DNA of 64,000 bases from the human T2T-CHM13v2.0 reference genome, Homo sapiens (GCA_009914755.4 CP068257.2:416001-480000); one strand, 5' to 3'; positions 1-64,000 are shown, numbered from the stretch's first letter. A program made the numbers and translations. Notes: generated from the letters alone by a model not told the origin.

Positions 1-129
1 ACATTGTAATATGGTCTGAGAACTCACTGAAGGCATAGCCATTGATATTAACTTCCACTTCACTTCCAGACAAAATATTTTAAATATCTTAAAAATTCCA
101 TTTGATATTGTATGATTCATCAAGACAGA

Positions 130-355
130 AAGTAAAGCTGTAGTTGCCCTGGGAGGGCGGGGAATGGGGAGTCACTTTTTAATGGGTACAGGATTTCAAT
201 TTTACAAGACAAAAAGAATTATGGAGATGGGTGGTGGTGATGCTTGCACAACATTGTGAATACATTTAATGACACTGAATTGTATACTTAACAGTGGTTA
301 AGATGCAAATTGTTGAGTGTGTTTTGCCACAGTTAAAAAACGGAAAACAATAGTA
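130..355 (+). mobile_element. Ancient L1 (L1M/L1P-type) 3'-UTR fragment
   Basis: 'gggaatggggagtcactttttaatgggtacagg...gatgggtggtggtgatgcttgcacaacattgtgaatacatttaatgacactgaattgtatacttaa...ggttaa' matches the conserved 3' end of older primate/mammalian L1 families. Recognised from memory of the consensus; diverged. Confidence 0.45.
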
Positions 356-3300
356 TTTGAAGATATAGCCCATTTCATCTGGTAGCTAGCTGTATGTGTC
401 TGCTCAGCTGTGGATAGATATTTATGCTGTTTCTGAACTGGAGGTTACTGGTATTCTCTAAGGTATAGGAAAATTGATCTTATGTGGCTAACTGAGGTGG
501 ATATAGTTGTATCAGTCAGACAGTAATGATATAATCATGATAGTTTACATTTAACACAACTTACATGTGTTATACTTTAGAAAGCTCTTCATTCATATTA
601 TTACTTCATACTATTTTCCCCTTACCATTTTTGTCTCTCCTTTCTCTGCTGACTTCAGAAAATGTCTCTTCCACACTACTCAATTCATCTCCTTATTTTT
701 TCAAAATTTTAAGTCTCAGAGTCTCCAAAAAAATTTCCAGACAAGTCTCATCAGCTTTCGGTCATTGATTAATCGATATCCTTAGAGGCTTTCCCTTCCC
801 CTTCTCAATTTAACATAGCTTCCAAATACACTTGCCAGTAAAACAAAGTTGTTTATATGGTTTTATATTTCTTCCTGCTGAATTATGAACATTTTTTCAT
901 ATTGACATTGATTTCCATCTGGCCATGAAATACTCAAGGTGAAGAAAATGAAACAAAATTGTTAATATTTATCAAGAGCCAGGTACTGTTTTCAGTGTCC
1001 TAGAAGTATAAACTAGTGTAATGCTCACCAGCTCATATGAGAGGCAAAAATGGATGAAACTATAAAACCAAGACACAGAGAGTTAAGGGAAATTTCCCAA
1101 GATCACACAGCCACTGAGGATATGAACTAGACTTTGACTTCAGGCTATTTACCCCAGAACCTGTGCTTTCAAACATCATTTGTACTGCTTCCCTAAATTA
1201 CACTTGAGTACACTGTGACATCAAATTTCACCTATGACACCAAATTTCACCTATGACACTGATTATCTGGGGAACTTTGCAACTTATTCTGAATGTGATT
1301 CAGTTTTCTTTTCTGTACAGAGATAAAGTCAGTATATACTCCATAGATTCGTTATAAGGATTATATGAAATGACACATGAGAAGGCTTTAAAAGGACTTG
1401 GAAAGCAATAAGCTTTTTTGTTTTCAATCATGTTTCAATAGGTTATCAGTGTTGTGAATGGTTCATGAAAAATGACTTTGGGCTCAGTGAGTAACTGAAA
1501 TGTTGTTGCTTAATAGTGTGTTTAATATTAATATAATAGTAACAAATGTTGTTATTGTTGAGTAATAGCTATTTGGCTTTTCACTGCTTTTCTTTTCTAG
1601 TGTTTTAGTCAGAGACTTCTTAAGTCTCCTCAAGTGTGTACACATTTCTTAAATTTGTTGGGAAGTACCAAATTTAAGATATCTTGCATTTTTTTCTTCC
1701 TTAGTAAACACTAAATTCCATCACGCAGCAGAAAAAGGGCTCTGTTATTGTCGGTACAATGGTTTAATATTCACTTTTATTCCCTGTATCGTAGTTCTGA
1801 TTTAATTGCTATTTAGAATAAAACTTGTTCCTTATTATATGCATTCATAATTATAAAATTTGTGTTTTAATGCCTTCTACACATATACTGTGCTTTTCTT
1901 TATTTCCTTATATCTTTTACTGTTTCATGATCCTGGTATTTGAAATCTCATTAAGTGTTGTTTGGGGATTTGCTGGGAATGTCATCTACATAATAATGTC
2001 TCAAGTTTGTAGCATCTTTAAAACATAATAGGAGATGGAATTCACAGCAGAGTAATAACCCTCCCACTTTAGGCAATGTATTTGTGATTGGTATGACTTT
2101 GTTCCCAGAGAGCAGTTAGCAACACAATATTAAGGCTATGTGTACAAGGAAAACAAATTTTAAAAATATCCTTTAAAAAAAACAGTTCCCGATCCTAACC
2201 AGTATCATGCACAGAATCCGTTTCCACCTCTTCATATGGAAGCAGCTCTGGGTGGACATCTAGAAAGTTGGATAACTATTTATCACATATGTTCTGTAAA
2301 GGGAGAGATTTACAAGAAAGTGTTAAATTTAATCCATAGGAAAGCAAAATCAAAAATCAATGAATTTTCCATTTGTAGTTTTCCCTAGGGGCTCCACTCT
2401 CAAGATGGCTTAAATGTGTTATAATTAAATGACTAGGCACAATTGTTTGTTAGTGACATAAAAGCAAGGTAAGCATTTCTGCTTTATGAGTCCAAGCACA
2501 GGGACACTTGGTTTTCTTTGGAAGGATATCATAAAGGCAATGTTTATGAGTAATACCTCATTGTCTTTCCTTTTGTGGCATTCAATGTTATGTACTATAA
2601 TTTAGAAATGAAAACTACTTAAAGACCACTTGCTAAGTTTCATGTATTTCAAATTCTCAGATCCTGAGTGTTTAAATATGCCTATATTTCTTCATGAAAA
2701 AAACGTAATCTTTGCCAAGTTAGAAAAAGAAAAAGTCATATTCCCATTTTTAACTAAATGTAATCAGAAATTTGGACAGTTTTTAGCCTTCAATACATTA
2801 TGTAATTTGGGTAACAGGCTGAATAAAAGTAAGGAACTTCAGTTAAATTCAGAGAGAAGCTAATAATTATTTCTAAGACTCAAATGTATAGAACAGATCT
2901 CTGATATTAAGGGTAAGACCCTCAAAGGTGAGCCAAAATGGGTAATTGTGGGATTATTTTGGGAGTAATCATCATAGATTCTTACTGCTATAAATACAGT
3001 CAAATGTCAGATAAATATACTCCACTGAAATGTTTTCTAGGAATGATGTTGGAACCAATGTTGGTAATTTTGAAAGTCATGGAGAGGATTTCAGATGATA
3101 GAAGTCAGGCAACTATCCCAGGTTTAATAAATAAGCAAATGGTGAGTTCCAAAAATGCTGTATCAATGAGCCTCATATTGATCCTGAGCACAATTTCAGG
3201 AAGGTCCATTAAATGGGTCTTTGGAGAGCACTTAGGATAAAAGGCTGGCAGCAGGGATTCACTAAGAGCAATGGTGCCAAGCTTGCCTCTTTGACATTGT

Positions 3301-5193
3301 TATGTGACTGATAAAGGTAGGCTATAGTGGTACACAATACAGATATTTCCAGGGTAAAGCTGTTGAGCTGCTGTAATTTTCCTTACCTCTTCACTATCTT
3401 CTCCTATAGTTGACTCCCAAGGAAAAGATAGTTGACTTTTAATGTAGAAATGTACGTTAACTGGCAAAAACAAACAAATGAAACCATAAACTATCCTTTA
3501 GGCTTCTCTCTGCTCAGTTATTAGATCATATGAATGTGCCCTTAGGAAACACAGAAGGTCCACACTATTATAGGGACAAATTTCTTACATTCTCTGCTGT
3601 TTAATGCTCTTCAAAAGACTTACCATACTGCACTAATTTGATTATCAACTACTTGAACACAGGGACCAATGTGCTTATTAAAAATTTTGCATATTATGAG
3701 GGCATTAACTTTTAAGTATTCGATTGTTAAGACAATGCATATTATTATAAACCATAGAAGGCACACTTATTACCTCCTTAAGAACCAGTCTCTATTTCTC
3801 TGTTTCCTAGATCTCCAAGGTCATAGAGGGATTGGATATTTGTGTCTTCAATTGGCCCTCTTCAACCCTAGGATAAATAGTGATTAATCTAAGCCAATGG
3901 TTTTCGGCTCTGTCTGACCCAATGCCTCTACTTCATAAGAAATTCTTCAAAGACCCCTTCACTATTCTAAACTATTAGTGAGAACACAATGTATGCATTC
4001 AACTTGTTGAAAATATTAATGTTATGCTGAAGCTAACAAAGGAGAAATAATTTACTGTCAATATATGATCCAAAATGTATATAATTGTGCCAGAACATTT
4101 ACATCTCAAATACAATAGAACATAATGAAATTTTCATATCTTCGCCCATACCTTGAAACATTTTAAATAAAAAGCTACAAATATAGTTTCATTGAATAAC
4201 CAAATGCCAAAACTGCCATTTCTATTGTTGACATGATTGATCTGCATTGGTAAATGTAATAGATACTTTCTGTTTGGCCCTTGTCCCCTGTTATACTCCC
4301 CTATTTACTGGCTTTTGTCCAAGTGGAATGGACCATATTGAATATCTCAATCGGTTCCCTTGCTCATTGCCTTCTATGCATGTTCATGAGATTAAAGGGA
4401 AGGAGGAAATGGGATTGGGGGTTATTGCCTAAACTCCCTCTCTGCTAGGTCTCCTTGACCAATCTTTTTCATAAGAAAATTAGTGTTTCCTTGTGTGATC
4501 AGGGCAGTTTACTCCCCAGAACTCTGCCTGCTGCTACTAACCCAGAGTTATTGTGGGGTGTGATTTCTGTGATTCCTTCACCCTTCTCCCCTGAAATTTT
4601 CGTAAGTAGTCTCTTTGGAAATAAACCCATGTTAAATTATCTTAGTTTGTGTGTGTTCTATTTTTCCTATTGAGACTCTGAAATGAGTATCTAAATGAAA
4701 AAATCTACCGTCTTTTCTCATATACATAGTAGTTTCATTCTTGCAAAATTCATGGCATATTAAAACCATGCAAAAGTACTTGGCACTTAGGCAGTTACAT
4801 TTGGGATTGTATAATTAAACAAAGCAGGTTATTCACCTTCATTACATTAGAAAGTCATTCAGGACATACAGCAATCCTTAATTAGGAGCGGCTATCCCAT
4901 GTTACTGGACATATGGCATCCCTGTTTTCCAATCCTTAAAGTTTTTCCTTAACGTTCCAAAATGCCGTCACTTATTATTTCCTGCCATTGGATTTTGTCA
5001 CATGAAGTTGTAAGGCTGGGAATGCCGTAGCCATCTTGAAAACATAGGTAGAAAGATAAGAGAATCATAAAGAAGTGGATCATGTTGAATTAACTAAGCA
5101 TTGATACCATCTATTTGTTGTCCGATTTGGTAAAAGTTGCTCCTTGTTTTTTTCTTCAATTAGTTGACTATTCTGTTACTTGAAGCTAAAAAG

Positions 5194-5512
<319 letters not shown>

Positions 5513-5950
5513 CAAAAACATTTTAACCAATAACAAAGCACATTATTTCATTGCATTTTTTCAAAAGTTGCCAGTAATTTCAATTAAAAATATTATATAA
5601 CATGTTTAATGCAATACAAATGCTTTTCAATGTACAATGGGGTTAAGTCTTGATAAGCTGATTATAAATTGAAATACATTATTAAATGTATTTAATACCT
5701 AACTTACTGAATATCACAGCTTAGCCTGGCATACCTTTAATGTGCTCAGAACACTTACATCAGCAGACAATTGGGCAAAATCGTTGAATACAAAACCCAC
5801 TTTATAATAAAGTATTGGATATTTTATGTAATTTGTTGAATATTGTACTGAAAGTGAAAAGCAGAATGGTTATATTCTATTCAAAGCTATCACTTTTGCT
5901 TCATCATAAAGTAAAAAAAAATCATAAATTGAACCATTATAAGTTGACCA

Positions 5951-6083
5951 TCTGTGTATATGTATGTGTGTGTGTACCTATATAAACATGTATGTTTATA
6001 TATATATTTGTGTGTGTATATATCCTCGGTGTGTGTGTATGTGTGTTTGAGAGAGAGTGTGTGTGTGTGTGTGTGTATGACAT
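5951..6083. repeat. Compound (TG)n/(TA)n/(GA)n microsatellite
   Basis: Runs of gtgtgtgtgt, tatatatata and gagagag are visible directly. Confidence 0.85.
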
Positions 6084-7436
6084 TGTAGGAAAGTAAAATT
6101 TCTTATCTTACAGATATAGCATGTTAACATGTTGGTACCTATCCTCCTGAGATGTAAAATTTTACATGGATAGATGTGTACATTTACAGTTGTACACAAA
6201 GAGAAACATATTCTGTAGGCTCTTTGTTTTTCTGCAGTTTCATTCAACACTATCTGGTTTATATGGATGATGACATATATAATGCTAGGATGAAGGTTCT
6301 TCTCTATAACTTTGAAACTTCCTTGATTATCAACCCTTGGTATATTCTTAGAATAGGATTTTATTTTAGAATTAAGATCCTTGTTTCAGGACTCTAGACT
6401 GTTAACACACAGAGCCAATAATTATTCAGAATGGTTGGGTTAGTTCACATTCCCACAGATGAGACATCAAATGTCCAGGCTGCACAGCCTCATTAACACT
6501 AGATTTTCTGGACATTTTATATAGTATTTCATCTTATATAAAAAGTAGAATTCTAAATTAATTATGGTTGTTAATTTATTTTTATCTTTTTAGTCATTAT
6601 GAAAATGTTTAACTATATGAAAAGCTAGGAAAGAGTTTTATTTTTTAAGGTAGTACTTCAGAAATATTTGCGATACTTAATTTTTAAAAATTAACTCTAA
6701 AAAATGTTGAAATGTCTGTTTAATGAAATAGGACATAAATACTGGTCACATTAGTGAAAAATATTTGTTTAAAATTAAAATATCTGTATCAATCCTGTAG
6801 ATATTAATAATTTTTAAAGAATGACATCTTCAAAATATAAATGTTCTAAACTTATAATCAGTTAAATATGTCTCAATACATATAGATACATATATCTAAA
6901 TAAATTTGAAGACTTCAAATTCCAGGTACAATATAATTCTTTTCTATCCTGTGATTTGTCATTCAGTATTTTGTAATTTGCACAGAAATATTTTGCCCTA
7001 ACCACATGTCTGTATTTTCTCTTACCTAGAAATGTTATTTTATGCAAAATTGTTTTAAAGGTCAGTTTGCATGTTTGAAAGCATCTTGTAGAATGTTACA
7101 TAATATATTGCATATTTGGTTACATTGTTTTAACTGTGTAAATATGGTTTAAATCTATGATGCTCTTTAGTGCTGATCATGATGCAAAGCAAATTTATCT
7201 GTATAAAAGTCTCCTGTTAATTTTTTTTATTATTATATTTTAAGTTTTAGGGTACATGTGCACAACGTGCAGGTTTGTTAGATATGTATACATGGGCCAT
7301 GTTGGTGTGCTGCACCCATTAACTCGTCACTTAATATTAGGGATATCTCCTAATGCTATCCTTCCCCCCTCCCCCCACCCCACAACTGTTCCCAGTGTGT
7401 GATGTTCCCCTTCCTGCATCCATGTTTTCTCATTGT

Positions 7437-11261
<3,825 letters not shown>

Positions 11262-11324
11262 TATGATGTTAGCTGGTTATTTTGCTTGTTAGTTGATGCA
11301 GTTTCTTCCTAGCCTTGATGGTCT

Positions 11325-12337
11325 TTACAATTTGGCATGTTTTTGCAGTGGCTGGTACCAGTTGTTCCTTTCCATGTTTAGTGCTTCCTTCAGGAGCTCT
11401 TTTAGGGCAGGCCTGGTGGTGACAAAATTTCTCAGCATTTGCTTGTCTGTGGAGTATATTATTTCTCCTTCACTTATGAAGCTTAGTTTGGCTGGATATG
11501 AAATTCTGGGTTGAAAATTCTTTTCTTTAAGAATGTTGAATATTGGCCCCTACTCTCTTCTGGCTTGTAGAGTTTCTGAGGAGAGATCAGCAGTTAGTCT
11601 GATGGGCTTCCTTTTGTGGGTAACCTGACCTTTTTCTCTGGCTGCCTTTAAAATTTTTTCATTCATTTCAACTTTGGTGAATTTGACAATTATGTGTCTT
11701 GGAGTTGCTTTTCTCGAGGAGTATCTTTGTGGCATTCTCTGTATTTCCTGAATTTGTATGTTGGCCTGCCTTACTAGATTGGGGAAGTTCTCCTGGATAA
11801 TATCCTGCAGAGTGTTTTCCAACTTGGTTCCATTCTCCCCATCACTTTCAGGTACACCAATTAGACATACATTTGGTCTTTTCACATAGTCCCATATTTT
11901 CTTGGAGGCTTTGTTCATTTCTTCTATTCCTTTTTCTCTAAACTTCTCTTCATGCTTTATTTCATTCATTTCGTTTTCCATCGCTGATACTCTTTCTTCC
12001 AGTTGATCACATCAGTTACTGAGGCTTATGCATTTGTCATGTAGTTCTTGTGCCATGGTTTTCAGCTCCATCAGGTCCTTTAAGGACTTCTCTGCATTTG
12101 TTATTCTAGTTATCCATTCGTCTAATTTTTTTTTCAAATTTTTAACTTCTTTGCCATTTGTTTGAACTTCCTCCTTTAGCTCGGAGTACTTTGATCTTCT
12201 GAAGCCTTCCTCTCTCAACTCGTCAAAGTCATACTCCGTCCAGCTTTGTTCCATTGCTGGTGAGGAGCTGCATTCCTTTGCAGGAGGAGAGGCACTCTGA
12301 TTTTTAGAGTTTCCAGTTTTTCTGCTCTGTTTTTTTC
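11325..12337 (-). pseudogene. L1 ORF1 remnant (frameshifted)
   Basis: Minus ORFs 12012-12254 (EQSWTEYDFDELREEGFRRSKYSELKEEVQT...ELMELKT) and 11550-11981 (...IWDYVKRPNVCLIGVPESDGENGTKLENTLQDIIQENFPNL...RLTADLSSETLQARRE) match L1 ORF1p. The initiator 'atggaaaaaaacagagcag' (reverse complement, ~12337) is out of frame with the downstream pieces. Confidence 0.85.
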
Positions 12338-13357
12338 CATCTTTGTGGTTTTATCTTCCTTTGGTCCTTGATGATGGTGACATACAGATGGGGTTTTGGT
12401 GTGGATGTCCTTTCTGTTTGTTAGTTTTCCTTCTAACAGTCAGGACCCTCAGCTGCAGTTCTGTTGGAGTTTACTGGAGGTCTACTCCAGACACTATTTG
12501 CCTGGGTATTAGCAGCGGTGGCTGCAGAACAGTGGATATTGGTGAACTGCAAATGCTGCTGCCTGATCGTTCCTCTGGAAGTTTTGACTCAGAGGGGTAC
12601 CCGGCCATGTGAGATGTCAGTCTGCCACTACAGGGGGGTGCCTCCCAGTTAGGCTACTCAGGGGTCAGGAACTCACTTGAGGAGGCTGTCTGCCTGTTCT
12701 CAGATCTCAAGCTACATGCTGGGAGAACCACTACTCTCTTCAAAGCTGTCAGACAGGGACATTTAAGTCTGCAGAGGTTATTGCAGTCTTTTGTTTGTCT
12801 GTGCCCTACCCCCAGAGGTGGAGCCTACAGAGGCAGGCTGGCCTCCTTGAGCTGTGTTAGGCTCCACCCAGTTCGAACTTCCTGGCTGCTTTGTTTACTT
12901 ACTCAAGCCTGAGCAATGGCGGGCGCCCCTCCCCCAGCCCCACTGTAACCTTGCAGTTTGATCTCAGACTGCTGTGCTAGCAAACAGTGAGGCTCCGTGG
13001 GTGTAGGATCCTCCAAGCCATGTGCTGGATACAATCTCCTGGTGTGCCATTTGATAAGCCTGTTGGAAAAGCACAGTATTAGGGTGGGAGTGACCTGATT
13101 TTCCAGGTGCCATCTGTCACCCCTTTCTTTGACTAGGAAAGGGAATTCCCTGACCCATTGTGCTTCCCAGGTGAGGTGATGCCTTGCCCTGCTTTGGCTC
13201 ATGCATGGTGTGCTGCACCCACTGTCCAGCACTCCCCATTGAGATGAACCTGGTACCTCAGTTGGAAATGCAGATATCACCTGTCTTCTGCATCACTGAC
13301 GCTGGGAGGTGTAGACTGGAGCTGTTCCTATTCGGCCATGTTGCCTCCATCCACTAA
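12338..13357 (-). promoter_or_regulatory. L1 5'UTR (internal sense/antisense promoter region), CpG-containing
   Basis: The reverse complement matches the L1PA 5'UTR ('...ggcgggcgcccctcccccagcc...cactgt...gctagcaa.cagtgaggctccgtgggtgtagga.cctcc.agcca.gtgc.gg'). It is the only CpG-dense stretch in the unique part of the window. Activity is unknown. Confidence 0.75.
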
Positions 13358-14711
13358 TTTTTAACTTTCAAATGATTAGATACATTTACCCTCTTCTGAA
13401 TTTTAATTCCTGATGAAAAGATTCTGAAATCTCAAGAGGATAATGAATCAGCTTCTGATTACATTCTGGAATTACGATTTGATCACCCATCCAAGAATGC
13501 ATATTCACTTTCCTTTACATTACACACATGCATAATACCATGCTGAGTGATGCTGGAAAAAGTGAGTCTTCAGTAATGCCCTCATGAAATTACAGTCTCA
13601 CTACACCGAGGTATTTTCTTTTTAACCCATTTTTCTTTTCTGCTGTGAATATGTGCCTTCTAAGAGGTGAAAAACTGGGAAAAACTGAAAAAGAACCTTC
13701 ATCTAATTCAGTAACTAGCTTTTGTATCTTCTAAGAATTTTTATCTCCAGAAAGCTCTAATCTTCATTCCTTTAAAGCTTTATTTCTCTCTCCTTTCCAA
13801 CACCAGATTTTTCTCTGTTTGTTTTCTATACCCTTTTTAGAGATGCCTACAATAGAAAAAAAACTATGACATATTCAATACATCTGAAAAGTTTGCATTG
13901 CCATAGATAAGAATGAATTGTCTGTTTATAAAGAAAAAAAATAAAAATATGAACCAAGAAAGCACAGAAGGTAGTAACCACATTTAGATGTTTATCATGG
14001 AATCATCTTTATAATCCATCTGTTACAATTCCACAGAGCAAATTAGAAGTAATTGTGAAGTTTCCCCTCATTTTATAGGTTTGGTCTTATAAGGCATACA
14101 ACACAAATTTTAATTACTTTTCTTTTTGGTATTTGGATCTTAATTTGGTCAAGTGGCCACTGGGTAGATGATGGAGCCTCTTGAGACATACAGTCTTCTA
14201 GCTTTGTTGATGTAAATATTACTGTGTAGTTTTCATTCACTTATTATTTTACAAGGCATGCTTCATTAAAAATATGTCAGCATCTCATTGACAAATCACA
14301 AAATTTAAAAGGCACAAGAAAAAAACAATTTATTTGAAACATTCCTGTGTAAAAGTAGTCACCACTCTTACTATTCCTCAAATATTTTTATTATATTTAA
14401 ACACAAGCCTAGTTTTATCTCGAGTGTCTGACCTTGATGATATTGTACACTTTAAACTTAGAAAAAATTGAACTCTATTGGAAATTTCCTACAGATCAGC
14501 TTTTCTAGATGCCAAGCGCCTTGTTTCAGCTGCGGTGATGACAACAAATTGGGTTCTCAGGGTTTCTGGCCTCTGGCATCATCTCAGTTGTTTATAATTG
14601 AAGTTGGCTCTGATGAGAACTCAGCTTAGATGCATGGTTGTACTGCTGGGCTTAAGGCTGGCCTGCCAGGAGGTTGCATTGAGGTGTAACTAGGCAAAGA
14701 AAGAAGGAGTT

Positions 14712-15170
14712 TATTGAGGCACTACTGACAATAGCAAAGACTTGGAACCAACCCAAATTTCCAACAATGATAGACTGGATTAAGAAAATGTGGCACATAT
14801 ACACCATGGAATACTATGCAGCCATAAAAATGATGAGTTCATGTCCTTTGTAGGGACAAGGATGAAGCTGGAAACCATCATTCTCAGCAAACTATCACAA
14901 GGACAAAAAAACAAACACCACATGTTCTCACTCATAGGTGGGAATTAAACAATGAGTACACATGGACACAGGAAGGGGAACATCACACACTGGGGCCTGT
15001 TGTGGGGTGACGGGCTAGGGAAGGAAAAGCATTAGGGGATATACCTAATGTAAATGACGAGTTAATGGGTGCAGCACACCAACATGTCACATGTATACAT
15101 AGGTAATGAACCTGCACTTTGTGCACATGTACCCTAGAACTTAAAGTATAATAAAAAAAAAGAAGGAGGT
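14712..15170 (+). mobile_element. 5'-truncated L1 3' end (ORF2 C-terminus plus 3'UTR plus poly-A), ~460 bp, with target-site duplication
   Basis: 'tttattgaggcactactgacaatagcaaagacttggaaccaacccaaat...atgtggcacatatacaccatggaatactatgcagccataaaaa...gggtgcagcacaccaacatg...gcacatgtaccctagaacttaaagtataataaaaaaaaag' is L1 3' terminal sequence. It is flanked by 'aaagaaggag' on both sides (14702-14711 and 15162-15176). Confidence 0.9.
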
Positions 15171-16756
15171 TGGGCAAAATTACCAACAATCTTCAACTAT
15201 GAATTTTTATGAGTAGGGGCTTCCCACACCATCAGGCACTCCAAGTTGGAGAAACAAGGGATGTTATATTGAAAGTTTAATTTTTTAGGCTTGATAGTCA
15301 GATTAGGGAAGTTTTGGGTATACCTTTCCCACTCTAGAGCCCTCTCCCTAACTCATGGCCAATTTGGGACATGGGCTCAATGGAAAAGAGTGCCGAGATC
15401 AATTAGAAATATCCTTCATGAACATAGGAGGCAGGCATTCTGGCCAAGGGGTGCGTCTTCCCACTTTGTAATCCAGAGTGCGATTTCTTCTTGCTATCTG
15501 TCCCTCTGTAAATAAGCATTGGGTGAAGGACAAGCTAGTTACAACTGAGGATGGAATGAGATTCTAGCAGAATTGCAAAATGAACTGAGAGCCACGAAAG
15601 TGTTCCTCTGTGAACCAGCAGAGAGATCTGTGGAAGGCAAAGGAAGAGGAGCCAAGAGGCCAGATAACATTCCTGCTTCCCCTACATTGTGAAAGTGAAA
15701 TTATCAGCAACGTATATCAGTAACTAACCAGAGGCTTTTTGGAGAGTAAGACTTCTGATAGATACCTCAATAGCTGAAGTTGCTCTTCAGTACTGCACAT
15801 AACCTGTGGACAGATTTTCATCATTATTAATTCATTTATTCAACAGATAGATATTAAATTCAAGGCATAGTTCTAAACTATGCAGTCAATTACAAAAAAA
15901 TAATGAAGGGCATTAGCTGTGCCTCATAGGACGTTAAAACTCTAGGTGCTGAATGAGACAAATAGGGTTCCCACATCAAGTGCCTGGGCTCCTGTTATAA
16001 CCTGGACTGTGCTTCCAATGACTTCTCTTGTTTCTGTTTTGGTAAACCCATCATTTGGCTTAGTCCCTATCCTTGCCATGCTCGCCCACCAGTAGGTGGA
16101 CCTCCTTGACTATAACTACAGACATAGATCTTCGATTGTTTCTTTTCAAATGTTTGCTTACTTTAGATCTGCAGTCAAATGTTGTTTTGACCATAAGACT
16201 CTGAGGGTGTGTGTGGTTGAAACTGTCTTGAGACTCAAAGAGCTATTGAGGAAGGGATTTGGTAGCTGAACTCTTTTGAAGTTTTTCTCTGTCTCTCACA
16301 CATCTGGGGCTCAATAGTTTAATATATTGTTTAATTTCTACATCAATGATAGTTTAATTGGCATCCATGCAAGTCAGTTCTGCTGGGAGTTTATTATCCT
16401 ACTCCAATAGCAAGTAAAGCATTCCTTAAATATAGTGTATGTATAAATTCTACATGGTAAGTGAAGCTGTCTTTATGAATTGCTGCTATAGAATATACTA
16501 GATTGTGTAGGTTTTAGTACAATCCAGGTAATTATCAAGCCTTTGTAATATTTTCAGGAAAGTGATCCTTTCACTTCAGTTTATGGAACTTGGAAAGTTT
16601 TCAGTTACCACCCACTTGTTAGATCATAAACTTAATTCTATGTATCTGAATTTATTTTTCTATTTATAAATTTATCTGGATGTTTTCTCAAAGGTTTCCC
16701 AGATTAAAAACCTATGGCTTTGTAAAATTAAAACAGAAGTAATAAGAATTGTGTTA

Positions 16757-17090
<334 letters not shown>

Positions 17091-17228
17091 CTAGAATCAT
17101 ACAATGAGAGAGATTGTATAGCCCTTTTAATTGTCCATAATGGATACATTTCTTTTTCTGTGTAATAGTTTATCAGAATGAAAAAAAAGACTCACTGAAC
17201 ACTGATAAATTTCTCTCTCTCTCTCTCT

Positions 17229-17500
<272 letters not shown>

Positions 17501-19898
17501 ATGATTTTCATTTAATGGTGTTCTACAAAGTGAGTTCAGGCAATGAAAGCACACATGTCATCTACAGTTTACCAGAAAGTAGTACCGGTCACCAGCATTG
17601 AAACATACTCCTAACACTGGAAAATTTCTTCAGCAGCCAGAATTAATCTCAGATTTTGAGACTGGAGCAAAGACTAATTTGGTATGTGTTCATTCAGATT
17701 AGTAAATCTCCATGGTGTTCAAACTGTATAATATCAAATCTAAAATAAGTCAAAAGAGTTGAACCATATCTCATCTCTGAGAAAAAAAATGCATTATTTT
17801 CAACAGATTTAAGACTGAATTTAAAATCCAACTGCCTATTCCAGTGTATGTTTCTCTAGAATAAGGCCAAGCCCTACAAATTCTGGATAGTGTCCTCCAA
17901 GTTGTGTTTAAGTGATAATTGATAAATCTATGGTTTAGATACATATGGAATTCCATATAACTCTAGCTCCAGCCTTTGTGAGTAAAAATTGGCAGTGATC
18001 ATGGCCTTAATGGGGGCATGTGGTTAATTGGAATTTTCAGTACCAAAAGTCGTCTTCTTACTAGTTTATCAGGGTACCTTATAATAGTATCCGTAACTCA
18101 TTGCCCACTTGTCTGTTTTGATTTCTTTTTTAAAAAGACAATTTTAAACTTAGAGGATTTGTACCTCAAGTCACATATGCGGCACATTTATAAAATAATC
18201 ATGCCTTTGCATATTTTTCCTTTGATATCTTAGCTATATATCCAAGCCATTTATGTTTTTTAATTGCCACAAATATTGCACTGAAATAGAGCACTAGTTG
18301 CAAAAATGCCTGGTATAACATTTCTTCTTGTACTTGAAAGTTATTTTAATACCCCATGTTTAAGATATTCCTAGACAACTATATGTAACTATAATTATTT
18401 CTGCTAGGTAGAAACATCTTTGTGGTCAACATTTGTGAAGTGCCTTGTAAATAAAAACATGCTTGAGTAGAAATAGTATTTTGCAAATATAGCCCTAAAT
18501 AGAGCTACTGATTTTACCAAGAATTAAAGACTCCAAACTCTGTCTTTGTCTTTCAAATTTGGTTTATAGGAACATCTCATTACAATGAGCAAAAAGCCTA
18601 TATGATCATTAATGAGATAATTTTGACACTTCTAAATGACACAGCTAATTTGTAGTAGGTTTTTGAAGTGCAAATTACATGTTTCTGTTTAAATAATGAC
18701 AGTAAAATATAGACACTATGTATTCACACTCTATATACACAACTAACTCCAACTTGTCTCTAGAAGAAAAGTTTAATTTTTCAGGTCTCATCCATAAAAT
18801 GAAGTGTTAATAAGCTGTATCTTTATTCTCACTTTTAAGTAATTTCTTCTTAACCATTGTATAACACTACTACAGTTTGTATGGAGATAAAATAACTCAT
18901 TGTGAGAAATCCAGTTCTTTAAAGAAATGATTTTACCTTCAATCACTTTTAGGATATCTATGGTTTTAGAGTAAGGATGAAAATTTATAAACATTTGTTA
19001 AATTATGCAACTGTTTTTGAAGATGTTTCAAAATTACACTTTCCTTATTTTACAACTAGTTTTCATATATTCACAAATGAGACACATGAGAATTATTAAT
19101 GCAAAAGCATAGCATATCAATAAAGTTTATAATGTAAATAGTTTAGTTAGGAAAGAATGTAATGAGTGAATTATCAAAGCTATTTTATTGGTTCCTAGAT
19201 TTACCATAGAAGAAAATAAAGCAGCCTTATAAAAATTTCTCAGCACTGAGTCCATTTAAGGTCTATTTTGTATGCTGTAAGTTCTACAAAATGTTATTGC
19301 TGGTAAAAATAGGGTACATATCTAAAATTGTCTTTTTAAAGGTTCTTTCTTATTCTTCTTCCCTTCCTATGTGTGCACAGAATAATGTCATCGTCTTGAT
19401 TGGAACACTGTCTCTCTTTCTCAGAGGGTGTACATTTGTAGAAGGGAGAAAATATTTGTTAATTTTGCTTCCTATAAAATAAGGTCTCAATGGTTGAAGG
19501 TCAGTTAACAAACTTTTTTTTTGGTCTTCATACTATTATCTTGGAATTACCAACTGGCTTCTATTTAGATTTTGAATAATGAAAGAAAAGAACTAGCATT
19601 TGTTAGAACTTACTGTGTTCCAGAAACTTTACTGATGCCATTTCTTCTCATTATCACATTCATTCTTTCAATTAGTATTATTTTTTTCCATCTTAATAAG
19701 GTGGGACCAGAGGTTTTGTAATATCCACTAACCCACTGTGGATTTCATGGCTTGCAAGAGGAAGAAAGCATGGTGGAACTCAGGTTTCTCGGATTCCAAA
19801 TTCACATCCTTTCATGTCTCCATGAAAAATAGAAAAGATAAATTGGGCTCTATTTTAACAAGAAAAACACAATTTTTCGTCATTTAAATGAATAATTC

Positions 19899-20016
19899 TT
19901 TTTTATTTTATTTTATTTTATTTTTATTATTATACTTTAAGTTTTAGGGTACATGTGCACATTGTGCAGATTAGTTACATATGTATACATGTGCCACGCT
20001 GGTGCGCTGCACCCAG
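19899..20016 (-). mobile_element. Very short (~118 bp) L1 3'-terminal insertion with a perfect 14-bp target-site duplication
   Basis: 'ttttttattttattttattttatttttattattatactttaagttttagggtacatgtgcacattgtgcagattagttacatatgtatacatgtgccacgctggtgcgctgcaccca' is the reverse complement of the L1 3' end. 'taaatgaataattc' is present at 19885-19898 and again at 20023-20036. Confidence 0.85.
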
Positions 20017-21479
20017 ATACCTAAATGAATAATTCTTAAACCTCAAAAATAAAACGTAGCAAAACCTCAATTCAAGAGTAGACATAAAGGTTGTGACATG
20101 GGTAGCAGGGACATATGTCTAATGACATACATATTCTATGCATATCTGACCAAAAATCTCCCTCATGATTTTCAAATCAGATGCATAACTACATTTAATG
20201 AATTTCACGAATCATTAATATCAGGCTCTGAAAACAGGATCATTAAAAATGATTAAGATTTTCAACAACAAAGATCTTATCTAAATAGTAAGGAAATTAT
20301 ATTAGATGGCTCCATTCCCTGGGCAGTCTAATTAACAATTCAACTTGTTCAAAGCTATTAAATATGACAACTTAAAAAATTATGAAAGTTTTTCTAACTT
20401 TGTGCTTAAGATAGTTGGCCATTCTTCCTCTTGGGAAAAAGAAGCGCAGATTTTCTGTCGAAGCATTTTGCTATTGCTTTTCAATTTCCTTTTATGGAAA
20501 ATAGATAAAATAGCAATTTTTTAATTATAAATTTAAAGTCAAAATGGAGATAATTAAGTATCTCCATTAATTAAGTAAATATTATTTTTTTAAAAAATAG
20601 CATTTACTAAATTCTAATCTATCAATTGATTGACTATTTTTATCCCTGGCTCAATGTAACTCTCTTTGACATATTCTTGTCTTAATTCTAGTTTATGTCA
20701 ACAATGTGTAATCATAGATGACTCTTTGCCATTTTCATCTCTCAGTTCTATGAACACCTTTGATCTAACGATAATGTTTTCCAAAAGAATTATTTCTACT
20801 CAAACTTCTGAGATCAAATTTGTAGATTTAGTCTCACCCCAATCAATTCTTCAACTCTCAGGACACCAAATGGTGTCCTACAATTCAATTCAATCCTGAG
20901 ACTATCTATCTGGAGATAACATCAGATCCCAAAAGTTCAGGGATCAGGCCCACAAGACTGACCCCCACCATTAGAGAGGAGTTGTCGGCCTCCCGTACTC
21001 CTGACCAACTGTCTATAAATTAGGACTTCCATGGATTCCTTCCCCAGGTTCTATAATTTGCTAAGATGGCGCACAGAACCCAAGAAAGCACTTTGCTTAC
21101 AGTTACTGTCTGATACAAATCAGGAACTGTCAAATAGAAGAGACACATAGGGCCAGGTATGGTGAAAAGGGGCACAAAGCTGCCATATGACCTCTAAGTA
21201 TATCACTGTATCACGCTCCCAGCACCTCAGAGGTGATGGAGGAGAGAGCTGACAGTTTCAACCATCTAGTTATGCCTTCATGTTTCTGATGTCCAGCACC
21301 CACCCTGAAGCTATACGGGTCTCCAGCCACCACTCATGTCATGTCAATAGCATAAACTCAGGTATGGCTAAGAGGGACTTATGACTAGTAAAGGATGGTC
21401 CTCTCATCTCTATCAGGAAATTACAAGTTTTAGGAGCTCTGTACTGTGAACTGGGGAGGAAGACCAAATAGGACATAGC

Positions 21480-21700
21480 CTAGACCAGTTGTGCTAACTA
21501 CTGTGTGCCTCAAAATTGCCTACAGTTGTGTTACAATAAGAGATTGCTGAGACCTGCTATTGGAATTTCAGATTTGGTAGATCTGGGGGTGTAACCTGAG
21601 AATATGCAGTTCTAGTAAGTTCCCAGGTGATGCTGATGCTGCTAGCACAGGGACCACACTTCCAGACGGACTGAGTGAAACATCGTCGTTACTTATAATA
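21480..21700. repeat. Probable ancient interspersed-repeat fragment (family unassigned)
   Basis: 'tctgggggtgtaacctgagaatatgcagttctagtaagttcccaggtgatgctgatgctgctagcacagggaccacacttc' resembles a motif I recognise from old human interspersed repeats, but I cannot name the family. The flanks from 20.9 to 22.7 kb look like decayed repeat sequence. Confidence 0.3.
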
Positions 21701-23243
21701 GGAACTTCTCTGGAGTCACAATTTCATTCATCCCATTCTCTGAGCTCCTCCTTTAATCATTCCCTTTCATACGCTGACATAAAATTTTTCAATCTCTCTG
21801 AGACCTCCAAACTATTATTTTATCATATTCACAATGACCCTTACCTACTTGATGTACTCTATTTCCTGTTCTCCTGCCTAAATTCCATGGCCAACCATTC
21901 CCGGGAAACTTCAACTTCCTTGTTTCTCTTTCACTTTGCTGAATCTAACCAGGAAAATAACCCTGGTTAGATCCAAATTTCCACCAAATCCCCACATATA
22001 TTTGAGCAACTAGCTATATGGATCAAATTGAAAAATATCCCACTTGAAAATGAGAATCTCAGTGCTGCCTATCAATCAATCATACTACATATGTTCCAAT
22101 CTATTCACTCTCTAATTTACCTAGTTTTGTACCTTATCCTGTCTCTAATCCCTAACACTTCCCCAGAAATCCTCAATGTCTTTTTGGTTGTGCTTCCCTG
22201 AGAACATTGAATCATCCAAAGACAACTTCCACAGACTCCTGAAACCATTTAAACTCACTTTCCCATGTCTACACCCACATACTCTCCATTTTCACCTATT
22301 ATTATCTGTGAAATAACTGGCCCCTATCTGTATATTGTCTGATGATGATTTCTATATTACATGTGAAGAAAATGAGAATAGGGTTAGAGCTACTTTCTCA
22401 TTATAGCATAGCTTAGAATCAAATCCACGCAGTCCACCACTGAAACTGGGGTTCCAAGTCAGTGTATTTGGAGAAGGAGAGCTAGTAGAAAAATAAGGAT
22501 GAAAAGATCCAGGATGAAGATTCTGATGGAAGAAAAGGACATTTTTACTATTATGAACTCCTTGAAGTAGACCTTAAGCATTCTCATCTGGACAAATATC
22601 CATTCATCCACTCCAGTGAGCTGATTAAGTTTTAGGATTTTAAGGGTCAGTGAACACTTATTCCTCATTCAGCAGTTAAAGAAGGATTAATATGAATATT
22701 ATCTTGGAGAAGTTTCATTTAAAACATATTTGATTGATTTTTGGCAATTGTCTTCTATCAGATCTTTACCAATCCATATGAGTTGGTAGGAAGGGAGAAA
22801 ACACAAAATTTAATCAGATGCCTGAAGTTAGGGAACATTTTATAACCAACTCAGGGGGAAAAATGCTCAAAAGGGGAAAGATGAGGACAGAAAATACATT
22901 TCAAAGATTTTAACTTTTTGACAAAATGTCAATTCTATGCAAGAAAAACTGATTGTGTGAATATAACTTTGTCATTTACATCTGCCAATGTGTTCAGAAA
23001 TATACAACCTATATTTTTTTAATAGTAGTTTGTTAACACAAAATGTATTCATCAAAATATCTAAAACATTCTAAAAATACTAAAAATTTTCAATTTAAAG
23101 ATTAAGCTAAACAGCTCTGTATATATAAGTAAGCTCAAACAAACGTGCATGCTCCCCAACAATGACACTGCTACAGATATTGACTGGTGGTTTTGGTTTC
23201 ATTTCATTTTATAATGGCAAATCTGGTTAAGACCCAGATTCTG

Positions 23244-23538
23244 GGCTGGGCGCAGTGGCTCACGTCTGTGATCCCAGCACTTTGGGAGGCTGAGGCAGGC
23301 AAATCACAAGGTCAACAGATCGGGACCATCCTGGCCAACATGGTGAAACCCCATCTCTACTAAAAAAAATACAAAAATTAGCTGGGCATGGTGGCACGTG
23401 CCTGTAGTCCCAGTTACTTGGGAGGCTGAGGCAGGAGAATCACTTGGACCTGGGAGGCAGAGGTTGCATGAGCCGAGACTGTGCCACTGTACTCCAGCCT
23501 GGTAACAGAGAGATACTCCATCTCAAAACAAAACAAAA
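23244..23538 (+). mobile_element. Alu element with 11-bp target-site duplication (cccagattctg)
   Basis: Near-consensus Alu: 'ggctgggcgcagtggctcacgtctgtgatcccagcactttgggaggctgaggcaggcaaatcacaaggtcaacagatcgggaccatcctggccaacatggtgaaaccccatctctactaaaaaaaatacaaaaattagctgggcatggtggcacgtgcctgtagtcccagttacttgggaggctgaggcaggagaatcacttggacctgggaggcagaggttgcatgagccgagactgtgccactgtactccagcctgg'. 'cccagattctg' lies immediately 5' (23233-23243) and 3' of the A-tail (23540-23550). Confidence 0.95.
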
Positions 23539-23550
23539 CCCCAGATTCTG

Positions 23551-25325
23551 AACTGACTCTCACAATAAGGATCTCAATTGCTTCAAAGAGAATAAAATAC
23601 CTAGAAATCCAACTTACAAGGGATGTGAAGGACCACTTCAAGGAGAACTACAAACCACTGCTCAATGAAATAAGATACAAACAAATGTAAGAACCTTCCA
23701 TGCTCATGGGTAGGAAGAATCAATATTGTGAAAATGGCCATACTGCCCAAGGTAATTTATAGATTCAATGCCATCCCCATCAAGCTACCAATGACTTTCT
23801 TCACAGAATTGGAAAAAACTACTTTAAACTTCATACGGAACCAAAAAAGAGCCTGGATTGCCAAGTCAATCCTAAGCCAAGAGAACAAAGCTGGAGGTAC
23901 CACGCTGCCTGACTTCAAACTATACTACAAGGTTACAGTGACCAAAACAGCATGGTACTGGTACCAAAAGAGAGATAGAGGCCAATGGAACAGAACATAG
24001 CCCTCAGAAATAATGCCACATGTCTACAGCTATCTGATCGTTGACAAACCTGACAGAAACAAGAACTAGGGAAAGGATTCCCTATTTAATAACTGGTGCT
24101 GGGAAAACTAGCTAGCCATATGGATCCCTTCCTTACACCTTACACCTTATACAAAAATTAATTCAAGATGGATTAAAGATTTACATGTTAGACCTAAAAC
24201 CATAAAAACCCTGGAACAAAACTAGGCAATACTATTCAGGACATAGGCATGGGCAGGGACTTCATGTCTAAAACACCAAAAGCAATGGCAACAAAAGCCA
24301 AAATTGACAAATGGGATCTAATTAAACTAAAGAGCTTCTGCACAGCAAAAGAAACCACCATCAGAGTGAACAGGCAGCCTACAGAATGGGAGAAAAGTTT
24401 TGCAATCTACTCACCTGACAAAGGGCAAATATCCAGCATCTACAATGAACTCCAACAAATTTACAAGAAAAAAGCAACCCCATCAAAAAGTGGGAGAAGG
24501 ATATGAACAGACACTTCTCAAAAGAAGACATTTATGCAGCCAAAAAACACATGAAAAAATGCTCACCATCACTGCCTATCAGAGAAATGCAAATCAAAAC
24601 GACAATGAGATACCATCTCCCACCAGTTAGAATGGCAGTCATTAAAATGTCAGGAGACAACAGGTACTGGAGAGGATGTGGAGAAATAGGAACACTTTTA
24701 CACTGTTGATGGGACTGTAAACTAGTTCAAACATCGTGAAAGTCGGTGTGGGGATTCCTCAGGGATCTAGAACTAGAAATACCATTTGACCCAGCCATCC
24801 CATTACTGGGTATATACCCAAAGGATTATAAATCATGCTGCTCTAAAAACACATGCACACGTATGTTTATTGTGACACTATTCACAATAGCAAAGACTTG
24901 GAGCCAACCCAAATGTCCAAAAATGATAGACTGGATTAAGAAAATGTGGCACATATACACCATGGAATCCTATGCAGCCATAAAAAATGATGAGTTCATG
25001 TCCTTTGTAGGGACATGGATGAAGCTGGAAACCATCATTCTCAGCAAACTATCACAAGGACAAAAACCAAACACCACATGTTCTCACTCATAGGTGGGAA
25101 TTGAACAATGAGAACACATGGACACAGGAAGGGTAACATCACACAATGGGGACTGTTGTGGGGTGGGGGGAGGGGGGAGGAATTGCATTAGAAGATATAC
25201 CTAATGTTAAATGATGAGTTAATGGGTGCAGCACAACAACATGGCACATGTATACATATGTAACAAACCTGCACGTTCTGCACATGTACCCTAAAACTTA
25301 ATGTATAATAATGATAATTAAAAAA
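23551..25325 (+). mobile_element. 5'-truncated L1PA 3' portion (~1.77 kb: ORF2 C-terminal third plus 3'UTR plus poly-A)
   Basis: + ORFs 23728-24000 ([33 protein letters not shown]...), 24249-24506 ([49 protein letters not shown]...) and 24746-25093 (...[25 protein letters not shown]...[55 protein letters not shown]...) match the C-terminal third of L1 ORF2p. The 3'UTR ends 'gcacatgtaccctaaaacttaatgtataataatgataattaaaaaaag'. Confidence 0.95.
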
Positions 25326-27415
25326 AGAAATGAAAACATATGTCCACACACACACAAAAAAAAGAAAAAAACTAAGGATCTCAAAGAGGTCAATATGTAT
25401 ATAATCTATTCTTAAAGAAAAATTTTCTCCAATTGTTTATTGAAATATCACACAGGCTCTGACTTTGTTTATATCCTTAAAAAGTATGTAGATTTATTTG
25501 TAGCTTTTGTAAAGTGAAAGCTCAGAATGTCTACTCTGTTCTGGTACCACTTTAGTTTAATTGTTGGAAAATATTTAATAAAAATGAATTACTCAACAAA
25601 TGGAAAATTTGAATTTGCATACTAAATTTTTACTTCATATTATCAACTCTTGAAAAATAAGTGTGTATATTAGAAATGACACTCATTTGACTATACCATA
25701 ATATATTTCAGACTTTTTGTCTTCAGCTACAGAATTTCTCCATCCTTTGAATTATGTTAGCGGGCTTTAGTTGGCCAGTATTGGTGATTCGCCTCCACTA
25801 ATTCACAACTCTATTATTTTACCCCTGGGGATGCATTTCCATAGTTCTGCCTTGTTATGAGTGTCATTTTTTTCTTCTGTTTTGTTGACTGCCATTCAAA
25901 TAGTTTTGGCTTTATCAGAGATTTTCACTTTATTGTTTGTCACCCCCTCATTTTTTTAGCTTCTCATAATTTACTGTATTATATCTGCCTGGGCTTTTGG
26001 TTCCTTTACAGATGTGTTTCACTTTATTTTTAGCTTATGATACTTCTAAATCTGTACCCTTTTAATTTTCACTTGCTTCATCGTCACATTCTTGTGTGTT
26101 GTTTTCATTTCAAAATACCAGAAAGTAGGATGTCTCAGCATCTTGGTGAGTGGAATAGTTTATTTATAATCCAAAAAAACTCCATACTTTTTGTGAGCTA
26201 TCTGCTTCTAAGTAAAAATTTTATATATAAATTCTTGAAAAAAAATCTTAAACTTCTAAGGGATTGAATGAGATTTTAAAAAACATTCTATACAACAATG
26301 GGTGCAAAATTTGTATTCCTCTACTCAAGAGAAATAATGAACATTTGTTATTAGTTTACTAACATCTAAATGTTAATGTATTCAATTATATATTATTAAA
26401 ACACGATTAAGCTTAATAGGTGGAAAAGTATAAAACAAACAAGTGTATAATTTACCTTTATTAATATGAAACATCTTTTTCTCTCCTGAAAATAAAGATT
26501 AACCAGTGGTGTGCTGGGGCGGGAGGGGGTGTGTTGGAGGAAGAAAAGGTATGATTTGCCAATTTAAGCACAAAACTGAAAATGCTTATTAACCTTTACT
26601 AGCTCCAGATATCTTTTAACATATATTGAAATTTATGACCCTTAAAAAGAAAACATATATAGAGATTTTGACAAAACTTTGCAGTTCCACTCATGGATCC
26701 TTGTATAAGAATCCCTTTTATATGTGTGTTTGCAATTTAAAGAGTTCAGACTTTATGATTCACAGGTGACAATTAATGATTTAAAATCAACACTTAGGCT
26801 TTTATAATTTGGGAGTCAGGTGTTTAACTGTTGTAGTATAACTGCTTCTTCTCAGAGAAACTTAGGAACTAAGACCAGGGAAATGTCCCTTGGTGTGCAA
26901 CACACCTCTTCTTTCTGAACATGTCGTATAAGAAGCTAACTTTGTCTCAAAGTTTATATGACTTTTGCATTTGCAGTTACTAGCTATTTTCTTTTGGAAC
27001 TGTAGGACTTGGAGAACTTTCCCTCTACCCTCTGAAGGTATGATAACTGAGTCTATGAAATAAATGGATAACAGGCATGTCAAAAGAAGAAAAGGTATAC
27101 ACATTTATTACACGCATGGGGGAATCACAGGAAAGAAAAGTGGAATCAAAAACAAAACAAAACAAAACAAACAAAACACCACCAAGAAAAAACCCCAGTG
27201 AGATTTAGGAGCATATAGGGAAGGCAGGAGGAAGAATGTAGGAAACTTAGGGGAGAGCAAATGACTTTTGGGAAAGATGACCAGACCCTTAGGAGAATAG
27301 ATGATAGTTTGTGGCAGTCTGTCTTGGTGTGGTATGGACCCTTAGTCTTGTCTCCTGTGATATAAGGAGTCAATTTTCCCTGGCTGATGCAACTCCTAGG
27401 AAGGAGATGAATGTC

Positions 27416-27568
27416 TTTGTGCTCACAAGACAGTATCTTGAAGCTTTGTTTTCCAGTTCAGTTCTAAATCTTCAGTGTATAAAAATCTCCTCATCATGCT
27501 TTGGATGTTATGGTAGATAAATGGTATCTTTACAAAGATACATTCATTCTGGTATTGAAAGTTCCTTT
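27416..27568 (+). repeat. Copy 1 of a ~150-bp low-copy dispersed duplication
   Basis: 'ctttgtgctcacaagacagtatcttgaagctttgttttccagttcagttctaaatcttcagtgtataaaaatctcctcatcatgctttggatgttatggtagataaatggtatctttacaaagatacattcattctggtattgaaagt' is about 90% identical to 28160-28312 in the same orientation. Confidence 0.75.
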
Positions 27569-28159
27569 TGGAGGATCTCTCTTGAGGAACGTAAAGGGAG
27601 TGCAGAGAAAGCACGTCCCGCATTTGTTGTTTTTCAAATATTTTCAGTTCAATGTAATCAGTACACCAAAGTAATCCATTCAGGACTGGCATTTCCTGAA
27701 CACCTTCAGAACTCTTTTTGATCCCATGTTATTTCTATGAGATCACGTGATTTAAGACCAACTTTTACTTGCCACTTACACATATATTGAAAAGGCAAAC
27801 TTTCCTTTCATAGTTTGCTAATTTTGGCAAAGTACTTTAACAAAAGTTAAATTAAATGAGTAAGTGAAATTTTCTGTTCTATTGTTTTGAAAACAATTCT
27901 AGAAGCTGTCCTTGTAAGAACAGCAAAAAGAGAAAAAGATAATTCTCAACTGCTATTTCAACCATTCTTTGCTTAACAATGAATCTAATTAAAAGGCAAA
28001 ACTCTCTATTTCAGGTTTATATGTGTCAATTGCTTGATTAGAAAGTAAATTATTTACCACATATAATCTGGTGTCAAAAAACTTATAATAAAATTACTTT
28101 GATTTTATTGCATATAAGTTTGTGAATTTAAATCTCAACTGACAGTGATGAATTTATTT

Positions 28160-28312
28160 GCTTTGTGCTGACAAGGCAGTATCTTGAAGTTTTGTTTTCC
28201 AACTCAGTTCTAAATCTACAGTGTATCAAAATCTCCTCGTTATGCTTTGGGTGTTATGGTACATAAATGGTATCTTCACAAAGATACATTCATTCTGGTA
28301 CTGAAAGTGCCT
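28160..28312 (+). repeat. Copy 2 of the ~150-bp duplication
   Basis: 'ctttgtgctgacaaggcagtatcttgaagttttgttttccaactcagttctaaatctacagtgtatcaaaatctcctcgttatgctttgggtgttatggtacataaatggtatcttcacaaagatacattcattctggtactgaaagt'. Confidence 0.75.
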
Positions 28313-29892
28313 ACTTAAAATTCTGCATGAACAGTTTTATTGAAAAAATATGTAGACAAGCCATTAATTATACACAGTGATTTGGAACAAATTCTTACAA
28401 GAAGCATAGCGTGTCTTCCATTAACTGTATACAATTTATAAAAAGTTACTGAAAGTCTTCCTGAAGTTAAACAATAAATCTTTTAAATTTAACCACTGTG
28501 CTCCCTCAAAGGTAATTTTTTCTTTATGACACTCACTTAGGGGATACAGTCAGATCTCAGCCTACTTTAAACAATTAGGCAGTATTTTTAGTGCACTTTT
28601 CTGTTTGTTAAAAAGCTAGTTGTCAAGAATAAGTTGCTCATATATCTTCCTCAATTACTTTTTATTTTGTTTTGTAATTATTATTCTATTTTGGTTTTCC
28701 TTTAGAATTGTGAAATATCTTGAATCAGAAATTGCAGAGAATATATAAATGAGTAAGAATGCACTCTGCAATCAAACTAGATCTCGAAAGTGTTTTGTTG
28801 TAGTTTATACCTTGAATTCGAAGGCCATTCTATACAAGGCACTTGAAAAATTTTCAAGCTCATATATTTCATAATAGTACAGAATTTATTGTTCTTTTAT
28901 TTGCAAGGAGATAGACCAGATAAAATGTCACTTTATTTTTTACAATGTTGACTTTGATATTCTAAACTTGTCAGTTTATACAGATTAATGAAGACTCCAT
29001 ACATGTAAAATTCACTATATATTTTTTTCTGGTATGAGAGTCTAAACAAATAGTAACAACATACCCAAACAGGTAAAGTAAAAATATACAATAGCTTGAC
29101 AAAAAAAAAGAAGAAAAAATAAACCCCTATACATTCCTTAACATTTAAATCTTTGAGGACCAAATTGGATTCAAAAGAAACATTTCTGGTGGGCAGGGAA
29201 AGGGCTAAAAATCTAAAGTATATAATAAGTAAATTCCTCATTGGTATAAAATATATGACCAGCATGACATTTCAATACATGTTCAAGTTTTCTGAAAAAA
29301 GTTCTAGGATAATAGGATTTCAACTTTTGATTCTACAGATATCATTCTTGTGATTGGTATGGGAGAATCATCCTCTTCATGTATTAGTGGATTCAAATGA
29401 AAAAAAATCAGGCAGCTAGTTCCTTTCCAAGAAGCCTTAGAGATTGTTGTACATAAAAATAGCCATATTTCTGATTCAAATTTTAATTAGAGAATTCTCT
29501 TTATTCCCTCTTCGGCATAAAATTATGCACTGGCACTCTGCTCTGCAGACAAGTAAAACTTCTTATCTGTCATAATTTGAGATACCCAAGACTCAGAAGA
29601 TATTATCTCCTAGCTGAAAGTCCCCAAAAACTTCTCAAGACAAAAAAAAACAAAAAGTTAAATACACAGAGATAGAGTATAAAACAGTGGTTACCAGGGG
29701 CTGGGGGTGAGAAGAGAAAATGGAGAGAGAGAATTCAAAGGATGCAAAGTTGCAGATATGTAGAATTAACAAGTTGAGGGATCTAATATACAACATGAGG
29801 ACTGTAGGTATTAATATTTATTGTATATGGCATTTAACTAAAAGGGTAGTTTGTAGGTACTCTTTCCTCACACACATATCCAAAAGAAAGGT

Positions 29893-30245
29893 AACTGAGA
29901 TTTTCAAAGGGAATGCTTCCAGGTTTTGCCCATTCAGTATGATATTGGCTGTGGGTTTGACATAAATAGCTCTTATTATTTTGAGATACATCCCATCAAT
30001 ATCTAATTTATTGAGAGTTTTTAGCACGAAGGTTGTTGAATTTTGTCAAAGGGCTTTTCTGCATCTATTGACATAATCATGTAGTTTTTGACGTTGGTTC
30101 TGTTTGTATGATGGATTATGTGTATTGATTTGTGTATGTTGAACCAGCCTTGCATCCCAGGGATGCAGCCCATTTGATCATGGTGGATAAGCTTTTTGAT
30201 TTGCTGCTGGATTCGGTTTGGTAGTATTTTATTGAGGATTTCGCA
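29893..30245 (-). mobile_element. Internal L1 ORF2 (reverse-transcriptase region) fragment abutting the satellite array
   Basis: Minus-strand translation (ORF 30021-30386) reads ...[44 protein letters not shown]....[17 protein letters not shown]..., which is L1 ORF2p RT domain sequence. The nucleotide sequence parallels 8599-9480 of the full-length L1 in this window. It is truncated at both ends, and the 5' side (in the L1 sense) runs directly into (GGAAT)n. Confidence 0.85.
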
Positions 30246-33200
30246 ATCCACTCCACTCCACTCCACTCCATTCCATTCCATTCCATTCCATTCCATTCCA
30301 TTCCATTCCATTCCATTCCATCTCATTCCATTCCATTCCATTCCATTCCATCTCATTCCATTCCATTCCCTTCCACTCAACTCCACTACATTCCACTCTA
30401 CTCCAGTCCACTACACTCCATTCTATTCCATTCCATTTCATTCCAATCCATTCCATTCCATTCTTTTATTTCGTCAGGAACTCACTCCGTCACCCAGGCT
30501 GGAGTGCAGTGGCACAATGTCAGCCCACATTTCATTTCAACGTGCCATTCGATTCCATTCCATTCCATTCCATTCCATTCCATTCCACACCACTCCACGA
30601 AACTCCACTCTACTCCACTCCACTGCATTCCTTTCCATTACATCCCATTCCATTCCTCTTCATTCCACTATACTCCACTACACTCCACTCTACTCCACCC
30701 CACTCCACCCCACTCCATTCCATTCCACTCTAATCTGTTCCATTCCTTTCTTTCGATAGGATCTCACCTGTCAACCAGGATGGAGTGCAGTGGCACAATC
30801 TCAGCTCACATTTCATTTAACCATTCTATTCCATTCTATTCCATTCCATTCAACTACACTCCTCTCCACTCCACTCCACTCCATTCCATTTGAATCCAAT
30901 CCACTCAACTCCTTTCCATCCCATCCCATTCCATTCCACTCCACTCCATTCCACTTCACTCCATTCCATTCCACTCCATCCCATCCCATTCCATTCCACT
31001 CCATTTCACTCCACTCCAATCCACTGCATTCTACGCCGTTCCATTCCATACCATTCCATTCTATTCCTTTCTGTCGACAAGATCTCACTCTGTCACCCAG
31101 GATGGATTGCAGTGTCATAATCTCAGCTATCATTTGATTTCATGATTCCTTTCCATTCCATTCCATTCCATTCCATTCCATTCCATTCCATTCCATTCCA
31201 TCCCTTCCCATTCCACTCCATTCCACTCCACTCCTCTCCATTACATTCCATTCCATTCCACTCCAATCCACTACATTCCACTCCACTCCACTCCATTCCA
31301 TCCCATTGAATTCCACTCAATTCCACTCCACTCCACTCCACACCACTTCTCTCCAATCAATTCCATTCCACTCCACCCCACTCCATTCCACTCGACTCCA
31401 CTCAAATCCAGTCCACTCCACTCCACTCCACCACACTCCATTCCATTTCATTCCACTCCATTCCATTCCATTCCTTTCTATTCCTTTCTTTCGACAGGAT
31501 CTCAATCTGTCACCCAGGCTGGCGCGGAGTGGCACTATCTCAGCTCACATTTAATTTCACCATTACATTCCATTGCATTCCATTCCATTATATTCCATTC
31601 AATTCCATTCCATCCCATTTCATTCCAGTCCTATGCACTCCACTCCACTCCACTGCACTCCATTCCATTCCACTCAATTCCATTCAATTCCATTCCACGC
31701 CACTCCAATCCACTCCACTCCATTCCATTCCATTCCACTATACTCCAATCCAATCCACTCCTCTCCACTCCACTCCACTGCATTCCATTCCATTCCATTC
31801 CATTCCATTCCATTCCATTCCATTCCATTCCATTCCATTCCATTCCTCTCTTATAAATTCCATTCCTTTCCTTCGACAGGATCTCACTTTGTCACCCAGG
31901 CTGGAGTGCAGTGGCACAGTCTCAGCTCATATTTCATTTCATCATTCCATTCAATACCATTCCATTCCTTTCCATTCCATTCTATTCCATTACACTAAAA
32001 TCCACTCTGCTCCACTCCACTCCATTCCATTGTATTCCATTCCATTCCACTCTACTCCACTCCTCTCCAACCCAATCCACTCCACTCCATCCCATTCCAT
32101 CCAATTCCATTACATTCCACCCCTCGTCCCTCCATTCCACTCCCCTCCACTTCATACCATTTGATTCCATCCCATTCCATTCCATTCCACTCCACTCCAC
32201 TCCGCTCCGCTTGGCTCCACTCCATTATATTCCAATCTATTCCATTCCATTCCTTACATTCGATCGGATCTCACTCTGTCACCCAGTCTGGAGTGCAGTG
32301 GCAGAATCTCAGTTCACATTTCATTTCACCATTCCATTCCATTCCATTCCATTCCATTCCATTCCATTCCATTCCATTCCACTCCACTCCACTCCACTCC
32401 ATTCCATTCCATTCCATTCCACTGCATTTCACTCCATGCCACTCCACTCACTGCACTCCATTCCATTCCACTCCATCCCATTGCATTCCACTCCATTCCA
32501 CTCCACACCACTCCACTCCACTTAGCTTCACTACCCTCCATTCCATTCCATTTCTTTCTTTTGACAGCATCTCACCCTGTCAACCAGACTGGCAGACAGT
32601 GGCACAAACTCAGTTCACGTTTCATTTCATTTCACCACTCCATTCCATTCTATTCCATTGCCTTCAATTCCATTGCATTCCACTGCATTCCATTCCATTG
32701 CACTCCACTCCATTCCACTCTACTCCACTCCAATCCACCTCATTCCATTACGCTGCATTCCACTCCAATCCACTCCACTCCATTCCATTCCATTCCATTA
32801 TAATTCAATCCCCTACATTCCATTAATTTCTTTTGACAGTATCTCATGCTGTCACATAGGCTGGAGTGCAGTGGCACTATCTCAGCTCACATTTAATTTC
32901 ACAATTCCATTCCATTCCATTCCATTGCATTCCATTGCATTCCATTCCATTGCATTCCATTGCATTCCATTCCATTGCAATCCATTCCATTCAATTCCAT
33001 TCCAAACCATTCCATTCCATTCCTGTGAACTCCAATCCACTCCACTCCACTGCATTCCATTCCATTCCATTCCATTCCATTCCATTCCATTCCACTCCTT
33101 TCCATTCCATTCCTTTCCTTCAACACAATCTCACTTTGTCACCCAGGCTGGAGTGCAGTGGCACAATCTCAGCTCATATTTCATTTCATCATTCCATTCT

Positions 33201-36200
33201 ATACCATTCCATTCCTTTCCATTCCATTCTACTCCATTACACTCCAATTCACTCTACTCCACTCCACTCCATTCCATTGCATTCCGTTCCATTCCACTCT
33301 ACTCCACTCCTCTCCACCCCACTCCACTCCACTCCATCCCATTCAATCCAGTTCCATTCCATTCCACTCCTCATCCCTCCACTCCACTCCACTACCCTCC
33401 ACTTCATACCATCCAATTCCATCCCATTCCATTCCATTCCGCTCCACTCCACTCCGCTCCGCTCCACTCTGCTCTGCTCTGCTCCACTCCACTCCACTCC
33501 ATTTCATTCCACTGTATTCCATTCCATTCCTTACGTTCGACAGGATCTCACTCTGTCACCCAGTCTGGAGCGCAGTGGCAGAATCTCAGCTCACATTTCA
33601 TTTCACTATTCCATTCCATTGCATTCCATTCCATTCCATTCCATTCCCCTCCACCCCTCTCCACTGCGCTCCACTCCACTCCATTCCATTACATTCCATT
33701 CCACTCAATTCCACTCCAGTCCACTCCATTCCATCCCACTCCATTCCACTCCACACCATTCCATTCCATCCCACTCCATTCCACTCCACACCATTCCATT
33801 CCATTCCACTCCATTCCACTCCATTCTGCTCCACTCCACTCCACTCCACTGCACTCCATTCCATTAAATTCCATCCCATTCCATTCCACTCCACATCAAT
33901 CCATGCATCTCCACTCCACTAAATTCCATTCCATACCATTCTTTCAACAGGATCTCACTCTGTCATCCAGGCTGGCGTGCAGTGGCACAAACTCAGCTCA
34001 CATTTCATTTAACCATTTAATTCCATTCCATTCCATTCCATTCCATTCCATTCCATTCCATTCCATTCCATACCATTCCATACCATTCCATTCCATTGTA
34101 TTCCACTCTACTCCACTCCAATCCACTCCACTCCACTCCACTCCACTCCATGTCATTTCCATCCATCCCATTCCATTCCACTCCATTCCACCCTACTCGA
34201 CTCAAATTCACTCCACCCCACTCCACTACAAGCCATTCCATTCCATCCCATTTCATTCCACTCCATTCCACTCGACTCCACTCCACTCCATTCAATTCCA
34301 TCCCATTCTATTCCATTCCTTTCTTTCGACGGGATCTCACTGTGTCAAAAAACGCTGGAACACAGTGGAACAATCTCAGCTCACATTTCATTTCACCATT
34401 CCTTTCCATTCCATTCCATTCCATTCCATTCCATTCCATTCCATTCCATTCCATTCCACTCCATTCCCCTCCACTCCACTCTACTCCCCTCCATTCCATT
34501 CCATTCCATTCCACTCCACTCTATTCCACTCCAATCCAGCAAATCCATTCCACCGCAATTCACTCCACTCCACTCCACTCCACTCCATTCCATTCCATCC
34601 CATTCCATTTCACTCCATTCCTCTCCACTCAAATCCACTCCACTCCATTCCATTCCACTCCATCCCATTCCTTTCCACTTCATTACGCTCCATTCCACTC
34701 CACTCAACTCCATTCCATTCCATTCCATTCCATTCCATTCCATTCCATTCTAATTCACTCCCTTACATTATATTAATTTATTTCAACAGGATCTCACTCT
34801 GTCACAGAGGCTGGAGTGCAGTGGCACTATCTCAGCTCACATTTAATTTCAGAATTCCATTCCACTGCATTCCATTCCATTGCATTCCATGGCATTTCAT
34901 TCCATTACATTCCATTCAATTCCATTTCATCCCATTCCAAGGCACGCCTGTGAACTCCACTCCACTGCATTCCATTCTAATCCATTCCATTCCACTCCAC
35001 TCCACTCCACTCTACTCCACTCCATTCCATTCCATTCCATCCCATTCCATTCCACTCCATTCCAATATACTGCACTCCACTACACTCTATTCCATTCCAT
35101 TGCATTCCAGTCCTTTCCATTCCATTCCTTTCTTTCAACAGGTTTTCACTCTGTCACCCATGCTGGAGTGCAGTGGCACAATCTCAGCTCATATTTCACT
35201 TCTTCATTCCATTCTATTCCATTCCATTGCTTTCCATTCCATTCAATTCGATTCCACTACATTCCATTCCACTCCACTCCACTCCTCTTCATTCGACTCC
35301 ACTCCATTCCATTCCATTAAATTCCACTCCATTCTACTCCATTCCTCTCCACCCAACTCCACTCCACTCCATTCAATTCCATCCAATTCCATACCACTCC
35401 ACTCCTCTCCCCAACACTCCACTCCACTCCCCTCCACTTCATTCCATTCGATTCCATCCCATTCCATTCCATTTGACTCCACTCCTCTCCACTCCATTCC
35501 ACTCCATTCCATTCCTTTCGTTTCCCCTCCATTCCATTCCACTCCACTCCACTCCATTCCATTCCATTCCATTCCACTCCATTCCGTTCCATTCCTCACA
35601 TTCGACAGGATGTCTCTCGGTCACCCAGTCTGGAGTGCAGTGGCAGAATCTCAGCTTACATTTCATTTCACTATTCCATTCCATTCCATTCCATTTCATT
35701 CCATTCCACTCCATTCCATTCCATTCCACTGCACTCCACTCCACTCCATTCCATTCCATTCCATTCCACGCCAGTCCACCCTATTCCACTCCAATCCACT
35801 CCATTCCATTCCACTCCATTCCACTCCACACCACTCCACTATAATCAACTCCACTCCACTCCATTCCATTCCATTACTTTCTTTTGATAGCATCTCAACC
35901 TGTCAACAAGACTGGCGGGCAGTGGCACAAACTCAGCTCACATTTCATTTCACCACTCCATTCCATTCTATTCCATTGCATTCCATTCTATTACATTCCA
36001 CTGCATTCCATTCCATTCCACTCCACTCCATTCCACTCTACTGCACTCCAGTCCATTCCACTCCACCTCACTCCATGGCATTCAATTCCATCCCATTCCA
36101 TTTCACTAAATTTCACTCTACTCCACTCCAATCCACTCCTCTCTACTCCACTCCATGCCATTCCTCTCCATCCCATTCCATTCCACTGCATTCCACTTGA

Positions 36201-39200
36201 CTCCACTCCACTTCACTGCATTCCATTCCATACAATTCCACTCCATTCCATTCCATTCCTTTCTTTCCGCAGGAGCTCACTCTGTCACAAAGGCTGGAGT
36301 GCAGCGGCACAATCTCAGCTCAAATTTCTTTTCACCATTCCATTGCATTCCATTCCATCCAATTCCATTCCACCCTATTTACCTCTAGTCCACTCCACTC
36401 CATTCCATTTCACTCCATCCCATTCCATTCGACTCCATTTCACTCCACTCCACTCCACTCCACTCCACTCCACTCCACTCCACTCCCCTCCACTCCATTC
36501 CATTCCATTCCATTTAACTCCATTGCATTCCATTCCTTTCTTTCAACAGGATATCACTGTGTCACCCAGGCTGGAGGGCAGTGGCACAATCACAGCTCAC
36601 ATTACATGTCAACTTTCCATTGCATTGCATTCCATTCCATTCAATTACATTCCATTCCACTTCATTCCACACCACTCCACGCCACTCTACTCCACTGCAT
36701 TCCATTACATCCGATTCCATTCCACTCAATTCCACTCCTCTCCACTCCACTGCACTCCACTACACTCCATTCCACTCCATCCCAATCCATTCGGCTCCAT
36801 TCCACTGAACCCCACTCTGTTCCATTCCATTGAACTCCACTCCTCTCAATTCCACTGAACTCCACTGCATCCCACTCCACTCCACTTCATTCCATTCCAT
36901 TCCATCCCATTCTATTCCTCGCCATTCCACTCCACTCCAGTCCACTCCATTCCATTGCACTGCATTCCATTCCATTCCTTCCTTTCGAGGGTATCTCACT
37001 CTGTGACCCAGCCTGGAGTACAGTGGCACAGTCTCAGCTCACATTTCGTTTCTCCACTCCATTCCATTCCACTCCATTCCATTCCACTCCAATCCAATCC
37101 ACTCCACTCCACTCCAATCCATGCCACTACACTCCACTCCTCTCCATTCCAGTGCACTCCACACCTGTCCATTCCATCCCATTCCATTCCACTCCTTTCC
37201 ACTCCACTCCATTCCATTCCATTCAACTCCACTCCATTCCATTCTTTCTTTTGACAGTATCTCACTCTGTCACTCAGACTGGTGTGCAGTGACACAAAAA
37301 CAGCTCACATTTCATTTCACGATTCCATTCCATTCCATTCCAATCCATTCCATTCCATTCCATTCCACTGCACTCCACTCCACTCCAATCAATTCCACTC
37401 CACTCCACTTCCATCCATTCCTTTCCATTCCATTCCAATCCCTTCCATTCCACTCCCTTTCCTTCGACAGGATCTCCCTCTGTCACACAGGCTGTAGTGC
37501 AGTGGCACAATCTCAGCACACATTTCTTTTCACCATTCCATTGCATTCCATTCCATTCCATTCCATTCCACTCCACTCCTCTCCACTCTTTTCCACTCGA
37601 CTCCACTCCATTCCGTTCCACTCTACTCCACTCCCCTCCATTTCATTCCATCCCATTCCATTCCACTCCTTTCCACTCCACTCCACTGAACTGCCTTCCA
37701 TTCCATTCCATGCCATTCCATTCCAATATTTTCTTTTGACAGGATCTCACTCTGTCACCGAGGCTGGAGTGCAGTGGCACAATCTCAGATCACATTTCAT
37801 TTCACCATTCCATTCCATTCCATTCCAATACATTCCATTCCATTCCATTCATTCCATTCTATTCCATTCCCCTCCATTCCGTTCCATTCCACTCCACTCC
37901 ACTCCATTTTATTCCATTCTACTCCATTCCATTGCATTCCTTTATTTCGAATGGATCTCACACTGTCAAAAAGACTGGAGTGTAGTGGCAAAATCTTAGC
38001 TCACATTTCATTTTTCCATTCCATTCCATTCCATTCCATTCCATTCCATTCCATTCCATTCCACTCGACTCCACTCCACTCCATTCCATTCCACTCCACT
38101 CCACTTCACTCCACTCCATTCCATTCCATTAAATTCCATTACATTCCAGTCCACTCCACTCCATGCCACCCCATTACACTCCACTCCACTCTACTCCATT
38201 CCACTCCACTCCTTTAGGTTACACTCCATTCCACTTCATGCCACTCCATTCCACTGCACTCCTCTCCACTCCCCTCCATTTTACTCCACTCCACTCCATT
38301 CCATTCCACTCCACTCCACTCCACTCCACTCCATTCCATTCCATTCCAATCCATTCCACTCCATTCTATTCCACTCGACTCCACTCCAATCCATTCCACT
38401 CCACTCCATTCCATTCCACTCCACTCGAATCCAGTCCACTCCACTCCATTCCATTCTATGACATTCCATTCCATTGCTTTATTTTGACTGGATCTCACTC
38501 TGTCACCCAGACTGGAGTGCAGTGGCACAATGTTAGCTCACATTTTACTTCACCATTCCATTCCATTCCATTCCATTCCACCCCATTCCGTTCCATTCTC
38601 TTCTTTCAACAGGATATCACTGTGTCAAAAAAGGCTGCAATACAGTGGCACAATCTCAGCTCACATTTTATTTCAGCATTCCATTATATTCCTTTCCTTT
38701 CCATTCCATTACATCCCACTCCACTCCATTCCATTCCACTCCAATCCCCTCCCCTCCCCTCCCCTCCCCTCCATTCCATTCCATACCATCCCATTCCATT
38801 GCATTCTACTCCATTCCACTACACTCCAATCAACTCCACTCCATTCCACTTCACTTCAATCCACTCCACTCCATTCCATTCCATCCCATTCCATTTCACT
38901 CCATTCCTCTCCACTCCACTCCATTAATTCCACTCAATCCTAGTGCATTCCACTCCATTCCACTCCATTCCACTCCATTCCACTCCATTCTATTCCATTC
39001 CTTTCCATTTCACTCCATTCCATTCCATTCCGTTCCTTTCTTTCGACAGGATCTCACTCTGTCACCCAGGCTGTAGTGCAGTGACACAATCTCAGCTCAT
39101 ATTTCATTTCCCCTTTCCATTTCTTTCCATTCCATTCCATTCTGTGCCATTCCACTCCACTCCACTCCACTCCACTCCACTCCACTCCATTCCAATCCAC

Positions 39201-40150
39201 TGCACTCCACTCCATTCCATTCCATTCCATTCCATTCCATTCCATTCAACCCCATTCCGTTCCATTCTCTTCTTTCAACAGGATATCACTGTGTCAAAAA
39301 AGGCTGCAATACAGTGGTACAATCTCAGCTCACATTTTATTTCAGCATTCCATTATATTCCTTTCCTTTCCATTCCATTCCATCCCACTCCACTCCATTC
39401 CATTCCACTCCAATCCCCTCCCCTCCCCTCCCCTCCATTCCGTTCCATACCATCCCATTCCATTGCATTCCACTCCATTCCACTCCACTCCAATCAACTC
39501 CACTCCATTCCATTTCACTTCAATCCACTCCACTCCATTCCATTCCATCCCATTCCATTTCACTCCATTCCTCTCCACTCCACTCCATTAATTCCACTCA
39601 ATCCTAGTCCATTCCTCTCCATTCCACTCCATTCCACTCCACTCCACTCCATTCTATTCCATTCCTTTCCATTTCACTCCATTCCATTCCATTCCATTCC
39701 TTTCTTTCGACAGGATCTCACTCTGTCACCCAGGCTGGAGTATGGTGGCACTATCTCAGTTCACATTTCATTTCACCATTGCATTCCATTCCATTGCATT
39801 CCATTCCATTCCAATCCATTCAATTCCATTCCATCCAATTCCATTCCACTCCTGTGAACTCCACTCCACTCCAATTCATTCCATTCCATTCCATTCCATT
39901 TCATTCCATTCCATTCCATTCCATTCCATACAATACCATTCCATTCCACTCCACTCCACTCCACTGCACTCCATCCCAATCCATTCCACTCCATTCCACT
40001 GTACTCCACTCCACTCCACTCCAATCCATTCCATTCCATTCCACACCTTTCCATTCCATTCCTTTCTTTCAACAGTATTTCACTCTTTCCAACAGGCTGC
40101 AGTGCAGTGCTACAATCTCAGCTCATATTTCACTTCATCATTCCATTCAA
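30246..40150. repeat. HSat3 sub-array A: pentamer blocks of 200-530 bp punctuated by ~55-bp Alu-derived segments (29 occurrences)
   Basis: A recurrent 'ttctttcgacaggatctcactctgtcacccaggctggagtgcagtggcacaatctcagctcacatttcatttcaccattcc' and variants appear at ~30478, 30765, 31090, 31505, 31885, 32275, 32575, 32845, 33135, 33555, 33955, 34335, 34800, 35150, 35615, 35900, 36275, 36560, 36990, 37265, 37470, 37750, 37960, 38490, 38615, 39060, 39285, 39725 and 40085. The core equals the Alu right-arm 3' segment in reverse orientation ('ctcgctctgtcgcccaggctggagtgcagtggcgcgatctcggctcactgcaac'). Confidence 0.85.
31505..36270. repeat. Higher-order repeat inside HSat3 sub-array A: insert variants recur in fixed order c-d-e-f for three copies (period ~1.3-2.0 kb)
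   Basis: Variant c ('ggcactatctcagctcacatttaatttca') sits at 31505, 32845 and 34800. Variant d ('ctcagctcatatttcatttcatcattcc', ORFs starting MAQSQLIFHFIIPF) sits at 31885, 33135 and 35150. Variant e ('cccagtctggag.gcagtggcagaatctcag') sits at 32275, 33555 and 35615. Variant f ('cagtggcacaaactcag') sits at 32575, 33955 and 35900. The third copy carries an extra 'gtcaaaaaa' subunit at 34335. Hand-aligned. Confidence 0.55.
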
Positions 40151-43100
40151 TTCCATTCCACTACATTCCATTCCACTCCACTGCACTCCACTCCACTCCC
40201 CTCGACTCCATTCCATTGAATTTCATTCCATTCCACTTCACTATACTCCACTCCTCTCCATCCCACTCCACTCCTCTCCATCCCACTCCACTCCACTCCA
40301 TTCAATTCCATCGAATTCCATGCCACTCCACTCCTCTCCCCAACCCTCCACTCCACTCCCCTCCACTTCATTCCATTCGATTCCATCCCATTCCATTCCA
40401 TTCCATTCCAATCGCGTCCACTCTTCTTCACTCCACTCCATTCCATTCCACTCCACTCCACTTAATTCCACTCCATTCCTCTCCACTCCATTCCATTCCA
40501 CTCTACTCCAATCCACTCCACTACACTCCACACCATTCCATTCCAGTACACTCCATTCCATTCCATTCCATTCCATTCCAATCCACTCCTCTCAATTCCA
40601 CTTCACTCCATTCCACTTCACTCCATTCCATTCCACTCCACTCCACTAAATTCCACTCCATTCCTCTCCATTCCATTCCATTCCACTCCATTCTACTCCA
40701 CTGCCCTCAATCCCACTACACTCCAGTCCATTCCACTCCTCTTCACTGCACTCCAGTCCATTCCACTATACTGCCTTCCATTTCATTCCATTAAACTCTA
40801 TTCCACCAATTCCGTACCCTTCCATTCCATTCCAATCCACTGCACTCCAATCCATTCCACTCTCTCAATTTCAGTCCACTCCATTCCACTGCACTCCACT
40901 CCACTTCGTTCCATTGCATTCCATTCCATTCCATTCCACTCCACTTCTTTCCATTCCACTGCACTCCATTCCATTCCACTCCATTCCTTTCCATTCCATT
41001 CCATTCCATTCCATTCCATTCCATTCCATTCCATTCCACTCAACTCCGTTCCAATCCATGCCATTCCATTCCATTCTACTCCACTCCACTCAATTCCACT
41101 CCACTCCATTTAATTCAATTCCATTAAATTCTTTTCCAGTCACTCCGTTCCGCTCCACTCCACTCCACTCCATTCCATTCCACTCTACTCCATTCTACTC
41201 CAGTCCATTGCATTCCACTCCACACCACTCTACTCCACTCCACTCCTCTCCACGCCATTCATTTCCATTCCATTCCATTCCTTTCCACTCCATTCTATTC
41301 CACTCCCCTACCTCCATTTTATTCCACTCCACTGCATTCCACTACTTTCATTCCCCTCCATTCCATCTCATTCCATTCCATTCCATTTCATTCCATTTCA
41401 CTCCACTCTATTCCACTGCACTCCATTCTACTCCACTCCACAGCACTCCACTCCATTCCACTCTATTCTGTTTCACTATACTGCATTTCCTTCCACTCCA
41501 TTCCACTCCACTCCACTCCATTCCACTCCACTCCACTCCATTTCACTCCACTCCATTCCATTCTACTCAACTCCATTCCACTCCCCTCCACTCCATTCCA
41601 TTCAATTCCATTCCATTGCACTCCATTCCATACCACTCCACTCCATTCAATTCCAGTCCATTTCATTACACTCCATTACACTCCATTCCATTCCACTCCA
41701 CTCCACTCCAATCCACTCCTTTCCATTCCATTCCATGCCTTTCCGTTCCACTTCATTCCATTCCATTCCATTCCTTTCCACACCAATCCATTCCCCCCAC
41801 TCCATTCCTTTCCAGTCCACGCCTTTCCATTCCACTCTATTCCACTCCACACTACTCCATTCCACTGTACCCAATTCCATTCCATTCCACTCCATTCCAC
41901 ACAACTCAACTCCATTCCACTCCACTCCACTCCATTCCATTCCACTCCACTCCATTCTATTCCATTCCACTCCATTCCATTCCATTCCCCTCACTCCATT
42001 TCTTTCCACTCCTTTAGACTTCAGGTCATTTCCTTCCACAACATTCAACTCTGTTCCACTCCATTCCACTCCTTTCCATTCCACTACATCCCCCTCCATT
42101 GCATTCCATTCTGCCCCATTGCATTCCACTCCACAACATTCCACCCCATTCCACTCCATTCCATTCCAATCCACTTCACTCCACTCTACTTGACTCCACT
42201 GCAATCGATTATATTCCATTCCTTGCCCATCCATTCCTTTCCATTCAACTCTATCCATTCCACTCCTCTCCACTCCATTCCACTCCACTCCATTCCATTC
42301 CACTAAACTCCATTCCATTGCACTCCGTTCCATTCCGTTCAACTCCATTCCATTCCACTCCAATCCATTCCATTATACTCCACTCCATTGCCCTCCATTA
42401 AACTTCATTCCTATACATTCCATTCCTTTACATTCCATTTCATTCTGCGCCACTCCATTCCATTCCACTCCATTCCATTCCACTCCACTCCTCTCCACTC
42501 CTCTCCTTTTCACTCCATGCCATTCCATTCCTCTCTACTACATTCCATTCCACTCCGTTCCACTCCACTCCACTCCATTCCATTCCATTCCATTAATTCC
42601 CATTTGATTCCACTCCATTCCATTCCATTCAATTCCACGGCACTCCAATTCATTCCACTCCATTCTGTTCCATTCCACTCCACTCCACTCCATTTAATTT
42701 CATTACATTCCCCTCCCTTCCATTCCATTGCATTCCACTAAACTCCATTCCATTGCATTCCACTCCACTCCACTCCATTTCATTTCATTCCACTAAATTC
42801 CATTCCATTTTACTCCTTTCCACTCCACTCCACCCCGTTCCATTCCACTCCACTCCACTCTACTCCACTCCACTCCATTCTACTCCATTCCACTCCATTC
42901 CATTCCATTCCACTCCATTCCATTCCTTTCCACTCTATTTCATTCCAATCCTTTCCATTCCACTCCACTTTATTCAATTCCACTCCACTTCACTTCATTC
43001 CATTCCATCCCACACCATTCCTCTCCACTCCATTTTATTCCTCTCCATTCCACGCCACTCCAATCTACTCCACTCCAATCTACTCCACTCCACTCCAACC

Positions 43101-46100
43101 CACTGCGTTCCACTCCACTCCATTCCATTCCATTCCAATAAATTGCAGTGCATTTCATTCCATTCCATTCCTATGAATTGCCGTGCATTTCATTCATTCC
43201 ATTCCATCCTAATCAATCCCACTCTGGTCCACTCCATTCTACTACCCTCCATTTAATGCTGCTCAATTCCATTCGACTCCATTCCACTCCATTCCGTTCC
43301 ACCCCACTCCCTTCCACTGCACTCCACTCCATTCCACTCCTCTCGATTCCACTGCACTCCACTCCACTGCACTCCTCTCCATTCCACTCTACTCCATTCC
43401 ACTCCAATCCACTCCACTCCACCTCGTTCCACTCCACTCCATTTTATGCCTCTCCAATTCATTCCATTTCACTCCACTTTGTTCCACTCCATTCCACTCT
43501 ATTCCACTCAATTCAATTCAACTCCACTCCAATCCAGTACACTCCATTCTATTAGAATCCATTTCACTCCACTTCATTCCATTTCACAGTATTGCACTCC
43601 ATTTCACTCCATTCCACTCCATTCCATTCCATTCCACTCCATTCCACTCCAATCAACTCCAGTCCACTCCACTCAAATCCATTCCATTAAACTCCATTCC
43701 ATTCCATTCCACTCCTCTCCGTTTCATTCCACTCCACTGCATTCTTTTCCACTCCATTCCTCTCCACTCCATTCCCCTCCATTCCATTCCTTTCCACTCC
43801 ACTCCACTCCAATCCACTTCACTCCATTCCACTCACCTTCATTCCTTTTCATTCCATTCCATTCCATTCCGTTCCACTCCACTCGATTCTATTCCAATGC
43901 ACTCCATTCCCCTCCATTAAATTCCATTCCGCTCAAACTCACTCCAATCCACTCCACTCCACTCCATTGCATTCTATACCATTCCATTGCAATCCAATCC
44001 ATTCCATTCCACTCTACTGCATTCATTTCCAATCCACTCCACTCCATTCCACTCCATTCAAATCCATTCCATTCAATTTCACCACATTCCATTCCCTTCC
44101 TCTCCATTTCACTCCACTCTGTTCCACTCCACTCCACTCCCCTCCATTCCACTCTACTATTCATCACTCCATTCCATTCCACTCCCCCCTTTACACTCCA
44201 ATGCTCTCCATTCCAATCCATTATATTTCACTCCATTCCACCTCACTCCACTCCACTCCATTCCATTCCATTCCAATCCACTTCAATCCACTCCGTTACA
44301 TTTCATTCCACTCCACTCAATTGAATTCCTTACCATTGTATTCCACTGCATTCCATTCCACTCCTCTCTATGCCACTGCACTCCACTCCATTCCATTCCA
44401 CTGCAATCCACTCCACTCCGTTCCACTGGACTACATTTTATTCCAGTCCAATCCATTCGACTCAATTCCATTCAACTCCAATCCATGCCACTCCAATCCA
44501 CTCCATTCCACTACACTCCATTCCATTCCATTAAAATCCTTTCCATTCCATTCCACTCCATTCCATTCCACTCCACTCCAGTCCATTCCAGTCCACTCCA
44601 GTCCATTCCATTCCACTCCATTCCAATCCATTCCATTCCACTCCACTCAAATCCCCTCCATTCCGTTCCACTATAATCCATTCTGTTCCACTCCATTCCA
44701 CTCCAATCCACTCCATTCCACTTCACTCCTTTTAATTCCACTGTACTACATTCCATTCCATTCCACTCCTCTCCTCTCCTCTCCAATTCATTCCATTCCA
44801 CTCCATTTCTTTCCACTCAACTCCAGTCCACTCTATTCCACTCCTCTCTATTCCATTCCATTCCACTCCTCTCCATTCCACCTCATTCCATTCCATTCCT
44901 CTCTACTCTATTCCATTCCATTGCACTCCACTCCCCTCAACTCCACTCCATTCCATTAAAATCCATTCCATTCCATTCCATTCCACTCCATTTCATTCCT
45001 TTCATTTCCACTCCACTCCACACCATTAATCTCTATGCCATTCCATTCCACTCCACTCCATTCCATTTACTCCACTCAGTTCGACTCCACTCCATTCCAC
45101 TGCATTGCTTTCCAATCCATTCCATTCCACTCCACACCATTCCACTCCCTTACTTTCCATACCATTCCACTCCACACCACTGCAATGCATTCCTCTCCAA
45201 TCAATTCCACTCCATTTCATTCCATTCAAACCCACTCCATTCCATTCCACTCCCCTCCATTCCATTACAATCCATTCCATTCCATTCAATTGCACAACTT
45301 TCCATTTCATTCCATTCCACTCCATTCCATTCAATTCCACAAGATACCATTAAATTCCATTAAATTCCATTCCATTCCAATCCACTCGTTTCCACTCCAC
45401 TCGTTTCCACTCCAATCCATTCAATTCCATTCCATTCCATTCCACTCCATTCCATTCCCGTCCATTCCATTCCTTTCCTTTCCATTCTATTCCACTGCAC
45501 TCCACTCCATTGTATTGCACGTCATTCCATTCCATTCCACTCCACTGCATTCCATTCCATTCCATTCCATTCAATTCCACTCCACTCTATTTCTTTCCCT
45601 CCATTCCACTGCAATCCACTTCATTCCATTACAGTCCACTCCATTCCACCCCACTCCATTCCACTCCTCTCCTTTCCACTCCACTCCACTCCAATCCACT
45701 CCATTCCACCTCACTCCACTCCATTCCATTCCATCCGACTCCATTCCATGTCAATCCTTTCCATTCCATTCCACTCCATTCCATTCCATTCCACTCCAGT
45801 CTATTCCTTACATTCCATTCCATTCTACTCCATTCCACTCTATTCCATTCAACTCCACTATATTCCATTCCATTCCATTCAACTCCACGACATTGCATTC
45901 CCCTCCACTCCACTCCACTCTACTGAATTCCATTCCACTCCATTCCATTCTGCTCCGTTCCACTCTATTCCACTCCATTGCATTCCTCTCCACTCCACAC
46001 CACTTCACTCCTCTCCACTCCACTCCCTTACATTCAATTCTATTCCATTTCTTTCCATTTTATTCCACCCCATTCCATTCCATTCCATTCCATTCAACTA

Positions 46101-49100
46101 CATTCCACGAAACGCCACCCCACTCCACTCCACTGAATTCCATTCCCGTACATTCTATTCCATTCCATTCCATTCCATTCCATTCCATTCCACTCCACTG
46201 CATTCCATTCCATTCCATTCCAGTCCGTTCCATTCCCTTCCACTCCACTCCATTCCACTCCACTTCACTCTCCTAAACTCCACTCCATTCCACTCGTCTC
46301 CACAAAATTCCACTACACTCCATTCCATTCCCCTCCAATCCATTCCATTTCACTCCACTACATTCCATTTCATTCCCTTCCATTCCATTCAATTCCACTC
46401 CATTCCACTCCACTCCACCCCATTCCACTCCACTCAATTCCTTTCCATTCCATTCTTTCCATTCCATTCCATTCCACTCCACTCCATTCCGTTCCATTAT
46501 ACTCCACTCCATTCAACTGCTCTCCACACCATTCCACTGCACTGCATTCCATTCCATTCCCTTCAATTCCTTTCCATTCTGCTCCAGTCTACTCCATTCA
46601 ACTCCAATCCATTCCACTCAACTCCAATCCTTTCTATTCCACTACAGTCGATTTCACTCCACTCCACTCCACTCCTATCCATTCCACTCCGTTCCATTTC
46701 ATTCCAGTGCACTCCATTCCATTCCACTCCACTCCATTTAATTTCTCTCCACTCCATCCAACGGCATTCGAACATATTCGACTCCATTCCACTCCACTCC
46801 ATGCCATTCCATTCCACTCCTCTCCTCTCCATTCCACCCCTCTCAATTCCATTGCATTCCAAACCATTCCACTCCATTCCATAGCATTCTTTTGCACTCC
46901 ATTCCATTCCATTCCACTCCTTTCCATTCCATTCCCTTCCTTTCCACTCTACTCAACTCTTTTACTCCACTCCGTTGCATTCAATTCCATTCCACTCCAC
47001 TCCATTCCATTCCATTCCATTCCATTCCATTCCAATCCACACCACTTCATTTCTTTCCACTCCATTGCCATCCATTCCTTGCCACTCCATTCCATTCCAC
47101 TCCACTGCATTCCTTTCTGGTCAATCCATTCCACTCCACTCTATTCCATTCCATTCCATTCGACTACATTCTATTCCACTCCTCTCCACTCCACTCCACA
47201 CCACTCCATTCCATTCCATTCCATTACACTCCACTCCATTCCATTCTACTTCAATCCATCCCATTCCATTCCACCCCATTCCATTCAATTCCATTCTTTC
47301 CACTCCACTCTACTTCTCTCCATTCCACTCCACTCCATTGCATTTCATTCCACTCCATTCCATTCCACTCCACTCAAGTTCACTGCATTCCATTCCCTTC
47401 CATTCCATTCCATTCCATTCCATTCCGTTCAAATCCACTCCATTCTATTCCACTCCAGTCCATTCCACGCCACACATATCAACTCCATTAGATTCCAATC
47501 CACTCTACTAAACTCCACCCCATTCCATTTCACTCCATTCCATTCTATTCTACTCCACTCCACTGCATTCCACGACACTCCATTACACTCCACTGCATAC
47601 GACTCCAATCCATTCCATTCCATCGCATAACATTCCACTCAACTACATTCCATTCCACTCCACTCCATTCCATTCTACTCCATTGAATTCCACTCAACTC
47701 CATTCAATTCCACTCCATTCCATTCCATTACATTCCGTTCCATTTCAGCCCATTCCATTCCCTTCCTTTCCATTCCATTGCATTCTCCTACACTACACAC
47801 CACTCTACTCCACTTCTCTCCATTACACTCCATTCAGTTCCAGTCCATTTCACTCCATTCCATTCCATTCCATTCCACTCCGCTACATTCCATTCCACTC
47901 TGCTCCATTACATTCCACTCCACACAACTACTTTCCACTCCATTCCACTCCATTCCATTCCACTCCACTCCACTCCCCCAATCCACACCACTCCACTCCA
48001 TTCCCCTAAATTCCATTCCATTGCATTCCATTGCATTCCATTGCATTCCATTGCATTCCATTCCATTCCATTCCATTCCATTTCACTTCACTCCATTGCA
48101 TTCCATTCAACTTCACTGCATTCCATTCCTTTCCATTCCAGTGCACGCCTTTCCTCTCCATTCCACTCCATTCCACACCATTCCATTCCATTCGTCTCCA
48201 TTCCCTTCCACTCCACTCCACTACATTCCATTCCACTCCGTTCCATTCCATTCCACTTCACTCCTTTCCATTCAACTCCAATGCATTCCACTTTACTCCA
48301 TTCCATAGCATTCCATTCCCATACATTCCATTCCAATCCATTCCATTCCCCTCCACTCTTCTAAATTCCACTCCAATCCATTCCACTCCACTGCAATCCA
48401 TTCCATTCCACTCCATTCTATACGTTCCAATCCATTATATCCCATCCATTGCACCCCATTCCGTTCCATTTCACTTCATTTCATACCATTCCACTCCACT
48501 CCACTCCACTTCTTTCCATTCCATTCCTAGCCATTCCACACCAATCCACTCCACTCTTCTCCATGTCATTCTGCTCCATTCCATTCCACTCCTCTCCATT
48601 CCATTCCACCCAACACTATTCCAGTCCTCTCCATTCCACTCCACCACATTCCATTCCATTCCTTTCCATTCCATTCATTTCCATTCCACTCCACTCCATT
48701 CCATTTAACTCAACTATATTTCACTGTATTCTCCTCATTCCATTCCACTCCACTCCACTCCAGTCCACTCCACTCCATTCCTCCCCTTTCCATTCCTTTC
48801 CATTCCACTCTACTCCACTGCATTCCATTCCACTCCACTCCACTCAACTCCATTCGAGTCCATTCCAATACATTCCATTCCACTCCACTCCATTCTACTC
48901 CACTAGACTCCTTTCCACTCCCGTCCACTCCTTTCCACTCCATTTCACTCCATTCCACTCTATTCCACTACACTTCATTCCACTCCAATCCATTCCATTC
49001 CATTACAATCCAATCCACTCGGTTACATTCCACTTCACTCCATTCCAATCCACTCGATTCCCTTCAACTCCACCCCATTCCATTCCACTCCTATGCATTC

Positions 49101-52100
49101 TTTCCATTAAACTCCATTCCACTCCATTCCATTCCAATCCCCTCCACTATATTCCATTCAGTTCCACCCCACTCCACTATACTCCATTCATTTCTAATCC
49201 ATTCCACTCCATTCCATTCCATTCTGCTCCACTTAGTTCTATTCCACTCCACTCCATTCCATTCCACTCCATTCCATTCCACTACACTCCATTCCATTAC
49301 ACTGAACTCTATTCCACTCCACTCTGTTCCACTCCACTCCATTGCTCTCCAATCCATTCCATTCCATTGCTTCCCACTCCATTACATTCCACTCCACTCC
49401 ACTTCATTCCATTACACTCCACTCCATTCCACTCCATTCCATTACACTCCACTCCAATCAAATCCATTTCATCCCATTCCTTTGCATTCCTTTCTACTCC
49501 ACTCCACTCCATTCCACTCCACTCCACTCCATTCCACTCCACTCCATTATTTGCACTCGATTCCATTCCAATCTACTCTATTCTACTCCATTCCAATACA
49601 TTGCATTCCACTCCACTCCATTCCATTCCATTCCATTCCATTCCATTCAATTCCACTTCAATCCAGTGCACTCCAATCCATTCCACTCCATTCCACTCCA
49701 TTCTATTCCATTCCACTGCATTCCACTCTACTCTATCTCACTCCACTCCTTTCCATTCCACTCCATTCCATTCCAGTCCACTCCACTCCTCTCCACTCAA
49801 CTCCATTCCAATCCATTCCATTCCATTCCACTCGATTCCATTCCAGTCCACTCCATTCTATTCCATTCCATTCCAATACACTCCACTCCATTCCACTCCA
49901 CTCCATTCCATTTCACTCCACTCCTTTATATTCCATTCCACCCCGTTCCATTCCATTCCACTGCATTCCACTCCATTCCACTGCACTGCAGTCCATTCCA
50001 CTTCAGTCCATTCCATTCCACTATTCCCCACTCCACTCCACTCCACTCCATTCCATTCCACTCCACTCCCATCTACTCCACTGCATTTCATTCAAGTCCA
50101 CTCCATTTTTTTCCATTCCACTCCAATCCACTCCACTCCTTTCCAATCCACTCTATTCCACTACATTCCATTCCATTGCTTTCCCCTCAATTCTTGTCCA
50201 CTTCACTCAATTCCACTCCAGTCCATTCCATTCCACTCCAATCCACTCCACTCCTTTCCAATCCACTCTATTCCACTACATTCCATTCCATTGCTTTCCC
50301 CTCAATTCTTGTCCACTTCACTCAATTCCAATCCAGTCCATTCCATTCCACTCTACTCCACTTCATTCCATTTCATTCCACTCCACTCCACTCCACTCTA
50401 ATCCACTCCATTCCATTCCATTTCATTCCACTCCACTCCACTCTAATCCATTCCACTCCATTCCTTTCCAATCCACTCAATTCCATTCCACTCCACTTCA
50501 TTCCATTCCACTCCATTACTCTCCACTCCACTTCATTCCACTCCACTCTTTTCCATTCCACTCCACTCCATTCCGTTTCTTTCCCCTCCATTCCATTCCA
50601 CTCCACTCCATTCCATTCCATTCCATTCCTTTCCTCTCCACTCTAATCCATTCCAATACACTGCATTTCACTCCACTTCCTTCCATTCCATTCCTTTCCA
50701 CTCCATTCCATTCCACTGCAATCCTTTCCATTCCACTCGTCTCCATTCCATTCCACTCGTCTCTATTCCCCTCCTTTCCATTTCACTCCACTGTACTCCA
50801 TTCTATTCCAATCGTCTTCATTCCAGTCCACTCCAGTCTATTCCACTGCTCTCCATCACTCTCCAATGCTTTCCATTCCATTCCATTCCATTCCATTCCA
50901 TTCCATTCCATTCCATTCGACTCCACTCCTTTTGACTGCATTCCCCTACATTCCATTCCATTCTACTCCACTAAATTGTACTCCACTCCACTCCATTCCA
51001 TTCCTTTCATGGTCATTCCATTCCATTCAATTGCATTCCTTTCCACAATACTCCATTCTACTCATCTCCACTCGGTTCCACTCCACTGCATTCCATTCCA
51101 CTCAACTCCATTCCACTCCACTACATCCCATTCAATTCCACTCCCTTCCATTGCACTCCACTACATTCCATTCCACTGCTCTCCGTTTAACTCCATTCCA
51201 TTCTAGGCAACACAACTCCATTCCACTCCACTCCACTTCATTCTTTTTCATTACATTCTATCCAACCCACGCCATTCCATTCCATTCCATTCCATTTCAC
51301 TACACTCCATTCCACTCTACTCCTCTCCACTCTATTCCACTCCTTTAATCTCCATTTCATTCCATTTCACCTCATACCACTCCACTCCGCAACATTCCAC
51401 TCCACTCCACTCCAATCCAGTCCACCCCATTCCATTCCACACCGCTCCAGTCCACTTCACTCCATTCCACCTCATTTCACTCCACTGCATTGCATTCCAT
51501 ACAATTCTATTTGACTTCCACTCCACTCCACTCCACTCCATTACGTTCCACCAAATTGCATTCCATTCCATGCCACTCTATTACATTCAATTCCACTCCA
51601 TTCCATTCCACTACACTCCCATCCACTACATTCCACTCCATTCCATTCCCCTCCCTTCCACTCCGCTCTACTCCCCTCCACTTCACTTCGTTCCATTCCA
51701 TTCCTTGCCATTCCATTCCATTCCGTTTTATTCCATTCCACTCCAATCCATTCCAATTAACTCCACTCCGTTCCACTCCACTCGATGCCATTCCACTCCA
51801 CTCGATTCCATTTAATTCCACTCCACACCACTCCCCTTCATTTCACTCCACTCTTCTCCACTCTTATACACTCCACCCCAATCCATCTCACTCCGTTAGT
51901 TTCCATTCCAATCCAATCCACTACATTCTTGTCCACTCGATTCCATTCCACTCCATTCCATTCCATTACATTTCATTTCATTGCACTCCATTCCATTTCA
52001 TTCCATTGCATTCCATTCCACCCCACTCCATTCCACTCCATTGCATTCCACTCTACTACATTCCATACCATTTCATTCCACTCCATTACATTACATTCCA

Positions 52101-52883
52101 CTCCATTCCATTCCACTGCACTCCACTCCATTCCATTCCATTGTATTCCATTCAAATCCACTCCACTCCATTATTTTCCATTCCATTCCACTCCATTCCA
52201 TTCTACTCTACCCCACTCCACTCAATTCCATTCCATTCCACTCCTTCTATTCCATTCCACTGCATTCCACTCCACTCCATTCCATTCCACTCCACTCCAC
52301 TCCATTCCACTCCATTCCACCCCAATCCTCTCCCCTCCATTCCTTTCCACTGCATCCCAATCCACTCCATTCCATTACACTCCAATCCATTCCATTACAC
52401 TTCACGCCAATCCATTCCACCCCACTCCATTGCATTCCATTCTATTCCACTCTACTCCATTCTGTTCAATTCCATTTCACTCCACTTCAATCCACTCCAC
52501 TTCACTCCATTCCACTCCATTCTATTCCATTCGATTGCATTCCATTCCACTGCAATCCTCTCCACTCCACTCCATGTCTTTCTACTCCGTTCCATTCCTT
52601 TCGATTCCATTGCATTCCATTTGATTCAACTCCATTCCATTGTACTTCATTCCATTCCACTCCACACCATTTAATTCCACTTCATCCATCCGCTTTCCGA
52701 CACATTCCACTCCACTCCAGTCCACTCCCATCCACTCCATTCCATTCCTCCCCACTCCACTCCATTCCACTCCATTCCACTCTTTTCCATTCCACTGTAT
52801 TCCCTTCCAGTCCACTCTGCTCCAATCGACTCCATTTTATTCCAATCCACTCCATTCCTTTCCACTCCATCTGCCTCACTATA
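40151..52883. repeat. HSat3 sub-array B: diverged (ATTCC)n with no Alu-derived inserts
   Basis: No 'gtcacccaggctggagtgcagtgg'-type segment occurs after ~40130. The pentamer is degenerate, with many CATTC/CACTC/CAATC variants and short irregular motifs. Confidence 0.8.
50150..50375. repeat. Local ~113-bp tandem duplication within HSat3 sub-array B
   Basis: 'ctttccaatccactctattccactacattccattccattgctttcccctcaattcttgtccacttcactcaattcca.tccagtccattccattccactc' occurs twice back-to-back (50150-50262 and 50263-50375). Confidence 0.7.
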
Positions 52884-52891
52884 ACTATTCT

Positions 52892-54796
52892 CTAGGATCT
52901 GATCACAGGGTGCTTTGTGACATATCCCTGCAATGATCACCGAGGTGATATACCACTTGCCAAGGCTCTGCCTACAGGGGCATTGCAATGTATCTCTGCA
53001 CTGATCACCTAGGTCTTGTAACTCTTTTCTAGGATCTGCCTACAGGGTGCCTTGTGACGTATCCCAGCAAGGATTACCCAGGTGATGTACCTCTCATCAA
53101 GGCTCTGCCTACAGCCAAATTGCGATGTATCTCTGCACTGATCACCGAGGTCATGTAAGTTTTGTCTAGGCTCTGCCTACGATGGCATTGTGACATATCT
53201 CTGCACTAATCACCCAAGTGATGTAACTCTTGTCTAGGATCTGCCTAAATTAACTTTGTGACATAACCCTGTACTGATCATCCAGGTGATGGGGCTTTTG
53301 TATGGGCTCTGCCTAAGGGGGCATTGTGACATATTTCTGCATTGAGCACCCAGGTGGCGAACTCTTCTCTTGCATCTGCCTATGGGGGCATTGTGACAAA
53401 TCTCTGCACTGATCACCCAGGTGATGTAACTGTTGTGTAACCTCTGCCTACAGGGGAATTGTGAGAGATCTCGCCACTGATGAACCAAGTGATGTAACCA
53501 TTGTCTAGGCTTTGCGTACAGGGGTCTTTGTGACATTCCTTTGCACTGATCACCCAGGTGATGTAACACATCTAAGTTCGGCCTAAAGGAGCTTTGTGAC
53601 ATATCTTTGCACAGATCACTTAGGTGATGTAACACTTTTATAAACACTGCCTACAGGGAATTTTGACAAATCTCTGCACTGATCACCTAGGTGATGTAAC
53701 TCTTGTCTACCCTCTGTCCAACGGGGCATTGTGAAATATCTCTGCACTGATGACCCAGGTGATTCAACTCTTGACTAGGATCTGCCTACAGAGGTTATTG
53801 TGAAATATCTCTGCACTGATAAACTAGGTGGTGTAACCCTTGTCCAAGTTCTGCCTACAGGGGCGTTTTCACATATCCCTGAACTGATGACAAAGGTGAT
53901 GTAACTCTTGCCTAGGCTTTGCCTACAGGGGACATTGGACATATATCTGCACTGATCACCCAGGTGATGCAACTCTTGCCTAGCCTTTGCCTACAGGGGA
54001 CATTGTGACATATCTCTGCACTGATCTCCCAGGTGCTGTAACTTTAGTCTAGGCTCTGGCTACACGGCATTGTGACATATCACTGCACTGATCACCCAGG
54101 TGATATAACACTTGACTAGGCTCTGCCTACAATGGTCTTGTGACATATCTCTGCACTGATCACACAGGTGATATAACTCTTCTCTAGGATCTGCCTACAG
54201 GATGCTTTGTGACATATCCCTGCACTGATCACCCAGGTGATCTAACTCTGGTCTAAGCTCCGCCTAAAGGGGCATTGTGACAGATCTCTGCACTGATCAC
54301 TCAGGTGATGTAACGATTGTCTAGGCTCTGATTAAAGGGGCCTTGTCACATATCTCTGCACTGATCACCCAGGTGATGTAACTCTTGTATAGCCTCTGCT
54401 TCCACGGCATATTGTGACATATCTATGCACTGATCACCTTAGTGATGTAACAGCTGTGTAGGCTCGGCCTACTCGGGAATCTTGCCATATCTCTGCACTG
54501 TTAACCGAGGCGATTGAACTCTTGTCTAGGCTGTGCCCACAGGGGGATTGAGACATATCTCTGCACTGATCCCGAGGTGATCCAACTCTTGCCTGGTCTC
54601 TGCCTACTGGGGACATTTTGACATATCTCTGCACTGATCTCCCAGGTGCTATAACTTTAGTCTAGGCTCTGGCTACACGGCATTGTGACATATGACTGCA
54701 CTGATTACCCAGGCGATATAACTCTTGTCTCGGCTCTGCCTACAATGGTCTTGTGACATATCTCTGCACTGATCACCTAGGTGATATATCTCTTCT
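52892..54796. repeat. Beta satellite higher-order repeat copy 1 (1905 bp, 28 monomers, type I: has monomer M', lacks K2)
   Basis: Phase is set by the landmark 'ctaggatctga.cacagggtgctttgtgacatatccctgcaatgatcacc'. Monomer order is A B C D E F G H I J K L M N O P Q L' M'. Confidence 0.7.
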
Positions 54797-56768
54797 CTAG
54801 GATCTGACCACAGGGTGCTTTGTTACATATCCCTGTAATGATCACCCAGGGGTATACCACTTGCCAAATCTCTGCCTACAGGGACATTGTAATATATCTC
54901 TGCACTGATCACCTAGGTCTTGTAACTCTTTTCTAGGATCTGCCTACAGGGTGCTTTGTGACGTATCCCAGCAAGGATTACCCAGGTGTTGTACCTCTCA
55001 TCAAGGCTCTGCCTACAGGCACATTGCGATGTATCTCTGCACTGATCACCGAGGTCATGTAAGTTTTGTCTAGGCTCTGCCTGCGATGGCATTGTGACAT
55101 ATCTCTGCACTAATCATCCAAGTGATGTAACTCTTGTCTAGGATCTGCCTAAATTAACTTTGTGACATAACCCAGTACTGATCATCCAGGTGATGGGGCT
55201 TTTGTCTAGACTCTGCCTAAGGGGGCATTGTGACATATTTCTGCATTGAGCACCCAGGTGACGAACTCTTCTCTCGCATCTACCTATGGGGGCATTGTGA
55301 CAAATCTCTGCACTGATCACCCAGGTGTCGTAAATGTTGTGTAACCTCTGCCTACAGGGGAATTGTGAGAGATCTCGCCACTGATCACCCAAGTGATGTA
55401 ACCATTGTCTAGGCTTTGCGTACAGGAGGCTTTGTGACATACCTTTGCACTGATCACCCAGGTGATGTAACACATCTAAGTTCGGCCTAAAGGAGCTTTG
55501 TGACATATCTCTGCACTGATCACTTAGGTGATGTAACACTTTTATAAGCACTGCCTACAGGGAATTTTGACAAATCTGTACACTGATCACCTAGGTGATG
55601 TAACTCTTGTCTACCCTCTGTCCAACGGGGCATTGTGAAATATCTCTGCACTGATCACCCAGGTGATTCAACTCTTGACTAGGATCTGCCTACAGAGGTT
55701 ATTGTGAAATATCTCTGCACTGATAAACTAGGTGGTGTAACCCTTGTCCAAGTTCTGCCTACAGGGGCGTTTTCACATATCCCTGAACTGATGACAAAGG
55801 TGATGTAACTCTTGCCTAGGCTTTGCCTACAGGGGACATTGGACATATATCTGCACTGATCACCCAGGTGATGCAACTCTTGCCTAGGCTTTGCCTACAG
55901 GGGACATTGTGACATATCTCTTCAATGATCACCCATGTGATGCAACTCTTGCCTAGGCTTTGCCTACAGGGGACATTGTGACATATCTCTGCACTGATTT
56001 CCCAGGTGCTGTAACTTTAGGCTAGGCTCTGGCTACACGGCATTGTGACATATCACTGCAATGATCAACCAGGTGATATAACCCCTGTAGAGGCTCTGCC
56101 TACAGGGGGCTTGTGACAAATGTCTGCACGGATCACCCAGGTGATATAGCTCTTCTCTAGGATCTGCCTATAGGGTGCTTTGTGACATATCCCTGCACTG
56201 ATCACCCAGGTGATCTAACTCTGGTCTAAGCTCTTCCTAAAGGGGCCTTGTGACAGATCTCTGCACTGATCACTCAGGTGATGTAACTTTTGTCTAGGCT
56301 CTGCTTCAAGAGGCCTTGTCACAAATCTCTGCACTGATCACCCAGGTGATGTAACTCTTGTCTAGGCTCTGCTTCCAGGGCATATTGTGACATATCTATG
56401 CACTGATCACCTTAGTGATGTAACACTTGTGTAGGCTCGGCCTACAGGGGAATCTTGACATATCTCTGCACTGTTAACCGAGGTGATTTAACTCTTCTCT
56501 AGGCTGTGCCCAAAGGGGTTTGAGACATATCTCTGCACTGATCCCGAGGTGATCCAACTCTTGCCTGGTCTCTGCCTACTGGGGACATTGTGACATATCT
56601 CTGCACTGATCTCCCTGGTGCTGCAACTATAGTCTAGGCTCTGGCTACACGACATTGTGACATATCAGTGCACTGATCACATAGGTGATATAACTCTTGT
56701 CTAGGCTCTGCCTACAATGGTCTTGTGACTTATCTCTGCACTGATCACCCAGGTGATATAACTATTCT
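54797..56768. repeat. Beta satellite higher-order repeat copy 2 (1972 bp, 29 monomers: has both K2 and M')
   Basis: The same landmark at 54797 and 56769 gives a 1972-bp spacing. An extra monomer 'cttcaatgatcacccatgtgatgcaactcttgcctaggctttgcctacaggggacattgtgacatatct' (K2) lies at ~55905-55972 and is absent from copy 1. Confidence 0.7.
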
Positions 56769-58195
56769 CTAGGATCTGACCACAGGGTGCTTTGTGACAT
56801 ATCCCTGCAATGATCACCCAGGTGATATACCACTTGCCAATGCTCTGCCTACAGGGGCATTGCAATGTATCTCAGCACTGATCACCTAGGTCTTGTAACT
56901 GTTTTCTAGGATCTGCCTACAGGGTGCTTTGTGACGTATCCCAGCAAGGATTACCCAGGTGATGTACCGCTCATCAAGGCTCTGCCTACAGGCACATTGC
57001 AATGTATCTCTGCACTGATCACCTAGGTCATGTAACATTTGTCTAGTCTCTGCCTACGATGGCATTGTGACATATTTCTGCACTAATCATCCAAGTGATG
57101 TAACTCTTGTCTAGGATCTGCCTACACTAACTTTGTGACATAATCCTGTACAGATCATCCAGGTGATGGGGTTTTTGTCTAGGCTCTGCCTAAGGGGGCA
57201 TTGTGACAAATTCCTGCATTGATCACCCAGGTGGCGAAATCTTCCCTTGGATCTGCCTATGGGGGCATTGTGACAAATCTCTGCACTGATCACCCAGGTG
57301 CCGTAACAGTTGTGTAACCTCTGCCTACAGGGGAATTGTGAGAGATCTCGCCACTGATCACCCAAGTGATGTAACCATTGACTAGGCTTTGCGAACAGGG
57401 GGTTAGTGACATACCTTTGCACTGATCACCCAGGTGATGTAACACATCTAAGTTCGGCCTAAAGGAGCTTTGTGACATATCTCTGCACTGATCAACCAGG
57501 TGATATAACCCCTGTATAGGCTCTGCCTACAGGGGGCTTGTGACATATGTCTGCACGGATCACCCAGGTGATATAGCTCTTCTCTAGGATCTGCCTATAG
57601 GGTGCTTTGTGACATATCCCTGCACTGATCTCCCAGGTGATCTAACTCTGGTCTAAGCTCTTCCTAAAGGGGCATTGTGACAGATCTCTGCACTGATCAC
57701 TCAGGTGATGTAACTGTTGTCTAGGCTCTGCTTCAAGGGGCCTTGTCACAAATCTCTGCACTGATCACCCAGGTGATGTAACTATTGTCTAGGCTCTGCT
57801 TCCAGGGCATATTGTGACATATCTATGCACTGTTCACCTTAGTGATGTAACACTTGTGTAGGCTCGGCCTACAGGGGAATCTTGACATATATCTACACTG
57901 TTAACCGAGGTGATTTAACTCTTCTCTAGGCTGTGCCCACAGGGGGATTGAGACATATCTCTGCACTGATCCCGAGGTGATCCAACTCTTACTGGTCTCT
58001 GCCTACTGGGGACATTGTGACATATCTCTGCACTGATCTCCCTTGTGCTGCAACTTTAGTCTAGGCTCTGGCTACACGACATTGTGACATAGCAGTGCAC
58101 TGATCACATAGGTGATATAACTCTTGTCTAGGCTCCGCCTACAATGGTCTTGTGACATATCTCTGCACTGATCACCCAGGTGATATAACTATTCT
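56769..58195. repeat. Beta satellite higher-order repeat copy 3 (1427 bp, 21 monomers: internal deletion of about 7 consecutive monomers G through L)
   Basis: The order A-B-C-D-E-F is intact, with 'aacacatctaagttcggcc' at ~57440. It then jumps directly to 'ctgatcaaccaggtgatataacccctgtatagg' and on to N-O-P-Q-L'-M'. The H-I-J block (the 65-aa ORF landmark) is missing. Confidence 0.7.
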
Positions 58196-60101
58196 CTAGG
58201 ATCTGACCACAGGGTCCTTTGTGACATATCCCTGCAATGATCACCCAGGTGATATACCACTTGCCAATGCTCTGCCTACAGGGGCATTGCAATGTATCTC
58301 AGCACTGATCACCTAGGTCTTGTAACTCTTTTCTAGGATCTGCCTACAGGGTGCTTTGTGACGTATCCCAGCAAGGATTACCCAGGTGATGTACCGCTCA
58401 TCAAGGCTCTGCCTACAGGCACATTGCGATGTATCTCTGCACTGATCACCTAGGTCATGTAACCTTTGTCTAGTCTCTGCCTACGATGGCATTGTGACAT
58501 ATTTCTGCACTAATCATCCAAGTGATGTAACTCTTGTCTAGGATCTGCTTACACTAACTTTGTGACATAATCCTGTACAGATCATCCAGGTGATGGGGTT
58601 TTTGTCTAGGCTCTGCCTAAGGGGGCATTGTGACATATTTCTGCATTGATCACCCAGGTGGCGAACTCTTCTCTTGGATCTGCCTATGGGGGCATTGTGA
58701 CAAATCTCTGCACTGATCACCCAGGTGTCGTAACTGTTGTGTAACCTCTGCCTACAGGGGAATTGTGAGAGATCTCGCCACTGATCACCCAAGTGATGTA
58801 ACCATTGTCTAGGCTTTGCGTACAGGGGGCTTTGTGACATACCTTTGCACTGATCACCCAGGTGATGTAACACATCTAAGTTCGGCCTAAAGGAGCTTTG
58901 TGACATATCTCTGCATTGATCACTTAGGTGATGTAACACTTTTATAATCACTGCCTACAGGGAATTTTGACAAATCTCTGCACTGATCACCTAGGTGATG
59001 TAACTCTTGTCTACCCTCTGTCCAACGGGGCATTGTGAAATGTCTCTGCACTGATCACCCAGGTGACTCAACTCTTGACTAGGAACTGCCTACAGAGGTT
59101 ATTGTGAAATATCTCTGCACTGATAAACTAGGTGGTGTAACCCTTGTCCAAGCTGTGCCTACAGGGGCGTTTCCACATATCCCTGAACTGATGACAAAGG
59201 TTATGTAACTCTTGCCTAGGCTTTGCCTACAGGGAACATTGGACATATATCTGCACTGATCACCTAGGTGATGCAACTCTTGCCTAGGCTTTGCCTACAG
59301 GGGACATTGTGACATATCTCTTCAATGATCACTCATCTGATGCATCTCTTGCCTAGGCTTTGCGTACAGGGGACATTGTGACATATCTCTGCACTGATCT
59401 CCCAGGTGCTGTAACTTTAGTCTAGGCTCTGGCTACACGGTATTGTGACATATCACTGTACTGATCAACCAGGTGATATAACTCTTGTATAGGCTCTGCC
59501 TACAGGGTGATTGTGACCTACCTCTGCACTGATCACCCAGGTGATATAACTCTTCTCTAGGATCTGCCTACAGGGTACTTTGTGACATATCCCTGCACTG
59601 ATCACCCAGGTGATCTAACTCTGGTCTAAGCTCTGCCTAAAGGGGCATTGTGACAGATCTCTGCACTGATCCCTCTGGTGATGTAAGTATTGTCTAGGCT
59701 CTGCTTCAAGGGGCCTTGTCACATATCTCTGCACTGATCACCCAGGTGATGTAACTCTTGTCTAGGCTCTGCTTCCAGGGCATATTGTGACATATCTATG
59801 CACTGATCACCTTAGTGATGTAACACTTTGGTAGGCTCGGCCTACAGGGGAATCTTGACATATCTTTGCACTGTTAACGGAGGTGATTTAACTCTTGTCT
59901 AGGCTGTGCCCACAGGGGGATTGAGACATATCTCTGCACTGATCCCGAGGTGATACAACTCTTGCCTGGTCTCTGCCTACTGTGGACATTGTGACATATC
60001 TCTGCACTGATCTCCCAGGTGCTGTAACTTTAGTCTATGCTCCGGCTACACGGCATTGTAACATATCACTACACTGATCACCCAGGCGATATAACTCTTC
60101 T
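58196..60101. repeat. Beta satellite higher-order repeat copy 4 (1906 bp, 28 monomers, type II: has K2, lacks M')
   Basis: The landmark sits at 58196 and 60102. K2 is present at ~59320. Monomer L' is followed directly by monomer A at 60102. Confidence 0.7.
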
Positions 60102-62007
60102 CTAGGATCTGACCACAGGGTGCTTTGTGACATATCCCTGCAATGATCACCCAGGTGATATACCACTTGCCAAGGCTCTGCCTACAGGGGCATTGCAATG
60201 TATCTCTGCACTGATCACCTAGGTCTTGTAGCTATTTTCTAGGATCTGCCTACAGGGTGCTTTGTGACGTGTCCCAGCAAGGATTACCCAGGTAATGTAC
60301 CTCTCATCAAGGCTCTGCCTACAGGCACATTGTGATGTATCTCTGCACTGATCACCTAGGTCATGTAACTTTTTTCTAGGCTCTACCTACGATGGCATTG
60401 TGACATATCTCTGCACTAATCATCCAAGTGATGTAACACTTGTCTAGGATGTGCCTAAATTATCTTTTTGACATAACCCTGTACTGATCATCCAGGTGAT
60501 GGAGCTTTTGTCTAGGCTCTGCCTAAGGGGGCATTGTGACATATTTCTGCATTGATCACCCAGGTGGCGAACTCTTCTCTCCGATCTGCCTATGGGGGCA
60601 TTGTGAGAAATCTCTGCACTGATCACCCAGGTGATGTAATTGTTGTGTTACCTCTGCCTACAGGTTAATTGTGAGAGATCTCGTCACTGATTACCCAAGT
60701 GATGTAACCATTGTCTAGGCTTTGCGTACAGGGGGCTTTGTGACATACCTTTGCACTGATCACCCTGGTGATGTAACACATCAAAGTTCGGCCTAAAGGA
60801 GCTTTGTGACATATCTCTGCACTGATCACTTAGGTGATGTAACACTTTTATAATCACTGCCTACAGGGAATTTTGACAAATCTCTGCACTGATCACCTAG
60901 GTGATGTAACTCTTGTCTAACCTCTGTCCAACGGGGCATTGTGAAATATCTCTGCACTGATCACCCAGGTGATTCAACTCTTGACTAGGAACTGCCTACA
61001 GAGGTTATTGTGAAATACCTCTGCACTGATAAACTAGGTCGGGTAACCCTTGTCCAAGCTCTGCCTTCAGGGGCGTTTCCACATATCCCTGAACTGATGA
61101 CAAAAGTGATGTAACCCTTGCCTAGGCTTTGCCTACAGGGAACATTGGACATATATCTGCACTGATCACCCAGGTGATGCAACTCTTGCCTAGGCTTTGC
61201 CTACAGGGAACATTGGACATATATCTGCACTGATCACCCAGGTGATGCAACTCTTGCCTAGGCTTTGCCTACAGGGGACATTGTGACATATCTCTTCAAT
61301 GATCACTCATGTGATGCATCTCTTGCCTAGGCTTTGCCTACAGGCGACATTGTGACATATCTCTGCACTGATCTCCCAGGTGCTGTAACTTTAGTCTAGG
61401 CTCTGGCTACAAGGCATTGTGACCTACCTCTGCACTGATCACCCAGGTGTTATAACTCTTCTCTAGGATCTGCCTACAGGGTACTTTGTGACATATCCCT
61501 GCACTGATCACCCAGGTGATCTAACTCTGGTCTAAGCTCTGCCTAAAGGGGCATTGTGACAGATCTCTGCACTGATCACTCTGGTGATGTAAGTATTGTC
61601 TAGGCTCTGCTTCAAGGGGCCTTGTCACATATCTCTGCACTGATCACCCAGGTGATGTAACTCTTGTCTAGGCTCTGCTTCCAGGGCATATTGTGACATA
61701 TCTATGCACTGATCACCTTAGTGATTGAACACTTTGGTAGGCTCGGCCTACAGGGGAATCTTGACATATCTCTGCACTGTTAACCGAGGTGATTTAACTC
61801 TTGTCTAGGCTTTGCCCACAGGGGGATTGAGACATATCTCTGCACTGATCCCGAGGTGATACAACTCTTGCCTGGTCACTGCCTACTGTGGACATTGTGA
61901 CATATCTCTGCACTGATCTCCCAGGTGCTGTAACTTTTGTCTAGGCTCTGGCTACACGGCATTGTGACATATCACTGCACTGATCACCCAGGCGATATAA
62001 CTCTTCT
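60102..62007. repeat. Beta satellite higher-order repeat copy 5 (1906 bp, type II variant: K duplicated, one post-L monomer lost)
   Basis: 'cagggaacattggacatatatctgcactgatcacccaggtgatgcaactcttgcctaggctttgcctac' occurs twice in tandem (61140-61275). After L, the monomer 'atcactgtactgatcaaccaggtgatataactcttgtatagg', which is present in copies 4 and 6, is absent. Confidence 0.6.
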
Positions 62008-63913
62008 CTAGGATCTGACCACAGGGTGCTTTGTGACATATCCCTGCAATGATCACCCAGGTGATATACCACTTGCCAAGGCTCTGCCTACAGGGGCATT
62101 GCAATGTATCTCTGCACTGATCACCTAGGTCTTGTAGCTATTTTCTAAGATCTGCCTACAGGGTGCTTTGTGACGTGTCCCAGCAAGGATTACCCAGGTG
62201 ATGTACCTCTCATCAAGGCTCTGCCTACAGGCACATTGTGATGTATCTCTGCACTGATCACCTAGGTCATGTAACTTTTTTCTAGGCTCTACCTACGATG
62301 GCATTGTGACATATCTCTGCACTAATCATCCAAGTGATGTAACTCTTGTCTAGGATGTGCCGAAATTAACTTTTTGACATAACCCTGTACTGATCATCCA
62401 GGTGATGGAGCTTTTGTCTAGGCTCTGCCTAAGGGGGCATTGTGACATATTTCTGCATTGATCACCCAGGTGGCGAACTCTTCTCTCGGATCTGCCTATG
62501 GGGGCATTTTGAGAAATCTCTGCACTGATCACCCAGGTGATGTAACTGTTGTGTAACCTCTGCCTACAGGGGAATTGTGAGAGATCTCGTCACTGATTAC
62601 CCAAGTGATGTAACCGTTGTCTAGGCTTTGCATACAGGGGGCTTTGTGACATACCTTTGCACTGATCACCCAGGTGATGTAACACATCTAAGTTCGGCCT
62701 AAAGGAGCTTTGTGACATATCTCTGCACTGATCGCTTAGGTGATGTAACACTTTTATAATCACTGCCTACAGGGAATTTTGACAAATCTCTGCACTGATC
62801 ACCTAGGTGATGTAACTCCTGTCTACCCTCTGTCCAACGGGGCATTGTGAAATACCTCTGCACTGATCACCCAGGTGATTCAACTCTTGACTAGGAACTG
62901 GCTACAGAGGTTATTGTGAAATATCTCTGCGCTGATAAACTAGGTGGTGTAAACCTTGTCAAAGCTCTGCCTACAGGGGCGTTTCGACATATCCCTGAAA
63001 TGATGACAAAGGTGATGTAACTCTTGCCTATGCTTTGCCTACAGGGAACATTGGACATATATCTGCACTGATCACCCAGGTGATGCAACTCTTGCCTAGG
63101 CTTTGAAAACAGGGGACATCGTAACATATCTCTTCAATGATCACTCATGTGATGCATCTCTTGCCTAGGCTTTACCTACAGGGGACATTGTGAAATATCT
63201 CTGCACTGATCTCCCAGGTGCTGTAACTTTAGTCTAGGCTCTGGCTACACGACATTGTGACATATCACTGCACTGATCAACCAGGTGATATAACTCTTGT
63301 ATAGGCTCTGCCTACAGGGGGATTGTGACCTACGACTGCACTGATCACCCAGGTGATATAACTCTTCTCTAGGATCTGCCTACAAGGTACTTTGTGACAT
63401 ATCCCTGCACTGATCACCCAGGTGATCTAACTCTGGTCTAAGCTCTGCCTAAAGGGGCATTGTGACAGATCTCTGCACTGATCACTCTGGTGATGTAAGT
63501 ATTTTCTAGGCTCGGCTTCAAGGGGCCTTGTCACATACCTCTGCACTGATCACCCAGGTGATGTAACTCTTGTCTAGGCTCTGCTTCCAGGGCATATTGT
63601 GACATATCTATGCACTGATCACCTTAGTGATGTAACACTTTGGTAGGCTCGGCCTACAGGGGAATCTTGACATATCTCTGCAGTTTTAACCGAGGTGATT
63701 GAACTCTTGTCTAGGCTGTGCCCACAGGGGGATTGAGACATATCTCTGCACTGATCCCGAGGTGATACAACTCTTGCCTGGTATCTGCCTACTGTGGACA
63801 TTGGGACATATCTCTGCACTGATCTCCCAGGTGCTGTAACTTTAGTCTAGGCTCTGGCTACACGGCATTGTGACATATCACTGCACTGATCACCCAGGCG
63901 ATATAACTCTTCT
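62008..63913. repeat. Beta satellite higher-order repeat copy 6 (1906 bp, type II, same monomer order as copy 4)
   Basis: The landmark sits at 62008 and 63914. J-K-K2-L-X order matches copy 4. Confidence 0.7.
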
Positions 63914-64000
63914 CTAGGATCTGACCACAGGGTGCTTTGTGACATATCCCTGCAATGATCACCCAGGTGATATACCACTTGCCAAGGCTCTGCCTACAGG
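63914..64000. repeat. Start of beta satellite higher-order repeat copy 7 (truncated by the window end)
   Basis: Landmark monomer A at 63914. The array clearly continues beyond the window. Confidence 0.7.

What the first reader, a model, noticed from the sequence alone, without database searches (positions are those of the whole stretch)
52884..64000. Beta satellite higher-order repeat with copy-specific monomer indels: 28-mers of two types, a 29-mer apparent recombinant, and a 21-mer deletion variant
Landmark monomer A recurs at 52892, 54797, 56769, 58196, 60102, 62008 and 63914, giving spacings of 1905, 1972, 1427, 1906, 1906 and 1906 bp. Copies 1-3 carry monomer M' before A. Copies 4-6 lack M' but carry an extra K2 monomer after K. 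Copy 2 carries both (29 monomers) and so looks like an unequal-crossover recombinant between the two types. Copy 3 has lost seven or so consecutive monomers (G through L). Copy 5 has a tandem K duplication that compensates for a lost post-L monomer. Copy-to-copy identity is about 96-100% (the 65-aa ORFs of copies 1 and 2 are identical), against much lower monomer-to-monomer identity. This is a compact, readable record of unequal exchange in a satellite higher-order repeat. The 28-monomer (~1.9-kb) size is a useful discriminator between beta-satellite chromosome subfamilies.
Basis: seen in the sequence. Interest (0 to 1): 0.5.

Follow-up and report, generated by a model that had tools for sequence, protein, structure and literature searches.

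The report
Beta-satellite repeat array edge, whole-monomer variants
This is the edge of an ordinary human beta-satellite array, most likely on the tip of an acrocentric short arm. Its 1.9-kb repeat copies differ by gains and losses of whole 68-bp units that left hybrid "scar" units, a textbook record of out-of-register exchange and not a new kind of element.

Summary
The structural observation holds. The 68-bp array at 52882-64000 follows a 22.6-kb (CATTC)n block. It splits into 163 monomers of 66-69 bp that form six higher-order copies of 28, 29, 21, 28, 28 and 28 monomers (1905, 1972, 1427, 1906, 1906, 1906 bp). Small indels add at most 2 bp per copy, so the length differences are whole monomers. 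One number is wrong: copy-to-copy identity is 92.7-96.6%, not 96-100%.

Every indel junction is a single-switch hybrid monomer, which is the signature of monomer-register exchange.

Copy 2, the 29-mer, groups with copy 1 on both sides of its extra monomer. It therefore looks like the older arrangement, from which both 28-mer forms lost one monomer, and not like a recombinant of them. Copy 3, the 21-mer, is a chimera: its 5' part is sister to copy 4 and its 3' part is sister to copy 2 (Fisher p=2e-6). One 1427-bp tandem duplication across the copy 2/copy 4 boundary explains this better than a deletion.

The flank architecture matches the distal short arms of chr14/15/21/22 in the T2T-CHM13 satellite table. 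The HOR size therefore marks a subfamily, not a chromosome. This is a known kind of sequence and of low novelty.

The parts
30247..52870 (.). HSat3-type (CATTC)n block that abuts the beta-satellite array. It starts inside a truncated L1 ORF2 fragment.
   Evidence: TRF period 5, 4480 copies. GC skew is about -0.65 to -0.9. An L1-like ORF ends near 30240. The 22.6-kb length matches hsat3_15_1, hsat3_21_1 and hsat3_22_1 (all A4) in the CHM13 table.
52871..52891 (+). Junction remnant. It holds the last 12 nt (TATAACTATTCT) of an S-type terminal monomer, just before the first full copy.
   Evidence: Sequence read; 10-nt partial monomer. The tail equals the tail of the S monomers of copies 2 and 3.
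52892..54796 (+). HOR copy 1, 28 monomers (1905 bp). It lacks 'a' and keeps the terminal S. Its internal R-S is of the terminal type.
54797..56768 (+). HOR copy 2, 29 monomers (1972 bp). It has both 'a' and the terminal S and is the likely older arrangement.
56769..58195 (+). HOR copy 3, 21 monomers (1427 bp). It is a chimera: the 5' part (A-J) is sister to copy 4 and the 3' part (b to S) is sister to copy 2.
   Evidence: In the 5' part, 9 sites show the pattern 34|1256 and none show 23|1456; in the 3' part, 13 sites show 23|1456 and none show 34|1256. Fisher p=2e-6.
58196..60101 (+). HOR copy 4, 28 monomers (1906 bp), canonical type: 'a' present, terminal S fused away.
60102..62007 (+). HOR copy 5, 28 monomers (1906 bp). 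A P duplication (+1) is offset by an R/e fusion (-1).
62008..63913 (+). HOR copy 6, 28 monomers (1906 bp), canonical type.
63914..64000 (+). Start of copy 7 (monomer A plus 18 nt). The array runs off the window.
55884..55952 (+). Extra monomer 'a' in copy 2, a Q-5'/P-3' hybrid, which is a duplication scar. The same monomer is at 59284-59352, 61258-61326 and 63096-63164.
   Evidence: Diagnostic columns 27 and 35 are Q-type; columns 48, 57, 60, 65 and 67 are P-type. There is a single switch in all four copies.
57448..57515 (+). Hybrid monomer 'd' of copy 3. The K 5' part is joined to the R 3' part and carries copy 2's private AACCCCTGT tail.
   Evidence: 9 K-type sites (columns 4-35) are followed by 5 R-type sites (columns 48-67). 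Sequences.
61122..61257 (+). Tandem duplication of monomer P in copy 5, two identical 68-bp units.
   Evidence: P equals P2.
61396..61462 (+). R-5'/e-3' hybrid monomer in copy 5, a one-monomer deletion scar.
   Evidence: R-type at columns 1, 11 and 21; e-type at columns 30, 33, 48 and 67.
54729..54796 (+). It is also at 56701-56768 (copy 2) and 58128-58195 (copy 3).
60035..60101 (+). Terminal monomer of copy 4. It is R-type except for the last diagnostic site, which is S-type, consistent with an R/S fusion. The same monomer is at 61941-62007 and 63847-63913.
   Evidence: 6 R-type sites then 1 S-type site. The hybrid call rests on a single nucleotide.
54049..54183 (+). Internal R-S pair of copy 1, carrying the variants of the terminal R-S pair (conversion-like, or a separate HOR variant).
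   Evidence: All 4 diagnostic sites in S and the 1 in R are terminal-type. The local order a-Q-R-S-T also occurs in independent contigs L002, L005 and L013.
53775..53972 (-). 65-codon open frame. It and its twin at 55679-55876 are by-products of the repeat, not genes.
   Evidence: The translations are identical. They lie on columns N-P, where copies 1 and 2 have 0 differences.

Best explanation
The region is the first 11 kb of a human beta-satellite (68-bp, Sau3A-type) array, where it abuts an HSat3 block. Its most likely location is the telomere-side edge of the large beta-satellite/LSau composite array on the distal short arm of an acrocentric chromosome (chr15, 21, 22 or 14 type).

The array is built from a roughly 1.9-kb higher-order repeat. 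The homogeneous form is a 28-mer of 1906 bp (copies 4-6). The three copies nearest the edge are older, more diverged structural variants.

All length variation comes from exchanges that are out of register at the higher-order level but in register at the monomer level. Candidate processes are unequal sister-chromatid or homolog exchange, single-strand annealing, or replication template switching. They act between different monomers at short identical stretches in the conserved core of the monomer. Each event left a hybrid monomer.

Inferred history:
1. An old P/Q exchange created the extra monomer 'a' and so a 29-mer like copy 2.
2. An R/S fusion removed the terminal S in the lineage of copies 4-6, giving the canonical 28-mer.
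3. Copy 1 lost 'a' separately.
4. A 1427-bp tandem duplication, with its junction between K of copy 4 and R of copy 2, created copy 3.
5. Copy 5 gained a P and lost one monomer by an R/e fusion.

Shown: the monomer strings, the hybrid monomers and the chimerism of copy 3. Inferred: the order and direction of events, the molecular pathway and the chromosomal location. The sequence has no indication of a coding or RNA function.
For: Array and HOR:
- Period 68; the 1906-bp k-mer periodicity; 163 monomers of 66-69 bp; the monomer strings.
- Small indels total at most 2 bp per copy.
- 137 of 163 monomers carry GATC. GC is 47% and CpG observed/expected is 0.18.

Exchange scars are single-switch hybrids:
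- d = K(9 sites)/R(5 sites).
- a = Q(2)/P(5), in four copies.
- c5.20 = R(3)/e(4).
- The terminal monomer of copies 4-6 = R(6)/S(1).
- P equals P2 in copy 5.

Chimerism of copy 3:
- 34|1256 occurs 9 times, only in columns B-F. 23|1456 occurs 13 times, only from column s to R2. Fisher p=2e-6.
- Copy 3 differs from copy 4 at 15 of 680 positions in A-J, and from copy 2 at 20 of 680 in s-S2. Other copy pairs differ by 5-7%.

Copy 2 is not a recombinant:
- 12|456 sites lie in N, O and P, and 123|456 sites run from the 's' column through R2.
- N-P are identical in copies 1 and 2.
- Copy 2's 'a' keeps the P-like bases where copies 4-6 share two derived changes.

Location:
- The left flank is L1 plus Alu.
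- The CHM13 v1.0 satellite table lists a non-satellite segment of more than 100 kb, then hsat3(A4), then bsat(LSAU-BSAT composite) on four chromosomes. The hsat3 lengths are 22,648 bp (chr15), 22,637 (chr21), 22,596 (chr22) and 23,134 (chr14). The window's block is 22,624 bp.
- Nurk et al. describe this shared HSat3/BSat layout of the distal acrocentric arms (PMC9186530).

Independent samples:
- Metagenome contig L008 matches window 51471-53040 at 98.7% without gaps.
- Contaminant contigs match the copies at 95-99% and show the canonical ...PaQReT...ZR-A order.
Against: - The window holds only six copies at one edge of an array that continues beyond it, so the direction of events rests on few informative sites.
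- The R/S fusion is supported by one nucleotide.
- Copy 1's lack of 'a' could be ancestral if 'a' spread by conversion.
- The one-step origin of copy 3 cannot be separated from a two-step route. That route is an in-register whole-HOR duplication with a crossover between K and R, followed by an 8-monomer deletion that removed the crossover point.
- The chromosomal placement rests on matching array lengths in a published table, not on an alignment. No LSau element lies inside the window.
- The short-read contigs are collapsed, consensus-like paths and cannot confirm long-range order.
- Assembly error cannot be excluded for the identical P duplication.
Confidence: 0.8

Rival explanations
1. Two 28-mer types exist, and copy 2 (29-mer) arose by crossover between them. 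Copy 3 is a full copy that later lost 7-8 monomers by internal deletion.
For: Copy 2 carries both distinguishing monomers. The K/R hybrid monomer is what an internal K-to-R deletion would also leave.
Against: - Copy 2 shares its variants with copy 1 on both sides of 'a', and no site groups it with copies 4-6.
- Copy 2's 'a' is basal to the 'a' of copies 4-6.
- The a-less type is a single copy.
- Copy 3's two halves have different sister copies, which a simple internal deletion does not explain without an extra earlier event.
Confidence: 0.15
2. Two-step origin of copy 3. An in-register, whole-HOR unequal exchange between copy 2 and copy 4 first made a full-length chimeric 29-mer. An 8-monomer K-to-R deletion then removed the crossover point.
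For: It predicts the same chimerism and the same K/R hybrid as the one-step model. In-register HOR exchange is the commonest event in satellite arrays (established knowledge).
Against: It needs two events, and the first crossover must fall inside the later-deleted 8 of 29 monomers (about 28% by chance). The similar divergence of both halves from their sisters (2.2% and 2.9%) fits either model.
Confidence: 0.3
3. The variant copies are assembly artefacts (collapses or expansions) in a hard-to-assemble satellite.
For: The two P monomers in copy 5 are identical. Short-read contigs of this repeat are visibly collapsed.
Against: - The duplicated segments have since diverged by 2-3%, and 'a' differs among copies by 1-7 positions. 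Misassembly would give identical copies.
- The hybrid monomers are clean, and the monomer register is kept throughout.
- The HSat3/BSat junction recurs in independent samples.
Confidence: 0.05
4. The locus is the distal Yq12 beta-satellite block next to PAR2, a 14.5-kb HOR array beside CATTC repeats.
For: Warburton 2008 lists a 14.5-kb BSR HOR at Yq12 (PMC2588610). A later paper describes about 10 kb of CATTC/CACTC repeats beside it (PMC6591651).
Against: Both published flanking primers are absent from the 64-kb window, even allowing 3 mismatches. The CATTC block here is 22.6 kb, and it matches the acrocentric entries to within about 30 bp.
Confidence: 0.05

Closest known systems
Human beta satellite (Sau3A / BSR family) higher-order repeats, acrocentric subfamily (Waye & Willard 1989; Greig & Willard 1992, as cited in PMC8125562 and the Altemose preprint)
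   Same: 68-bp monomers, a GATC site in most monomers, multimeric higher-order units, and a position next to HSat3 on acrocentric short arms.
   Different: Nothing categorical. The HOR lengths of the classical clones (pB3, pB4) could not be retrieved here, so identity with a named subfamily is not shown.
LSAU-BSAT composite arrays of T2T-CHM13 (bsat_15_1, bsat_21_1, bsat_22_1, bsat_14_1)
   Same: The order of flanks and the length of the HSat3 block match the annotation table to within about 30 bp for three chromosomes.
   Different: No LSau/D4Z4-like element occurs in the 11 kb seen. GC is a flat 46-48%. The window shows only a pure beta-satellite edge.
Alpha-satellite HOR structural variants (StVs) generated by unequal crossing-over
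   Same: Whole-monomer gains and losses, hybrid monomers at the junctions, homogeneous canonical copies, and more diverged variants at array edges.
   Different: A different satellite family and monomer size (68 vs 171 bp). The exchanges here are between monomers only about 70-75% identical, at homology runs of about 6-13 nt. That points to annealing or template-switch routes as much as to classical crossover.

Membership tests
Beta satellite (Sau3A/BSR) DNA | Tandem array of ~68-bp monomers | tested here: met
   TRF period 68, 163.4 copies. 163 monomers of 66-69 bp.
Beta satellite (Sau3A/BSR) DNA | Sau3AI (GATC) site in the monomer | tested here: met
   137 of 163 monomers contain GATC.
Beta satellite (Sau3A/BSR) DNA | Sequence match to the reference BSR consensus | not testable with these tools
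   No repeat library was available. Indirect support comes from the locus layout matching 'bsat' entries of the CHM13 table.
Beta satellite (Sau3A/BSR) DNA | Monomers organised in multimeric higher-order repeats | tested here: met
   28-monomer, 1906-bp unit. Within-class edit distance is 1-5 and between-class about 17.
HOR structural variants by unequal (out-of-register) exchange | Length differences are integer numbers of monomers | tested here: met
   Copies have 28/29/21/28/28/28 monomers, and net small indels are 0 to -2 bp.
HOR structural variants by unequal (out-of-register) exchange | Hybrid monomer with a single parental switch at each junction | tested here: met
   d, a and c5.20 are clear. 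The R/S fusion rests on one site.
LSAU-BSAT composite array (acrocentric distal short arm) | Flank order: non-satellite, then ~22.6-kb HSat3 (A4), then beta satellite | tested here: met
   Window block 30247-52870 is 22,624 bp. The table gives 22,648, 22,637 and 22,596 bp. This is a length match only, not an alignment.
LSAU-BSAT composite array (acrocentric distal short arm) | LSau/D4Z4-like elements interspersed with beta satellite | tested here: not met
   None occurs in 52882-64000: period 68 is uninterrupted and GC is flat. The array continues beyond the window, so this is uninformative for the array as a whole.
Yq12 distal beta-satellite block | Published flanking primer sites present | tested here: not met
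   0 matches with up to 3 mismatches for both primers.

The most novel reading that the evidence does not exclude
The three edge copies may preserve an ordered series of intermediates (a 29-mer, then two independent 28-mers, plus a duplication-born 21-mer). If so, the birth of the canonical acrocentric beta-satellite HOR could be reconstructed and dated across chromosomes and apes. The odd substitution pattern (transition/transversion ratio about 0.6; variants twofold enriched for bases found in other monomer classes) may reflect pervasive short conversion between non-orthologous monomers.
Probability: 0.25. Interest if true: 0.35.

Novelty: already known. Interest (0 to 1): 0.2.

Why it matters
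The finding is mainly a clean teaching example. It shows at nucleotide resolution that beta-satellite HOR variants arise by monomer-register exchanges that leave hybrid monomers. It also shows that array-edge copies keep older forms. And a "deletion variant" can turn out to be the junction product of a duplication once the flanking variants are read.

In practice, the hybrid monomers (K/R at 57448-57515; R/e at 61396-61462) are short unique markers inside a repeat that is otherwise shared among four or five chromosomes. They could help anchor reads or trace exchange between acrocentric short arms. The finding does not change what is known about satellite biology.

Tried and rejected
- Rfam scan of the whole window at gathering thresholds: no hit. 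No RNA-family evidence; the open frames lie within the repeat and vary between copies.
- Yq12/PAR2 beta-satellite hypothesis: the primers are absent. Dropped.
- Exact search of metagenome contigs for the K/R junction 36-mer: no hit. The 21-mer could therefore not be confirmed in independent data.
- Metagenome and 'bacterial genome' contigs carrying the landmark monomer: I decomposed them hoping for independent haplotypes. The longer ones are collapsed, consensus-like or chimeric paths, for example L013 and L010. I used only local adjacencies and the junction match of L008.
- Classical papers: Waye & Willard 1989 (PMC297815) and the Science version of Altemose 2022 are not held. HOR sizes of the classical clones pB3 and pB4 therefore remain unchecked.
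- Protein-level tools were not used, because nothing here suggests a gene.
- Conversion toward the family consensus as the cause of the low transition share: only 18 of 200 variants fit. Not sufficient.

Full report
**What is there.** The window is primate DNA. Positions 1-30246 are L1 ORF2 fragments and Alu elements. Positions 30247-52870 are a (CATTC)n HSat3-type block with strong strand skew. From 52882 to the window end lies an uninterrupted 68-bp tandem array (TRF: 163.4 copies, 75% matches). Rfam finds nothing in the window.

**Checking the observation.** The landmark monomer is at all seven stated coordinates. Among exact 20-mers, the nearest repeat lies 1906 bp away for 1618 of them, 1427 bp for 731, 1904 bp for 586 and 1973 bp for 418. 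Only 105 have their nearest repeat at 68 bp. The higher-order period is therefore far stronger than the monomer period.

- I cut the array with a wrap-around alignment to the consensus, phased at CTAGG. This gave 163 full monomers of 66-69 bp.
- Pairwise edit distances are bimodal, 0-7 and about 9-29.
- Average-linkage clustering gives these strings:
  - c1 ABCDEFGHIJKLMNOPQRSTUVWXYZRS (28 monomers, 1905 bp)
  - c2 ABCDEFGHIJKLMNOPaQRbTUVWXYZRS (29, 1972 bp)
  - c3 ABCDEcGHIJdbTUVWXYZRS (21, 1427 bp)
  - c4 ABCDEcGHIJKLMNOPaQReTUVWXYZf (28, 1906 bp)
  - c5 ABCDEFGHIJKLMNOPPaQeTUVWXYZR (28, 1906 bp)
  - c6 ABCDEFGHIJKLMNOPaQReTUVWXYZR (28, 1906 bp)
- Monomers off the modal length of their class add only 0 to -2 bp per copy.
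- The two 65-aa ORFs are identical. They lie on monomers N-P, where copies 1 and 2 do not differ.
- One number is wrong. Copy-to-copy identity over shared monomers is 92.7-96.6%, not 96-100%. Between-class monomer identity averages 75%.

**Junction anatomy.** I aligned each odd monomer with its candidate parents and kept only the columns where the two parent classes are fixed and different.

- Monomer d of copy 3 (57448-57515) shows 9 K-type sites (columns 4-35) followed by 5 R-type sites (columns 48-67). It carries the private AACCCCTGT tail of copy 2's R.
- The extra monomer 'a' is Q-type at columns 27 and 35 and P-type at columns 48-67 in all four copies. This is the Q-5'/P-3' hybrid expected from a one-monomer duplication by P/Q exchange.
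- Copy 5's monomer at 61396-61462 is R-type at columns 1, 11 and 21 and e-type at columns 30-67. This is a one-monomer deletion scar.
- Copy 5's two P monomers are identical.
- The last monomer of copies 4-6 is R-type at six sites and S-type at the final site. This fits an R/S fusion that removed the terminal S, but it rests on one nucleotide.
- The switches fall in or beside the most conserved part of the monomer (TTGTGAC...CTGCACTGATCA).
- The partner monomers are only about 70-75% identical, and the shared runs at the switches are about 6-13 nt. 'Unequal exchange' here may therefore be single-strand annealing or template switching as much as classical crossover. That last point is inference.

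**Relationships among copies.** Parsimony-informative sites sort sharply by position.

- In B-F the patterns are 34|1256 (9 sites) and 56|1234 (7 of its 10 sites, which run from B to I). The pattern 12|3456 or 12|456 occurs at 8 sites between D and P.
- From column s to R2 the patterns are 23|1456 (13 sites) and 123|456 (11 sites).
- No 34 site lies in the 3' part and no 23 site lies in the 5' part (Fisher p=2e-6).
- Copy 3 is thus a chimera. A-J is sister to copy 4 (15 differences in 680 bp), and b-S is sister to copy 2 (20 in 680), against 5-7% between other copies.
- Copy 3 lies between copies 2 and 4. A single tandem duplication of the 1427 bp running from the R breakpoint in copy 2 to the K breakpoint in copy 4 would create exactly this unit, with a K-5'/R-3' junction. 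I prefer this one-step gain (about 0.6).
- The alternative is a two-step route: a whole-HOR duplication whose crossover point was then removed by an 8-monomer deletion. It cannot be excluded.

**Copy 2.** If copy 2 were a crossover product of the two 28-mer types, its 'a'-bearing 5' part should resemble copies 4-6.

- Instead, the four informative sites just upstream of 'a' (in N, O and P) group it with copy 1, and N-P are identical in the two copies.
- Downstream it again groups with copy 1 (123|456).
- Its 'a' retains the P-like bases where copies 4-6 share two derived changes.
- The simplest reading is that the 29-mer is the older arrangement. Copies 4-6 then lost the terminal S once, and copy 1 lost 'a' separately. 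The a-less form is a single copy in this window.
- In independent short-read contigs, P-a-Q is the only adjacency seen across that point. This is weak evidence because those contigs are collapsed.
- Copy 1's internal R-S pair carries the variants of the terminal R-S pair. The same a-Q-R-S-T order appears in other contigs, so it may be a standing HOR variant and not a private conversion.

**Where it comes from.** The distal Yq12 beta-satellite block was considered and dropped, because both published flanking primers are absent. The CHM13 v1.0 satellite table in the Altemose preprint supplement has four matching entries. Each lists a non-satellite segment of more than 100 kb, then hsat3(A4), then a bsat (LSAU-BSAT composite) array.

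| Chromosome | hsat3(A4) length | Following bsat array |
|---|---|---|
| chr15 | 22,648 bp | 743 kb |
| chr21 | 22,637 bp | 648 kb |
| chr22 | 22,596 bp | 1.9 Mb |
| chr14 | 23,134 bp | 202 kb |

- The window's HSat3 block is 22,624 bp.
- All four loci lie distal to the rDNA. Nurk et al. describe this shared ACRO/HSat3/BSat/HSat1 layout, with more than 90% identity between acrocentric chromosomes (PMC9186530).
- I therefore place the window at the telomere-side edge of that array, with about 0.75 confidence. The chromosome is unresolved. This is a length match, not an alignment.
- It also means the 28-mer marks a shared acrocentric subfamily at best, not a single chromosome.
- Contaminant human contigs in metagenomes and in 'bacterial' genome records match at 95-99%. 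One of them (L008) spans the HSat3/beta-satellite junction at 98.7% without gaps. The junction is therefore real and present in other samples.

**Comparison and verdict.** Beta-satellite HORs have been known since 1989, and new ones were reported from T2T-CHM13 (Altemose preprint). Whole-monomer HOR variants with hybrid junctions are standard in alpha satellite. This is a well-preserved example of a known process in an annotated satellite. Interest is low (0.2) and the kind is already known.

Noticed in passing
window 30247-39800: The proximal ~9.5 kb of the HSat3 block is not pure pentamer. Alu-antisense-like fragments of ~45-95 bp (e.g. 30482-30533, 32542-32638, 34774-34870, 38485-38546) recur every few hundred bp. 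With k=24, nearest-repeat distances peak at 664, 669 and 115 bp. No such fragments were found in the remaining ~13 kb. TRF also reports a 123-bp repeat at 38431-38718.
   Followed up: partly
window 52892-63913 (orthologous monomers of copies 1-6): The substitution pattern among copies is unusual. Only 77 of 200 variants are transitions (ratio ~0.6), and only 3 are CpG transitions. CpG observed/expected is 0.18. Variant bases are about twofold enriched for bases present at the same position in another monomer class (transversions OR 2.2, p=7e-5; transitions OR 1.75, p=0.04). Possible causes are short conversion between non-orthologous monomers or site-specific bias. Unexplained.
   Followed up: partly
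loci L016-L023 (genome contigs): Eight records filed as bacterial or archaeal genomes contain this human beta-satellite HOR at 94-99% identity, i.e. human contamination. They are Corallococcus sicarius NZ_RAWG01000794.1, Actinomadura cremea BMRF01000120.1, Acidovorax sp. ST3, Streptosporangium violaceochromogenes, Campylobacter concisus, Streptomyces sp. DH5, a Desulfobacteraceae MAG and a Woesearchaeota MAG.
   Followed up: partly
window 53980-54183 vs 54593-54796 (and the same columns in the other copies): The HOR contains an older internal duplication. The triplet Q-R-s (positions 17-19/20) resembles the terminal triplet Z-R-S: Q and Z differ by a mean edit distance of 7.7, and R recurs as the same class. 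This internal paralogy offers extra substrates for misaligned exchange.
   Followed up: partly
window 30021-30241: The HSat3 block starts directly inside a truncated L1 ORF2 fragment on the minus strand (ORF 30021..30386; ~88-90% direct repeat of the L1 at 9300-9641). The satellite therefore abuts a broken LINE and not unique sequence.
   Followed up: no
locus L005 (5852 bp) and L001, L003: Some contaminant contigs join canonical HOR monomers to stretches of beta-satellite monomers that match none of the 32 classes in the window (strings of '?'). This suggests neighbouring, more diverged beta-satellite domains elsewhere in the arrays, or chimeric assembly.
   Followed up: no
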